Source of the DNA: an uncultured delta proteobacterium
Lineage (GTDB): Bacteria > Desulfobacterota > Desulfomonilia > UBA1062
Direction: 5' to 3'
Assembly (NCBI GenBank): GCA_963785235.1
Contig: CAWAUM010000001.1
Coordinates: 192,001 to 256,000 of the forward strand
Length of the DNA: 64,000 nucleotides
This document shows positions 1 to 64,000 of this stretch, in pieces; position 1 is the stretch's first letter, and the number at the start of each line of letters is the position of its first letter. The translations under genes and the position numbers were made by a program. The notes under the pieces were generated by a model. That model had not been told where the DNA came from, searched no databases, and saw only the letters and a program-made list of their open reading frames with translations.

Positions 1-405
1 CTTATTAAGAGTACCGGGGATATTCTTCTAAAAGTTGTCATATGTGCAGTAATAATAAGTATTGTGCTCTTCTTCGGTTCAGAGTGGACTATGAAGTTTT
101 TCTTGCCTGAAAGGGTTGGCTTTGATTTCTTCATTCTGAAAGCTGTAACTCTGGTGGCCTTGCCTTATTCTGTGTTTATCTACCTGAGAAGTTTCATTGA
201 TGCATTCCATGAGACATCATACAATTCAATCAATTGTTTGATATCACTAGTTGTCTTTCTCATCATGGCGGGATTAATTAGTTATGTTGTTTCAACTCGA
301 GCTGGTGTTGCTTCTGGTCTGGTGTGTGGTTTTTATACATTGGGAATGCTGACATACTATAGAATTCATTTGGACAGGGCGATCTTGACTCAGAATAAAA
401 ACTGA
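1..405 (+). CDS. 3' part of a polysaccharide flippase/export-like membrane protein (runs off window start)
   Basis: Frame +1 is open from base 1 to TGA at 403-405. Several hydrophobic TM-like segments; directly upstream of a Wzy-like gene. Confidence 0.55.
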   Translation, partial: LIKSTGDILLKVVICAVIISIVLFFGSEWTMKFFLPERVGFDFFILKAVTLVALPYSVFIYLRSFIDAFHETSYNSINCLISLVVFLIMAGLISYVVSTRAGVASGLVCGFYTLGMLTYYRIHLDRAILTQNKN

Positions 406-1748
406 TGGAACTCTTTCTTTTAATATTTTATCTCATTGTGTGGCTTGGACTCACTCAGAAAAGAAAAAGCATGGAAGGGTATTTCTCTGTGTTTTTTGTT
501 TTTGGCCTCGCTGGGTTTGCATACTTTACTCTTATTCCATTTGAAATGTATTTGAAAGGGGAAGACTACTTTTTTGTCAATAGTTGGATTAAGTTGGGAT
601 CTGTTGAAAGGAACCTAATACTGTTTCTTAAGTATTATTTCATTATTTGGTTTTTATTTTGGGTTGAAGTTATCAAAATATCGATTATTCTCAGTTAATA
701 TGGTTGTGATGGGTACTGATGATAGACCCGATAGAACATTTTTCTTACGGACCCTTGTTTTTCTATTGTGTGTTGTGTTCATATGTTTTTCCGCGTTGAT
801 TCTTTTTTATCGAGATATTTTCGCCGCACAGTATGACTATACAACAGCATACAGTTTAACATACAAATCCCCATTATACAGTTTATTAAAGATGCATTTA
901 TTGATAGCCCTCGCTCTCATTGCAGGAATTATTATGCGCACGGGATATGGTTGGAAGGGCAAGTTAATTTTCATAGTAATCGTAATTTCCATTCTGTCGG
1001 TTGGAATCTTGACGGCAGATAAAGACCCCCTCTTGTTGGCATTGCTTACATGTTGTTGTTTTTTAATTTCGAGAAAATATCATTGAAAAGATTTGTTACT
1101 TTGACACTGATAGGATCGATTATTGTTATTATTTTAGTTCCACTCTTTAACCTATATAGAACCCGAATGCCCTTTGTGGATGTTATCGATAGAATGTCAT
1201 TGAGTTCAATTTCATTTACCCGGCTTGACCCGGCAGGGCCTATGCATTCTCTTGCAAGTATAATAGGGGATGATTCACTCCAATTGAAATATGGCTCAAC
1301 ATATATAAATTCATTGGGTGTTCTGATTCCCAAAGTTATATGGCCTGATAGACCATTGGATTTATCAGAAGAGTTTGCAAAGGAATATATTAGTGACTGG
1401 AGTGAAGGTCAAGGTTTTGGATATTCTCCCTTAGCAGAAGCATATGTGAATTTCAGTATTCCTGGTGCACTTATTCAATTTTTTTTCTTTGGTTTGCTAA
1501 TAGGAAGCTTTCTCCAATTTCTTAGAACGAGAGTTTTATTCAATTACGAATTCCTTCTTGTCCCCTTTATTTATATTGTGGGCTATTATACCGTGATATT
1601 AAGCTTCCGATCCCCGTTGATCGGTCCTATCAAAATGGTGATGATGTTTACGGGGCCGTATTTTTTATTAGCTATCATACTGAAAACTCTTGGTAAAATG
1701 ATGCAAGTCATCAAAAGATTACATAGTAATATGGCACTCAACACTTGA
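405..1748 (+). CDS. O-antigen polymerase (Wzy)-like multi-TM protein, split by two frameshifts
   Basis: Overlapping hydrophobic ORFs 405-698, 664-1086 and 1050-1748 with breaks near T-runs. C-terminal IPKVIWPDRP and GFGYSPLAEAYVNF segments are typical of Wzy-type polymerases. Confidence 0.65.
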
Positions 1749-1895
1749 CATATAAAGGAATCAGTTATTGTTCGCACGATCTATTGAAGAATACACTTGC
1801 AATAACAAAGTAAACCTTTAGTTTTATGCAAAATATATCTTCTGCCAGGCTTCTGAATTCATCTTGTAGGCATTAGGTCATAATGAGTAAGAATA

Positions 1896-2880
1896 ATGCG
1901 GGTACTTTGGACACATAATTTTGACCCAACTGTAAAGAATAGCGGAAGCTTTATGCATCTATGTGCCGAGGGTGTGCGCGAACTCGGGGTTGATCTAAAA
2001 TTATGTTACCTTGGTAACCTTGGCTCAATAAGGAATATACTTCGCGCTCGGGATTACGTTAGAAGATTAGCATGTGAATTCGACATTGTTCATGCCCAGT
2101 TTGGATCGGCTTGTGCTTTTGCAACGGCAGGGGCTACGAACATACCAAAAGTACTTTCCTTGTGTGGATCGGATTGGTACCGTTACAAAGAGACGTTATG
2201 TTACCAAGCGATACATGGGCTTATTTCAACAGCAATGACGAGGCTGGTAATCCGCAATTATGACACAATTATTACTATGTCTCATCGCATGGAAAAAGAA
2301 GTTAAGGGAGTGTATCCTAATCTACATGTGCAAAGCTTCCCTAGCCCAGTCAGCCTTGAGGACTTTAAACCAATAAATAAACAGGATGCTAGGACAAAAT
2401 TAGGTTTTTCTAATGACGGGGGTAAATGGGTTCTTTTCACATCACTCTCACAGACAAACCCGATCAAGCGTGTTCCCTTGGCAATCGAGGCAGTAAAACG
2501 AGCAAATAATCATATGGGAGGTATTCGATTGCGTATTGCCTCTAACATAGCCCATGAAGTGATGCCTTTGTTTGTAGGCGCTTGTGATATGATTACTCTG
2601 CACTTCAGTATATGAGGGTTGGCCCAACGCAATTAAAGAGGCTCTTGCGTGTAACTTGCCATTCGTGTCTACCGATGTTAGTGACTTGAGGGATATTGCT
2701 TATCAGGAACCTTCTTGCCATATTTGTCCTCCAGAACCAAATATATTAGCTGATAGTATCTGCCGCACATTATCTGAATCCAACACAAATAATCTTCGTC
2801 GACATGTACTTGACATGGATTTACGAAAAGTTAGCCAGAGACATATTGATTTGTATCAGGAACTGGTTTTTAAAAATTGA
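1896..2880 (+). CDS. Glycosyltransferase family 4, one frameshift near 2600
   Basis: DIVHAQFG motif. The shifted frame reads EGWPNAIKEALACNLPFVSTDV, the GT4 EX7E motif. Confidence 0.8.
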
Positions 2881-3290
2881 TCTAATATCACTACTGTCCC
2901 AATGTTAATCGATTTGAAATATATTTCTGGAAAAGGCCATACTCCTGCATGATTGTAGATGTAGATGCCTAGCAGATTCTGGACACACAGTGTTCTCTCA
3001 GAATGACGCTATTAAGTGAACGTTGGGACAGTAATGATCTAATAAGAGGAATATCAGATAATCGAATGCAACATTCTATAAAATATGTGCCTTTTGTACA
3101 TAATTTAAATAAATGTTATACTGATATCCTCAACCTTGATTTTTCCTCCACAATAAATCGGATCAACAGCATTCCTAATCTATATCAATGATACAATGGA
3201 TCAACAAAAGTAAGGTACGATGCTCATATCTTCTTTATCCTTTGCGCTGAAACTCACTGATAAATCCTTAAAAGGAAACTTATACAGAAA

Positions 3291-4517
3291 ATGAATATCT
3301 GGTTTTTTTCCGCCTATGAACAACCAAAAGGCCACACATCAAGAACATATGACTATTCCCGTGAACTTATAAAACGCGGTCATCATGTCACAATATTCAC
3401 AAACAGCTATTTTCATAGGACCCATGAGGAGCTTTTAGGGACACACGAAAAATGGCGTGTCGAAGAGATAGACGGTGTTAGGGTTGTCTGGCTGCGAACC
3501 ATTCACTATACTGGGAACGGCTGGAGGCGCGGGATGAACATGCTCTCGTATGCGTGGCGCTCTATCCAGGTGGCCCGAGCCCTTACCGAAAAGCCGGATG
3601 TGGTTATAGGTGATTCTGTGCCGCCTAGTGCCGGTTGGGCAGCTTCAAAAATTGCAAGCGAAAAAGGCGCAGCTTTTGTTTATCAAGTGAGGGACGTTTG
3701 GCCCATTGCATTGGTTTACGATGGAGGCCTTTCTAAAAGAAGTCCGGTTTACTATGCATTTCGTTTGATTGAAAAGCACCTTTATCGCAAAGCCCAGCGC
3801 ATTTGTGCAACTATGCCATTTCTCCAGGAACATGTATCTGAGAGCGGCAGCAATCCGGAGAAAGTTGCGTGTATTCCAAATGGAGTAAATCTTGAGCCTT
3901 ACACTGGTCTTGATGGGTATGACGGTGGTGAAGAGCTTCCACTCATCGCGATGTATGTCGGCGCATATGGTTTTGCCCATGATGTGATAACCATAGTACG
4001 GGCGGCAACGATCCTTCAACAGAATGGAAATAACAAGTATCGTTTTGTGATCGTAGGCGATGGTGTGAAGCGGCCTGAATGTGAAATGGAAGCATCATTC
4101 AATAAATTATCGAATATTGAGTTTCGTGATCCAGTGCCAAAATCAGATGTGCCTCGACTTCAAATGGAGGCAGATATTTTCATTGCATGTGTTCTCGATT
4201 CGAAAGCATATAGCTTTGGTATTAATCTTAACAAGTTGTATGACTATTTTGCATCAGGAAGGCCGGTTATCTTTTCTGGTAATGCACCCAATGACCCTGT
4301 TGCTGCTTCTGGAGCCGGGTTCAGTGTTCCCCCTGAAAACCCCGATGAAATGGTCGGGGCATTACTGAGATATCTGGAGATGAGTAAAGCACAGCGGATT
4401 GAGATGGGGAAACTTGCCCGCCGATATGCTGAAAGTGAATTCGATGTAAGGAAGCTTGCTGATCGTATGGAGCAGTTATTCTTGCAGGCAATCAAAGACA
4501 AAGACCGGGATTCATGA
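3291..4517 (+). CDS. Glycosyltransferase family 4 (WbuB-like)
   Basis: 408 aa with VRDVWP, IPNGV and NKLYDYFASGRPVI motifs. Confidence 0.88.
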   Translation: MNIWFFSAYEQPKGHTSRTYDYSRELIKRGHHVTIFTNSYFHRTHEELLGTHEKWRVEEIDGVRVVWLRTIHYTGNGWRRGMNMLSYAWRSIQVARALTEKPDVVIGDSVPPSAGWAASKIASEKGAAFVYQVRDVWPIALVYDGGLSKRSPVYYAFRLIEKHLYRKAQRICATMPFLQEHVSESGSNPEKVACIPNGVNLEPYTGLDGYDGGEELPLIAMYVGAYGFAHDVITIVRAATILQQNGNNKYRFVIVGDGVKRPECEMEASFNKLSNIEFRDPVPKSDVPRLQMEADIFIACVLDSKAYSFGINLNKLYDYFASGRPVIFSGNAPNDPVAASGAGFSVPPENPDEMVGALLRYLEMSKAQRIEMGKLARRYAESEFDVRKLADRMEQLFLQAIKDKDRDS

Positions 4518-4565
4518 ATGCATATAAGCGTAAGAGAAAGATGAATAACTCTGAGGCAAAAATAT

Positions 4566-5099
4566 TTGTATTTGATATATAAAATATTGAATGACAGGGT
4601 TCCACCTACCTTGTCTGGCGTAAGATCAGACGTTACCATTTTAAAGCCTACTATAAGCAATGTATTAAAATTTGCCCAAAGCTATCATCCTTTTATAGCA
4701 TGGTGGTTTTTTCACCATAGTGGTGTGTTCTACAATAAATATTTTGTTATGGTGGTTCTTTTGGATAAGAATCAAATAGTTCACAGGACGTGCGTGTTTC
4801 CCGGCTTCTATAAATTTCCCTTCATGGACAAGGAAGATCTTCAGTTGGGAGAAATATGGACAAGAGAAGATTACAGAAACAAGGGAATAGCCACAAATGT
4901 TATAAAATATATATTGAATTTGGATCAGTATAAAAACAAGACATTCTGGTATGTGGTCGAGGAAAGTAGCTCTGAGTCAGTTAGCTTGGCTGAAAGTTCA
5001 GGTTTTTATGCCTGTTATACAGCACACAAGAAAAACAAGATGGGCATGTCGTTCATCGGAAAATATGAAATATCAACAAAGCCTGAATTCAAATCGTAA
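4566..5099 (+). CDS. GNAT-family N-acetyltransferase
   Basis: WTREDYRNKGIAT acetyl-CoA binding motif A. Start uncertain. Confidence 0.7.
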   Translation: MYLIYKILNDRVPPTLSGVRSDVTILKPTISNVLKFAQSYHPFIAWWFFHHSGVFYNKYFVMVVLLDKNQIVHRTCVFPGFYKFPFMDKEDLQLGEIWTREDYRNKGIATNVIKYILNLDQYKNKTFWYVVEESSSESVSLAESSGFYACYTAHKKNKMGMSFIGKYEISTKPEFKS

Positions 5100-5132
5100 A
5101 CAGGGAATTCACTTGAATATTGAGTTGCAGTC

Positions 5133-5726
5133 TTGATCAAGAGGACGGTTGATATCCTTTGCTGTGTTGTAGGTCTGATAGTGTTTGGGCCGGCTTTACT
5201 TTTGTTTGCCAGGAGCATAAAACGCGAAGACCATGGCCCGGTTTTCTACCGGGGTGAGCGCATAGGGCTCCACGGCAAGCCCTTTCGAATCTTCAAGTTC
5301 CGGACCATGGTGGTGGATGCAGAAAAGTTGGGGGCCTCATCCACTTCGGATGACGATGAACGAATTACGAAAATTGGCAGATTTCTTCGACGATACAAAC
5401 TTGACGAGCTCCCGCAGCTCATTAATGTATTAATAGGCGACATGAGCCTGGTTGGTCCCCGGCCCGAGGTGAAGAAGTTCACTGACCTCTATACGGACGA
5501 AGAGAAGATGATCCTTACGATCCGGCCCGGCATCACCGACTGGGCCTCCATCTGGAATCCGGATGAAGGGGCCATACTGGCAGGCAGCACGGACCCTGAC
5601 CGGGACTACCTTGAAAAGATCCGGCCGGAAAAGATTAGGCTTCAGTTGAAATATGTTCGGGAACGGTCTTTCTGGACGGATCTCAGGATCATAATCCTGA
5701 CTCTGAAGACCATTTTGATCAAGTAA
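5133..5726 (+). CDS. Undecaprenyl-phosphate sugar phosphotransferase (PglC-like)
   Basis: KRTVD, FKFRTM, KLDELPQLINVLIGDMSLVGPRPE and RPGITD motifs. Confidence 0.92.
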   Translation: MIKRTVDILCCVVGLIVFGPALLLFARSIKREDHGPVFYRGERIGLHGKPFRIFKFRTMVVDAEKLGASSTSDDDERITKIGRFLRRYKLDELPQLINVLIGDMSLVGPRPEVKKFTDLYTDEEKMILTIRPGITDWASIWNPDEGAILAGSTDPDRDYLEKIRPEKIRLQLKYVRERSFWTDLRIIILTLKTILIK

Positions 5727-5753
5727 CGGCAGCAGTGGATATGGGAGGATAGT

Positions 5754-6733
5754 ATGGGAGACTCCGTTGCATCTTTAGTTACCCTGTTCAGGATGATGGT
5801 TCGGATACGCTGCTTTGAGGAGGATCTGGTGGAGTCTATTCTGAGTGGAGATATCCACACTCCCTGCCATCTCTGCAGCGGCCAGGAGGCTGTTGCCGTG
5901 GGTCTCTGCACAGCCCTTCTCAAAAGTGATTATATTTTCGGGACCCATCGCTCCCATGGTCATTTCCTGGCAAAGGGGGGCTCCATGAAAGCGCTGGCAG
6001 CGGAGGTCTATTGCCGGGAAGCTGGCTGCTCCCGGGGCCGCGGGGGCTCCATGCACCTCATTGATCCGGATTCGGGCATGATGGGTTCGGCGCCCATCGT
6101 AGCCGGCACCATCTCCCTGGCGGTGGGTGCGGCCCTGGCATCTTCCATCCGGAAAGACAACCGGGTGACCGTGAGTTTTTTCGGCGATGGCGCCACCGGC
6201 GAAGGTGTTCTGTACGAATCCCTGAACTTTGCCGCACTGAAAAAACTCCCGATCATCTTTGCCTGTGAGAACAATCTCTATGCGACCCACATGCCGATCA
6301 GGGAATGTCGTGTGAACCAGCCCATCAGTAAGATTGCAGAGCCATTGGGTATAAAGACATATTGTGTGGATGGAAACGATGTGCTGCAGGTTTATGATGC
6401 AGGGTTGCAGGCAGTGGAAACCTGCCGTAGTGGTGAAGGGCCGGTGTTTATGGAGTTCATGACCTATCGCCTCCGGGGCCATGTGGGGCCAGATGACAAT
6501 ATCCAGGGGTTCCACACGGACATCAGGCCAAAGGATGAAATCGCCATGTGGCAGCAGAAGGACCCCATCATGAAATTTGGAGCAAGATCTGATAGAGCGG
6601 GCGATTGATTGACGGGCAGGAGCTGCAGGTGATCAGGGACGAAGTGATAAAAGAAGTGGGGGAAGCCAGGGCATACGCAAAGAGAAGCCCGTATCCACAG
6701 GCAAAGGAGATGACGAGATATGTCTTCGCATAG
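5754..6733 (+). CDS. TPP-dependent dehydrogenase E1 alpha-type subunit, frameshifted near 6580-6600
   Basis: HLCSGQEA, GRGGSMH, FFGDGA...ENNLY (TPP motif) and TYRLRGH. The C-terminus continues in another frame to TAG at 6731-6733. Confidence 0.88.
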
Positions 6734-7729
6734 AACATTACCCTACAGCCTGGCAATCAACGAGGCCCTCCACCAGATGATGGATATCGACCCTTCCGTC
6801 TTTCTCATGGGGCAGGGGGTGAAAAGTCCCTGGTATATATCCAATACGGCCAAGGGTCTCCTGGAAAGGTTCGGTAGTGATCGGGTATCGACACACCCGT
6901 TTCCGAAAATGGCGTCACCGGGGCGGCTGTGGGGGCGGCCATCGCCGGCATGAGACCCATTGTGGTTCACCCCCGGATGGATTTCATGCTGTATGCCTTG
7001 GACCCCATCATCAACCAGGCGGCAAACTGGTTCTACATGAACGGCGGTCGCGCCAATGTTCCGGTGGTATTCTGGGGCATTATCAACAGGCGGGGCGAAC
7101 AGGCGGCCCAGCACTCCCAGGCCATTCACGGAATCTTTGCCCATGTTCCAGGCCTCAAGGTGGTCATGCCTGCCACGGCTTATGACGCCAAAGGACTGAT
7201 GATCGCTGCCATCGAAGATCCCAACCCGGTGGTGTTCATGGATGAACGAATGCTGTATCACAAAGAGGACCAGGTTCCCGAAGAGATATATCGCGTGGAG
7301 ATCGGAAAGGGGTGCATCCGCAGGCAGGGCAGCGACGTGACCATCGTGGCGGTTTCCCTCATGGTTCACGAGGCCATGCAGGCGGCTGATGAGCTTGCCG
7401 CCAAGGGAGTGGATGCCGAGGTCATCGATCTGAGGACCGTCAAACCCCTTGACCAGGAACTGATAATTGACTCGGTGAAGAAGACAGGCAGGCTGGTGAT
7501 TGCAGATGTGGGATGGCAATCCTTCGGTGTTTCAGCGGAAATTGCTGCCCTGGTTTCGGAGAAGGCCTTTGGTGCCTTGAAGGAACCCATAGTGCGTGTT
7601 GCCCTGCCCGACTGCCCGGCGCCTGCCAGCAGGGCTCTGGAAGATATGTACTATCCAACTGCATATGACATCGTACAAGCAGTTCAACAGATTGGACAAG
7701 GACTTGGGAGATTATGGCATATAAGGTGA
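6720..7729 (+). CDS. TPP-dependent dehydrogenase E1 beta-type subunit, frameshift near 6885
   Basis: N-terminal AINEALHQMM, shifted DTPVSEN, then QAAQHSQ, DPNPVVF and VIDLRTVKPLD. Confidence 0.88.
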
Positions 7730-8834
7730 AGTTTGTTGAGCCGGCAAAATTGTACCGGATGATCAAGGATGAGCTCGATGCCGCCTACTTCGAGGTGATG
7801 GCAAAGGGCGACCTCATCGACCGGGCACAGTTGCGCAGGTTCGAAAAGAACCTGGCCGATTTCGTGGGCACAAAATATGCCGTGGGGCTGAACAGCGGTT
7901 ATGATGCCCTGCACATGTCCCTGCGGGCGGCCGGGATCGGCCGGGGGATGAGGTGATCGTGCCGGCCCACACCTTTGTGGCCACCTGCTCGGCCGTGGTG
8001 AACGTGGGGGCCACGCCGGTGCTGGTGGATGTGGGCAAGGATTTCAACATCGATGTGCGACAAGATCGAGGCGGCGATCACCCCGCGGACGCAGGGGATC
8101 ATCCCCGTGCATTTGAGCGGCTACATGGCCGACATGGTCCGGGTCATGGAGATCGCCGGCAGAGTATAAGCTCGTCGTCGTGGAAGACGCCTGCCAGAGC
8201 CTCGGATCAAGCATGCTTGACCCCCGGACAGGGAACAAAAAAATGGCCGGGTCATGGGGACTGACAGGCTGCTGGAGCTTCTATCCCTTCAAGATCCTGG
8301 GCGGATACGGCGACGGCGGGGCGATCACCACCAATGATCCGGACGTGGCCCTCTTTGCCACGCGCATGCGCTACAACGGCGAAGACCGGGAAACCGGGGA
8401 ATACCACGGCCACGGCTTCACCTGCCTGCTGGACAACCTGCAGGCGGCATTTCTCGATGTAAAGCTCGCGGTACCTTCCCCAGTGGATCATCCGGCGCAA
8501 AGCGATTGCAGAGCGATACCGAACAGCGCTTTCCGACCTGCCGGATCTCCTGCTGCCCCACTACGACGACCCGCGCCGCGACCATGTCTACCAGAATTAC
8601 ACGGTCCGCTCAAAACAGGGGAACGAATTCTCGGAATTCTGAAGGCAATGGCGTGGAGGTACTGACCCAGTTCCGGAAGCCTTACTACCGGCACCAGGCC
8701 TTGAAGCTTGAGGACGAGGTTCCCCGAAACGGAGGCTTGAGCCGGGAGGTATGTTCACTGCCTATGAATGTGGAGATTGATGAGACGGAAGTGGATATGT
8801 GATTGAGACGGTAAGGAAGTTTTACGGAAAATGA
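7714..8834 (+). CDS. DegT/DnrJ/EryC1/StrS sugar aminotransferase, multiple frameshifts
   Basis: Consecutive fragments carry [42 protein letters not shown] (PLP lysine) and VCSLPM. Confidence 0.85.
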
Positions 8835-8876
8835 CCCCAGTACGAAAGGATTTCGAAACAACCATGACCTAGGCCA

Positions 8877-10019
8877 TTGAGTGAGCGTCATCAGTGGGTC
8901 TTGCAGTCGGAGATCCGGAACATGTCCATCGAGTGCGAACGCATGGGCGGGGTGAACCTCTCCCAGGGCGTGTGCGATACCCAGACGCCGCCTGTTGTGC
9001 TCCAAGGCGCCAGGGAGGCCATGGATCAGGGCATAAACACCTACACCCACTACGCCGGTTTGATGGAGCTCCGTCAGGCCATTGCCGGCAAGCAGAAGCG
9101 TTTCACCGGCATGGACGTCGATCCGGAAAGCGAGATCATTGTCAGCGCGGGTTCCACGGGTGCGTTTTACTGCACCTGCCTGGCACTGCTGAATCCCGGT
9201 GACGAGGTGATCCTCTTCGAGCCGTACTATGGCTACCATGTCAATACACTGGTGGCCACCGGGGCGGTTCCCCTGTATGTGCGGATGCAGCCGCCTGAGT
9301 GGTCATTCTCCCTGGAGGAGCTCGAGCGGGTGGTCACGCCCCGGACAAGGGGAATCATGGTCAATTCACCGGCCAACCCATCCGGAAAGGTCTTTTCGCG
9401 CAGTGAGCTTGAACTGGTTGCCGACTTTGCCGTAAGGCACGATCTGTTTGTGTTTACCGATGAGATCTACGAACATTTTCTCTACGATGACAACGTGCAC
9501 ATCCCGCCCATGACCCTGCCGGGCATGCGGGAGAGGACCATCACCATCTCCGGCGTTTCCAAGACCTTCAGCATCACGGGCTGGCGGGTGGGGTATTGCA
9601 TCTGCGATGCCCGCTGGAGCCAGACCATCGGGCATTTCAATGATCTGGTCTATGTCTGCGCACCTGCACCGCTGCAGATGGGGGTGGCCAGAGGGCTCAA
9701 CGAACTTCAGGCGGATTATTACCAGGATCTGGAGCAGGAATACCGGGGCAAGCGTGAAAAGATATGCACGGCCCTGGCCCGGGCCGGGCTGACACCCATC
9801 GTGCCAGGGGGGGCCTACTATGTGCTGGCAGATATATCGAGACTGCCGGGAATAAACAGCAAGGAAAAGGCCATGTATCTGCTGCACAAGACCGGTGTGG
9901 CATGTGTTCCGGGAAAGGCCTTCTACCATGATGACTCGGGGGAAGGACTTGCCCGGTTCTGTTTTGCAAAAGAAGACCCCATCCTGGATCAGGCATGCCG
10001 CAGCCTTGAAAGCCTGTAG
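8877..10019 (+). CDS. PLP-dependent class I/II aminotransferase
   Basis: NSPANPSGKV, DEIYE and SGVSKTFSITGWRVGY motifs. Confidence 0.9.
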   Translation: MSERHQWVLQSEIRNMSIECERMGGVNLSQGVCDTQTPPVVLQGAREAMDQGINTYTHYAGLMELRQAIAGKQKRFTGMDVDPESEIIVSAGSTGAFYCTCLALLNPGDEVILFEPYYGYHVNTLVATGAVPLYVRMQPPEWSFSLEELERVVTPRTRGIMVNSPANPSGKVFSRSELELVADFAVRHDLFVFTDEIYEHFLYDDNVHIPPMTLPGMRERTITISGVSKTFSITGWRVGYCICDARWSQTIGHFNDLVYVCAPAPLQMGVARGLNELQADYYQDLEQEYRGKREKICTALARAGLTPIVPGGAYYVLADISRLPGINSKEKAMYLLHKTGVACVPGKAFYHDDSGEGLARFCFAKEDPILDQACRSLESL

Positions 10020-10103
10020 AGAATAAACAGAGCAGGGGTGGTTTTCGCAATGCAAAGGTCACAAACTTTTGATAGATATCTTGTTGCATGATTTGCAATA
10101 AGA

Positions 10104-11288
10104 GTGCATATTATCTGCATGTGGATAGATAGGCATTCAGAAGTCTTGCTTAGGCGCATGGCGGATCAATTTCCTGCCGTGCTGGTCACCGGGGCCAGGC
10201 AGGCCGGGAAGACATCGATATTGCGCCATTTGTATCCGCATGCCTCATACCTCAGCCTTGATCTTCCGGCCAATGCCGAAGCCGCACAAACGGCTCCGGT
10301 GCAGTTTCTTGAAAAATATCCGGAACCGGTGATTATCGATGAAATTCAGTATGCCCCCACTTTGCTGCGACATCTGAAATACCGGATAGACAAAGATCGC
10401 TCCCCTGGGCGATATCTTTTGACCGGATCACAGGTTTTTCCGCTTATGCAGGGCGTTTCCGAAAGCCTCGCCGGCAGATGTGCGGTTTTGAACCTGCATA
10501 CCCTGTCCAGAGCTGAATTGCTTGATGCCAATCGCCCCATAGAAGAGACTTCCTATATTTTTCTTGGCGGATATCCGGAGTTGTATGCCGGTGTTGATGC
10601 GGATTTATGGTTTCCTGCCTATGTGGCCACCTACCTGGAACGGGATGTGCGTAACATTCTTCGGGTTGTGGATCTGCAGGACTTTAATCGATTCATTCGC
10701 GCCTGTGCGCTCAGGTCATCGCAGGTTCTCAACTATTCCGATCTTGCTAGGGATACCGGGATTGCGCCAAACACCGCCCGTAAATGGCTGAGTCTTTTGC
10801 AAACCTCAGCCGTTATTGCCCTGATTGAACCTTATTTTGGAAATCGGACCAAGCGATTGATCAAAGCACCGAAGCTGATTTTTTTGGACACCGGCCTGGC
10901 GGCCTTCCTCGCCGGGTTTCGTTCTGAGAAGGATTTATTCGCGTCATCTCTTGCAGGGGCTTTCTATGAGTCATATGTTTTCGGACAAATACTAAGACAG
11001 GCATCGTCAAAGGGGAATCCCACACCCATCAACTACTGGCGTACCGCCAATGGTCCAGAGGTCGATATGGTCATTGAGCAAGCCGGGGGGTTGGTCGTGG
11101 CTATTGAATGTAAATTGAAGGAGCACCCGGATTCTGCGGATGCCGCCGGCCTTAGGTCTCTGGCAGAAGCAGAAAAGGGCCGCATCAAAGAAAAGTTTGT
11201 AGTATGTCGAACGAAAGTCACTTACAAACTCCCCGATGGGATATGGGTTATGAATCTCCCTGAATTGCTGAAAAATATATCCTTTTGA
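10104..11288 (+). CDS. AAA-family ATPase (AAA_14 plus DUF4143-type C-terminus)
   Basis: Walker A GARQAGKT, IIDEIQ, LLTGS, ESLAGR, DTGL and C-terminal EVD...IECK. Confidence 0.88.
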   Translation: MHIICMWIDRHSEVLLRRMADQFPAVLVTGARQAGKTSILRHLYPHASYLSLDLPANAEAAQTAPVQFLEKYPEPVIIDEIQYAPTLLRHLKYRIDKDRSPGRYLLTGSQVFPLMQGVSESLAGRCAVLNLHTLSRAELLDANRPIEETSYIFLGGYPELYAGVDADLWFPAYVATYLERDVRNILRVVDLQDFNRFIRACALRSSQVLNYSDLARDTGIAPNTARKWLSLLQTSAVIALIEPYFGNRTKRLIKAPKLIFLDTGLAAFLAGFRSEKDLFASSLAGAFYESYVFGQILRQASSKGNPTPINYWRTANGPEVDMVIEQAGGLVVAIECKLKEHPDSADAAGLRSLAEAEKGRIKEKFVVCRTKVTYKLPDGIWVMNLPELLKNISF

Positions 11289-11583
11289 GCTAATTAAGAA
11301 ACGAAAAAAAGATGTCACCCCCTGGCCTGCTCTGCCATAGCAGCGTGAATGGCTGCGAAGGCATGACATGTTCAATGTGTGATCGACAAGCAGTATCTTC
11401 ATTATGAATCCTGAAAAAAATGACCTGGAATAGGGGTGCCCGTAATAGGTGTTGATTTTTTCAATACAAAGATTATTATGTACCCATTGAAGAAGGCACC
11501 TGAGACATTCCCTTAACAGCCGGTCGGGATGAGATAGGTTTAAGCATATATATTTACTCTTTTTTTATGAAGGAGCACGCGCG

Positions 11584-11910
11584 ATGAAGCTGTTCACAAA
11601 CTGGAAAACAGCATTGGTTACCCTGGTTGTTTTTGCTTTCAGCATGGTTTTTTTGCCCGGGTTTACTGCAACGGCCATGGCAGCGGATACCGCCGCTCCA
11701 AGTGATACCGGAGCGGGCGCGACAGACTCTGATAATGACGGGGCAGCGGGAGTTGCAGGTGCCGGTGAAGCAGGTGCTTCCGGAGGCGAAGCCACCTATG
11801 CCGGGCTCACAGCAGGTACAATAGCTGCCGGGGCAGTAGTGCTGGCGGCAGGAATAGCCATAATTGCTGCCTCAAACAGCGGGTCATCATCTTCAACCGC
11901 TCATCATTAA
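11584..11910 (+). CDS. Small exported Ala/Gly-rich protein with C-terminal hydrophobic helix and Ser-rich tail (YjbE/GfcA-like)
   Basis: AAGGAG RBS, signal peptide, low-complexity middle and tail SNSGSSSSTAHH. Located upstream of wzz. Confidence 0.6.
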   Translation: MKLFTNWKTALVTLVVFAFSMVFLPGFTATAMAADTAAPSDTGAGATDSDNDGAAGVAGAGEAGASGGEATYAGLTAGTIAAGAVVLAAGIAIIAASNSGSSSSTAHH

Positions 11911-11954
11911 ACTACAGTGAATCTTCACCTATTCTTGATAGGTGACTATCAGGA

Positions 11955-11991
11955 AAAAAGGCTGAAACGCAGTTGAGTTTCCAGCCTTTTT
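11955..11991 (+). terminator. Intrinsic terminator
   Basis: AAAAAGGCTG...CAGCCTTTTT hairpin with T-run after the 11584-11910 gene. Confidence 0.7.
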
Positions 11992-11997
11992 GTTTGA

Positions 11998-12489
11998 ATG
12001 AAAAATAGACAACTTGTAATCCTATTTATTTATTTTATTTTTCAGTTCTCTCCCCATGTTTATGCGGAAGACTTGAATAATGAAACAGGTAGTATTCTGA
12101 CCTCTGCCGAAACACTGTTCAAAGCCATGCAGAAAAAGGAGTATGCACAGATCTGGGGATCCCTTTCTCAGAAATCGCGGGATACCATTGTGCAGGATAC
12201 CTATAAGGCTTTAAAGCCAAAGGGCGGAAACTACACTGAAGCAAGCATAGGCAAAGATTTCACTGGCGAAGGGTCATTGTCTCGTGCATATTGGGATGCC
12301 TTTTTAAAAAAGTTTGATCCCACCATGATCCTCGAAGAGAGCAGATGGGAGATGGAATCAATAAAAAGTGATAAAGCCGAGATTAAGATAATCTATAAAA
12401 AGGCTCAAAGCCCTGCCATGCTCAAGATGTTCAAAGAAGGTGGCATATGGAAGGTAGGGCTTACTGAGACATTCTGGACGAGGAAATAG
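11998..12489 (+). CDS. Exported hypothetical protein
   Basis: 163 aa ORF with a signal peptide and a KEGGIWKV C-terminal motif. Confidence 0.6.
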   Translation: MKNRQLVILFIYFIFQFSPHVYAEDLNNETGSILTSAETLFKAMQKKEYAQIWGSLSQKSRDTIVQDTYKALKPKGGNYTEASIGKDFTGEGSLSRAYWDAFLKKFDPTMILEESRWEMESIKSDKAEIKIIYKKAQSPAMLKMFKEGGIWKVGLTETFWTRK

Positions 12490-12501
12490 CAAGGAGTAGA
12501 T

Positions 12502-13695
12502 TTGGAAGGGCATCAAACACAGCGCAGCGAGAATGAAGGCCAATTCGACCTTCTCGACATCCTTCTCGTCATGGCAAAAAGGAAGAGGCTGATCATCGGC
12601 ATCACCATGGGTGCGGCCTTTCTTGTCGCTGTCGTTAGTTTACTCATGTCACCCATATACCGTGCCGAGACAAAGATACTTTCACCCCAGGTGAACTCGT
12701 CCATGACTGCGCAGATCCTCAATCAGATCGGAGCCGCCGCCGGGTTCCTCGGCGGTGCGCCCGGGGTCAAGTCACCCAATGAACTCTATATTGGTCTGTT
12801 GAAGAGCAGGCCTGTGCTCGACCGTATCATCGACAGGTTTGATCTGATGAAACTCTATGAAGTTAAATATCGCGAAGATGCCCAAAGTTCATTATTAAAA
12901 AACATCAAGGCACGAAATGATCTCAAGAGCAGCATCATCACCGTCGGAATTGAAGACAAAGACCCGAAACGGGCAGCTGATATGGCCAATGCACTCATAG
13001 AGGAGCTGCGGGTCATGAATAAAGGGCTCTCGGTCACAGAGGCTTCCCAGAGGAGGCTCTTTTTTGAAGAGCAGCTGAAGGAGGCCAAAGACTCCCTGTC
13101 AAAGGCCGAAGAGGCCATGAAGGGCTTCCAGGAGAAGAGCGGTGCGGTCAAGATCGATGCCCAGGCTGATGCGATCATAAGGGGTATTTCAGAATTCATG
13201 GCGCAGATTTCGGCCAAAGAAGTGCAGGTGCGAGTGATGAGGACTTATTCCACGCCGCAGAATCCTGATATCCTCAGGGCCGAGGAAGAGCTGAAGGGAA
13301 TGAAGGCGCAACTGTCAAAGCTCGAATCAAAGAGCGAAGGCGGGGGTGTAATAGTACCGACAGGAAATATGCCCTCAACAGGCACGCAATATGTTCGGTT
13401 GATGAGGGACCTGAAGTTCAACGAGACCCTCTATGAACTTCTGTTCAGCCAGTACCAGTCCGCCAAGATCGATGAGGCAAGGGATGCATCGGTAATCCAG
13501 GTCATCGAGAAGGCCGTGCCGCCGGCGAAAAAGATAAAGCCGAAAAGGAGTCTCATGGTAATCCTTGCCATGATCTCGGGTTTTTTTATTTCCATAGTAG
13601 TAGCCTTTTTTCTGGAATATATGGAGGGGGTCTCGGGTAATCCGGATTCTCTGGAAAAGGTTGCAAGGCTGAAAAGCAATATGTCATTCAGGTAA
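12502..13695 (+). CDS. Polysaccharide chain-length determinant (Wzz/GumC family)
   Basis: N- and C-terminal TM helices, central coiled coil, IEKAVPPAKKIKPKR Pro-rich motif. Confidence 0.88.
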   Translation: MEGHQTQRSENEGQFDLLDILLVMAKRKRLIIGITMGAAFLVAVVSLLMSPIYRAETKILSPQVNSSMTAQILNQIGAAAGFLGGAPGVKSPNELYIGLLKSRPVLDRIIDRFDLMKLYEVKYREDAQSSLLKNIKARNDLKSSIITVGIEDKDPKRAADMANALIEELRVMNKGLSVTEASQRRLFFEEQLKEAKDSLSKAEEAMKGFQEKSGAVKIDAQADAIIRGISEFMAQISAKEVQVRVMRTYSTPQNPDILRAEEELKGMKAQLSKLESKSEGGGVIVPTGNMPSTGTQYVRLMRDLKFNETLYELLFSQYQSAKIDEARDASVIQVIEKAVPPAKKIKPKRSLMVILAMISGFFISIVVAFFLEYMEGVSGNPDSLEKVARLKSNMSFR

Positions 13696-13811
13696 ACGGT
13701 GATGGAGAATACTAAGGGGAAAGGAACACGGCAATATAAACTGTCGGCAACAGGTGGCCTGTGTGTTTTCTCATTGACAATGAATGTACCTGGGGAGAGG
13801 ATTATTCCATA

Positions 13812-15797
13812 ATGCTTTTTGAGATGCGAAATTCCTCCACTATTTTCAGAAAGAAATTCTGGACTATACTCCTTGCGGATATAACCCTTCTTGTTTTGTG
13901 TTATGTCAGCGCATACGCAATTCGTTTTGAAGGCAGCATAGCACCTGTTTATCAGCAACAGATCATAACCACCCTTTTGCCGCTGCTGGCCATTAAGGTC
14001 TGCTGCTTCTTTGCCTTTGAACTCTATCGGGGCATGTGGAGGTATGCGGGTATACGGGATCTGGTGAACATCGTGAAGGGCGCCCTTTGCAGTATGTTGA
14101 TATTTGTCGGGTATCTAGCCATATTCCGGCATTTCGAAGGCGTATCCCGAGGTGTGGTTGTCATTGATTTTCTTTTAACCGTCATAAGCATTGGCGGGTT
14201 CCGGCTTCTCGTCCGGCTCTATTACCAGAGGGACAGCGCATTTGTGGATGAGCTTGTGTTCTGGCGGAAATCACTCAGGAGCAGAAGGAACATCCTCATC
14301 GTAGGGACAGGGACCCGCGCTGAGAAGCTCATGCGGGAGATCCACGAAAACAGCAAGACCAGTTACCGGGTGATCGGTTTCATTGACATGGGTGGTATGC
14401 ACAAGGGCATGAAGATTCATGGGGTCCCCATACTGGGAACAGCAACCGACCTGCCGCAGCTGGTTTCATTTCATGAGATCGAGGATATCCTCATCGCTGA
14501 TTCGGATCTGAATGCAAAGGCAATAAGCGCTATTGTCGAGATGTGCGGGGATTGCGGGGTCAGGTTTAAGGTTATCCCGTCACTTTCTGAAAGGATGAGC
14601 CAGGGGGAAGCCGACAGTCTCAGGGATATAAAACTTGAAGATCTTATGGACAGGGAACCCGTGAAGCTCGACATGGAGCTGGTCAGGGCGGAAATCCAGG
14701 GGCAGACGATACTCGTTACCGGGGCAGGGGGATCCATAGGGTCTGAACTCTGCAGGCAGATACTGAGATACAAGCCCGACAGGCTAATCCTGGTTGATAA
14801 CGCGGAGACACCGCTGTATCACATCGACATGGAGCTGAATTCTTTGAAGGCTGCCGATTCAAGGACAGAGATCATCCCGTGTATCGGGGATGTGCGGAGC
14901 AGGAGGAGCCTGGAGCGCATATTCCGCAGGCACAAACCCCAGTATGTGTATCATGCCGCAGCGTACAAACACGTGCCCATGATGGAGCGCTCGCCCATAG
15001 ATGCCATAAACAACAACATCATCGGCACATTCAAGCTTGCCACCCTGTCGTGCAAGTATCATGTGAGGAAGTTTGTACTGATCTCCACAGACAAGGCCGT
15101 GCGGCCCACATCGGTGATGGGGGCCACCAAGAGGGTTGCGGAGCTGGTCGTGCAGTCGATTAACGGGAACGGGACCAGGTTTGTGGTGGTGCGGTTCGGC
15201 AATGTGCTGGGGAGCAACGGGAGCGTGGTGCCGCTGTTCCAGGGGCAGATCGCATCCGGCGGACCGGTCACGGTAACGCACCCTGAGGTGACGAGATATT
15301 TCATGACCATACCCGAGGCGGTGATGCTGGTGCTTCAGGCAGGGTCCATCGGCAAGGGCGGAGAACTGTTCCTGCTGGATATGGGCAAACAGGTGAAGAT
15401 CTCGGACCTGGCAAGAAACATGATACGGCTTTCAGGCTTTGTGCCGGACAAGGATATCAAGATTGAATATATCGGGCTCAGGCCAGGTGAGAAGCTCTAC
15501 GAGGAATTGCTCATAGATGGAGAAGGAATCATTGACACTGCCTATGAAAAGATCAAGGTGTGCAATACCTGCAGCAGGATCGATGAGGAGGATCTCTTCG
15601 GGGGGATCGAGCATTTCAGTCTGCTCGTGAAGAACTCCGGTGATTCCAAGACCGCCCTGAAAATCCTGGAAAGACTCATACCGGATTTCAAGAGAGAAGA
15701 TAGTTCAGAATCAACGACATCTTCAGCCGAACCTTATCTTTCTGAAGAGAAAGGTACGACCATCATTCAGGTGAAATCTAAGATCTATTCCAAATAG
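13812..15797 (+). CDS. Nucleoside-diphosphate sugar 4,6-dehydratase (PglF/CapD/WbpM family)
   Basis: N-terminal TMs, then VTGAGGSIGSEL, HAAAYKHVP, STDKAV, RFGNVLGS and RPGEKLYEEL. Start approximate. Confidence 0.93.
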   Translation: MLFEMRNSSTIFRKKFWTILLADITLLVLCYVSAYAIRFEGSIAPVYQQQIITTLLPLLAIKVCCFFAFELYRGMWRYAGIRDLVNIVKGALCSMLIFVGYLAIFRHFEGVSRGVVVIDFLLTVISIGGFRLLVRLYYQRDSAFVDELVFWRKSLRSRRNILIVGTGTRAEKLMREIHENSKTSYRVIGFIDMGGMHKGMKIHGVPILGTATDLPQLVSFHEIEDILIADSDLNAKAISAIVEMCGDCGVRFKVIPSLSERMSQGEADSLRDIKLEDLMDREPVKLDMELVRAEIQGQTILVTGAGGSIGSELCRQILRYKPDRLILVDNAETPLYHIDMELNSLKAADSRTEIIPCIGDVRSRRSLERIFRRHKPQYVYHAAAYKHVPMMERSPIDAINNNIIGTFKLATLSCKYHVRKFVLISTDKAVRPTSVMGATKRVAELVVQSINGNGTRFVVVRFGNVLGSNGSVVPLFQGQIASGGPVTVTHPEVTRYFMTIPEAVMLVLQAGSIGKGGELFLLDMGKQVKISDLARNMIRLSGFVPDKDIKIEYIGLRPGEKLYEELLIDGEGIIDTAYEKIKVCNTCSRIDEEDLFGGIEHFSLLVKNSGDSKTALKILERLIPDFKREDSSESTTSSAEPYLSEEKGTTIIQVKSKIYSK

Positions 15798-15839
15798 GCC
15801 TCTCCCAAACCCTTGACGAACAAGGTTGGAGGGTGATAC

Positions 15840-16289
15840 ATGCTTGGTCTTGATGATTGCTCTTTGATGAAGATGGCATTGGAAGAGGCACAGAAGGCTG
15901 CCGATATTGGAGAAGTGCCGGTCGGCGCAGTGCTTGTGGTCAATGATCATGTGGTTACAGGCCACAACAGGATGATCATGGATAATGATCCTACTGCGCA
16001 TGCCGAGATAGTGGTTATCCGTGAGGCTGCACGGCTGGCTGATAATTACCGGCTCACACACTCGAGGCTCTATGTCACCATTGAGCCGTGCATCATGTGT
16101 GTGGGCGCGATTATCCAGGCACGCATTGAATACCTCTTCTATGGTGCGAGAGATAGACGCTATGGCGCCGTGGAATCCATGATCGAGGGATTCAGGCTTG
16201 ATGTAAACCACAAGCCTGTTATCCATGCCGGTTTCATGGAAGATCAGGCGGGCTCTTTGATAAAGGCCTTTTTCAAAGCAAAAAGGTAA
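15840..16289 (+). CDS. tadA: tRNA adenosine(34) deaminase
   Basis: EVPVGAV, PTAHAE and EPCIMC zinc motifs. Sits before tRNA-Ser, ffs and dnaX. Confidence 0.92.
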   Translation: MLGLDDCSLMKMALEEAQKAADIGEVPVGAVLVVNDHVVTGHNRMIMDNDPTAHAEIVVIREAARLADNYRLTHSRLYVTIEPCIMCVGAIIQARIEYLFYGARDRRYGAVESMIEGFRLDVNHKPVIHAGFMEDQAGSLIKAFFKAKR

Positions 16290-16380
16290 GGAGAGGTACC
16301 GAAGTGGTCATAACGGGGCCGACTCGAAATCGGCTGTCCTTTTTCAAGGACCGGGGGTTCGAATCCCTCCCTCTCCGCCA
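16290..16380 (+). tRNA. tRNA-Ser(CGA)
   Basis: GGAGAGG acceptor, anticodon arm GCCGA-CTCGAAA-TCGGC, long variable arm, GGTTCGAATCC and encoded CCA. Confidence 0.96.
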
Positions 16381-16401
16381 ACACGAATACGTTACGCATG
16401 A

Positions 16402-16494
16402 GGAGAGATGCCCGAGAGGCCGAAGGGGCACGATTGGAAATCGTGTGTACCGCTAATAACGGTACCGAGGGTTCGAATCCCTCTCTCTCCGCCA
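16402..16494 (+). tRNA. tRNA-Ser(GGA)
   Basis: Anticodon arm CACGA-TTGGAAA-TCGTG, long variable arm, T-arm and encoded CCA. Confidence 0.96.
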
Positions 16495-16501
16495 TATGAA
16501 C

Positions 16502-16625
16502 AAGGCCTTGCAAGAGGCCGGGTCTCATACAATGCAGCACTGCGAACCCCGTCAGGCCCGGAAGGGAGCAGCGGTAAGCAAGATGCTGTGTGTGTATGGT
16601 AAGGCCCGGTCTCTTGCAGGGCCTT
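16502..16625 (+). ncRNA. ffs: Signal recognition particle RNA (4.5S)
   Basis: Conserved GTCAGGCCCGGAAGGGAGCAGC domain IV inside a long hairpin, immediately upstream of dnaX. Confidence 0.92.
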
Positions 16626-16691
16626 AGTGTTTTTCGTAAGGACGAAGGCAGTCCGCTTGTGTAATATGGGTTTTAATACGAGGATGATTTT

Positions 16692-18239
16692 ATGTATCAG
16701 GTCATAGCCCGTAAGTTCAGACCCCAGCGGTTCGAAGATGTTGTGGGGCAGGAGCATGTCACGAGGGTGCTCTGCAATGCCATAGAGCTGAACAGGCTGC
16801 CCCATGCATTTATCTTTTCCGGCCCCCGGGGTGTGGGCAAGACTTCTGTTGCCCGGATTCTCGCCAAGGCAATCAATTGCGACAAGGGTCTATCCTGCAA
16901 CCCATGCAATACCTGCCCCTTGTGTATGGATATCACTGCATCGCGTGCAGTCGACGTGTTCGAGATAGATGCAGCCACCCATACCCAGGTGGAAAAGATC
17001 CGTGACCTCATTGAAAATTCCCGGTACACACCCACGGTGGCACGATATAAGACCTTTATCATCGATGAAGTGCACATGCTCTCACGGAGCGCCTTTAATG
17101 CCCTGCTGAAGACATTGGAAGAGCCGCCTGCGCATGTGATATTCATTCTCGCCACGACCGAGCTTGCAAAGGTCCCTGTTACGGTGCTCTCGCGCTGCCA
17201 GCGTTACGACTTCAGGCGGATCCCGGTGGATGATATTGTCCGTCATCTCGCATCAGTCGCCCAAAAAGAGCAGATCACCATCACTGATGATGCCCTGGTC
17301 GTAATAGCGCTGCAGGCCGATGGCAGCATGAGGGATGCCCAGGGCATGCTTGAGCATATTTCCGCCGCAGGCAGGGACCTCATTGGAGTTGATGCGGTGG
17401 AAGATTCCCTTGGGCTTGTGGGAAGATCGACCATGCGCGATCTGGTCACGGCAATTGTGAAAAAGGATGCCCCCGGCACCCTCCATGTCGTTGAGCGGGT
17501 CTACCGGTACGGGCAGGATCTGAATCAGCTTTATCGATCGCTCCTGGAGCAGTTCAGGAATATGATGGTCCTCAAGGCCGGTTATATGAATGTAACGCTG
17601 CCCGAAGAAGAGAAGGCCTTCCTGAAAGATCTCATGTCCGACATATCCTTCGAAGAGGTCCACCGGTACCTGAGTGTTCTCATTCGTTCTGAAGAGGACA
17701 TGAAGTTTACCAGCATTACCAGGATAACCCTTGAGACGATCCTTTTGCGCATCATATCAGCCCCACGTGCAGTGGATCTGCAGAATCTCATACAGGCGGT
17801 TTCCTCCAGGGGGGCAGTGTTGCCGACAGGCCATACTCAACAGATTTCACCTGTAGAGATCTACAGGAGGCCTCCTTCCTCGCTGCCGCTTTCATGGGAA
17901 GGTTTCCTTTCATACCTGAAGGATCATGACCAGCCTCTCTATGCTGTTGCATCGAACGCCGCCCTTGAACAGGATAATGGTAATGAGATTACGTTGTCAT
18001 GCGCGAACCAATTTTTCACGGAGCAGCTCACGAAAGCCCTTCCGGATCTGACCAGCAGGGCCAGGGCCTTTCTTCAGAAGGACATGGTGCTGAATGTTGC
18101 AATAAGAGACGCCGCTGTGATTGAGAATAAAAAACCCAAACCCTCTGAGATAAGGACCCAGGCGCTGAAATCATCCCTGGTAAAAGACATCATGTCTGAA
18201 TTTAACGGCATCGTAAAGAATGTCAGACCTAAAGAATAA
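16692..18239 (+). CDS. dnaX: DNA polymerase III subunit gamma/tau
   Basis: ARKFRPQRF, GPRGVGKT, zinc Cys cluster, DEVHML and SRCQ motifs. Confidence 0.96.
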   Translation: MYQVIARKFRPQRFEDVVGQEHVTRVLCNAIELNRLPHAFIFSGPRGVGKTSVARILAKAINCDKGLSCNPCNTCPLCMDITASRAVDVFEIDAATHTQVEKIRDLIENSRYTPTVARYKTFIIDEVHMLSRSAFNALLKTLEEPPAHVIFILATTELAKVPVTVLSRCQRYDFRRIPVDDIVRHLASVAQKEQITITDDALVVIALQADGSMRDAQGMLEHISAAGRDLIGVDAVEDSLGLVGRSTMRDLVTAIVKKDAPGTLHVVERVYRYGQDLNQLYRSLLEQFRNMMVLKAGYMNVTLPEEEKAFLKDLMSDISFEEVHRYLSVLIRSEEDMKFTSITRITLETILLRIISAPRAVDLQNLIQAVSSRGAVLPTGHTQQISPVEIYRRPPSSLPLSWEGFLSYLKDHDQPLYAVASNAALEQDNGNEITLSCANQFFTEQLTKALPDLTSRARAFLQKDMVLNVAIRDAAVIENKKPKPSEIRTQALKSSLVKDIMSEFNGIVKNVRPKE

Positions 18240-19185
18240 TACCATTACTGCAATTGATGGCGTGCGCGTCGGCCATTGCTCTGATCTTGAGGGGGGCACC
18301 GGTGTTACCGTAATCCTGTTCGATAAGCCGGCACTGGGCGCTGTGGATATTACGGGAATGGCCACATCCACCAGGCAGATCGATTCCCTTGACATGCTGC
18401 ATCCCGGCAGTGCAATTCACGCCCTGTGCCTGGCCGGAGGATCTGCCTTCGGCCTCGACGCCGCATCAGGTGTCGTGCGGTATCTCGGCGAGCAGGGCAT
18501 AGGGCTTGATCTTGTAGTGGCCAGAGTTCCCGTTGTTCCAACGGCTGTCATATTCGACCTGTCCTTCATGGATTCACAGGCCAGGCCGACACAGGCCATG
18601 GCATATGAGGCATGCCTGGCAGCCTCATCTTCTCCGGTTGAGCAGGGGTGCATGGGCGCAGGCACCGGTGCTACCTGCGGCAAGCTCAGGGGCGTGGCAT
18701 ATGGTACAAAGGCAGGGCTCGGCTCCGGCATGATTCAAGGCGCGGATGGCGTCCTCATGGGCGCCCTGGTGGTTGCAAACCCCTTCGGGGATGTCCTTGA
18801 TGAGCAGGGCCGGATCATTGCAGGCTCGCGTGATGATAACGGGTTTCTCAACATGCAGGATGCCATTACGAAGGGTGAGGTGAGAGGGCGTTTCGGTGCG
18901 CCGGGCAACACAACTCTTTGTGTCCTTGTAACTGATGCCTGCATGGATAAGGTCATGGCAATGCAGGTGGCGCGCATGGCAGGCCAGGGTCTTGCCAGGC
19001 ACATCTCTCCTTTCAACACCCCTTTTGATGGTGATATGGTCTTCTGTCTTTGTGTGGGAGAAAAACCGGCCCACCCGCTCCATCTCGGTGTCATAGCTGC
19101 CCAGGCAGCGAGCAGTGCCCTGTTGAATGCCGTGCGGCATGCCCGGAGCATGGGCGGGATTCCTGCCTCGTATGATATTCTTTAA
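18220..19185 (+). CDS. Peptidase family S58 (DmpA/P1-like)
   Basis: GVRVGH, GGSAFGL, GAGTGAT, NTTL and DGD motifs. Confidence 0.88.
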   Translation: MSDLKNNTITAIDGVRVGHCSDLEGGTGVTVILFDKPALGAVDITGMATSTRQIDSLDMLHPGSAIHALCLAGGSAFGLDAASGVVRYLGEQGIGLDLVVARVPVVPTAVIFDLSFMDSQARPTQAMAYEACLAASSSPVEQGCMGAGTGATCGKLRGVAYGTKAGLGSGMIQGADGVLMGALVVANPFGDVLDEQGRIIAGSRDDNGFLNMQDAITKGEVRGRFGAPGNTTLCVLVTDACMDKVMAMQVARMAGQGLARHISPFNTPFDGDMVFCLCVGEKPAHPLHLGVIAAQAASSALLNAVRHARSMGGIPASYDIL

Positions 19186-19277
19186 CTGATATACGCTCAT
19201 TCAAGAGCCGCCGGAGGACTTCCGTTGCCGCGAGTGGAAACCGTGGTCATGCGCGGGTTCATGGGGGTTCAAAACCG

Positions 19278-19306
19278 TTGACAAAGCCAAGGCAGTTGGG
19301 TAGAAG
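19278..19306 (+). promoter_or_regulatory. sigma70-type promoter for tRNA-Met
   Basis: TTGACA, 17-nt spacer, TAGAAG, ending 10 nt before the tRNA. Confidence 0.6.
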
Positions 19307-19316
19307 TGATGTCCGT

Positions 19317-19393
19317 GGCGGAGTAGCTCAGGTGGTCAGAGCATGCGGCTCATATCCGCAGTGTCGGGGGTTCAAATCCCTCCTCCGCTACCA
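19317..19393 (+). tRNA. tRNA-Met(CAT), elongator type
   Basis: Anticodon arm TGCGG-CTCATAT-CCGCA. G1 start and no initiator GGG/CCC anticodon stem; encoded CCA. Confidence 0.92.
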
Positions 19394-19404
19394 TTCATGA
19401 TAAT

Positions 19405-19441
19405 AAAAAAAGCAGGGTCTTTGCCGGCCCTGCTTTTTTTT
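19405..19441. terminator. Bidirectional intrinsic terminator
   Basis: A7-GCAGGG...CCCTGC-T8 between the convergent tRNA-Met and PEP-CTERM genes. Confidence 0.85.
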
Positions 19442-19456
19442 CGATGAATGGAATAA

Positions 19457-20117
19457 TCAGGCTTTTTTGAATATCTTCCGGAATCCGGCAAGCCCTATCA
19501 TCCCGGAGCCCAGGAGCAGCATGGTGGCCGGTTCTGGGACAGGGGCGGTGTTTCGGTTATTTGTACTGTCGGTGAGGTTATAGGTGAAGTTATCCATCAA
19601 CCAGTATGCGCTTGTTGAATTGGATGTTGCCTGTATAACCAGCTTTGTTATATTCGAGAAGTCTGCTGACAACCAGTTGTAAGAATTAGTTGACAGGAAG
19701 AATTCAGATGACGAACCAACCTGGTTGAGCTCCATTATATGCAAACAGGGTAATAGACGATGCGGTGCGGGAGTCTGCCCTCTGGCCATCATTTTGTGCA
19801 AATGCGGTAAAATCTGCACCGGAAAAATTAGCAGTCTTGAAAAAATCGATGACCATGGTTTTTACTCCAAAACCATTGAACAAGGCATACTCTCCGGAAG
19901 GGGAACCATAGCTGTTGCCCCATGAAGTTGCATAATTTGTATCGGATTGAACATATGCAGATGAGTTGAAGGTTAAATCAGGATAATAATTTGTAGGGAT
20001 TTTTACGCTGCTGACTCCCGATGTTATGTCATCGAAGGTAATGACAGCGGTATGTCCGGGTATACTGAGGCCAATGAGCATGACCATAGTAATTAAGGTG
20101 ACCATTCTTTTTATCAT
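19457..20117 (-). CDS. PEP-CTERM sorting-domain protein, frameshift near 19720
   Basis: GGAGG RBS, signal peptide MIKRMVTL...GHTA and C-terminal VPEPATMLLLGSGMIGLAGFRKIFKKA. Confidence 0.9.
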
Positions 20118-20153
20118 AAATAATTCCTCCAGGGTGCTTGGTAGTGCTAGATA

Positions 20154-20170
20154 TTGCACGTTTAATGCCA
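20154..20170 (-). promoter_or_regulatory. sigma54 (-24/-12) promoter
   Basis: Minus strand reads TGGCATTAAACGTGCAA (GG-N10-GC), 36 nt upstream of the PEP-CTERM start. Confidence 0.7.
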
Positions 20171-20469
20171 AGGACCAGATATTGTAACTAATTGAATATA
20201 AATAAATTAATAATCTTTCAAGGCACATGATGGGGCAATATATGCTTGCATATGTAAAACTATGCCTATTAGGGGGAAGTTATTTTCCATCGGTCCCTAG
20301 GATCCTTTCGAGGGAGGGGGTGAAACCTTTTTTGAGTTTTGCAATTGCCTTGAGAGAAAGAAATAATAGGTATCTCTTCTCAATGATGATATGGAAGTTG
20401 AAAGACATCCAAGATCTGGTTTATTATCCTTAACAATTTCTGATAAAAGTTATGAAAGGTTGATGTAGC

Positions 20470-22536
20470 ATGTCTAAAAAAATCATGCTTGCTTTGTGTA
20501 TTCACTCCCACCAGCCGGTGGGTAATTATGCAAGTGTTTTTGAACAGGGAGCCAGGGAATGCTATCTGCCTTTTCTGAGGCTCCTGAAGGAGTACCCGGA
20601 TATTCGGGCAACGCTCCACTATACCGGGCCGTTACTTGAATGGTTCGATCAGAATTCACCGGAATTTTTCGAGCTGCTTTCCCTGCTGGTGGAAAGATCA
20701 CAGGTGGAACTCATGGGGGGTGGTTTTTATGAGCCCATTCTGCCCGTTATCCCCGAAAGAGATGTTCATAAACAGATTGAATATACGAAAGACTATATGA
20801 AAAACAGGTTCGGTGTGGTCCCCCGGGGCATGTGGTGCACGGAGAGGATCTGGGACCCAAGCCTCCCGAAAAAGATCAACTCCGGGGCAAAGGTTGAATA
20901 TACCCTGCTCGATGACAGCCATTTTCTTTCTGCCGGTCTTTGCCCGGATGATGTCCATGGATATTACATAACCGAAAGGGAGGGATATGCCCTTAAGGTG
21001 TTTCCCATTGACATGCACCTGCGCTACCTCATCCCTTTCAAAGAGCCCAATGAAATTATTGACTATATCCTCCATCTGAAGGCTAAGGGGGTGAATGTAA
21101 TCACCTATGGAGACGATGGGGAAAAATTCGGCATGTGGCCGGGGACATTCAAATGGGTGATAGAGCAGGGATGGCTCAGGCGTTTCTTTGATGCCATGCT
21201 GAAGGTTTCAAACGAGATTGAGATTGTTCCCCTGTCTCACGCCCTGGACAGTTATCCCCCCAACGGGCTCGTCTACCTGCCTACGGCAACCTATCAGGAA
21301 ATGATGGAATGGAGCCTCCTTGCCCCTCAGGGCAGATACTATGAAGAACTGGTGAAGAGGGCAAAAACGGAGCACGACTGGGACCGCAAGCGCGCATTTT
21401 TAAGGGGCGGCATGTGGGACAACTTCCTCTCCAAGTATCGTGAGTCTAATCTGATGCATAAAAAGATGCTGAAGGTGAGCTCACTGGTGCAGACATATGG
21501 GAAAGGGTCTGACGATGCCATGAAGCATCTCCTCATGGGGCAATGTAATTGCCCCTACTGGCATGGCCTTTTCGGTGGAATCTATATCGGGGCCCTCAGG
21601 CATGCCATCTATGAGAATCTTCTGAAGGCCGAACAGATCATCGATGAAAACCGTATGGGCGGTTCCCCCTGGATTGTTGAACAGGTTGACCACGACGTTG
21701 ATGGGTACGAAGAGGTGCTCATTTCGGGGAAGATACTCAATTGCTATATCTCTCCACAGGACAATGCCTCTGTCTTCGGCCTTGAATACAAGCCCAAGCA
21801 TTACAGTCTCTCCAATATCCTCATGCGTAACCCTGAAATTTACCACAAGGATGTGCTCAATCCCCAGTCGCACAAAAAGAAAAAGTCAGCCGATGAGCCG
21901 TTGTCGATTCATGACATTGCCCATGAAACTCCGGAAGAGTTCAAAGAACTTCTGGTGTACGACACCTACCGGAAGAATTCCTTCATTACCCATTATCTTG
22001 AGTCACCTGCCTCAGTCGAGAAGATCCTCAAAGAAAACCGGATCGGCACCTCGCTGACTGATCATCTCCCGTTCCAGCTTGTGTCCAGCGTTGACAATGC
22101 AGACAGTGTTTCCCTTACGTTTGCCGGCACACAGGGTACTCTGGAGATAAGCAAAACATACCGGTATGACCCTGCCGGATCCATCACGTTATCTCATGTA
22201 ATATCCCCCTTAAGTGACAATACATGGGTCGTCATTGAATGGAACATATTCACCCTTACCGGCGAGAGGCCTTTTGTTGACACGCAGGCCATGGAGAATG
22301 ACCGGGGTGTTTACCGGGCTCACTGCGTTGAGATCAAGGACAGCTACAGTGGGCTCACCATCAGGATTGAGTCCGGATCTTTCTGGGTTGTCTGCATCGT
22401 GCCCATTGAATGTGTATCGCAATGTGAGGATGGCTTTGAAAAGACATTCCAGGGGTGGAGTGTATATTTCATGCAGCAATGCCAGAAAACTGTTCCTGAT
22501 GTCACGCTCAACGTGTTCTCGGAAAGTCAGGGTTGA
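20470..22536 (+). CDS. Glycoside hydrolase family 57 (alpha-amylase/4-alpha-glucanotransferase)
   Basis: HSHQPVGN, WCTERIW, GDDGEKFG and QCNCPYWHG motifs. Confidence 0.92.
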   Translation: MSKKIMLALCIHSHQPVGNYASVFEQGARECYLPFLRLLKEYPDIRATLHYTGPLLEWFDQNSPEFFELLSLLVERSQVELMGGGFYEPILPVIPERDVHKQIEYTKDYMKNRFGVVPRGMWCTERIWDPSLPKKINSGAKVEYTLLDDSHFLSAGLCPDDVHGYYITEREGYALKVFPIDMHLRYLIPFKEPNEIIDYILHLKAKGVNVITYGDDGEKFGMWPGTFKWVIEQGWLRRFFDAMLKVSNEIEIVPLSHALDSYPPNGLVYLPTATYQEMMEWSLLAPQGRYYEELVKRAKTEHDWDRKRAFLRGGMWDNFLSKYRESNLMHKKMLKVSSLVQTYGKGSDDAMKHLLMGQCNCPYWHGLFGGIYIGALRHAIYENLLKAEQIIDENRMGGSPWIVEQVDHDVDGYEEVLISGKILNCYISPQDNASVFGLEYKPKHYSLSNILMRNPEIYHKDVLNPQSHKKKKSADEPLSIHDIAHETPEEFKELLVYDTYRKNSFITHYLESPASVEKILKENRIGTSLTDHLPFQLVSSVDNADSVSLTFAGTQGTLEISKTYRYDPAGSITLSHVISPLSDNTWVVIEWNIFTLTGERPFVDTQAMENDRGVYRAHCVEIKDSYSGLTIRIESGSFWVVCIVPIECVSQCEDGFEKTFQGWSVYFMQQCQKTVPDVTLNVFSESQG

Positions 22537-22598
22537 GGATTTCAGCCATGGATATGCGTTCACCCGTAGCCTCATTATAAGGGACCTGAAAAGGAAAG

Positions 22599-23297
22599 AT
22601 GCCGAGGTTTTTTGCTGAGATCACCCGGTTTCCTCTAGCCATCATTGCCGGCAAGGGAGCTGTGCGCCATATCACTGGCCCCTTAAGGAAGCGCAGCGGT
22701 GACAAGATCGCTATCCGGGTTGGGAACCGGGGCTTCCAGGCAAAGATCTCATCCATTGGTTCAGAAGAGATCCTGCTTGATATAATTGACGAAGAGGCCC
22801 TTCAGGACAGAAGCACGGCACACGTGCACCTGGCAATGTGCCTCTTCGACCTGAAGGATCTCGATGATGCCATCCGGTGCACAACGGAACTCGGTGTTTC
22901 AGGTATCTACCCGGTCATATCATCAAGGTCGAACATACGCTCCATAACCGAGGCTCGATTTGCACGGTGGCAGTCTATAATCCTTGAGGCGGTTAAACAG
23001 TGCGACAGGATGACAACCCCCGTCATCCACCGGCCGGTGTCTCTTGATACATTCATGGGTGAAGCATCTTCCCTGTGGGACACAAGGCTTGTGGCCCATA
23101 AAGAGGCGCAACATTCCATACTCGAATTCACGGGAAGCGATTGTTGTATTCTTATTGGTCCTGAAGGAGGGCTTTCTTCAGAAGAGCTTCGGCTGATTAC
23201 CCGGGGCGGTTTTATTCCGGTGAGATTGGGGAATACGATTCTCAGGTCTACCACGGCAGCAATGTGCGCTGTAAGTGTTCTTGGTCTGAATAAATAG
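22599..23297 (+). CDS. rsmE: 16S rRNA m3U1498 methyltransferase
   Basis: TELGV, EAVKQC, IGPEGG and LGNTILR motifs. Confidence 0.88.
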   Translation: MPRFFAEITRFPLAIIAGKGAVRHITGPLRKRSGDKIAIRVGNRGFQAKISSIGSEEILLDIIDEEALQDRSTAHVHLAMCLFDLKDLDDAIRCTTELGVSGIYPVISSRSNIRSITEARFARWQSIILEAVKQCDRMTTPVIHRPVSLDTFMGEASSLWDTRLVAHKEAQHSILEFTGSDCCILIGPEGGLSSEELRLITRGGFIPVRLGNTILRSTTAAMCAVSVLGLNK

Positions 23298-23329
23298 GGC
23301 ATCATCCGCCGGGTTGCGGATGATGCCCT
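23296..23329. terminator. Hairpin terminator between convergent genes
   Basis: 14-bp perfect stem AGGGCATCATCCGC / GCGGATGATGCCCT. Confidence 0.75.
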
Positions 23330-23343
23330 GTTTATTGCTTCGA

Positions 23344-25632
23344 TTACTTGGCCTTTCCTGATTGGAGGCGTGTGAGCTGCGCCTGCGCCTGTTGTTTTTC
23401 CGGGAACTGTTTGGTGCCGGCCAGGGATTTTTTCAGGTATGCAACAGCCTCAGTGTCTCGCTTGAGATCCATCAGGGCTAATGCCATATGATAGAGTATG
23501 GTCGGCTCATCTCCCAGTTTCTCTGAGGCCATCTGGAACTGGCCTAAGGCGTTATCGGGCAGGCCCTTTTTCAGATAGACGTAACCAAGGGTATCTGCAA
23601 CCCTTGGATCGTCAGGGTACATATCCTTGGCCGTTTGAGCTAATGTAAGGGCCTTATCAAGATCTCCCTTCTTTCCCTTCTCAGCGAGAACCCAGGCCAG
23701 GTTGTTTGCCGCAAGGCCATTTTTCGGGTTCTTGTCGAGGATATACTTATACACCTTTTGAGCAGACTCAAGATCCCCGGAGCTCTGATGGAGCAGGGCG
23801 AGCATGGTCGCTGCAGCAATATCATTGGGATTCTTGTTCAGGATAGCCTCATACTCCTCCAGGGCATTCTTCACCATGTTGTTCCGTGCATAGTATTGGG
23901 CCAGGACATGGTAGAATGCATCTTTTTTAGGGTCGAGCCCTATGGCTGTCTTTATCTCTGAGAGTGCCTCATCTTTCTTCCCCGAACCTTCCAGAAGTGC
24001 TGATAGTATCATATGGCAGCTTGCCGTACCTTTTGCGGTGCAGATGCCTTTTACCTTTGTAACGGCCCCGGGCCATCCGATTACCCCAGGGGCTGTGTAG
24101 GCAAAGAGCGATAAGGCCTCGTCATTTTGAGGGTAGAGGGTAACTGCGCGCTCAGCTATGAGGTAAGCATTCTTTTTATCATTTTGGTCCAGGTAGTAGC
24201 GGATTTGTGCATGGAGAGTGATCCATTCATTAGGAGAGATGGTTTTCATGGTTTCGATGTATGGCAGGGCCGCCTGGGGGCCTGAAGTCCTGAGCGCAGA
24301 CAGCGCACCGATATAGAGGATGTCAGGGGTGTTCACCGAATGTTTGACAAGGATTTCGGTTTCCGCAACTGCGGCCTTGAATTCGCCCTGGAGGAAGTGG
24401 ATTTTTGCCATCATCCTGTGGAGCTGAATATTCTGAGCATTCTCCTTAAGGGAATTCTCAACAAGTTCCTTGGCCTTTTTCACGTCACCTTTCATGATGT
24501 AGGCCTGTGCTGCTGTTGATGCAACATCCGGGGTTAGGGGAGCCCTTTTCAGGGGTTCACTGAGCATCTCTATGGCCTTGGTGCTGTCTTTTTCATCCAG
24601 GAATATCCGGGCAAGCATGATTCTTGATAATATGTCGCCGGGATCCTTCTCCATTGTCTCGGTAAGCAATTTCTTTGCCTGAGCAGCGTCTTTTTTCTCC
24701 AGGAGGATCTGTGCGATAAGGGTGCGGATCTGGGTTGAATCTTTCAGCTCGCGGGCTTTTTGAGCTGTTTTCAAGGCGCCGTCCAGGTCATGCTTCTTGT
24801 GGAGTATGGAGGACTCCAGGAGATAAGGTTCAGGGCTTTGCGGAGAGTTCTTTTTCAACGCTGCAAGCTGGGCCTGATAAAGGTCCTCCATGTCATGGCG
24901 GGCATAGAACATGGCCAAAGCAACCCCGGCAGAGACATTGCCGCCTGAAACACGATAGGCCTCTTCGGCCCACTTCCTGGCAGTGGCAAGGTCTTTCTTG
25001 AGCGCATAGATATCGCTTGCTACAAAACGCAGCTTTGTTGATTTGGGGAACAGGGGGGTTCCCTTATTTACCAAGGTTATGGCATCATCGACCCTTCCCA
25101 CAGACATATACATTTGAATGGTATTTATATACATATCCTCTGTGGGATTCTGTACCGCAAGAAGCCCTTCCATGACCTTAATCCCTTGCTCCCGCTTCCC
25201 GTTCATGAACAGGGATTGCGCCAGTACCTCTTTTGCGAGAATATTCTTTGAGTCGGTTTGAAGGATCGTGGAGGCCTGCTGTTCTGCCAGATCAAATCTT
25301 TTAGCGAGCAGGAGCATGGAAGCGAGGTATTCTCTGGACTTTACATTCTTTGGATCAGCTTGAGAGGCCTTCATGAAGGCAGAGTATGCCTCCTGCGGAC
25401 GGCTCAGTTTCAGCTGCGCCTCACCAAGGCTGATGAGTGTTTTAACATCATCGGGGGTTATCTGCAGGGCATTCTGGTATTGGATCGCGGCCTCTGCATA
25501 TTTCCCCTTGTCCAGGTATTTCTGAGCGCTTGAGAGGTAGTCCTGCCGTTTTTCCTGCGGGCTCTTGCTGCATCCGTTAAGGACAACCATTGAAATAAAA
25601 ATAAGCACTAAGAGCAGAGTGATCCTCTTCAT
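23344..25632 (-). CDS. TPR-repeat lipoprotein (PEP-CTERM system PrsT-like)
   Basis: Lipobox-like VLNGC, many TPRs, C-terminal ANNLAWV and DTLGYVY. Divergent from a sugar transferase. Confidence 0.8.
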   Translation of the reverse strand: MKRITLLLVLIFISMVVLNGCSKSPQEKRQDYLSSAQKYLDKGKYAEAAIQYQNALQITPDDVKTLISLGEAQLKLSRPQEAYSAFMKASQADPKNVKSREYLASMLLLAKRFDLAEQQASTILQTDSKNILAKEVLAQSLFMNGKREQGIKVMEGLLAVQNPTEDMYINTIQMYMSVGRVDDAITLVNKGTPLFPKSTKLRFVASDIYALKKDLATARKWAEEAYRVSGGNVSAGVALAMFYARHDMEDLYQAQLAALKKNSPQSPEPYLLESSILHKKHDLDGALKTAQKARELKDSTQIRTLIAQILLEKKDAAQAKKLLTETMEKDPGDILSRIMLARIFLDEKDSTKAIEMLSEPLKRAPLTPDVASTAAQAYIMKGDVKKAKELVENSLKENAQNIQLHRMMAKIHFLQGEFKAAVAETEILVKHSVNTPDILYIGALSALRTSGPQAALPYIETMKTISPNEWITLHAQIRYYLDQNDKKNAYLIAERAVTLYPQNDEALSLFAYTAPGVIGWPGAVTKVKGICTAKGTASCHMILSALLEGSGKKDEALSEIKTAIGLDPKKDAFYHVLAQYYARNNMVKNALEEYEAILNKNPNDIAAATMLALLHQSSGDLESAQKVYKYILDKNPKNGLAANNLAWVLAEKGKKGDLDKALTLAQTAKDMYPDDPRVADTLGYVYLKKGLPDNALGQFQMASEKLGDEPTILYHMALALMDLKRDTEAVAYLKKSLAGTKQFPEKQQAQAQLTRLQSGKAK

Positions 25633-25922
25633 AATTCCCCCTGTAGTAAATGGGTTCACGATAACACAGTTGGCAAAAGAGGAAAAGGAACAAGAAGCTT
25701 CTAAGGGTGAAATCATTCGTATTATCTCCATGTTCTTGTGAACTGCTTAAAATTTCATGTAAATTGTCATTGACGACTCAGGGGATCATCTGTGATAGAA
25801 CAGAGCAGTGATCTATTTTCATGCCTTAGTAAACGATCTTGTGTGCTGGAATGATAAACAATCGAACAATGGGCTTTGTGAGCTATTTAAATTTAATAGA
25901 TGTTTTTCCGATGTAGGGTAAG

Positions 25923-27275
25923 ATGAGAAGGTTTTTTTCAACAGCCATACTATTTGTTCTTGATATTATTGTTGCCGGCGGTTCTGTGTACGTCGCGAAG
26001 TTTATTCAGAGGTTTCTTCCCGGGGTAAGCCTTCCGGATGAATTCATGTGGATTAAGGCATGTGTATATACCCTTATCACGCTCGTTTGTTTCTATTTCC
26101 AGGAACTTTATGACTGGAAATACTGGAAAAAGGCCTCAGAGCTTATTTCTTCCATCCTTCTTGGTGAAGGCCTGACGCTGATCATTCTTGCCTTAATTTA
26201 TTATATTCTCACCAGCATCAGTCTTGAAAGAGATGTGCTTCTCATGGCTATTGCCATAACATCCGGATTTTCATTTATGTTCCGTCTCCTCTACCTCAAA
26301 TTGCGATTCACCCACTATGCCGGTTTAAAGGTGGTGATTTTAGGTGATGGAGAGAATGCCAAGTTCCTGTTTCGAGAAATTCGCTCCGGCGGCTATCCCG
26401 TAATCTTTGAAGGGTATATCGGCCGCAGCAACTGGGATTTGCCGTTACGGTGCCTGGGTGAAGCCCCCTCTCTGGTCGATATTGTACATAAAATTGATCC
26501 CGATGTCCTCGTTGTTGCACCGGATGGCTGGCGGGGAACCCTGCCCATTGAGGCCTTACTCAAGATAAAGTTCACCTTGTGTGAAGTCATTGACAGTCCA
26601 ACCTTCTATGAGCGGATAACCGGCAGAATTCTTGTTGAAGAGATCCGCCCAAGCTCCATAATATTTACAAGGGGTTTTCAGAGCGCACGATTTGAAGACC
26701 TCATCAAGCGCCTGTTTGACCTGGTCTTCGCCCTGTTCGGGCTTATCATTACAGCACCGATCATGCTGCTCACCGCTATTGCCATCCGCATCGAATCTCC
26801 GGGTCCCATCTTCTATCTCCAGCACAGGGTCGGTATGGATGGTAAGGATTTCAAGGTGATCAAGTTCAGATCCATGCGTCAGGATGCAGAGAAAGACGGT
26901 CCCAAGTGGGCCAGCCAGAACGATCCCCGCATCACCCAAGTGGGCAGGATCATCAGGAAGCTGAGGATGGACGAACTGCCCCAGTTTATCAATGTGATTA
27001 AAAACGATATGAGCTTTGTGGGCCCGAGGCCTGAGAGGCGCTATTTCGTGGATCAACTCGAAAAGGCCATACCCTTCTATGCCTTGCGGATGCATGCGAA
27101 ACCGGGGATTACAGGCTGGGCTCAGATCAATTACCCATATGGCGATACCTTTGAAGATGCCAAGGAGAAGCTGAAATTTGAGCTCTATTACATGAAGCAC
27201 CGCTCCATGTGGCTCGATCTCGTAATCATCTTCCAGACCATCAAGGTGGCGATCAAGGGCAAAGGGTCGCAATAG
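25923..27275 (+). CDS. Exopolysaccharide polyprenyl glycosylphosphotransferase (PEP-CTERM/exosortase-associated type)
   Basis: N-terminal TMs, FYERITG, KFRSM, DELPQ, GPRPER and KPGITGWAQINYPYG motifs. Confidence 0.9.
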   Translation: MRRFFSTAILFVLDIIVAGGSVYVAKFIQRFLPGVSLPDEFMWIKACVYTLITLVCFYFQELYDWKYWKKASELISSILLGEGLTLIILALIYYILTSISLERDVLLMAIAITSGFSFMFRLLYLKLRFTHYAGLKVVILGDGENAKFLFREIRSGGYPVIFEGYIGRSNWDLPLRCLGEAPSLVDIVHKIDPDVLVVAPDGWRGTLPIEALLKIKFTLCEVIDSPTFYERITGRILVEEIRPSSIIFTRGFQSARFEDLIKRLFDLVFALFGLIITAPIMLLTAIAIRIESPGPIFYLQHRVGMDGKDFKVIKFRSMRQDAEKDGPKWASQNDPRITQVGRIIRKLRMDELPQFINVIKNDMSFVGPRPERRYFVDQLEKAIPFYALRMHAKPGITGWAQINYPYGDTFEDAKEKLKFELYYMKHRSMWLDLVIIFQTIKVAIKGKGSQ

Positions 27276-27288
27276 TTGCTCGATACTT

Positions 27289-27311
27289 GTAGGAGCGGCT
27301 TCAGCCGCGAT
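27289..27311 (+). repeat. GTAG-type REP-like palindrome
   Basis: GTAG-GA-GCGGCT-TC-AGCCGC-GAT between convergent genes. Confidence 0.65.
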
Positions 27312-27326
27312 CGCGGAAAATCTATT

Positions 27327-28073
27327 TTACAAGGTACTCAGAATAACAGGCCCGTCCGCGGTAATAGCGATGCTGTGTTCGAAATGTGCAGACAGGGATC
27401 CGTCGGCGGTAACGGCTGTCCAGCCGTCATTACGTATGGCAACCTTCCATGTCCCTTCATTGACCATGGGTTCAATGGCAAAGGTCATGCCCTCCTGAAG
27501 CACAGGGCCGGAGCCCTTCTTTCCGAAATTGGGGATCTGAGGGTCTTCATGGAGGCCCCTGCCGATGCCGTGGCCTACAAATTCTCTCACTACAAAGAAT
27601 CCTGCTGATTCAACAACCTTCTGGATAGCTTCCGAGATGTCATGAAGGTGATTTCCGGCAACCGCCTTGCTGATGCCCTCATAAAGGGATTTCTCCGTCA
27701 CCTCCATGAGATGCCTGGCCTTCTTGGATATGGTGCCCACGGCATAGGTCTTGGATGCATCCGAGTAGAAGCCGTTGTGTATCGCCCCCACATCAATGCT
27801 CACGATATCACCGGCTGTAAGCTTGCGGGGCCCGGGTATGCCGTGGATTACTTCTTCGTTTATGGAGGTGCACAGCGTGGCAGGGTAGCCGCTGTAGCCT
27901 TTGAAGGCAGGGGCTGCACTGTGTGAGCGAATGAACAGCTCAGCCTCTTTGTCGAGTTCGGCCGTGGTGATTCCCGGCTGGATCATTGGCCCCATGTGCT
28001 CGAACAGGAGGGCCAGAATCCTGTTTCCCTCCCGCATTATTGCTATTTCCTGGGGCGTTTTAAGGATGATCAT
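27327..28073 (-). CDS. map: Methionine aminopeptidase type I
   Basis: SINEEVIHGIP, GHGIG, AIEPM and SAHFEH motifs. Confidence 0.96.
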   Translation of the reverse strand: MIILKTPQEIAIMREGNRILALLFEHMGPMIQPGITTAELDKEAELFIRSHSAAPAFKGYSGYPATLCTSINEEVIHGIPGPRKLTAGDIVSIDVGAIHNGFYSDASKTYAVGTISKKARHLMEVTEKSLYEGISKAVAGNHLHDISEAIQKVVESAGFFVVREFVGHGIGRGLHEDPQIPNFGKKGSGPVLQEGMTFAIEPMVNEGTWKVAIRNDGWTAVTADGSLSAHFEHSIAITADGPVILSTL

Positions 28074-28948
28074 CCATCCAGGACCTTTTTCAGGGGATAT
28101 TCGATAATGCCCCGTGCACCGGCCTTCAACAGCTCCGGCATCAATGACCGCGCCTGGGATTCATTGATGATGATTTCCAGTGAATACCAGTTCGGGTTAT
28201 GCAGCGGCGAGACCGTGGGTGAAGTGATGGCCGGCAGCATGTCGATGACGGCATCAAGCTTTTCCTTGGGTGCATTCATCTTCAGTCCCACCATGCCTGT
28301 GGCCTGCAGGGCCGCCTTGAGCATGAGGGAGATCTGCTCGATCTTGGCGCGTTTGGCAGGGTCCTTCCAGGATTCTTTGTTGGCAATGAGCTTCGTATTG
28401 GTTACGAGCAGGGTATCTATTATCTTCAGGTTGTGTGCCTTAATGGTGGACCCGGTCTCGGTAACTTCCACGATGGCATCCGCCAGGCCTTCCACCACCT
28501 TTGCCTCTGTGGCGCCCCAGGAGAATTCAACCTCCACGTTGATGTTTCTCTCCTTGAAGAACTTTTTCGTGAAGTTCACCAGTTCCGTGGCGATCTTCTT
28601 GCCTTCAAGGTCTTCAAGTTTCTTGATGGAGGATTTCTCATCCACGGCCAGAACCCACTTGGCAGGCTTGTAGGTGGCCTTTGAGTAGATGAGGTCAGCC
28701 ACCTCCACCACATCGGATTCATTTTCGAGGATCCAGTCCCTGCCGGTCAGCGCAAGATCGAACAGGCCTGATTCAACATACCTCGATACCTCCTGCGCCC
28801 TCACCAGGGCACATTCGATGTCCGCGTCATCAATGGAGGGAAAATAGCTCCGCGATGACGTGCCGATTATCCATCCTGCATCCCTGAACAGCTCAACGGT
28901 GGAGGTCTGCAGGCTTCCCTTGGGTATTGCCAAACGGATCAGGCTCAT
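28070..28948 (-). CDS. hisG: ATP phosphoribosyltransferase (long form)
   Basis: AIPKGSL, GATEAK, ETGST and C-terminal SPTVSPL motifs. Confidence 0.96.
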
Positions 28949-29329
28949 TTCTTGTATACCTCTTTCGGGTCAAAGACCCTTATACCGTCTTCGACCAGGA
29001 TTCCTTTTTCTATCTTTCTGAAGAAGCATGAACGGAAACCGGTGTGGCAGGCAGCCCCTCCAACCTGATTCACCTTGAGCACAATGGTATCCTGGTCACA
29101 GTCTATGCGGATTTCCACAACGTCCTGAACATTACCGGATTCCTCACCCTTTCTCCAGAGCTTGTTCCGGGAGCGGCTGAAGTAGCATGCCCTGCCTGGT
29201 GCGCATGGTTTCATCGAATGATTCCTGATTCATATAGGCGAGCATCAGGATCTCGCCGGTGGCTGCATCCTGCGCGATGGCGGGGACAAGCCCGCCTGAC
29301 TTTGCGAAATCGACCAGATTTTCCATCAA
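28945..29329 (-). CDS. hisI: Phosphoribosyl-AMP cyclohydrolase, frameshift near 29190
   Basis: LVPAIAQD and MLAYMN in one frame; [20 protein letters not shown] and [10 protein letters not shown] in the next. Confidence 0.92.
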
Positions 29330-29411
29330 ATGCCTCCTGAATGCTGAGCCTTAACAGGTTTTTACAAAGCGTGTCAAGGGGACAAGGTCTGTGTTGAAAC
29401 GGGTTGAAACG

Positions 29412-30266
29412 GGGGACGGGTTCTCATTTCACAGTCCAACCGTCATTTTCCGTTTCGGTTTTCTCCCCACTTTCTTCAAATCAAATGTCCTCCCGAGCAC
29501 CCTCGTCATCTCAAGTTGAAATCTGCTGTTTCCATAAGCCCAATTCCTCTGGATCGATTCCCGTATGCTCTTCCACTCCTCTTCGTGAACACGGTTCTGA
29601 ACGAAGTCCCTATATTTCTGCTGTCTCTGTTTGTCTGTATCCCCAAGTCCCAGATAGCATGGATCAGCATCCAGGATAGAATGAACTCCTGCACCCACAC
29701 CTATCTTTGCCCGGTAGCTGCTGTAACGGTATTCTTCAGGTTTTTCTACGATACCTGCCCTGACAGGGTTCATCTCGATATACCTGCTGCATGCAAGCAT
29801 ATACTGGTCGGTTGATATTGCACTACTCTTGAAACGGCCTTCCCACAAAGTCCCGCTCCTTTTCTGATATCTGTTAATATACTGCACATGTCTCTGACTT
29901 ACATGCTTCACGAATTTTGCCAGGTCTTCTCCTGTTGCCTCAGACTCTGCTATCAGATGAAAATGGTTTGTCATCAGGGCATAGCTGTATATTCTGCAGG
30001 AGTACTTCTGTTTCGCCAGTGACATCACATCCAGAAAGAATGCATAGTCCTCGTCATTGAAGAATATCGCCTGGCGGTTGTTTCCCCGGTTGAGTACGTG
30101 ATATGGAGTTCTGGCTATTGCCCCTCGTGCATATCTACCCATGGTATCTGGCATCCATTAACAAGTGATTTCAACTAATACATCTCTACAATATCAGTTT
30201 TTCATGCGCAAAGCTACACATTGAAATGAGAGTCATAAACAAGGAAAGAAATGAGAACCCGTCCCC
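29412..30266. mobile_element. RAYT-type transposase locus bounded by 19-bp perfect inverted repeats
   Basis: GGGGACGGGTTCTCATTTC (29412-29430) is the exact reverse complement of GAAATGAGAACCCGTCCCC (30248-30266). Extra partial copy at 30279-30296. Confidence 0.75.
29429..30142 (-). CDS. REP-associated tyrosine transposase (Y1 HUH family)
   Basis: YHVLNRGNNRQAIF, LMTNHFHL (HUH), LWEGRFKS, YIEMNPVRAG and YRYSSY motifs. Confidence 0.9.
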   Translation of the reverse strand: MGRYARGAIARTPYHVLNRGNNRQAIFFNDEDYAFFLDVMSLAKQKYSCRIYSYALMTNHFHLIAESEATGEDLAKFVKHVSQRHVQYINRYQKRSGTLWEGRFKSSAISTDQYMLACSRYIEMNPVRAGIVEKPEEYRYSSYRAKIGVGAGVHSILDADPCYLGLGDTDKQRQQKYRDFVQNRVHEEEWKSIRESIQRNWAYGNSRFQLEMTRVLGRTFDLKKVGRKPKRKMTVGL

Positions 30267-30308
30267 AATTTAACAATTAGAACCCGTCCCCAATTTATCC
30301 CCTACAAT

Positions 30309-30680
30309 TTAATTCCGGAGATGCACCGGCAATACTGCATGGAGTTTCCGATCAAGTGTCCAGACCGTAGCACCTACTCTCAAGGCGGCACTCATTATGG
30401 CTGCATCTATCAGACCTACCCCTTTTGACAGCAGCTTGTTCGTATTTGAATACTTACCTGCCTCTATCCAGATGCCCTGTGCATCAATCTTGGATATATT
30501 GTTCCAATAGTCCAGGATTACATCGGATTCACGCTTGTTCTTGGCTCCCTGAAGAAGCTCGGCGAATATCCACTCCAGAGCGATTATTTTACGACTCTCC
30601 AATAGTGTTTTAACAGCAGGGTAAATCTCGTCGTTTGCTTTGAAAAACTCAATCCAGACAGAGGTGTCGAGGATAACCAT
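30309..30680 (-). CDS. PIN-domain toxin (VapC family)
   Basis: ILDTSVWI, AELLQG, LIDAAI and WTLD acidic PIN motifs. Confidence 0.88.
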   Translation of the reverse strand: MVILDTSVWIEFFKANDEIYPAVKTLLESRKIIALEWIFAELLQGAKNKRESDVILDYWNNISKIDAQGIWIEAGKYSNTNKLLSKGVGLIDAAIMSAALRVGATVWTLDRKLHAVLPVHLRN

Positions 30681-30892
30681 TATCTGCGATTTATGGAACG
30701 TACGTTCTCAGCCGAAAAACCCTTTAAAAATTCGAGCGGCTTGTCTTTCACGCTCCCGTTCAATTCCTTAATCTTCTTGAGAGCAAGCCATTCCTCAAGT
30801 GCAATGGTCAAGCTCTCTGTTAAGGTTTTACCTTTGGCATAATGTCTAAGTTCATGAACAAGGTCGTCAGGGATAAGTGCTGTAACCTTCAT
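30680..30892 (-). CDS. Antitoxin (VapB-like)
   Basis: About 70 aa starting MKVTALIPDDLV; stop overlaps the PIN gene start. Confidence 0.8.
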   Translation of the reverse strand: MKVTALIPDDLVHELRHYAKGKTLTESLTIALEEWLALKKIKELNGSVKDKPLEFLKGFSAENVRSINRR

Positions 30893-30962
30893 AAGATCAG
30901 ATATACGATCAGTAATCGTATTTGTCAACAGATAACTTGAAATTAGTAAAGTGTCCGCCTGA

Positions 30963-32316
30963 CTATGGCTTGTTCACGCACAAGCCGAGACAATCTTCAG
31001 CTGCCTCCTTGAGCAGCTCTGCCATGGTGGGGTGGGGGTAATGGGGCTTGATGAAGTCCTCCATATGGAATCCTTTTTCAATGGCCAGTGTTGCCCATGA
31101 GATGAGTTCTGTTGCATGAGGGGCCATGATGGTCACCCGCTCCATCTTCCCTTCAGGGCTGCAATACACGGTTGCGAATCCCTCCGAGGCCTCCATGGTC
31201 CGAGCCCTGCCCAGGGCGGATACGGGGAAGGTGCCTTTTTTTACAAGCAGAGGATTCACCTGTTTGCCGACCGAGGCTATCTCGGGGTTTGTAAAGACAA
31301 TTGATGGTATGGCTGAATAGTCCATAGTCTGGGAGCCGCCTGTAATGCTGTCCACAGCAACGAAAGCCTCTTTTGATGCGACATAGGCATACATGTGTGA
31401 GCCGGTCACATCCCCGATGGCATAGATGCCCGGGATGTTCGTACGCATGGAGCTGTCTACCCGGATGCCTCTTGATGGGGTAAGCGTAAGACCTTCAGCG
31501 TGCAGTCCTTCCGGGATGACCGGCTCCCTGCCGATGCAGAGCAACAGGCCTTCTGCTGTTACGGTTTCAATCCCGCCCGGTGATTCTACCAATAATTTGA
31601 ATGCGGGGCTCTTTTCCATGGCTGTTATTCTCGCTGATGTGATGAACCGCACATTCCTGTATTGTGATACAAGCGCTCTGGAAACCTCTTCATCTTCGGT
31701 GGCAAGGATCCTGTCAAGTGCCTCGATAACCGTAACCTCAGCGCCAAGGTTCGAAAATACGTGGGCCATCTCCATGCCGATCACTCCTGCGCCGACAATG
31801 AGGAGAGAGGAAGGGAGCTGCCTCATATCAAAGATCTCATCACTTGTCAGGACCCCGTCATGCCTGAACAGGCCGGGCCTTTTCGGGCAAGAACCGGTAG
31901 CAATAATGATTGCAGCAGCATACAATTTGATCATCCCCGATTTGAATGGAATTCTCTGTCAGGAACCCGGCATATCCCCTATAGATCTCTACTCCGGCTT
32001 GGTTCAGCAGGTACTCGATGCCCTTTGCCAGCCTTGTTACGATCCTGGTCTTGCGCTTGTAAAGACCCTCGAGGGTCAAAGTGGCTGCCCCTGTCTCAAT
32101 CCCGAACCGCCGGGCATTTTTCATGTGATCATAGAGGTTGATGCTTTCAATATAGGTCTTGGCAGGGATGCACCCCTTGTTCGTACAGGTGCCCCCGAAG
32201 TTGGAGCCTTCGGCAATACCGACCCGCAGGCCCTTTTTTGCACCGAGCAGTGCGGCAGTATACCCGCCCGGCCCTGTGCCTATGACAAAAAGATCGTATG
32301 GCTTCTGCGTGGCCAT
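30963..32316 (-). CDS. lpdA: Dihydrolipoyl dehydrogenase, frameshift near 31930
   Basis: GTGPGG, GGTCTNKGCIP redox disulfide, GAGVIG and HPTMAE motifs. Confidence 0.85.
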
Positions 32317-32318
32317 TT

Positions 32319-32625
32319 CTAAGTCTTTTTCCTCTTCTTATTGGGGATGGGGTAGAAGATATCTATGTAAGTATGCTTGAAGACCCCTAAGGCCTCCCGG
32401 TGAATCATCAGCATCTCCCTCCGGGTGTAGTGCGAGTTTGTGAAGCTCGTTAAATTTCTCCACAAGGGAGTTGTATTCCTCAATGTTTTGTATTTGGCCC
32501 ATAAGGGCATCCAGCTCTTTGAGCTGCTCAAGGACCGACTCGAGTTGATGTCCGGAGCTGCCCAGGGCCTTGGCCATCTCCTCCATGAGTTCCTGCTGTG
32601 TCTTGTCAATGCTGTCTTTCACCAC
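32319..32625 (-). CDS. Small helical hypothetical protein, one frameshift
   Basis: Joined frames give ...QELMEEMAKALG...EYN...REMLMIHREALG...YPIP; abuts lpdA. Confidence 0.55.
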
Positions 32626-32809
32626 ACAATGGGCTATAGCACACAAGGCCCATGGCGATAAAGGGCCTGACGCAACCACGGGCCACAAGGTGATAATTCG
32701 AACAGGAATCCGTATTCTCCGGAACGATTCTATGGTAGGATACCAACATCTTAGCGGATAAAGAATCTCCTCCTGATATCCGATAAGCAGGCCTATACGG
32801 AGGGTTATT

Positions 32810-34126
32810 GTGGATCTTGATATAATCTCGGAACAAGTCGACACCACGATACAGTCACTGGGGAAGGCTACCATCGAATCCCCGGTTAGGGGAAGCGCCA
32901 TCTTTGTGGAAGACAGCGAGCGGGTCATCATAGATACCTCGCTGGACTTCTTCAACAGGTGCAGTCAGGGTGGTTCCCCTCCAACATCCTTTGAACTCTC
33001 CGGGCCCCGTAGAAAGATCTTCTTCGACCCTTCCAAGACCAAGTGCGGTATTGTAACGTGTGGAGGGCTCTGTCCGGGGATCAATGACGTTATCAGGGGC
33101 ATTGTCCTTGAATTGTACTATGTCTACAGCGTGGAGAATATCTACGGCATCACCTATGGTCTCCAGGGATTTATCCCCAAGTACAGGCATCCCCTCATCG
33201 AACTCACCCCTTCCTATGTCGAGCACATCCATGGAATAGGCGGCACCGTGCTCGGGTCTTCCCGTGGATCTGAAGATATCTCGGAGATCGTGGATGCCAT
33301 CGAGCGGCTGAATATGAATATCGTGTTCTTCATCGGTGGAGACGGCACATTGAAGGCATCTTCTGCAGTGGCCAGGGAGGCCTTGGCCAGGGGGTTCCGG
33401 TGCTCAATCATCGCGGTGCCCAAGACAATCGATAACGATATCCTCTTTGTTTCCAAGACCTTTGGCTTCGATACTGCGGTAGAAGAGGCAAGGAGGGTCA
33501 TCCAGAGCGCCCATGCAGAGGCCAAGGGGGCGCCTGACGGCGTCGGGCTCGTCAAGGTGATGGGACGGGACTCCGGATTTATTGCAGCCAATGCCGCCCT
33601 TGCTTCGAGGGATGTCAATTTCGTTCTCGTCCCTGAGGAGGACTTTGACCTTGAGGGTGAGAAAGGCTTTCTGGCCACACTCGAGAAAAGGGTCAGGTCG
33701 CGGGGTCATGCCGTGGTTGTTGTGGCTGAGGGAGCCGGGCAGAAGTTCTTCAAGGATCTCCCCGAAGAAAAGGATGCCTCCGGCAATGTAAGGAAGCACG
33801 ATATAGGCCTTTTCCTCAAGGACCGGATCGAGCGTTATTTCCAGGCACACGGTATGCCCACCAACATCAAGTACCTCGACCCGAGTTATTTGATCAGGAG
33901 TGTAGTGGCCAATGCCTCCGATTCGATCTTTTGCGGGTTCCTTGCCCAGATGGCGGTTCATGCAGGTATGAGCGGTAAAACCGATATGTTGATTGGTCTG
34001 TGGAATAATGTATATGTACATATACCCAATGCAATATGTATGAAGGGGAGGAAGAAGATCGATACGAGCGGGCCTTTGTGGATGAGCGTCAGGGAATCAA
34101 CCGGGCAGCCCGAAATGAAGAATTGA
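32810..34126 (+). CDS. pfkA: ATP-dependent 6-phosphofructokinase
   Basis: TCGGLCPG, GGDGT (Gly, ATP type), PKTIDND and MGRDSG motifs. Confidence 0.9.
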   Translation: MDLDIISEQVDTTIQSLGKATIESPVRGSAIFVEDSERVIIDTSLDFFNRCSQGGSPPTSFELSGPRRKIFFDPSKTKCGIVTCGGLCPGINDVIRGIVLELYYVYSVENIYGITYGLQGFIPKYRHPLIELTPSYVEHIHGIGGTVLGSSRGSEDISEIVDAIERLNMNIVFFIGGDGTLKASSAVAREALARGFRCSIIAVPKTIDNDILFVSKTFGFDTAVEEARRVIQSAHAEAKGAPDGVGLVKVMGRDSGFIAANAALASRDVNFVLVPEEDFDLEGEKGFLATLEKRVRSRGHAVVVVAEGAGQKFFKDLPEEKDASGNVRKHDIGLFLKDRIERYFQAHGMPTNIKYLDPSYLIRSVVANASDSIFCGFLAQMAVHAGMSGKTDMLIGLWNNVYVHIPNAICMKGRKKIDTSGPLWMSVRESTGQPEMKN

Positions 34127-34174
34127 GGCGTGACTGCTAAAAGGGCCAAAGTACGTTATCGAAAAGGAGTGACT

Positions 34175-34939
34175 ATGGATGACAAGAATTTATTAGAAGA
34201 TGATATTATTGATCTTACCGACCTTCTGGAGGAAGGCAGCCCGCCAAAGAAGCCCCAGCAATCCGACACACGAAAGAGGGTTGTGAATGAGCCTGATTCC
34301 TTTGACCTCGGCAAGGAGATATCTATGGATTATGATGTCTCCATTGAAGAGATCGAAAATGACACCACTGTGCTTCCCAATGATACCCCTTTGGATTTTG
34401 ACAAGAAGCCGGGCAAGCAATCCAAACTTGAAGAAGATATGAGTGACCTCCTGAAAGAGCCCCTGGGCAGCATCGAGTCTGAGATAGATCTTGCAATGAA
34501 GGACAAGTTCGAGGAAGTGAGCCTTACGGCAAAAGAAGAGGAAGTGCTCCTCAGTGAGACCCCGGCAGAAGAGATTCCCTCAATAAATAGTGAAGAGACT
34601 GATGCCCTCAATGAAGAATTCCCGGCCCCACCCGAAGAGCCTGTGAGGCTGCAGGAGGTTTTAATCCCTGCTGCGTCCACGCTGTCACCAATTCAGGAAC
34701 AACCCGGTGTCCAGGTGGAAATACCCAAGGTGAGCATCCCTGTTGATATGCCCACCGAGGCCATTTTGGATGCCGTTATCACTGAATTCAGGAAAGAAAT
34801 GCCTGCCCTCCTGGAAGGCATCGTAAGGCCGGTTGTGAAGGAACTGATCCAGGAGATTATCTCCTCAACCCGTGAAGTGATCCCCGGGATTGTGGAAAAG
34901 GTGATACGCGAAGAGATAGACAAGCTCAAGAAGCTCTGA
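34175..34939 (+). CDS. Acidic low-complexity protein with RomR/PopZ-like C-terminal helices
   Basis: AGGAG RBS, DDIIDLTD motif, Glu/Pro-rich linker and C-terminus IPGIVEKVIREEIDKL. Directly upstream of valS. Confidence 0.6.
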   Translation: MDDKNLLEDDIIDLTDLLEEGSPPKKPQQSDTRKRVVNEPDSFDLGKEISMDYDVSIEEIENDTTVLPNDTPLDFDKKPGKQSKLEEDMSDLLKEPLGSIESEIDLAMKDKFEEVSLTAKEEEVLLSETPAEEIPSINSEETDALNEEFPAPPEEPVRLQEVLIPAASTLSPIQEQPGVQVEIPKVSIPVDMPTEAILDAVITEFRKEMPALLEGIVRPVVKELIQEIISSTREVIPGIVEKVIREEIDKLKKL

Positions 34940-35020
34940 TCAGATAACCGCTTCGAGCCTTTTGCCTTTCCGCCTTGTTCATGCTATGAGGTGTGCCATA
35001 ACCCTCATCAGGAGTGCAAG

Positions 35021-37657
35021 ATGCTCGACAAAGATTACGACCCCAAGGATATTGAACAGAGATGGTACGACACCTGGCTTGAGAAGAAGTATTTCCATGC
35101 CAGTGAAGATGATGAGAAAAAACCCTGCTATACAATCGTAATCCCTCCCCCCAATGTCACCGGCGTGCTCCACATGGGGCATGCACTGAACAACACCCTT
35201 CAGGATATCATGATCCGTTACAAAAGGATGGATGGATATAATACCCTCTGGATGCCAGGCACCGACCATGCGGGCATAGCCACGCAGAACGTAGTGGAAA
35301 AGTATCTTGCAGAGAAGGGAACCTCCCGGCACGACCTGGGAAGGGATGAATTCATAGCAGAGGTCTGGAGGTGGCGGGAAAAGCACGGAGGACTGATCAT
35401 CAGCCAGCTGAAAAGGCTCGGCGCCTCCTGTGACTGGGACCGCATCAGGTTCACCATGGACGAGGGGCTCTCCAATGCGGTGAAGAAGGTCTTTGTAACA
35501 TTGTACGAAGAAGGCCTGATCTACCGGGGCGATTACATCGTAAACTGGTGCCCCAGGTGCCACAGCGCCCTGTCCGACCTGGAGGTGGAGCACGAGGAAG
35601 AAGACGGCCATCTCTGGCACATAAGGTATCCCTTGGCCGATGGATCGGGTGAGGTCGTGGTGGCTACCACCAGGCCCGAGACCATGCTGGGCGATACTGC
35701 CGTGGCGGTCAACCCTGAAGATGAGCGCTACGCAGCCATGATCGGCAAAGACCTTATCCTGCCTGTCATGAACCGCCGCATCCCCATTATTGCCGATTCC
35801 CTGGTGGACAAGGAGTTCGGCACCGGCGCAGTCAAGGTAACCCCTGCCCATGATCTCAACGACTATGAGATGAGCCTGCGGCATGGCCTGGAAGTTATCG
35901 TCATCATAGATGAGTCGGGATTCATGAATGCCAATGCCGGGCAGTATAACGGGCTTGACCGGTTCGAGTGCAGGAAACAACTCGAGAAGGACCTGGAGGA
36001 TCTTGGCTTCCTCGTGGACAAGACCGCCTACCGGGTGCCGGTCGGCGGGTGCTACCGGTGCAAGACCACCATCGAGCCGTATCTCTCCAAACAGTGGTTC
36101 GTCAAGACCAGGCCATTGGCGGATGAGGCCATCAAGGCCGTTCAAGACGGCCGGACGCGGATCATCCCCAAACAGTGGGAGAAGGTCTACTACGAGTGGA
36201 TGAACAACATCCGTGACTGGTGTATCTCGCGGCAGATCTGGTGGGGGCACCGGATCCCGGCATGGTACTGCGATGCATGCGAAGAGGTCATAGTAAGCGA
36301 GACAGAACCCAGGCAGTGCCCCACGTGTAAATCCGATGCGCTCAGGCAGGAGACCGATGTGCTCGATACCTGGTTCTCGTCCGGGTTGTGGCCCTTTTCC
36401 ACCATGGGCTGGCCGGAGCCCACAGCCGCATTGAAGAAGTTTTATCCCACCGATGTCCTCATCACCGGTTTTGACATCATCTTCTTCTGGGTGGCCAGGA
36501 TGATGATGCTGGGCCTGAAGTTCATGGGTGATGTGCCCTTTAAGGATGTCTACCTCCATGCCCTGGTGCGTGACGAGCAGGGCCAGAAGATGAGCAAGTC
36601 CAAGGGCAACATGGTGGACCCCATCATAGAGATGGACAAGTATGGGGCCGATGCCTTCCGTTTTGCCCTTACCGCCTTTGCCGCCATGGGCAGGGATGTG
36701 CGAGTCAGCGACAAGCGCATCCAGGGATACCGCTTTTTCATCAACAAGATCTGGAACGCCGGCAAGTTCGTTCTGGCGAATATCAAAGGGTTCGAACCCG
36801 AAGAGGTCACCCTTGATCCGGCAAAACTCGGGCTTGCGGAAAAATGGATACTGACCGAGCTGAACAAAACCATCCGGGATGCACGGCTCGCCCTTGATGA
36901 ATACCGCTACAACGACGCAGCGGACATCCTCTATCAGTTCACCTGGCATACCTACTGCGACTGGTACATCGAGCTGTCCAAGTCCATGCTGAACGCCGAA
37001 GGGTCTCAGTACACCAGGTGGGTGCTGCACTATGTGCTGAAGTCCATCCTCGAACTCCTGCACCCCATCATCCCCTTTGTCACCGAAGAGATCTGGCAGT
37101 GTCTGCCGGGCAGGGTGGGTGAGTCCATAGTAATCGCCTCCTATCCCAAGGCCAGGCCGGAGCTGGACTTTGTGGACGATGCCGAGCTCATGAGCTATAT
37201 CATCGAGGTTATCTCGGGTGTGCGCAGCATCAGGGGAGAGACGGGCATATCTCCTGCCGTGGTGCTCGATGTGGCCATCAGGGTGCCTGACGCAAAGCTG
37301 CAATCCATGCTGGGCGCCAACAGCATCCATATCAAGGACCTTGCAAGGGTTTCTCAGGTGAGGTTTATAGCCAATGAATCCGAGCGCCCGAAGAAGTGCG
37401 CCCTTTCCGTAAGGAAGGGACTCGAGGTCTATGTGCCCCTTGAAGGTATTATCGACATCGACAAAGAGACTGACCGGTTGAACAAGCAGATGGGCAAGGT
37501 GAACAAGGAGCTCGCAGAGAAGCTCAAGAAGCTGTCGAACCCCAACTTTGTGGAAAAGGCGAAGAAGGAAGTGGTGGAAGAGCAGCTCAAGATAAAGCAA
37601 GACCTTGAGTTCGAACTCATAAGCCTCAAGAAGGCCCATGCGCTGCTTCAAGGGTGA
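35021..37657 (+). CDS. valS: Valine--tRNA ligase
   Basis: PPPNVTGVLHMGH, DWCISRQIWWGH, KMSKS and C-terminal coiled coil. Confidence 0.98.
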   Translation: MLDKDYDPKDIEQRWYDTWLEKKYFHASEDDEKKPCYTIVIPPPNVTGVLHMGHALNNTLQDIMIRYKRMDGYNTLWMPGTDHAGIATQNVVEKYLAEKGTSRHDLGRDEFIAEVWRWREKHGGLIISQLKRLGASCDWDRIRFTMDEGLSNAVKKVFVTLYEEGLIYRGDYIVNWCPRCHSALSDLEVEHEEEDGHLWHIRYPLADGSGEVVVATTRPETMLGDTAVAVNPEDERYAAMIGKDLILPVMNRRIPIIADSLVDKEFGTGAVKVTPAHDLNDYEMSLRHGLEVIVIIDESGFMNANAGQYNGLDRFECRKQLEKDLEDLGFLVDKTAYRVPVGGCYRCKTTIEPYLSKQWFVKTRPLADEAIKAVQDGRTRIIPKQWEKVYYEWMNNIRDWCISRQIWWGHRIPAWYCDACEEVIVSETEPRQCPTCKSDALRQETDVLDTWFSSGLWPFSTMGWPEPTAALKKFYPTDVLITGFDIIFFWVARMMMLGLKFMGDVPFKDVYLHALVRDEQGQKMSKSKGNMVDPIIEMDKYGADAFRFALTAFAAMGRDVRVSDKRIQGYRFFINKIWNAGKFVLANIKGFEPEEVTLDPAKLGLAEKWILTELNKTIRDARLALDEYRYNDAADILYQFTWHTYCDWYIELSKSMLNAEGSQYTRWVLHYVLKSILELLHPIIPFVTEEIWQCLPGRVGESIVIASYPKARPELDFVDDAELMSYIIEVISGVRSIRGETGISPAVVLDVAIRVPDAKLQSMLGANSIHIKDLARVSQVRFIANESERPKKCALSVRKGLEVYVPLEGIIDIDKETDRLNKQMGKVNKELAEKLKKLSNPNFVEKAKKEVVEEQLKIKQDLEFELISLKKAHALLQG

Positions 37658-38377
37658 TGGAACCACTGAAATCAAAAAAGATTATCACGGAGTTCATAGA
37701 GCTTAACCAGGTGGACTCCACCAATCAATATGCCCTGGACAAAAGCAGGCCGGGGCTTCTTGTCACTGCCCGCGCCCAGAATGCAGGCCGGGGAAGGCGG
37801 GGAAGGCCGTGGTTCTCGCCTGCCGGTGAGAATGTGTACATGACGCTCACCGTCGCGCCGCCTGAAGAACGCTACCCCATTATTGCAGGTGTTGCCGTAC
37901 GGGCCGCCATTGCCGGCCTTGTTCCGGATGAGGCAGTGGCCGTCAAGTGGCCCAATGACATTGTCATATCAGGCAGGAAGGTGTGCGGGATCCTCTGTGA
38001 GACCAGGGGGCCCATCACCGCCATCGGCATCGGCGTCAATGTGAACCAGCAGGCATGGCCAAAAGAGCTTGAGCACAGGGCTTGTTCATTGAAGCAGTAT
38101 TCACATGATGGATTCAGTGTCAAATAAGGTGATTGAGTTGGTATCGGAGCACCTCTGCGCCTGGATTGATGTGTTCCGCAGCCAGGGCTTCGCTCCGGTC
38201 AGGGAGGAGTTCCTCCGCCATGGCCTGTTGCAAGGTTATGAGGTCTTTCATGAAAAGGGCCAAAGATGCACCATTGTCGACCTCACCATGGATGGACATC
38301 TCATTATCAGGGAAGGCGAGACGGAAATGGAACTTATTCATGAGCCTGTGTCTCTGGGATGGGATAAGGACTTGTAA
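37654..38377 (+). CDS. birA: Biotin--[acetyl-CoA carboxylase] ligase, frameshift near 38120
   Basis: DSTN, QNAGRGRRGRPW, KWPND, KVCGIL and GIGVNV motifs. Confidence 0.9.
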
Positions 38378-38390
38378 GACACGAACACTT

Positions 38391-38600
38391 TTATCGCGTT
38401 TTTGAAAGCAACTCCCCTTCGATGTACCGGTGGATTATGCCGGAAATGAGTGTCTGATAGGGGATACCCATTTTCATCGCTTTCTTTTGGATGCCCTGAT
38501 AATCATGTTCATAGAGACGTATGGTAATTGGTTTATCTTTTACAAAAGTCTTTCGTGCCGTTGCCTTGATTGCCTCGATCTCCTTTTTTGCCCAGGATAG
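38391..38600 (-). pseudogene. Orphan ribbon-helix-helix antitoxin-like fragment
   Basis: KDKPITIRL...GIPYQTLISGIIHRY resembles CopG/BrnA-like antitoxins. No convincing start and no toxin upstream. Confidence 0.6.
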
Positions 38601-39322
38601 TTCCCTTGGTCGGGATGATCCTATACTGCGTGGGACTTTCACTTTTTAATCCGCCTTGCCGTTCTCCCGGCGCACCAGGGATCTATGATCCTGCTTGAGT
38701 GATAGTATTCTATAACTGTCCATACTAACTTGTAAAAGAAACAATGATGGGTATAATGGGAACATAAGGTAACTGAAATGAAAGTAGTCATCTTTTGCTT
38801 TAATACGCAAGACGAGTTGAGCATGTAAATCTTTGTATTATATTCTTATTATAGTTTTGTAATTGGAGTACCGGGGTTATCAGAGCATCCGAGTTCAAAG
38901 AGGATCACTGAAGAGACCACCCAAAAGCCTGATCTGGAAGCTTTCGCACAGATCAGCAAAGAGAAATGGCGGTCTCCCTATGATATCCCTGGAGAGTATC
39001 ATTCAGAAAGATGATCCCGAAAAAACCAGCCAATGAGCTGGCTGCGGCCCTATCATACGGATAGGGCTTACGGTCCCTCTCATGACTAACACATGGAGCA
39101 GAGATGGGGATAATCAAAGGGGACATTTTTAACGAGTCTTGACAATGCCTCATAATCAGTATTGATATTTCACAAGACAGATTTACTATTACTGATGATG
39201 TACTTTAGTCAAATGATCGTTTCAGTGCAGCTCTTTTTGGGGAAAGACCAAAGCTTCATAATAACCCTTTGCGTACTTCATGAAGTGAAAGAGTAAGTGT
39301 ATTCAATAAGGGGGATAAATCT

Positions 39323-39725
39323 CATGAAGAATGAAACCCGGAAGAAAATCTATTTTTGGGGTTCCTTATGGAATTTTGGTTTCTCATTCAATGGTCTGGT
39401 GATGCCAAGTCTCACCATGTGGCTCATCTCCGGATCAAAGAATATAATTACCGGGGTTCTGCCCCGGACCTTCTTTGCATTCTTCTGGTCAGCAGTGGGC
39501 GTCTTTGGGTGGGGTTACTACCTCGTATCACGTGACCCGGAAAAGAATCAGGGTGTCATCTGGATGGGATGCTTTGCAAAAGTTGGCATCTTTCTCACTT
39601 TTGCCCGTCTCTATCTACGCAAGTACATAACGCTCTTCGGCTTTCTGTGTGCCCTGGGAGACTTGATATGGACGATCCTCTTCCTTGCTGCACTGCGTGG
39701 AGAGAAACAGGAAGAGAAAGCCTGA
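39323..39725 (+). CDS. Small multi-TM membrane protein
   Basis: Purine-rich RBS before MKNETRKK; four hydrophobic segments. Confidence 0.65.
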
Positions 39726-39791
39726 AAAATGTGTCCTGAGTAAGCATAAAGAGCTGGATGACTGAGCTTTAACGTCATTTCTGATTTCCTC

Positions 39792-40091
39792 ATGGAATCT
39801 ATACTTAAACCTATGGCTCTTAGCCAGTATCGTTTGGCCAAGGAAATTGGCGTACCCGCTCAGCGTATCAGTGAGATTGTTGCTGGCAAGCGTTCGATTA
39901 CAGCTGATACCGATTTGCGGTTGTGCCGGTTCTTTGGTCTATCCAACGGCTATTGGTTACGCGCTCAGGCTGCCCACGATACGGAGGTTGCAGAGCGCTC
40001 TCTAGGCCCATCGCTAAAGAAGATCAAACCTTGGTCTGCATATGCGGACCAACAAGGGGCTCCAGCTAATGTTCGTACCTCGCACGGCTGA
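39792..40091 (+). pseudogene. higA: HigA-family antitoxin lacking its N-terminus
   Basis: LKPMALSQYRLAKEIGVPAQRISEIVAGKRSITADTDLRL is HigA HTH. The usual HPGE start and higB are absent. Confidence 0.8.
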
Positions 40092-40105
40092 GCTTTTTGT
40101 TACTG
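40047..40105 (+). other. attC-like integron cassette recombination site (59 bp)
   Basis: R'' GACCAAC, 5-nt spacer, L'' GCTCCAGC, central spacer, L' GCTGAGC, 5-nt spacer, R' GTTACTG. L'' equals the reverse complement of L' plus one extra base. Confidence 0.7.
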
Positions 40106-40361
40106 CACCGAAAGTGAGGCGTAACGATCAGAATACACTTATCCCTGTCAGCCAGGAAGTGTCTGAACCTGACCACGCTCGTTCAACTTCAAAAGTATGC
40201 TTGAGTAGGATGATCCCATTATAATACCTGGCACTATTTCACCGCGCCAATAAGCCTCTAAAGAAGATAAAGGCAATATTTTCTCTCGCGCATGAAATAT
40301 TTTCCGACGAGAGCCTGGTAACGACCTGTCCATAAATAGGAAGCGCCCGCACCTTCTCTTG

Positions 40362-40377
40362 TGGCACAATGGTTGCT
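40362..40377 (+). promoter_or_regulatory. sigma54 (-24/-12) promoter for the Zorya operon
   Basis: TGGCAC-AATGG-TTGCT matches TGGCAC-N5-TTGCW exactly. Confidence 0.75.
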
Positions 40378-40389
40378 CATATAAAGGGT

Positions 40390-42396
40390 ATGATGATAGA
40401 CTTTGTCCGCCATTTTCTGATCATAGCAATAATATCCCTGACACTTATTGCCATAGCATTGAGTTTTTTCACTCAATTCGTCCTGCCGGCCATGCGCCTC
40501 AGGAAGGACCTTCAGGCGACCATCGAGCGGGTCAGGCGTTTAAAGGCTGCCTCCAAGGGCAAGATAACCGACCTTGAGGAGATCTCGCAGGAGATGCTGA
40601 CAAGTGATAGGTTCAGCCATCCCTGGCAGGAGTATCGCGAAACACTCCATGAACAACAGTGCGCTGATCCTTCCGGCAAAGGCAAGTCGGTGCGGTGGCG
40701 TTCCACAACCCTGGCTGAAACCTTCTTCTCCGAGCAGGCCCTGGTAGATACCCCATTAAAGACCTCTTTCTACAAGCATCTGCCCGGGATACTCACCGGG
40801 CTCGGCATCATCGGCACGTTCTCGGGCCTCATCGTGGGCCTGATCAGGTTCGAGGTGTCCGGCGATGCGGACAAGGTGCGTGCGAGCCTGAACGGCCTTA
40901 TCCAGAGCGTGGGGTATTCCTTCGTTGTGTCCGCTACGGCCATCACGCTCGCCATGATCTTCATCTGGGTGGAAAAATCACTCGTTACTGCATGCTACCG
41001 GCATGTGGAGAAGTTGTGCCAGCTCATAGACAGCCTCTTCGATACCGGTGCCGGGGAGGAGTATCTGGCGCGCCTGGTGGTTGCCGCCGAGACTTCGGCA
41101 GAGCATTCGCTCACCATAAAGGATTCCCTGGTAACCGACCTCAGGCAGGTCTTCACCGAGCTCGCCACCCAGCAGATGAAGGCCTCGGCCCTGCTCAGCA
41201 AGAATCTCTCCGTAACCATCGCACAAGGTATAACCAGGAGCATAGAGGAACCCATGGGGCGGATCTCCATGGCCGTCCAGAAGGCAAGCGCGAACCAGGG
41301 CGAGGCGGTGAACAAGGTCCTCTCCGATGTCCTGGCAGGCTTTTCTTCGCAGATGCAGGGCATGTTCGGCAATCAGTTCCATGAAATGGGCGACATCCTG
41401 AAAGGAACCGCAGAGGCAATCCAGGGGGCTGCCCTGCAGGTGAGCAGGTGCGTTGAAACCATGCAGGCACGGGAAAAGGAACGGAACAGGCCATGGCCGA
41501 ACGCCTGAACAGCGCGGTCAACTCGCTGGATGAACGTCAGAAGATCATGGACAGGTCCATGAGTGTCTTTGTGGAAAAGACCTCTGAAGTGAACACCTCC
41601 CAGACAGATGCAACAAGGAATATGCAGTCCATCCTTACCGACATCGGGGAACGGATGGCGGGCATTGTTACCCAGATCGAGACACAATCACGCCACACGG
41701 CACAGGAGTATGAAGCGCGCCAGGGCAGACTGGCAGAGCAGAGTGTCTCCATAATGGGCGAGATTAACGAACCAGCTCAGGACCTTAGCGGGTGAGATGA
41801 GGCAGGCGGGTGAGATTACCCGTGACAGCGCTACAAACCTGGCATACATCACCAAGGAATCCACAGGGCTGTTCAATGCAGGTGCACATGCCCTGCAGGT
41901 TTCTTTCAAAGACTTTTCAAAGGCGTCGGGCATGGTGAGCAGTACCATGCAGGCCATAGAGAAGGCATCCGCTGAGATCCAGGGCGCCTCATCCAACCTC
42001 GCCCAGGCAACGAACGGGGTAAAGGATATGATGGACGAGCACGCCCGCACGAGCGATATCTTTGCAACCATTGTCTCAGAGCTCAGGTCCACCATTGAGA
42101 ATGCCCGGCACGAGGCGTCCATGACCACCCAGATCGTTGAGAGGATACAGAAGGCAACCGAGCAGCTCGGCATAGCCCAGAACAAGGCGGAGGAATATCT
42201 CCATGGGTTGACTGATGTGCTGGCCCAGGCGCATGCCGAGTTTGCCGGGAATATCGAACTGACGCTCCGGAAGAGCAATACCCAGTTCCATGAAGAGCTC
42301 TCCAGGGCCGTGTCGCTGGTATCAGGGGCAATACAGGATTTCGGGGATGTCCTCGACTCGGCATCGGACAAGGGTGATAAGCAATGCTGGGTCTAA
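40390..42396 (+). CDS. zorA: Zorya ZorA (MotA-like TM domain with long helical tail), two frameshifts
   Basis: HLPGILTGLGIIGTFSGL TM motif and three TMs. Long coiled-coil tail across ORFs 40369-41508, 41493-41795 and 41797-42396. Confidence 0.85.
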
Positions 42397-43088
42397 GGCT
42401 TCCCTGCCGCCATAAAACACAGGACGATGCGGAAAAGCCCTTCTGGATATCGTTTTCCGATATGATGACGGCGCTCATGGTGCTTTTCCTGGTGGTCATG
42501 ACCGTGACGCTCCTTGCGGTCACCCATACCGTTTCACAGGCCGAGCGCATGAAGACGGCAAAGGGATGCGGAGATCAGCAAGCTCATGGCGAAGATACGG
42601 GAGGCTTCACGGGATTTCCCCGGCATCACCCTTAAGGGCAATACCATCGACTTCGGCGACCAGGCCCGCTTCGAAACCGACAGCAACCGCCTCACCCGTG
42701 AGCAGGCGCAGCATTTGAGGGCCTTTGTGCCCAGTGTATTGAAGATAGCCCGCGACCCTTTGGGTAAAAAATGGCTTAAGCGGGTGGTGGTGGAAGGGTA
42801 TGCCGACCAGCGCGGGACGTACCTGCATAACCTTGACCTGAGCATGCAGCGTTCCGAAAGGGTGCTGTGCGCCCTGCTGGCCATGCCGGAACCTCAAGAG
42901 AAATCCCTGAACCACCGGATGACCGTCTGCTTATCCAGCAGCTTTTCCTGGTGGGCGGGGCATCGTTCAATTCTTTGAAAAAAACCCTGGAGGAGAGCAG
43001 GCGGATAGAGCTGAAACTGGAGTTCCTGGAGATGGGAGAAACCAGGCCCATAACGCCCCCCATACAACTGGCTGCAGACCAGTACTGA
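42384..43088 (+). CDS. zorB: Zorya ZorB (MotB-like TM plus OmpA-like domain), two frameshifts
   Basis: EKPFWISFSDMMT with the conserved Asp, then VVEGYAD, NLDLSMQRS and SRRIEL. Confidence 0.88.
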
Positions 43089-43102
43089 GAGCTGGATTAA
43101 CC

Positions 43103-44516
43103 ATGAACGCGCTCGACCTGTTACGCTTCAAGCTGCATCAGTCGTTTTCTTCTGTGTTTCATGATGCCACGTGGGGACAGCCCGAACTCATGACCAAGGT
43201 CCTTCAAGAAGTGTGCGCTGCATTTGATACCTCTGCAGATACCACCTCCAGAAGGTCCATCGGCTCAGACCCTGCTGTCTTTTCGAGCATCCGCCAAGCT
43301 GCCCACATTTTTAGACCTGAAATATGCGTGCATAGGCATTTCCCAGCAGGCTGGAGACGACGGCTGGCGGTTGCTGGAAGACAGGGACCTCTTTGCAGTC
43401 GTACTGGATGGTGTCAGCTCCCAGGCGCATAATCCCAGGCGCTTCAGGAAATGCTACCAGGGGCTTCTGAGCGGGTATTTCGACTACAATATATTCGATG
43501 CTGCCGTACCGGAGCAGGGCAGGAAGAACTGGCTGAGCCTGCGCTCTTTTCTCCGGGATCATCTGGGCGTAATTCAGCGGGCCGTGCCCGTGCTCAGCTG
43601 GGTCAAGGTTATCAGCAGCCACATGAACCTGCTTGACGATAACCCGTGCGAACGCTATGGCGCTGCACTGGCACAGGGCGACTACGCGGAACTGAAGTCG
43701 GCCTTCAAGGGCCTCCTCATCCCTAAGAATTCGTGGATCTGGGAGGTCATAGTCCTGGCGCGCATCAGGGCCATATGCAGTTTCACGGATGATGAATTCA
43801 AGAAACAGCTTGCAGTGTCTCTGGCCATGGCTAGCCATAACTCCGGCATTATACTCTCTGAGATACTGAAGAAGAAGTGTCTCGCGCAGCTCATAGGCCG
43901 TTATGCACGGTGTGCAGCAAGGCCGGAAAACGCCTTGCTCTGTGACTGCGCCATATCAATACTGGGAAATCCATGGGTCAACCGGGCGGCATGGGATGCA
44001 CATGTACACGATGATACCGCGAGAACCATGATCGAATCCTGGCTGAAACGTAGATTGATCACTGATTATTTCCACCTGCTCGGCCGGGACAGGTCGGTGG
44101 ATATGCAACGCCTTAAGTACTGGCTGAATTTCATCCCCAAGATAGAAGACATGTGGTTCGCGCTGGGCCCCTATGCATTGAACCATCCCGGGGCGGTTTT
44201 CAAGGAATTCCGGGAGATAGCCAAAGACCGCATCCTGGCCCTTGAAAGTCCGGGCTGTGATGAAGACAACGCACTCATCATGAAGATTGACGACTATGTC
44301 TTTGTGGAGTTCGGATCAACAGAGAATTCCTGCCTGGTCTTCAAGAGCAACGACCTGCCTTTTGATCTGGACAAGAAATGGATCTATATCGGCTCGAAAG
44401 CAGGTTCCGGCCTGCCGCACAGGCTTAATATGAAGCATTCGCTGCGGAAAAACAGCACCCTGAAATTTCCAGTTGCTGACCCATCATCAAGGGACGCCAT
44501 TAAAAAATCAGCTTAA
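43103..44516 (+). CDS. zorC: EH-signature domain protein (ZorC-like), frameshift near 43265
   Basis: Follows zorB; LGNPW, RLKYWL, NALIMKI and FVEFG...NSC motifs of EH-signature proteins. Confidence 0.75.
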
Positions 44517-44554
44517 AAACCGGATTTTGCGGGTAAGAAGAGTAAAGACTTTTT

Positions 44555-44642
44555 TCCGTTCAAATCCATCACCAAAGCAGCCTTCGTGAAATGCTAATTT
44601 TAGCGGTCCTTCCAGGCTGCTTTGGTGATGGATTTGAACGGA
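44555..44642. repeat. Long palindrome copy A (29-bp perfect arms)
   Basis: Arms 44555-44583 and 44614-44642 are exact reverse complements. Homologous to copy D. Confidence 0.9.
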
Positions 44643-44755
44643 CCTATTTAAAGAACAGTTTCATGCTCACTATGAGTGCTCTGCTAATGGCCACCTCCAG
44701 ATGCATGAAGCCCTTGTGGTTACATCCAAACGCAAAAACCGGGGTTAAGGCCCCG

Positions 44756-45457
44756 CTATGTTTTTGTCCGGCTGAGGCTTCTCTGGATGCGGGACTGTAT
44801 CTTCTGCTGGAACAGTCTCCTTATAATATATCCACGGAACAGGTTGGCAGCCCGGGTGAGATTCGTGGTTATCTCAGCGTTATCCTTTGCGGACATGCCC
44901 CGGATGATCCTTTTGCGAAACGCCACCTCATGGTCGGTGATCTCATGGCCGAGACGGACATAGAACTCGAAATCATTTGGGTCGATGCCGAATTGATAGA
45001 CCTGCCGGATAGCTTCCCTGGCTACGGTAACGTCTTCAGGGTTGTATAGGCAGTTCTCCTTTTCCCTCAGGTAAGGCATAATAAGGCCGATCCGCTCCAC
45101 CTCATCGAGCTGCTCGGGCTTCAAACCGGTCAGGCTTAAGAACTCCGCCCGGTCTACCAAGTTCATCTCCCCATCGGCTATGGGTGCGAACACTGCATCC
45201 TCAACCGCCGAAGACTCTTCAAAGGTAAAACCGTCGTCCATGCGGCGCAGGATATTTTTGATCATTGCCAAAGGGTAGTACTTTTTTTCCTGCAGATGCT
45301 GGATTGCGTAGAGTTTCTTGATGCAGATCTCGTTGTAGTAGGCCATCTTTTTATTGACCTTTTCCGGGGCAGGAAGGAGGCCTTCTTTCACGTAGTAACG
45401 GATCGTCGAGACAGGGACCCCGCTTTTTCTGGAGAGTTCTCCTATTTTAAGGCCCAT
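44756..45457 (-). CDS. MerR-family transcriptional regulator
   Basis: LKIGELSRKSGVPVSTIRYYVKEGLLP HTH and a second degenerate HTH. Confidence 0.88.
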   Translation of the reverse strand: MGLKIGELSRKSGVPVSTIRYYVKEGLLPAPEKVNKKMAYYNEICIKKLYAIQHLQEKKYYPLAMIKNILRRMDDGFTFEESSAVEDAVFAPIADGEMNLVDRAEFLSLTGLKPEQLDEVERIGLIMPYLREKENCLYNPEDVTVAREAIRQVYQFGIDPNDFEFYVRLGHEITDHEVAFRKRIIRGMSAKDNAEITTNLTRAANLFRGYIIRRLFQQKIQSRIQRSLSRTKT

Positions 45458-45493
45458 GTCTTTATCGTCCTTTTCAGCTTCTGCGCTCAACTA

Positions 45494-46531
45494 TCAAGCA
45501 AAAACGCCCGACATCCTTTTCTCGATGGCCTCCGCTTCATTCACGATCCGATCCAGAAGCTCCTTGACCGATGGCTCGTCATTGATCAAGCCGCCGCACT
45601 GACCCACGGGCAGGATCCCCTTTCCAAGGTCACCTTCTTCAGTGGCCAGCTGGAAGGCCTTGGAGGCGTTTGCCAGATACGCGAACTGCATGGAGGTCTT
45701 CCAGCCTGACAGCAGGACACCGATGAAGAGCTTGATGAAGGGCAGACGCAGCGACTTGGCAATATCCTGAGCATTGAAGAATGCTGCGGGCAGGTTCAAG
45801 CCTTTCTTTTTGGCGCGCTGGGCCGTCTCGGTATCCAAAACCCGGCACCAGAGCCCGTCGATGCGTTTTGAGTACAGGGTTTGGGCGGTATCCATCTTGA
45901 TGGAGAGATCTTTGTAGTTTCTGTGCAGAGGGCTTTCCTTGGTGGTCATAAGCCTGGTCCCCATGGCGACACCTTCGGCGCCGAGCGCGATCGCTGCGGC
46001 CAGGCCCCGCCCGTCTGCTATGCCGCCTGCCGCAACCACAGGGATGGTCAGGGTATCAACAAGGCTCGGTATGAGGCAGAATGTGGTGATGAATTCACCG
46101 TGGGCCGCCGCCTCATTACCCGTTGCTATTACGGCATCGCATCCATAATCCTGGGCCCGCTTGGCGTGACGTGCGGTTACTACGGTGGCCACAACCTTGC
46201 CGCCGTATTTGTGGGCTTCCTCTACAATCCAATCCCCCTTGCCCAGGGCGAAGTTGATCACCGGGACCTGCTCTTCTAAAAGAACCTTTGCAGACTCCTT
46301 GGCGCCGGGAAACAGGAGCGATGCGTTGGCACCGAAGGGCTTGTCCGTGAGCTTGCGGATCTGTTTAATAGCCGAGCGGGTCTGCTCCTTCTCCAGGGGG
46401 CCTGTGGCGAGTATCCCCAGACCGCCTGCATTTGAAACGGCAGCCACCATCTCGGGTACGCTGATCCAGCTCATTCCGGAAAGGAAGATAGGGTAGTCAA
46501 TGCCCATCATTTCGGTGATCCTTGTCTTCAT
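45494..46531 (-). CDS. Nitronate monooxygenase / FabK-like flavoprotein
   Basis: AVSNAGGLG, EAAAH, AAGGIADGRG and MGTR motifs. Confidence 0.88.
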   Translation of the reverse strand: MKTRITEMMGIDYPIFLSGMSWISVPEMVAAVSNAGGLGILATGPLEKEQTRSAIKQIRKLTDKPFGANASLLFPGAKESAKVLLEEQVPVINFALGKGDWIVEEAHKYGGKVVATVVTARHAKRAQDYGCDAVIATGNEAAAHGEFITTFCLIPSLVDTLTIPVVAAGGIADGRGLAAAIALGAEGVAMGTRLMTTKESPLHRNYKDLSIKMDTAQTLYSKRIDGLWCRVLDTETAQRAKKKGLNLPAAFFNAQDIAKSLRLPFIKLFIGVLLSGWKTSMQFAYLANASKAFQLATEEGDLGKGILPVGQCGGLINDEPSVKELLDRIVNEAEAIEKRMSGVFA

Positions 46532-46688
46532 AATGCCCTCCAGGTAGGTTTGTTAGGAATGAACTATAAAGTATTACTTCATTCTTTACAATAAAAAAAT
46601 ATCAAGAGTGAATTGTTCTCACTGTGAAAAAGAGGTTGTCCTTGAGATACCCCTGCACAGCAGCAAAAAAGGCAAAGAAGAAAATTGG

Positions 46689-46739
46689 CCCGTTCAAAAC
46701 ATGGATCTTGGTGAAACCAAGATCCATGTTTTGAACGGG
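46689..46739 (+). repeat. Long palindrome copy B (24-bp arms, GAA loop)
   Basis: CCCGTTCAAAACATGGATCTTGGT-GAA-ACCAAGATCCATGTTTTGAACGGG. Confidence 0.9.
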
Positions 46740-46926
46740 TAAGGTTTTTTCTCCCCAGGTATATAGTTTTCTGGAAGTTATTAGGAGAAGTTTTCTTCAG
46801 GAATTCCTTCTTTGCGAAAAGGGCACCCTAATGATAGAGGTTGGTAGACACTTTATCCAAGGAGGCATATGCATGTCAGGAGCCATCCTTGTAATAAGGA
46901 GAATATCCCCCTTGAATGGGCATTGT

Positions 46927-47532
46927 ATGAATCGCACGCCATCCAGGCCAAGGCCTTTGAATGTAAATCCAGGCTTTATGCCGACAGGTATATCTCCTGC
47001 GGGGACTGAACACTTGAGTGCCCCGGTACCGCGCCTGCCCAGGCTGATTGAATCAGATCCCCGAGCACCGCAGGTTCTGTGCATGCTCAGCGCAAACACA
47101 AGGCTGCTGTGGAAGGAGGGTGAGATCGAGGTGACGGTCGCCAAGCTCAGTCCAGAGCTGGAAACGGCCTTGCGGTGTGCCCATAATGCCGGACAGGTGG
47201 TCCAAGGGTTGGAGAGCGCGGAGCGCAGACTTCTTCTTGAAGAGCGGGGGCTGCGTCTGGCTGATAAGAAAAGCAGCGTGCAGCGCGGTGAGCGTGTTTC
47301 GCGCCTGCTGATGATGTCCGACGACGGAGCCGAGCGCTTTTATCGCAAGGTGGAGTCGCTTCTGCGCCGGCACGGGCCGCGTATGCTCGCAGTACGTCTT
47401 GAGGTGGATGCTGCCACCCTGGGAGAACTGATCTTCGGCAAGGGGCGTCTTGCCCGGCTGCTGATGCTCGAACACAAGGAGGCAGTCAGCGCAGTGCTCC
47501 TGGCTATGGCCGGCCGTGCCGAGGGAGCATGA
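46927..47532 (+). CDS. Hypothetical protein with possible L7Ae-like RNA-binding fold (start uncertain)
   Basis: AHNAGQVVQGLESA, RLLMMSDDGAERF and DAATLGELIFGK follow the L7Ae/YlxQ motif order. Confidence 0.5.
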   Translation: MNRTPSRPRPLNVNPGFMPTGISPAGTEHLSAPVPRLPRLIESDPRAPQVLCMLSANTRLLWKEGEIEVTVAKLSPELETALRCAHNAGQVVQGLESAERRLLLEERGLRLADKKSSVQRGERVSRLLMMSDDGAERFYRKVESLLRRHGPRMLAVRLEVDAATLGELIFGKGRLARLLMLEHKEAVSAVLLAMAGRAEGA

Positions 47533-47641
47533 CAAACAATTCGATCGTATAGTTGACAGAATGCATGCTGTTCCATTAGCTGTATCCAGATACAAAAATG
47601 GACGCCGACTGAGAAAATACTTACTTTAGAGGACAACATTC

Positions 47642-48532
47642 ATGAAGCTCTTGCGAAACTGGTTTCTAGCAACGAGGCCCTGGTCATTTTCCATGACAGT
47701 GATATCGGTGAGTGTCGGAAGCGTCCTTGCGGCCATAGAGGGTCAATTTTCCTGGTTTCTCTACCTTCTTACCGTAACAGGCGCCGTGTTCATGCATGCG
47801 GGCACGAACCTTTTGAATGATTATTACGATGTAAGAAACGGCCTTGATACTTTGTCGGCAGCAACGGCGCAGTACCGGCCTCACCCAATTGTTCACGGTC
47901 TGGTGCCTGCCCGGCAGGTGCGCCTGGGGGCCTATGGCCTTTTTTGCGCTGCCTGCGCCATAGGGCTCTATCTCACTTTTGTCAGTGGCCCTATGGTATT
48001 GTGCATCGGCTTGATAGGTATCCTGGCTGGAATAGGTTATACCGCTCCACCCATGAGATATAAATATTTCGCATTGGGCGAGGTATCGGTATTTCTCATG
48101 TGGGGGCCTCTCATGGTCGAAGGCGCCTACTATGTTCAAAGGCACATCTTAAGCTTCAATGCGCTGCTCATATCCATCCCCTTCGGAATACTGGTTGCAT
48201 TGGTGATCTTTGCAAACAACATCCGGGACATAGAGCATGACAGCAGAGAGCATATCAGGACCGTTGCCATTTGGCTCGGGCCCAGAGCAGGTATACATGT
48301 CTATCTTGCCATCATGATCCTTGCATACCTGAGCACGCTCATCATCACCTTATTGGGCGTACTCACCCCATGGGGGCTCCTGGTATTCCTCTCCCTGCCG
48401 CTGGCAATAAAACTTCTCCGGCAGATGGAGACAAGCATCCCGGCAGATGCCGATGCCCAGACAGCCAAACTCGACACGGCCTTTGGAGTTCTTCTTGTAA
48501 CAGGTCTGGTCATCCAGAGGCTCATGGGATGA
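47642..48532 (+). CDS. menA: 1,4-dihydroxy-2-naphthoate polyprenyltransferase (UbiA family)
   Basis: ATRPWS, NLLNDYYD, YTAPP and ANNIRDIEHD motifs. Confidence 0.85.
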   Translation: MKLLRNWFLATRPWSFSMTVISVSVGSVLAAIEGQFSWFLYLLTVTGAVFMHAGTNLLNDYYDVRNGLDTLSAATAQYRPHPIVHGLVPARQVRLGAYGLFCAACAIGLYLTFVSGPMVLCIGLIGILAGIGYTAPPMRYKYFALGEVSVFLMWGPLMVEGAYYVQRHILSFNALLISIPFGILVALVIFANNIRDIEHDSREHIRTVAIWLGPRAGIHVYLAIMILAYLSTLIITLLGVLTPWGLLVFLSLPLAIKLLRQMETSIPADADAQTAKLDTAFGVLLVTGLVIQRLMG

Positions 48533-49155
48533 ATCATGCCGGATTCCGACCAAGGCTGGTATGGTTTACAGTCATACTGGCCTTTGGGCTGTGGTTTGTA
48601 ACCTTTTACCTGGATTGGCTGAATTTCTGGATCAAGATATCTTTTAGTGCAGCCACGCTTGGGGCATTGTCCGTATGGGCGCACACCTTGAGGGATAACA
48701 GGCTGTGCTTTGACAGAACCGCTGTTTTCCAAGGGCTTGTTGCTGCTGTTGCCCTCTATGTAGTATTCTGGGCAGGGCAAACGGTATCATCATACATCTT
48801 CCCTTTTGCCTCACACCAGGTCAGCGCCATTTACGGCAAAGGGGCAGGATTTTCGCGTTTCAGTATTTTCTTCCTCCTGCTTCTCGTCACAGGACCATGT
48901 GAAGAGATTTTCTGGCGGGGCTTTCTGCAGCGCAACCTCATGGGCCGTTACGGCGAATTCCCAGGCTGGCTTCTGGCCACAGCGATCTATACCGGCGTGC
49001 ATATCTGGTCTTTCAACTTCATGCTTATCGGGGCGGCAGCTGTTGCAGGTGCTTTCTGGGGGCTTCTCTACATGAAGCTGAAGCGTCTGGATACCCTCAT
49101 CATCTGTCATTCCCTCTGGAGTGCATGTATCTTTGCCGTAGTTCCATTGATGTGA
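48529..49155 (+). CDS. CPBP-family intramembrane metalloprotease (CAAX-like)
   Basis: EEIFWRG motif, H in TGVH and HSLW; multi-TM. Confidence 0.85.
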   Translation: MNHAGFRPRLVWFTVILAFGLWFVTFYLDWLNFWIKISFSAATLGALSVWAHTLRDNRLCFDRTAVFQGLVAAVALYVVFWAGQTVSSYIFPFASHQVSAIYGKGAGFSRFSIFFLLLLVTGPCEEIFWRGFLQRNLMGRYGEFPGWLLATAIYTGVHIWSFNFMLIGAAAVAGAFWGLLYMKLKRLDTLIICHSLWSACIFAVVPLM

Positions 49156-49257
49156 TACACGATTAATAATTCTGACCTCTTTTTTTCAGGTGTCGCATGA
49201 GTGAATATCCAGATCCTTGGGAAAGGACCGATAGATCATTATTGAGGAGACGCTACA

Positions 49258-50199
49258 TTGCTTTATAAAGAGATACCCCATCATATAGCCTTTATTAATC
49301 AGAAAAGTACTATTGATATTTATGTTAAGATCAGGGGCGACTACCGCCTGTTTGCCGCCAGAGGGGCACTCTTGTCCGATGAACAATACCGGCAGTTCAA
49401 CAAGGAGTTGATGAAGCTCTATTTCATGGTGCAGGACTCCGTTGACCCTGAAGAGAGTCTGGACGCCCACCTTATGGATATTTTGACCAGTCCTGAGGTG
49501 AGCCCGCAGGCGAAAGCGGATATCGCATATTCAACATCCATGAAATCCATCCAGGATGTATTCCAGGGGGTCAATTCGAGGACCTTGTCCGCGCTGAAAA
49601 AGGTTTCAAAAAAAATCGTAAAAATGATCCTGACAGACAGTAAGGTCATTGATAATTTCATGACAATCACCAGTGACGACCATTACACCTTCATGCATTC
49701 GGTAAAGGTGGGGATCTATGGCACAGCCATGGCGATCAATCTTTTTCAGGATAAGGTCAGGGACCACAATATCGATGAATTGAGCATGTCATTTTTCCTC
49801 CATGATATCGGAATGACAAAGGTCCCGAGCACTATCCTGAATAAGAAAGAACCTTTAACCGACAGCGAATGGGAGACCATACGGGAACACCCCCTCTGGG
49901 GACAGGACCGGCTCAGGAAGGCACGTTACGAAAGTAATGAGTCAACCGAGATCATCCTGTATCACCATGAGAGGTGCGATGGGAACGGATATCCATTTAA
50001 AAAAACAGGCAGTCAGATCCCTTTCTATGCAAAGATATGCGCCATTGCCGATACCTTCGAGTCCCTGACTACAGGGAGGCCTTTCAGATCACCCAAGAGT
50101 GCGTTTGAGACACTCAGGATCATGCAGGTGGAGATGGCCCGGGAGTTCGATCCCGAGCTGTTCAGGGCCTTCGTTATGCTCCTCGGCCCCGGCAGATAG
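49258..50199 (+). CDS. HD-GYP domain protein (c-di-GMP phosphodiesterase)
   Basis: HSVKV, LHDIG, HHERCDGNGYP and IADTF motifs. Confidence 0.9.
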   Translation: MLYKEIPHHIAFINQKSTIDIYVKIRGDYRLFAARGALLSDEQYRQFNKELMKLYFMVQDSVDPEESLDAHLMDILTSPEVSPQAKADIAYSTSMKSIQDVFQGVNSRTLSALKKVSKKIVKMILTDSKVIDNFMTITSDDHYTFMHSVKVGIYGTAMAINLFQDKVRDHNIDELSMSFFLHDIGMTKVPSTILNKKEPLTDSEWETIREHPLWGQDRLRKARYESNESTEIILYHHERCDGNGYPFKKTGSQIPFYAKICAIADTFESLTTGRPFRSPKSAFETLRIMQVEMAREFDPELFRAFVMLLGPGR

Positions 50200-50272
50200 C
50201 TTCTCCCTGACCACCTGGTTAAGAATAGAGCGGATCTACCATAATTCCTTTCACGGCAAGGAAAAAACCTTA

Positions 50273-50323
50273 CCTGTTCAAATCATGAATCTCGGCTTCA
50301 CCGAGATTCATGATTTGAACAGG
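50273..50323 (-). repeat. Long palindrome copy C (23-bp arms), inverted homolog of copy B
   Basis: Arms 50273-50295 and 50301-50323. Minus-strand flanks AAAATTGG and TAAGGTTTTTTC match those of copy B. Confidence 0.9.
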
Positions 50324-50441
50324 CCAATTTTTTTACCCTGCTTAATCGCAAAATCTAGATTAAAATCCCCCTTGCCCTTCCTGCCAGTAAGGTATATATT
50401 GTCAGCTGGCAATACCACCAGCCACATACAATGGAGACTCC

Positions 50442-51182
50442 ATGAAAGATATCCTGAAGCCGCTTCATTCAGAGAGCCTGGTAGAAGTGTTCATATCGCG
50501 CTTCGAAAATCTCATCCTCACCGGCAAGATCGCCATCGGCCGGAAGTTGCCCTCGGAGCGCGAGCTGGCCCTGCAGTTGGGTGTGAGCAGGCCCGTGGTG
50601 CACGAGGGGCTTGTGGATCTGGCTGCCAAGGGCCTGGTCACCATGAAGCCGCGGGTGGGGACAATGGTGAATGACTACAGGAAAGAGGGATCGCTCAGTA
50701 TCCTGAACTCCATCATCAACTACCAGCAGGGCTCGCTTGACGAGGACCTTCTGGAAAGCCTGCTGGCCACGAGGCTCCTGGTGGAGACCGAGAACACCCG
50801 GCTCGCTGCGGCCAATCGCACCGAAGAACACGTAAAAGAGTTTCGAGTGATCCTTGAGGCGGAAGAAGCCATTGGCCTAAAAGATGTGAAAAAGATCACT
50901 GCGCTTGACTTCAGCTTCCACCATACCATCGGCATGGCCTCGGGCAATGTCATTTACCCCATGCTCATCAACTCGTTCAAGCCCGTGTACATGAATTTCA
51001 CCGGCATATTTTTTTCAGAACCCGCCAATGTAGCAGAAACGATTCAATTCCACCGCAGGCTCGTGGAAGCCATAACGGACAAGAACGCCGTGCAGGCGGT
51101 AAGCATCATGATCGAGACACTGCACCACGGCGAAATGCATGTGCGCACAATCCTCAACCAGCCCAAAAGGAGAAGGCCATGA
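50442..51182 (+). CDS. GntR/FadR-family regulator
   Basis: KLPSERELALQLGVSRPVV HTH, FCD-type DFSFH...SGN; stop overlaps the GRE1 start. Confidence 0.92.
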   Translation: MKDILKPLHSESLVEVFISRFENLILTGKIAIGRKLPSERELALQLGVSRPVVHEGLVDLAAKGLVTMKPRVGTMVNDYRKEGSLSILNSIINYQQGSLDEDLLESLLATRLLVETENTRLAAANRTEEHVKEFRVILEAEEAIGLKDVKKITALDFSFHHTIGMASGNVIYPMLINSFKPVYMNFTGIFFSEPANVAETIQFHRRLVEAITDKNAVQAVSIMIETLHHGEMHVRTILNQPKRRRP

Positions 51183-53695
51183 GTACCTCGGCAGCACTCA
51201 AAAGCGTTCACAAGATCAAGGAACCGAAAAATCTGTCCAAGCGCATAACCTGGCTGCGGGATTATTACTACAAGGGCGTGGATCGACCGTGGAACAACGA
51301 GTTCACTGCCTGGACCACAGGCACGCCCTGGGATGTGCAGTTCGATGAGATGACGTTTTACATCGTGCCCGAGACCTACCCCTTCATGCAGACCTTCCGC
51401 TCCTGCATGCAGCAGGCGGCCAGGCCTGTGAAGCTGCACCCCGACTTCTGGAAGTGGAGCCTGGTTGAGCGCAAGGCCTGGTTCGTCAGGGAGGTGATGG
51501 TGAACTATGTGCCCGCCGAGATCCTGCCGGGCGACCTCATTGCGGGGGGCCGCTTCAACCTCCAGACGTCCAAGTGCTGGACAAAACAGGAGGCAAAGCT
51601 TCGCGACAGGCTCATCTACGGGAAGAAAGGCGCGCGTGCATCCATGAAGTGGTTCCACGACCACGGCTACGGCAACTCGGGCGCCACGAGCGGCCACCTC
51701 ATCCCGGGGTATGAACGGGCCTTGAAGATCGGATGGAGGGGCATATACGAAGACCTGGATAATCGCTACAGCATGCTGCCCCAAAAGGACAAGAAGGGCA
51801 AGAAAGGCGCCCAGCTGAGCGCCATGATGACGGCCGCCACCACGGCGCGCGACCTGGCAGCCAAATATGCCGCGCTGTGCGAGCGTATGGCCCTCGATGA
51901 GAAAGAGGCAGTGAGGCAGGGCGAGTTGCAGAGAATGGCAGCCATCCTCAAGCGTGTCCCCTGGGAGCCGGCGGTCACCTTCTGGGAGGCCGTGCAGGCC
52001 CTGTGGATCACACACATGCTCGTCATGAGCGATGAGAACTATCCCGGGCCCGGAGTTTCCTTCGGCCGTATAGACCAGTATCTGCTGCCCTACTGGCAGC
52101 GGTCCATTGCAGGCGGCATGGAGAGGGAACTGGGCAAGGAGATCATGAAATGCCTCTGGGTGCATGCCAACACGGTGTACGACGCCATGATCCGCGTGGG
52201 TGACAATGGCATCACCGCGGGTTACGGCCAGCTCATAACGCTCTCGGGCGTGGGTGAAAACGGCAATGATATGACCAATGACCTGACGTATGCCATGCTG
52301 GAGGTCATCGACGAGATGACCCCCATGCTGGAGCCCAAACCCAACGTTCGCCTGCACCGGGGCACGCCGGAGACACTGCTGGACAAGGTGGTGGACATGA
52401 TCTCGGTAAGCCAGGGCGCGCCTTTCCTGCTGAACTTCGACGAACGGTCCATGGCAGGGATGCTCCGCGAGGCGAAAAAGGCCGGGGTGGAACACCTCAT
52501 CAACGAGACCAACGTGCACGACTACGCGCCCGTGGGCTGCCTGGAGAACACCATGCAGGGCAATGACCGCTCCGGCACGGTGGACAACAACCTGAACCTC
52601 TTAAAGGCCGTGGAGCTCTCCCTGAACGACGGGAAGGACTTCTTTGATTTTACCGACCCCATAACGGGGAAGAAGGAGAAGGTGAAACAGGCAGGCCCGA
52701 AGACCGGCGACGCTAAAGCATTTGCAACCTGGGACACATTCTGGAAGGCCTATGCCGAGCAGACGCGGTTCATCGTGCAAAGGTGTGCAGCGCTCTATGA
52801 GCTCTCCGAATCCATCCGGGCCCGGTTCTGCCCCACGCCGTACCTCTCCTGCCTGGTGAAGGGGTGTGCGGAAAAGGGGCTCGACGTCACCCAGGGGGGC
52901 GCTGAGCTGGGCTTCACAACCCTTGAGGCCGTGACCTTCGCCACCACGGTGGACTCGCTGCTGGCCATCAAGGACCTGGTGTTCGACAAAAAGGAATGCA
53001 CCATGGCCGAGATGATCGAAGCCCTCATGGCCAACTGGGATGGCAATGAGAAGCTGCAGGCCAAGGCCAGGTTCAAGGCCCCGAAATACGGGCGCGACGA
53101 CGATGAGGCCGATGCCATGGCTGCAAAGGTTATGGAGCTGTGGTGCGAGGAGACCTGGAAGTACAGAACCATCTCCACAAACCGCCGGTTCCGGCCTGGT
53201 ATGCTGAGCTGGAACTACTGGGTGGGCGACGGCTTCATCCTGCCGGCAAGCCCGGACGGCAGGCCCAAGGGGAGGTTCCTTTCAAATGCCATCTGCCCGG
53301 TGAGCGGGGCGGACATCAACGGCCCCACCGCCAATGTGAACTCCGTGGGCAAGGCCATGGGAGGAAAAGACCTGCAAGGCCCGGGGGACTATAAGGGATA
53401 TTACAACTGCCTGCCCAACGGCGCGAGCCACACCATCACCATCAACCCCTCCCTGCTGAAGAACCCGGAGCACCGCTCAAAGTTCAAGTCATTCTTGAGG
53501 GGATACGTGGAAAACGGGGGCAGCGCGCTGCAGATCAATATCCTTGATGCGGATATGCTTACAGACGCCCAGAAGAGGCCCGAAGACTACCGGTCGCTCC
53601 TGGTGAGGATAACAGGGTACAACGCATACTTCACGAGCATCGGAAGGGAGCTGCAGGATGAGGTCATCGCCCGCCTCAGCCATGAGTCGCTGTAA
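51179..53695 (+). CDS. Glycyl radical enzyme 1 (uncharacterised)
   Basis: 838 aa with SFGRIDQY, Cys loop VGCLE and Gly loop LVRITGY. Confidence 0.92.
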   Translation: MSTSAALKSVHKIKEPKNLSKRITWLRDYYYKGVDRPWNNEFTAWTTGTPWDVQFDEMTFYIVPETYPFMQTFRSCMQQAARPVKLHPDFWKWSLVERKAWFVREVMVNYVPAEILPGDLIAGGRFNLQTSKCWTKQEAKLRDRLIYGKKGARASMKWFHDHGYGNSGATSGHLIPGYERALKIGWRGIYEDLDNRYSMLPQKDKKGKKGAQLSAMMTAATTARDLAAKYAALCERMALDEKEAVRQGELQRMAAILKRVPWEPAVTFWEAVQALWITHMLVMSDENYPGPGVSFGRIDQYLLPYWQRSIAGGMERELGKEIMKCLWVHANTVYDAMIRVGDNGITAGYGQLITLSGVGENGNDMTNDLTYAMLEVIDEMTPMLEPKPNVRLHRGTPETLLDKVVDMISVSQGAPFLLNFDERSMAGMLREAKKAGVEHLINETNVHDYAPVGCLENTMQGNDRSGTVDNNLNLLKAVELSLNDGKDFFDFTDPITGKKEKVKQAGPKTGDAKAFATWDTFWKAYAEQTRFIVQRCAALYELSESIRARFCPTPYLSCLVKGCAEKGLDVTQGGAELGFTTLEAVTFATTVDSLLAIKDLVFDKKECTMAEMIEALMANWDGNEKLQAKARFKAPKYGRDDDEADAMAAKVMELWCEETWKYRTISTNRRFRPGMLSWNYWVGDGFILPASPDGRPKGRFLSNAICPVSGADINGPTANVNSVGKAMGGKDLQGPGDYKGYYNCLPNGASHTITINPSLLKNPEHRSKFKSFLRGYVENGGSALQINILDADMLTDAQKRPEDYRSLLVRITGYNAYFTSIGRELQDEVIARLSHESL

Positions 53696-53799
53696 ATGAA
53701 TATTTTCCTAGGGGGCTGTCAGCATCAGTTGCATGGGGTGGTGTTGGCAGTCCCTGCCCCCATGGCGCCGGGGTGAGGGGCCCATACAAGGGAAAAGGC

Positions 53800-54804
53800 A
53801 TGACAAGCGCAGAAGACAAACACCAGGGAACAATCTTGCGCATCCAGCGCATGTCCACCGAGGACGGGCCCGGCATCAGGAGCACGGTCTTCTTCAAGGG
53901 ATGCCCGCTCGCGTGCATATGGTGCCATAACCCGGAGAGCATCTCACGCGGGCCCCAGGTGCATTGGGTGAAGTCCAGATGCATCGGCTGTAGAGGCTGC
54001 ATAGAGGCATGTCCGAAAGGGGCGCTTGCTTTTGGGGACAGTGGTATAACCATCAATCGATTACTGTGCGACTCATGCTCCGAGTGTGTTCAGGCCTGCC
54101 CATCCACGGCCATGGAGGCGTACGGCGAGGTCTTTTCCACCCACGATCTGGTGCGTGAGGTCATCAAGGACAAGGTCTATTTCCAGAAGTCAGGAGGCGG
54201 TGTGACACTCTCGGGCGGTGAACCCACCATGCAGCCGGCCTTTACCAAAGAGCTGCTTGCATCTTTGAAGCAAGAAGGTGTCCATACCGCGCTCGACACC
54301 TGCGGGCAGTGTTCGTGGGGAACCCTTGAGGCCCTGCTGCCGCAGGCGGACCTTGTGCTGTACGACCTCAAGGAGATCGACCCGGAAAACCATAAGCGGT
54401 TCACCGGCATTACCAACAAGGGTATCCTGCATAACCTCAAAATGCTGGGGCACTTCATGAAGGATCGAGGCATGCCGGGCGATCTCTGGATACGCACCCC
54501 TTTAATACCGGGCTGCACGGCAACGCCGGAAAATATCAAAGGCATCGGCGCCTTCATCAAGAAGCAGTTGCATTCAGTGGTAAGCAGGTGGGACCTCTGT
54601 ACCTTCAATAACCTGTGTACCCACAAGTATGATGGGTTGGGGCTCGACTGGAGCTTTAAGAGGGCAGGGCTCCTTGATGAGGATCAGGCTGATCACCTGG
54701 TTACCCTGGCCATGTCCTCGGGTGTCGATCCGGGAATTGTTCACCTGAGCGGGCCCATGAGAACACTTCCCCCCTCTCCCCTGGCGGGAGAGGGCCTAAG
54801 GTGA
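53800..54804 (+). CDS. Glycyl-radical activating enzyme (radical SAM with ferredoxin insert)
   Basis: DGPGIRS, GCPLACIWCHNPE (CX3CX2C), two CxxCxxCxxxCP motifs and SGGEP. Confidence 0.95.
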   Translation: MTSAEDKHQGTILRIQRMSTEDGPGIRSTVFFKGCPLACIWCHNPESISRGPQVHWVKSRCIGCRGCIEACPKGALAFGDSGITINRLLCDSCSECVQACPSTAMEAYGEVFSTHDLVREVIKDKVYFQKSGGGVTLSGGEPTMQPAFTKELLASLKQEGVHTALDTCGQCSWGTLEALLPQADLVLYDLKEIDPENHKRFTGITNKGILHNLKMLGHFMKDRGMPGDLWIRTPLIPGCTATPENIKGIGAFIKKQLHSVVSRWDLCTFNNLCTHKYDGLGLDWSFKRAGLLDEDQADHLVTLAMSSGVDPGIVHLSGPMRTLPPSPLAGEGLR

Positions 54805-54810
54805 GGGGGG
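54769..54810 (+). repeat. CCCTCTCCC/GGGAGAGGG...GGTGAGGG-type (BoxC-like) repeat
   Basis: CCCTCTCCC-CTGGC-GGGAGAGGG hairpin then GGTGAGGGGGG; a degenerate copy lies near 53751-53780. Confidence 0.6.
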
Positions 54811-54873
54811 AGTGCATATTGACGGCAGTGTCGTCTCCCTGGTTCCGGATATGAGTAGTGATGGAGGTAAAAT

Positions 54874-55722
54874 ATGAAGAAGACCTATACACGCTTTGAT
54901 GCCCTCGACATGAAGCAGTTCGAGCCCGAGGCAAAGGTGGGACTTATCGCCACGGTAAACCCTGAAGGCCTGCCGCATGTCACCCTCATTACCGCGCTGC
55001 AGGCAAAGACGCCTGAGAAGCTTATCTGGGGCCAGTTCTCCGAAGGCAGGAGCAAGGAGCACGTGAAGACCAATCCGAAAACAGGCTTTGCCATCATGAC
55101 CATGGACAAGAGCCTGTGGCGTGGCAAGGCGCTCTACACCCACAGGGCCAAAAGCGGTGATGACTACGAGATGTTCAACCTGAAGCCCATGTTCCGATAC
55201 AATGCCTATTTCGGCATTCATACCGTGCACTACATGGACCTCTTGGAGACCTACGGTAAGGAATCTTTGCCCCTTGCCCGGATCGGCCTGGGTTCTGTCC
55301 TGGCCCTGGCGGGGAGGTCCGCCGTTAAGCCGGGGCATGGAAAACGCATCTTAAAGCCCTGGGCCGAGGCCCTGTTCAAGAGGCTCGATACCATAAAGTT
55401 CATCTCAATTGTTGGGGAGGGCGGATTCCCGGTGATCATCCCGCTCATCGGCTGCCAGGCGGCAGACAGCACCAGGCTCGCCTTTTCACCGCTGGCCTAC
55501 GGCGAGGAGCTCAAAGCAATAAGGCCGGGGGCAACCGTTGCCGTATTCGGCCTTACCATGGAGATGGAGGACGTGCTGGTCAGGGGGACCTTCAGCGGGT
55601 TTGAGAGGCACCGGGGCATTACGCTCGGGTGTGTGGACATCACCTGGGTTTACAACTCCATGCCGCCCAAGCCCGGCCAGATCTACCCGGACTCGGAGCT
55701 TAAGCCTGTAGTGAATTTCTAA
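54874..55722 (+). CDS. Pyridoxamine 5'-phosphate oxidase-like (split-barrel) protein, apparently tandem domains
   Basis: GLIATVNPEGLPHVT...KEHVKTNPK, with a second repeat FISIVGEGGFPVI. Confidence 0.75.
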   Translation: MKKTYTRFDALDMKQFEPEAKVGLIATVNPEGLPHVTLITALQAKTPEKLIWGQFSEGRSKEHVKTNPKTGFAIMTMDKSLWRGKALYTHRAKSGDDYEMFNLKPMFRYNAYFGIHTVHYMDLLETYGKESLPLARIGLGSVLALAGRSAVKPGHGKRILKPWAEALFKRLDTIKFISIVGEGGFPVIIPLIGCQAADSTRLAFSPLAYGEELKAIRPGATVAVFGLTMEMEDVLVRGTFSGFERHRGITLGCVDITWVYNSMPPKPGQIYPDSELKPVVNF

Positions 55723-55737
55723 AGAGGAGAAATCAGT

Positions 55738-58117
55738 ATGATAGCCCATTCGGCACCCAAGAAACCAGATGACAGGTTAACCCCCCCCGAGCGCTTTACA
55801 CGCATCAAGCATGCACTGCTCTCTTCGTGTGTGCATCTCTGTACCGAGCGGGCGCTGCTCATCACCGAGTTTTTTAAAAAACATGACAATAAAAAAGAGC
55901 CTATGGTGATCCGTAAGGCCAAGGCACTGCGCTACCTGCTCCGGAATAAGTCGGTGAAGATCTTCGATGATGAGCTCATTGTCGGCAATGTGGGCGGCTT
56001 TCGGAAATCGGCCATCATGCAGCCTGAACTCTCCGGGGTAGTCATGAGCGAGGAGTTACTCTGGATGGGCTCCCGCAAGACAAATCCCTATCCTATTTCC
56101 TGGGCGGACAGGCTGAAGCTCTTCTTGAAGGTCATCCCGTACTGGTCCTTCAGAAATATGAACACCCGTGCATTCAAGTGGTACAGCCCGAAGCTTATCC
56201 GTTTCGTGCTGGCACAGATCAGCGCCTCCAACTACCTCATCAATGAGTCCGGAGGCATAGGTCACTTCCTGCCCGATTACGGCAGTATGATAAGGCTCGG
56301 CATCAAAGGCTACAGGGAAACCCTTGATGGGTCGAAGTTCGACCTCCATGCAGCAGCGCTCATCGCCTGCGAGGGCCTGGCAGACTATGCAAAAAGGCTC
56401 TCTGCTGAGGCTGTGAGGCTCGCATCCTATGAAAGCTCGCCTGCAAGAAAGCAGGAGCTCATAGAGATTGCGCGCATCTGCAAAAAGGTGCCCCTGGAGC
56501 CTGCCGAGACCCTGCACGAGGCCCTGCAGGCCCTGTGGCTCACCCACATGGCCGTATGCCTTGAAGGGATCAACTCCGCCGTCTCCTTTGGGAGGATAGA
56601 CCAGTACCTCTACCCGTACTACAGGGCCGATATGGCAGCCGGCAGGATCGATGCTGACAAGGCCCGGGAGCTGCTTCTTTGCTTCTCCGCCAAGACCACC
56701 GAGCACATGTTCCTCCTTTCAAGCAGGGTCAGCGAGTACCACGGAGGATACCTGGTGGCCCAGGCCGCCACGGTAGGAGGCATGGACAAGGACGGCAATG
56801 ATGCGGTGAACGACCTTACCTACCTGTTCCTCGATGTCATGGAACTGGCGGGGCTGCGCGACCCTAACTACATGGCAAGGATCCATACCTCTTCTCCCGA
56901 GGAGTATGTGCGCCGGGCCGTGGATGTGGCATGCAAAGGGAGCAATGTGCCGGGCCTGTTCAATGATGAGGCCACCATCGCATCGCTCACCTCCCATGGC
57001 TACGCCCTCGAAGAGGCCCGCGACTATGGGGTTGTGGGCTGCGTGGAACCGACCATCCCGGGAAAAAGCTTCTGCTCTACTGATGCCGCACTCTTCAACC
57101 TGCCCTTGTGCCTGGTCCTGGCCCTGAACAAGGGCATGCGGCCGGATTCCCGGTTCAGGGTGGGCGCTTCGACACCCGATCCGGCTACATTCAAGACCAT
57201 GGAGAACCTCATCGATGCCTTCAGGGCCCAGGTGGCATTCATGGTAAGCCGCCTGATCAAGGATATCCAGATAATCGAAGGGGCCAACCGCGATTTTCAC
57301 CCCACCCCGTTTTCCTCCATGCTGGTTAAAGGCTGCCTGGAGAGCGGCCGCGACGTGACGTCGGGCGGCGCTCAGTTCAACTCCAGCGGTATCCAGGGCG
57401 TGGGTGTGGCGGACGTGGCTGATTCCCTTGCAGCTATCGAAGACGCGGTGTTCACCCGTAAGTCTTATACCCTGACTCGAGGTGATCGAATCCATGGGGA
57501 AGAACTTTGCGGACAATCCGAAACTCGGTGCGGCGCTGGTCTCGGCCCCGAAGTTCGGAAACGACAACGGCATGCCTGAGCGATACGCCGACCTTGTCGT
57601 ACATATCTTCCACGACGCCCTGATGAGGTATCGCAACACACGCGGCGGCCCCTATATCTCCGGGTTTTACTCATCCACGACCCATGTGGGCTTCGGAAGG
57701 AGGACGCCTGCCCTGCCAAGCGGCAGAAAGGCGGGAGAGCCCTTTGCGGCAAGCATGGGGTGCTGCAACGGGCGCGACAGGAACGGGCCCACAGCCCTAC
57801 TCAATTCGGTGGCTGCCGTTGATTCAAGGCTGTCCCCCAACGGCTATGCACTGAACATGCGCTTCGATGTGTCCTCATTGAAAGGTGAAAAGGCCCTTTC
57901 TACCATGACCGCCCTTACCAGGGGCTTCTTTGCCCAGGGCGGCATGGAGATGCAGCTCAATGTGCTCGACCCGGCGGTCCTGGCCGATGCCCGGTCGCAC
58001 CCCGGCAAGTACCCCGGTATCGTGGTGAGGGTTGCCGGGTACTGCGCCTATTTCGATGATCTTCCTGACACCGTGAAGGACGAGATCATCAACAGGACCA
58101 GGATGGAGCTGGGGTAG
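55738..58117 (+). CDS. Glycyl radical enzyme 2, frameshift near 57480
   Basis: ERALLIT, SFGRIDQY, Cys loop VGCVE, PKFGND and Gly loop VVRVAGY. Confidence 0.92.
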
Positions 58118-58165
58118 GGGCTGTTTTAACCCGGAGTGTGAGTTTAAGAAGAGTAAAAAAACTGA

Positions 58166-58250
58166 TCCGTTAAAAAACTCACTCTTGCAGCCTTTGTGGA
58201 GCGATAATTTTATCGGTCCTTAAGGCTGCAAGAGTGAGTTTTTTAACGGA
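58166..58250. repeat. Long palindrome copy D (29-bp perfect arms)
   Basis: Arms 58166-58194 and 58222-58250 are exact reverse complements. Homologous to copy A. Confidence 0.9.
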
Positions 58251-58355
58251 CCTATTCAAAAAACAATACCATGCTCACTATGAGTTTTATGCTTAAGTCC
58301 ACCTGTAGCGCACAGGGTATTTATGGGTTTATTCCAAAGGCCCGATTTGCCTCCT

Positions 58356-59372
58356 TCACCCGAGATACTCGCGATACACCGACGAGAACCTCCTGAGCTC
58401 TTTATAATCCATAACCGTGGACATGGGGAGGTTCGTCTCCTCCACCCCGGCCTCCCTTGCCGAAGCAACAGGATTAAGGCCGCCCAGCAGTACGATGCCC
58501 ATCTTATTAACGTCAACACTCACCTGGCAGACGCTCTCACCCATCTTGCCCATGGAGATCACCGGCTGCATGTCAACGCCTTTTAACAGTTCAATGACCT
58601 CTTCCACGCCGTCCCTGCACACCCCGGCTACTTCGCTGAAGTTAGCCAGGATCTTTCCCTCACCCCTTCTCAGAACCTCCCGCATGGCGGTCATCCGGGC
58701 ACTGATGAAGGCCTCCGATGGATCCAGAGAGGTTCCGGAGTAGTGGATCAGCTCTACAAAACGCATGGGTTTATGTTCACTTACCTGGAGTATGCCACCG
58801 AATTTTGACTCCAGCGGGATGCCGCGTTTAAGAAGCATACCGGAAAAAACGATGCTGCACACCGTTGCGAAACCGATGCACCCCGGCGGTACGTGCACAT
58901 CGCCCAAAAAGGCCCCTTCGGGCGCCACTGCAACCAGGTTGCTCACGCAATAGCCCTTTTCAAAGGCCGACTTCATCCCCTTGAGCGCATCCTTGAAGCT
59001 CTCCTTGGGAAAGAACGAGACATTGCTGGGGATCAGGCCCTTGCCTGCGGTTGCATCAAAGGTGGTCTTGTAGGCAAGGATCTCCATACGTGAGATGCAG
59101 TAGCCGACCTTGTCCTGGACCCGGGCGTTGCGTAACTCTTCTATGCCCTTTTCCGTAATGAGCCTGCCGACCCTTCTCCCGATAAACCGTGTAAGCTCAC
59201 GCTGGTCCATGAACTGAAGGTGGTAGCGGACGGCACGCTCGCTCAGGTTGATCCCGTATTCCTTCATCCTCCTTGCAATGATGCGTGCGCCGAGCGGTTG
59301 CCCGGCATGATTGAGGATCCTCAGGATCAGGATGCTCTTCCTTTCCATCTCATCAAAAGTAAACATGTTCAT
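58356..59372 (-). CDS. NrpR-family regulator (winged helix plus NRD/DUF128 domain)
   Basis: PLGARIIA...ERAVRYHL, TVCSI, GTSLDPSE, ANF and GGLNP motifs. Confidence 0.85.
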   Translation of the reverse strand: MNMFTFDEMERKSILILRILNHAGQPLGARIIARRMKEYGINLSERAVRYHLQFMDQRELTRFIGRRVGRLITEKGIEELRNARVQDKVGYCISRMEILAYKTTFDATAGKGLIPSNVSFFPKESFKDALKGMKSAFEKGYCVSNLVAVAPEGAFLGDVHVPPGCIGFATVCSIVFSGMLLKRGIPLESKFGGILQVSEHKPMRFVELIHYSGTSLDPSEAFISARMTAMREVLRRGEGKILANFSEVAGVCRDGVEEVIELLKGVDMQPVISMGKMGESVCQVSVDVNKMGIVLLGGLNPVASAREAGVEETNLPMSTVMDYKELRRFSSVYREYLG

Positions 59373-59492
59373 CTCCCCATAAAAATATCGGTTGCCTATT
59401 GCCGATGATGGTTACACGCCGGAGAAAAACTGTCAACGTTTGCATGACAATTCGCAATATTTCGGATACAACATATGCATTGAGGAAAGGGC

Positions 59493-60155
59493 ATGGGCCG
59501 GATCAGAGACAATGTGTTGAGGCTGCTCTCGGAGATACCACAGGGCATCACCGTGGTAGCGGCCGCCAAGTCGAGAGACGCTGCGGAGATCCTTGAGGCC
59601 GTTGAAGCGGGCATCACCGCTGTGGGCGAGAATTATATGCAGGAATCCCGGACAATGATCGAGGCCATCGGTCCGAAGGCTTCATGGCACTTCATAGGCC
59701 ACATCCAGAAGAACAAGGTCAAATACATCGTGCCGCTCTTTGACATGATCGAGACAGTTGACTCCATGGAGCTTGCATCCATGATAGACCAGCACGCCGC
59801 CAGGTATGGCAAGGTCATGCCCGTGCTCGTCGAGGTGAACATCGCCCATGAGGCACAGAAACACGGTGCCATGCCCGAGGATGTCCCCGGTCTTATCCGG
59901 CAGTTGAGCAGCCTGAAAAATATCCATGTGAGCGGGCTCATGACCATGGGGCCCTTTGTGGAAGACCCGGAGGAACTCAGGCCTTACTTCAGGCAGGCCA
60001 AGGTCCTCTTCGAGGAAATCAAGGCATTGAATATAGCGAATGTGACGATGGACTACCTCTCCATGGGCATGAGCGATTCCTTCCAGATAGCCATCCAGGA
60101 AGGGGCCACAATGGTCCGCATCGGCACCAGTATCTTCGGAGAAAGGCCGCACTGA
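59493..60155 (+). CDS. yggS: PLP homeostasis protein (YggS family)
   Basis: GENYMQE, WHFIGHIQKNK, GLMTM, LSMGMS and VRIGT motifs. Confidence 0.95.
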   Translation: MGRIRDNVLRLLSEIPQGITVVAAAKSRDAAEILEAVEAGITAVGENYMQESRTMIEAIGPKASWHFIGHIQKNKVKYIVPLFDMIETVDSMELASMIDQHAARYGKVMPVLVEVNIAHEAQKHGAMPEDVPGLIRQLSSLKNIHVSGLMTMGPFVEDPEELRPYFRQAKVLFEEIKALNIANVTMDYLSMGMSDSFQIAIQEGATMVRIGTSIFGERPH

Positions 60156-60165
60156 ATTTATCCTC

Positions 60166-60892
60166 TCAACAAATCTTAACAGGCATCCCTACCTTTGCAC
60201 CGATGATATTGGCCGCATTCCCTCGGTTTGCCGCTATCTCGATGGTGGAGGCGCTGCCGCAGATGAGGCCGACAGAACCGGAAGGGATGTCTGCAAAGGT
60301 CTTTGCGCAAACCATAATGACCTGACCATTCAATTCCAGCGAAATATCGGGCTTGGCAAGTTCACAGATGATGTTGGTGATCACATTCCCGAAGGTGTCT
60401 ATGTGTACGACCATGGGGTTCGTTACTTCAAGAGATACCGGTGCAGCCGCTGGCTATGCCCAGCTCATGTATGTCATCCCCCGCCAGTATCCTTGCCACG
60501 ATCAGCGCAAAGATATCCCTGCCGTGGAAGGTTGGCGATACGGCCCCCTGGGGCCTCCAGGTGATTTCAATGACCGTCTCGGCCGGGAACAGGAACGAGA
60601 AGACCCCGTTATCAGGCCCCACAAAGATATGACCATCCTTTTTTACGTAAAGGATGCCGCGCCCGGTCCCAACGCCGGGGTCAACCACGGCCAGGTGTAT
60701 GGTGCCGGCGGAAAAAAACCTGAAACTGCTTGCCAGCAGCCACCCCGCAGATATGATGCCGAAGGCTTCAATTTCGTGGGTGATGTCGATGATCCTGGCT
60801 TCCGGTGCCTGGGTGAGTATGACCGCCTTCACCTGGGCCACATAGGCATCCTTCAGGCCGAAATCCGAGATAAAGGTTATGGTGGGGATCAT
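60166..60892 (-). CDS. SAM hydroxide adenosyltransferase / chlorinase-like protein (DUF62), frameshift near 60430
   Basis: SDFGLKD, VVDPGVG, GPDNG, TFHGRDIF and HIDTFGN motifs. Confidence 0.9.
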
Positions 60893-61008
60893 GCCTTCTA
60901 TAGTACGCCAAACCAGGCGATGGTCAATATGCACCTAAAGGGTATTGAGGTATAACCTTCATCAGTCACCCCTTGCATGGCAGGCAATCTTGTTTTATAT
61001 TCAACGAG

Positions 61009-61759
61009 ATGATAATCAATGAACAGAGCTGTTTCTATCCTGACAGTTACGTATACTTCGACCCGGCATCGAGGGGATTCCAAACCGAAGACATCTTTCT
61101 GGATGACCGCATCCACTGCTGGTTCATACGGCCCCAACCGGTCAATGCGAAGCAATCACTGATAGTCCACCTCCATGGCAATGCAGAGAACATGACCTCC
61201 CACATCACAGGCGCCATGTTCCTGCTGGAAGCTGGGCTATCCTATTTTGGCATTTGACTACAGCGGCTACGGCAGGTCGAAGGGAACACCGACCCTGGCA
61301 GGGATACAGGACGACGCCAGAGTAGTCTTTGGACACATATTCGCAAACCCCCATACGTTCGGCAGCTCAGTCTTCGGGTTCGGCCAGTCCATGGGGGCAT
61401 ATACGCTGGCGCGGGTCCTGCCGGATTTTCCAGGGCTCAAGGGCGCCATATTAGAGGCCGGATTGCATTCATTCCATGCGTTGTTCTGTGAGGCCTATCC
61501 TGCGCTCGAATGTACCGTGCCTGACAAAGGCTATTCGGCCCTTGATACGCTGCCTGGCAGTGCCGTACCCAAGCTCTTTATCCACGGGACTGCCGATGGC
61601 GTTGTGCCCTTTTCCCACTCTATACGGATGCACGAGGTTGCAGCAGAACCGAAAGATATCCTTATCCTGGACGGTGTCGGCCATATCGATGCCTTTATCT
61701 CCCGGCATGCCATGACCTATCGGGAGAAGATCCAGCAATTTCTGAAACAGAACAGTTAG
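61009..61759 (+). CDS. Alpha/beta hydrolase, frameshift near 61245
   Basis: HGNAEN, FDYSGYGRS, GQSMG nucleophile elbow, HGTADGVVP and GH motifs. Confidence 0.88.
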
Positions 61760-61988
61760 CAGCTTGACCTGATATCAATATTTATAACCGCGAGGTGAGC
61801 TGAAGAGCAACGTGTCGTAGGTGTTTGTGTCATGCGTGCCGTCGTTGCCTGCAGCTCTTCGTGATGCAGAGGCGCCTCATGATGAAGTCCTTAGGGTGTG
61901 CGGTCGTAAGTTGCTGATCATGTAATATGGCGCCTTCGTGATGCCCCTCGCGGTCAGATGAGAACATGCGTTCCCTTATCTGCCTGAA

Positions 61989-62216
61989 TCAGGTAAACAA
62001 GCCGGCCAGGCCTTCCCAGTAGAGAGTTCCCCAGGAGTTTATTGTGGGGTCTGCCTTGCAGGTAGGGCAGAAGTGGACGACTATGATGTTTTCCGGGTCA
62101 AAGCTGGTGATCTCCTGGTGTCCGCAGTGTCTGCATACCGGAGTCCCGCACCCTGAGCATGAGGTTTCGGTATGGATGCCGCATGAGCAAGCATCGAGTT
62201 TCCGTGCCGGTAGCAT
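61989..62216 (-). CDS. Small Cys-rich putative zinc-finger protein
   Basis: AAAGGGGG RBS; CSC, CSGC, CRHC and CPTC (8 Cys); sigma54 promoter upstream. Confidence 0.65.
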   Translation of the reverse strand: MLPARKLDACSCGIHTETSCSGCGTPVCRHCGHQEITSFDPENIIVVHFCPTCKADPTINSWGTLYWEGLAGLFT

Positions 62217-62268
62217 TGAGATGCCCCCTTTCATGCCTTGTTGATTTCGTTGGTTGTTATGAAAGTGA

Positions 62269-62285
62269 TTGCCATTTTTATGCCA
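62269..62285 (-). promoter_or_regulatory. sigma54 (-24/-12) promoter
   Basis: Minus strand reads TGGCATAAAAATGGCAA (GG-N10-GC). Confidence 0.65.
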
Positions 62286-62484
62286 AGGGGAAGGGCAGGG
62301 GCAATCAGATGTTTGAGATAAAAATGTCGAGGAAAATCAAGAAGCAACTAATTACCCCCTCGATGGTATACCCATGAAACCATAAGCCGGTACTGGTCCG
62401 TATGCCATAAATTTATGGCGTCTGTACCATAAGAGATGCCCGGATCGCCCTTGCAGCAGGATTCTTCGTCATTTACACTATCTC

Positions 62485-64000
62485 CTATTGCAGGCCTTCC
62501 CTTTCCAGAGATTCACTTTGCGCTATGAGCTTATAGATATCCAGGATCAGGGCCACCGTGCCGTCGCCCAGGATGGTAGCCCCTGATACCCCCTCGATGT
62601 TCTTCATGAGGTTGCCCATATTCTTGATCACGGTCTGGTGCTGGCCGATCACCTTGTCCACCAGGAAACCCACCCGCTTTTCGCCGAGCTCGGTGATGAC
62701 TACCTGTTCGATGGGTGGTGTATCCGACTTCAAGCTGAAGGTTTCACGCAAAGAGATGTAAGGGATGATCGCATCCCTCACCCTGATGAGGTGACGACCA
62801 TGGGAGTGCCTTCTCTCTGCATCGGACAGTTCCACGCACTCCACGACTGCGTTCAAGGGGAGAACATAGGAGTCGTTATCAAGGTTCACGAGCAGTCCGT
62901 CAATAATGGCCAGTGTCAAAGGAAGCTTCAAGGTGATGGTGGACCCACGGCCCTTGGCGCTTTGAACCTCAACAGATCCGCCCAGGCCTTCGATGCTGTT
63001 TCTGACCACATCCATGCCGACGCCCCTTCCCGAGACGCCGGTCACGCTTGAAGCCGTAGAAAAACCAGGCGCGAAAATGAGATCGTACAGTTCGCGTTCA
63101 GTGAGCGCAGCATCGGGGCTGATGATGCCTTTTTCTATGGCCTTTGCCCTGATGGCATCTCCACCCAACCCAGCGCCGTCGTCGGCGATACTGGATCAGG
63201 ACATAGGCACCCGAGTGCTGGGCCGAGATCTTGATGATACCTTGAGCGGATTTACCAGAGGCGATTCTGATCTCCGGCGCCTCGATGCCATGATCGATGC
63301 TGTTGCGGATGAGATGGACGAGCGGGTCTGAAAGCTTGTCGATGACGGTCTTGTCGAGTTCGGTTTCCTCGCCTTCCATAATGAAGCCAATGTCCTTGCC
63401 AAGCTCGGTGGACAGGTCACGGACCAGGCGCTTGAACTTGGCAAAGGTCGTCCCGATGGGCAGCATCCTGATACCCATGGAGATATCGCGGAGCTCTGCG
63501 CTGAGCCGTTCCACCTCCTCGGCAATGGCTATGAGGTCCGGGTCGCTCTTTGTTGCCGAGAACTGGGTAAGTCGTGCCTGAACCGTCACCAGCTCGCCCA
63601 CCAGGTTCACCAGGGCATCGAGCCTTGGTGCCGGAACGCGGATGCTGGATGTCTCTTCTGCTACGGCACGTTTTTTATTTTGTGTCCTGATCTGCTCCTG
63701 TTCGGACAGTGCGGATCTGATCTCGGCCTTGTTCACCACCCCGGTATCAAGGAGCACCTCGCCGAGGCGCTTCTGGCTCTTCAGCGCTTTATCCAGGTCC
63801 TCCTTAACGAGGGCGCCGCGCTCCAGCAGGATCTCGCCGATCTTCTTGTCTGGTGCAGCAACATTATCGGGTACTGGCACATGAATGCTCTCTATGGATA
63901 TATCGCTTGAGTCCTCTACAAAGATGAACACATCCCTGATGATGTTTATATCGCTTGTGGTTGTCAGGATAATGTCCCAGCTCGTATAGCAGGCCTCAGG
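62485..64000 (-). CDS. cheA: Chemotaxis histidine kinase CheA (5' end outside window), frameshift near 63185
   Basis: RLDALVNLVGELV, PLVHLIRNSIDHGIE, FAPGFSTA, SGRGVGMDVV, LPLTLAII and a CheW-like C-terminus. Confidence 0.95.

Follow-up and report, generated by a model that had tools for sequence, protein, structure and literature searches.

The window, that is, the whole stretch of 64,000 nucleotides that was analysed, encodes zorA-zorB-zorC at positions 40390-44516 of the + strand, and the ORFs matching the PADLOC Zorya models span 40369-44516 on the same strand. All three genes are matched by the type I models, in line with the identities given in the original prediction. Judged by its sequence, this is a true zorA-zorB-zorC operon, belonging to a separate ZorD-less lineage descended from type I Zorya. 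The features of the operon and its surroundings are as follows.

39792-40091: HTH_3 (HigA-like) ORF, the upstream neighbour
40270..40305, + strand: upstream enhancer-like element of 36 nt (AAGGCAATATTTTC ... GAAATATTTTCC); the -24 element lies 92 nt downstream
40362..40377, + strand: sigma54-type -24/-12 promoter TGGCACAATGGTTGCT, with its end 13 nt upstream of the zorA ATG
40390..42396, + strand: zorA, MotA-like motor subunit with a long tail, in three frames with indels at 41468 (-1) and 41765 (+1) by comparison with the related loci L003 and L002
42384..43088, + strand: zorB, MotB-like with an OmpA-type peptidoglycan-binding domain, indels at 42562 (+1) and 42914-16 (+2)
43103..44516, + strand: zorC, short form of ~470 aa allowing for the +1 at 43264 (PADLOC PDLC00613, Pfam PF15611)
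44555..44641, no strand: perfect hairpin with a 29-bp stem (earlier called palindrome A), -72 kcal/mol, z -8.5
44756-45490, convergent: MerR gene, the downstream neighbour

ZorA is matched by the PADLOC model ZorA1 (PDLC00598) in three pieces covering profile positions 9-660 of 663, the best piece with an E-value of 3e-133; in relatives the protein is uninterrupted and has 638-686 aa. ZorB is matched by ZorB1 (PDLC00611), also in three pieces (profile 1-228 of 240), and Pfam assigns MotB_plug and OmpA to it. The motor residues had been described as intact (ZorA TGLGIIGT, ZorB WISFSD), and both strings are present in the translations. The GLGIIGTF motif of ZorA is conserved and is found in the window translation as LTGLGIIGTF, while the ZorB translation contains FWISFSDMM, which carries the plug/TM Asp. 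The N-terminal segment of ZorB agrees with that of the relatives, and its stretch PFWISFSDMMTALMVLFLV shows no differences among the short-clade loci compared. ZorC is matched by ZorC1 (PDLC00613) with an E-value of 2.5e-122 over profile positions 52-420 of 570, and Pfam identifies it as EH_Signature (PF15611). Alignment to PDB entry 8r68 reveals N-terminal helices and the EH-signature core, then a basic tail, with no C-terminal domain. As to membership in type I, ZorA and ZorB have the expected features; the ZorC His and C-terminal domain and an adjacent ZorD are absent.

The short ZorC turned out to define a clade. Its members have ~440-500 aa and lack both the C-terminal domain and the His and Trp of the EH network. 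In a FastTree phylogeny with midpoint root, in which the protein of one same-genus genome (G008, see below) was not identified among the rows, the short ZorCs, in 24 clusters, group together as a single clade (SH-like support 100), nested among the long ZorCs. In the alignment columns the conserved Glu is present in 25 of 25 short sequences, His occupies the canonical EH column in 0/25 short and 40/41 long ones, and the Trp-Glu columns are gaps in all 25 short sequences and retained in all 41 long ones. The tail domain is missing from the short sequences, the chain stopping soon past the EH-core strands. ZorC thus keeps its Glu motif and has an atypical C-terminus, as proposed, the peculiarity being that it is short. 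A structure model of the L003 ZorC (88% identical) has a core pLDDT > 90 and values < 50 at residues 435-474, and its one significant match in the PDB is ZorC 8r68; the model of this relative's protein suggests that the basic tail is disordered. Nine gene-pair comparisons of zorA, zorB and zorC gave dN/dS of 0.10-0.27, which indicates purifying selection on each of them.

The relatives carrying the module are Desulfomonilia-labelled MAGs. Within the genus, a ZorC query found matches in 9 of 14 genomes, and since one of these (G008) has a canonical system, approximately eight possess the short form; a phylum-wide ZorC search gave matches in 4 of 401 genomes and no addition to the short clade. 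The module, 4.2 kb in length and including its own sigma54 promoter and 36-nt enhancer, is found at differing chromosomal sites with sharp borders. Both here and in relatives it sits outside defence islands and is flanked by housekeeping genes. The genes immediately 3′ of zorC are unrelated and mostly convergent, and homology of the present module with L003 stops at 44508.

The neighbours lie where the original prediction placed them: the HigA-like ORF upstream, the palindrome and the convergent MerR gene downstream. The Zorya effector models match none of the operon's neighbours in the window, so no effector stands beside the operon, again as claimed. The 'attC debris' reported upstream found no support, the Rfam scan of 37500-46000 yielding no family at E ≤ 0.1; no tRNA was found in 30000-50000. 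The hairpin, which lies just outside the 3′ border of the module and has one more full copy and one half copy elsewhere in the genome, is possibly a terminator or a small repeat element. The effectors of types II and III (ZorE HNH, ZorF, ZorG) gave no PADLOC match among the genes beside the operon in the window or in relatives, and ZorA and ZorB are matched best by the type I models.

The lack of a zorD effector noted at the locus extends to the genome. In the 3.9-Mb assembly, which is 93% complete, the ZorD1 model PDLC00630 gave no match, and tblastn with a same-genus ZorD and the canonical ZorC tail found nothing at E ≤ 0.01. The SNF2 family (PF00176) was likewise without a match, 14 of 14 control genomes being positive, so that the search for an unlinked zorD came back empty on all three counts. 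No zorD follows the short zorC in any of 19 loci with at least 1.3 kb of downstream sequence, and zorD follows the long zorC in 24 of 24 loci with at least 0.5 kb; the short loci number 20 and collapse to 13 clusters at 97% nucleotide identity. Five module-bearing genomes (G003, G007, G109, G005 and G119) have no SNF2 match. Unlinked SNF2 proteins are present in four module-bearing relatives: that of G009 is DpdE-like, and the 622-aa protein of G002 has equal scores for DpdE and for the helicase part of ZorD. Close relatives do not carry zorD next to zorC. G008, of the same genus, has a canonical complete ZorABCD (ZorC 561 aa, ZorD 1252 aa), but its ZorC shares only 48% identity with the one studied here. 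The original prediction had left the choice between a truncated system and a three-gene variant, possibly repurposed. Truncation finds no support, as the three-gene module with an equally short ZorC is intact in relatives (47-90% ZorC identity) and is never followed by zorD; the variant reading is supported, since the survey of orthologous loci shows the three-gene form to be clade-wide, with conserved promoter and enhancer.

Compared with two relatives, the operon contains five indels, at 41468 (-1), 41765 (+1), 42562 (+1), 42914-16 (+2) and 43264 (+1), all particular to this assembly. The four inserted sites are absent, wherever the indel is listed, from contigs of three runs, each of a different study; for the insertion at 41764/41765 the run was X2 only, and for the remaining three the runs were X1, X2 and X5. 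This check used contigs of relatives, as a search for the source reads among sequencing runs found none with them, the best run sharing 0.36 of the sampled words and X4 covering 11 of 30 bins. Window-specific, mostly +1, non-homopolymer indels also split lpd, birA, a glycyl-radical enzyme gene, DegT, CheA, flgE and others, in the window and beyond. Counted from the comparison rows where both comparators agree, zorABC has five indels in 4.15 kb and the flanks ~10 in ~22 kb. Changes on the own branch in zorABC comprise 27 synonymous and 9 non-synonymous ones, and the only in-frame stops are those due to the shifts. Since indels break housekeeping genes of the window in like manner, the five frameshifts are most likely assembly or sequencing errors, and the source strain therefore probably has an intact operon.

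The promoter upstream of zorA has the motif TGGCAC-N5-TTGC at 40362-40377, and the distance of 13 nt from its end to the ATG is that of this sub-clade. A sigma54 promoter at this place was found in 16 of 16 short-clade loci and in none of 17 canonical ZorABCD loci, so the promoter pointed out in the original prediction is conserved throughout the clade. In all 16 loci the sequence reads TGGCAC-N5-TTGCT and lies ~92 nt downstream of the enhancer, both forming conserved blocks in the alignment. By a pattern drawn up after inspection of the first loci, the enhancer is present in 15 of the 16, with a variant in the remaining one. In the own genome it is unique by the strict pattern and is the top match of the position matrix. 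The genome contains rpoN and ~31 genes for enhancer-binding proteins (EBPs), the domains of ~3 of these 31 being split by indels. With promoter, upstream site, rpoN and EBPs all present, zorABC is predicted to be a sigma54-dependent, activator-dependent operon. EBP genes next to the module in G004 (GAF type) and G109 (receiver type) were considered as dedicated regulators and rejected, as they differ from each other and lie amid unrelated genes.

A position matrix built solely from zor enhancers retrieved a second genomic site; it lies before fliK, and a sigma54 promoter is 94 nt away. The genes behind this promoter are fliK-flgD-flgE, and motA/motB lie downstream on the same strand. Among the 119 sigma54-like sites of the genome the enhancer occurs at two only, those of zorA (score 50.2) and fliK (45.6); the next-best site scores 6.4 and the median is -17.5. 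The matrix applied to the 119 sites had been built with zor and fliK instances, and for this reason the zor-only matrix represents the independent test. In the fliK upstream regions of relatives, 18 of 19 have the top matrix match 92-95 nt before the sole sigma54 match. In the own genome and across the family, zorABC therefore shares, at the level of DNA sequence, an enhancer-promoter unit of the same spacing with fliK-flgDE. Because this unit is shared, the ZorD-less Zorya and the flagellar hook and stator genes appear to have common regulation; the activator would be among the 31 candidate EBPs. The module never adjoins flagellar genes in the loci examined. Sigma54-dependent promoters of flagellar middle genes are served by EBPs of the FlrC/FleR/FlgR or FleQ/FlrA kind. 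The unit resembles such promoters in its -24/-12 element with a putative activator site ~92-95 nt upstream, and differs in that it appears to head a Zorya-type operon. The literature searched describes three Zorya subtypes and no more, and contains no tie of Zorya to sigma54 or flagellar regulation.

With type I ZorABCD the system has in common the long-tailed ZorA, the ZorB with plug/TM Asp and peptidoglycan-binding domain, and the N-terminal helices, EH-core fold and Glu of ZorC, the clade being nested within the long type I ZorCs. It differs in having no ZorD, in a ZorC devoid of the C-terminal globular domain, the EH His and the network Trp, and in the sigma54 promoter with enhancer, which is absent from the 17 canonical loci. 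ZorAB are also homologous to the flagellar stator MotAB (Pfam MotB_plug, OmpA), and the host has motA/motB of its own, located downstream of the promoter with the shared enhancer. However, ZorA has a long cytoplasmic tail and a partner, ZorC, and PADLOC identifies the proteins as ZorA1 and ZorB1, not as stators. Hu et al. (2024, PMC11946911) reported for the type I Zorya of E. coli NCTC9026 that none of ZorD, the ZorC His and the ZorC C-terminal domain can be dispensed with, and that this His and the C-terminal domain are needed for DNA binding and defence. Because all three are required in the E. coli system, a defence role in their absence is an assumption.

We assume the following mode of action. 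A flagellar-type enhancer-binding protein would turn on the module along with the hook and stator genes. ZorA5B2 would remain a peptidoglycan-anchored, ion-driven sensor motor, in view of the conserved plug/TM Asp segment and ZorA motif, and the ZorA tail may still contact the N-terminal helices of ZorC. As to the output, DNA degradation of the ZorD type would be impossible and DNA binding by ZorC improbable; a non-nucleolytic output could come from ZorAB, as an ion leak or an arrest of growth, or from ZorC acting on a host partner. Our best guess is that the module protects cells in the flagellated state from phages, e.g., those entering via the flagellum. The locus probably operates unlike known Zorya systems, because it has lost the DNA-cutting partner and has the on-switch of the hook and motor genes.

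Taken as a whole, a ZorD-less Zorya operon with a flagellar-type switch-on and a non-ZorD output, intact in the strain, is the best explanation, to which we give slightly better than even confidence. An ordinary type I Zorya, with ZorD encoded elsewhere or lost in a simple local deletion, is highly improbable. The complete ZorABCD of G008 in the same genus and a genome that is just 93% complete speak for it, but the ZorC of G008 is merely 48% identical, the genome lacks any SNF2 domain or ZorD match, as do five module-bearing relatives for SNF2, and the short ZorC end and missing zorD are common to 19 of 19 assessable clade loci. It is rather unlikely, too, that the lineage is ZorD-less and the five frameshifts are real, the copy having been inactivated recently. 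An indel density above that of the flanks, the absence of the indels from all related contigs of the three runs, and the lack of any run with the source reads (0.36 of the sampled words at best) speak for such a dead remnant; however, the own-branch substitutions are too few and too conservative for a neutral decay gathering five indels, and similar indels split lpd, birA and the other genes named above.

The possibility that ZorABC has been repurposed as a flagellar or envelope accessory (a stator-like sensor, a brake or an envelope-stress device) made with hook and stator proteins and having no anti-phage action appears doubtful. It agrees with the enhancer-promoter common to fliK-flgDE with motAB downstream, the loss of the nuclease and of the ZorC DNA-binding determinants, the housekeeping character of the flanking genes, and strong purifying selection. 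The patchy distribution (~8 of 14 genus genomes with the short form) and the varied chromosomal places with sharp borders are, however, the behaviour of accessory or defence cargo, unlike that of core flagellar parts; besides, flagellar genes are never adjacent in the loci examined and the clade is nested inside defence-type Zorya I. Returning to the ZorD-less operon with a flagellar-type switch-on, one may tentatively go further, well short of even confidence, and picture a Zorya lineage rewired into the flagellar programme, in which the ZorAB sensor and a stripped-down ZorC are made only with hooks and stators, as a nuclease-free guard of the flagellated cell or its entry route, or in flagellar service.

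Zorya models to date end in a nuclease, be it ZorD, ZorE or the less understood ZorFG. That a nuclease-free clade has retained ZorA, ZorB and a shortened ZorC, all under purifying selection, suggests that the ZorAB motor can signal to another output, and the short-ZorC clade offers a minimal system for finding it. The enhancer common to fliK-flgDE provides a testable hypothesis on the timing of Zorya production, and reconnects an immune sensor derived from MotAB with the flagellar programme. A rewired lineage of the kind pictured above, if real, would be the first example both of a Zorya lacking a nuclease partner and of a defence-type module controlled by a flagellar enhancer.

The original prediction had described a zorA-zorB-zorC set without zorD. 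PADLOC type I models placed these genes in the window as open reading frames whose frames shift:

40369-44516, plus strand: zorA-zorB-zorC open reading frames

Three pieces together span positions 9-660 of 663 of the ZorA1 profile (PDLC00598), another three span 1-228 of 240 of ZorB1 (PDLC00611), and the ZorC1 match (PDLC00613, E 2.5e-122) is restricted to 52-420 of 570. Pfam additionally detected MotB_plug, OmpA and EH_Signature in these ORFs. Comparison with relatives, public MAGs labelled Desulfomonilia or delta proteobacterium, reveals that the GLGIIGTF motif of ZorA and the plug/TM segment of ZorB are conserved, these being the motor residues that looked intact in the original prediction. 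The module is flanked by genes for an HTH_3 protein, a MerR protein and a nitronate monooxygenase-like protein, by small unassigned ORFs and by a hairpin; no neighbour matches any Zorya effector model, in agreement with the earlier reading. The hairpin, with a perfect 29-bp stem, lies at 44555-44641, immediately 3′ of the module, and has a full copy (C1:720365-720449) and a half copy (C12:130653) elsewhere in the genome. Its region is variable among the relatives' contigs, one of which omits 44646-44717. Elsewhere in the window (29429-30973), between hisG and lpd, an IS200-like transposase (Y1_Tnp) adjoins a PIN-domain ORF with a small upstream ORF, the latter two likely a toxin-antitoxin pair.

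An unlinked zorD was sought in the 3.91-Mb genome (13 contigs, 93% complete), in which the window occupies C1:192001-256000. Neither the ZorD1 model PDLC00630 nor the SNF2 family PF00176 (positive in 14 of 14 control genomes) gave a match, and tblastn with a ZorD of the same genus, or with the last 130 residues of canonical ZorC, returned nothing at E <= 0.01. Among ten other module-bearing relatives, the SNF2 search gave zero matches in five (G003, G007, G109, G005 and G119), and unlinked SNF2 proteins turned up in G002, G004, G009 and G011. That of G009 (contig C44, locus L045) has DpdE as its best match (E 1e-183), an indication of a defence system of the Dpd DNA-modification type in that genome. 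For the 622-aa protein of G002, DpdE and the ZorD helicase part give equal scores.

In a class-wide search, ZorC was recovered from nine of 14 further congeneric genomes and from one of 12 in a second genus. Among these nine, G008 has the canonical long form: its ZorC is 561 aa long (profile 7-568 of 570) and its ZorD 1252 aa (PDLC00632, 1479 bits). For the zorD survey, 41 further loci from a metagenome scan were pooled with the earlier ones. zorD appeared in none of the 19 short-ZorC loci (estimated 462-512 aa, at least 1.3 kb downstream) and immediately 3′ of zorC in all 24 long-ZorC loci (at least 0.5 kb downstream), one of which, L088, has an unreliable length estimate, its ZorC being cut by the contig start. 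Excluded were L091, with only 2 nt of downstream sequence; L095 and L097, whose ZorC runs off the contig end; L099-L101, where ZorC is weak or missing; and L096, whose ZorC is distant. The short loci number 20 and form 13 clusters at 97% nucleotide identity. The operon is intact in L003, L054-L058 and L060 (ZorA 574-686 aa, ZorB 233-241 aa, ZorC 458-514 aa), and the genes directly 3′ of the intact short operons are unrelated and mostly convergent (ThiJ-like, DUF1003, BacA, hybrid kinase). Of the two options left by the original prediction, a three-gene variant is supported and a truncated system is not; an adjacent zorD does occur within the genus, in G008, together with a long ZorC.

Homology between the window and L003 is confined to 40266-44508, the flanks being unrelated. 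Just upstream of the G003 module (L054, about 12500-12545, reverse strand) there is a sequence that, by eye, resembles a tRNA gene at its 3′ terminus (GGTTCGAGTCCC...CCGCCA); this would be compatible with integration at tRNA genes. L096 (1744-5785) encodes a distant ZorC of 34% identity and an estimated 487 aa. Here zorD is absent within 3.9 kb, the sigma54 motif is missing, and one 780-aa open frame apparently encodes both ZorB and ZorC; the locus may represent another, independent ZorD-less form.

Of 209 ZorC homologues at E <= 1e-20, the best 120 were examined: roughly the 25 nearest measure 438-503 aa and the remainder mostly 540-617 aa. A FastTree phylogeny of 117 of these 120, all at least 430 aa, groups 24 short ZorCs in a single clade (SH-like support 100) whose sister is a 562-aa protein; five further short rows are scattered singletons. 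Nine gene-pair comparisons of zorA, zorB and zorC gave dN/dS of 0.10 to 0.27, that is, purifying selection.

The E. coli ZorC (560 aa) is described as starting with N-terminal helices, followed by a core (58-478) that contains the EH network (E400, H443, D332, R335, W339 and W458) and, at the C-terminus, by a globular domain (487-560); defence is abolished by E400A, by H443A and by removal of either terminal part, and DNA binding requires the EH motif as well as the C-terminal domain (PMC11946911). Short-clade ZorC can be aligned to the structure 8r68 over residues 85-428, where the Glu is conserved. When 25 short ZorCs are aligned with 41 long ones, this Glu is present in all (25/25 and 41/41), whereas the canonical column holds His in 0/25 short vs. 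40/41 long proteins, the Trp-Glu columns are gaps in 25/25 vs. filled in 41/41, and the tail-domain columns are empty throughout the short set. The suspected combination of a retained Glu and an atypical C-terminus is therefore borne out. Past KWIYIG, the short ZorCs continue for 25-50 residues as a basic, variable tail. The AlphaFold2 model of the L003 protein has a mean pLDDT of 83 with a confident core, residues 435-474 falling below 50, and its sole significant PDB match is 8r68 (E 2.4e-11). In the second genus (G119; L060 8012-9556 and L071), ZorC carries a Pro/Ser/Ala-rich insertion of about 50 residues after residue 113 and lacks even the nearby His found in some short ZorCs.

Five indels break the frames in the window: 41468 (-1), 41765 (+1), 42562 (+1), 42914-16 (+2) and 43264 (+1). 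At all five, L003 (90% nucleotide identity) and L002 (95.5%) agree against the window. None of the public runs searched holds its source, the best containing 0.36 of the sampled words. The sites were checked in related contigs from three runs of three separate studies (X1, X2 and X5); coverage by X4 was limited to 11 of 30 bins. X1, X2 and X5 all lack the bases inserted at 42560, 42916/42920 and 43264, and X2 in addition lacks that at 41764. Housekeeping genes of the window are likewise split over two frames, five of them according to Pfam:

1887-2880: glycosyltransferase (Pfam)
7905-8665: DegT (Pfam)
30963-32337: lpd (Pfam)
37609-38127: birA
55723-58117: glycyl-radical enzyme (Pfam)
62485-64000: CheA (Pfam)

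Compared with G002 and G011, window-specific and mostly +1 indels occur within lpd (~31915) and the glycyl-radical enzyme (57474-78), at the birA end (~38123) and in other places, and the assembly therefore seems error-prone. A split is also seen in flgE, elsewhere in the genome, and in about three of 31 enhancer-binding protein (EBP) domains. By our count, zorABC is somewhat enriched in indels (five in 4.15 kb vs. about ten in about 22 kb of flanks, those in the flanks being backed by both comparators). The 27 synonymous vs. nine non-synonymous single changes on the window's own branch of zorABC argue against real decay. Assembly error is the probable explanation of the five frameshifts.

The predicted sigma54 promoter upstream of zorA is a clade-wide feature: TGGCAY-N5-[T/A]TGCT precedes the estimated start of zorA by 28-76 nt in 16/16 short-clade loci with upstream sequence vs. 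0/17 canonical loci. About 92 nt further upstream lies a 36-nt enhancer-like element containing a pair of AATATTT-type half-sites at a distance of 21 nt; its pattern, written after the first loci, fits 15 of the 16, and L057 has a variant. The genome contains rpoN and about 31 EBP genes. In the sub-clade of the window, L003 and L061, the motif ends just 13 nt before the zorA ATG (window 40362-40392), suggesting a nearly leaderless mRNA; the gap in other short sub-clades is about 36-60 nt.

A matrix derived from nine zor enhancers alone, independent of the fliK instances, was scanned over the genome. The best match was the zor site itself (56.8) and the second (28.0) was a minus-strand site at C3:216727, followed 94 nt downstream by TGGCACTATGGTTGCT; the remaining eight above 14 reached at most 17.1, none with a promoter. 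The promoter near C3:216727 heads fliK (Flg_hook), flgD and flgE, followed on the same strand by motA and two motB-like ORFs. Among 119 sigma54-like sites, the element stands 80-110 nt upstream only at zorA (50.2) and fliK (45.6), the next-best score being 6.4 and the median -17.5, with a matrix that includes both instances and is thus not independent. Regions upstream of flgD were taken from 20 relatives and one 45-nt stretch was dropped, leaving 19 (seven with the short module, one canonical, four of the same genus without ZorC, seven of other genera). In 18 of them the top match in about 4 kb (4.8 to 31.6) sits 92-95 nt before the only same-strand sigma54 match; G006 has the fliK promoter without the element. 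Within the family, the fliK promoter has therefore long had this enhancer, and a copy of the enhancer-promoter arrangement is carried by the Zorya module.

Three Zorya subtypes are described in PMC11946911, PMC11890865 and PMC8565338, where, in the portions available, ZorABC is mentioned solely in a legend of test constructs; in the literature excerpts retrieved, Zorya and RpoN co-occur in unrelated passages only. PMC12643550, in the passages covered, compares MotAB with ZorAB and does not report Zorya under flagellar control. ZorD-less loci may figure in the supplementary tables of these papers. We infer that a flagellar EBP would bring about co-expression of zorABC with the hook and stator genes, that a working ZorAB motor would signal to ZorC, and that the output of the ZorD-less module would be non-nucleolytic. 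A flagellum-related, non-defence role of zorABC is a serious rival. Since the module is patchy and mobile and branches inside defence Zorya, the favoured reading is a role in defence that is tuned to flagellated cells.
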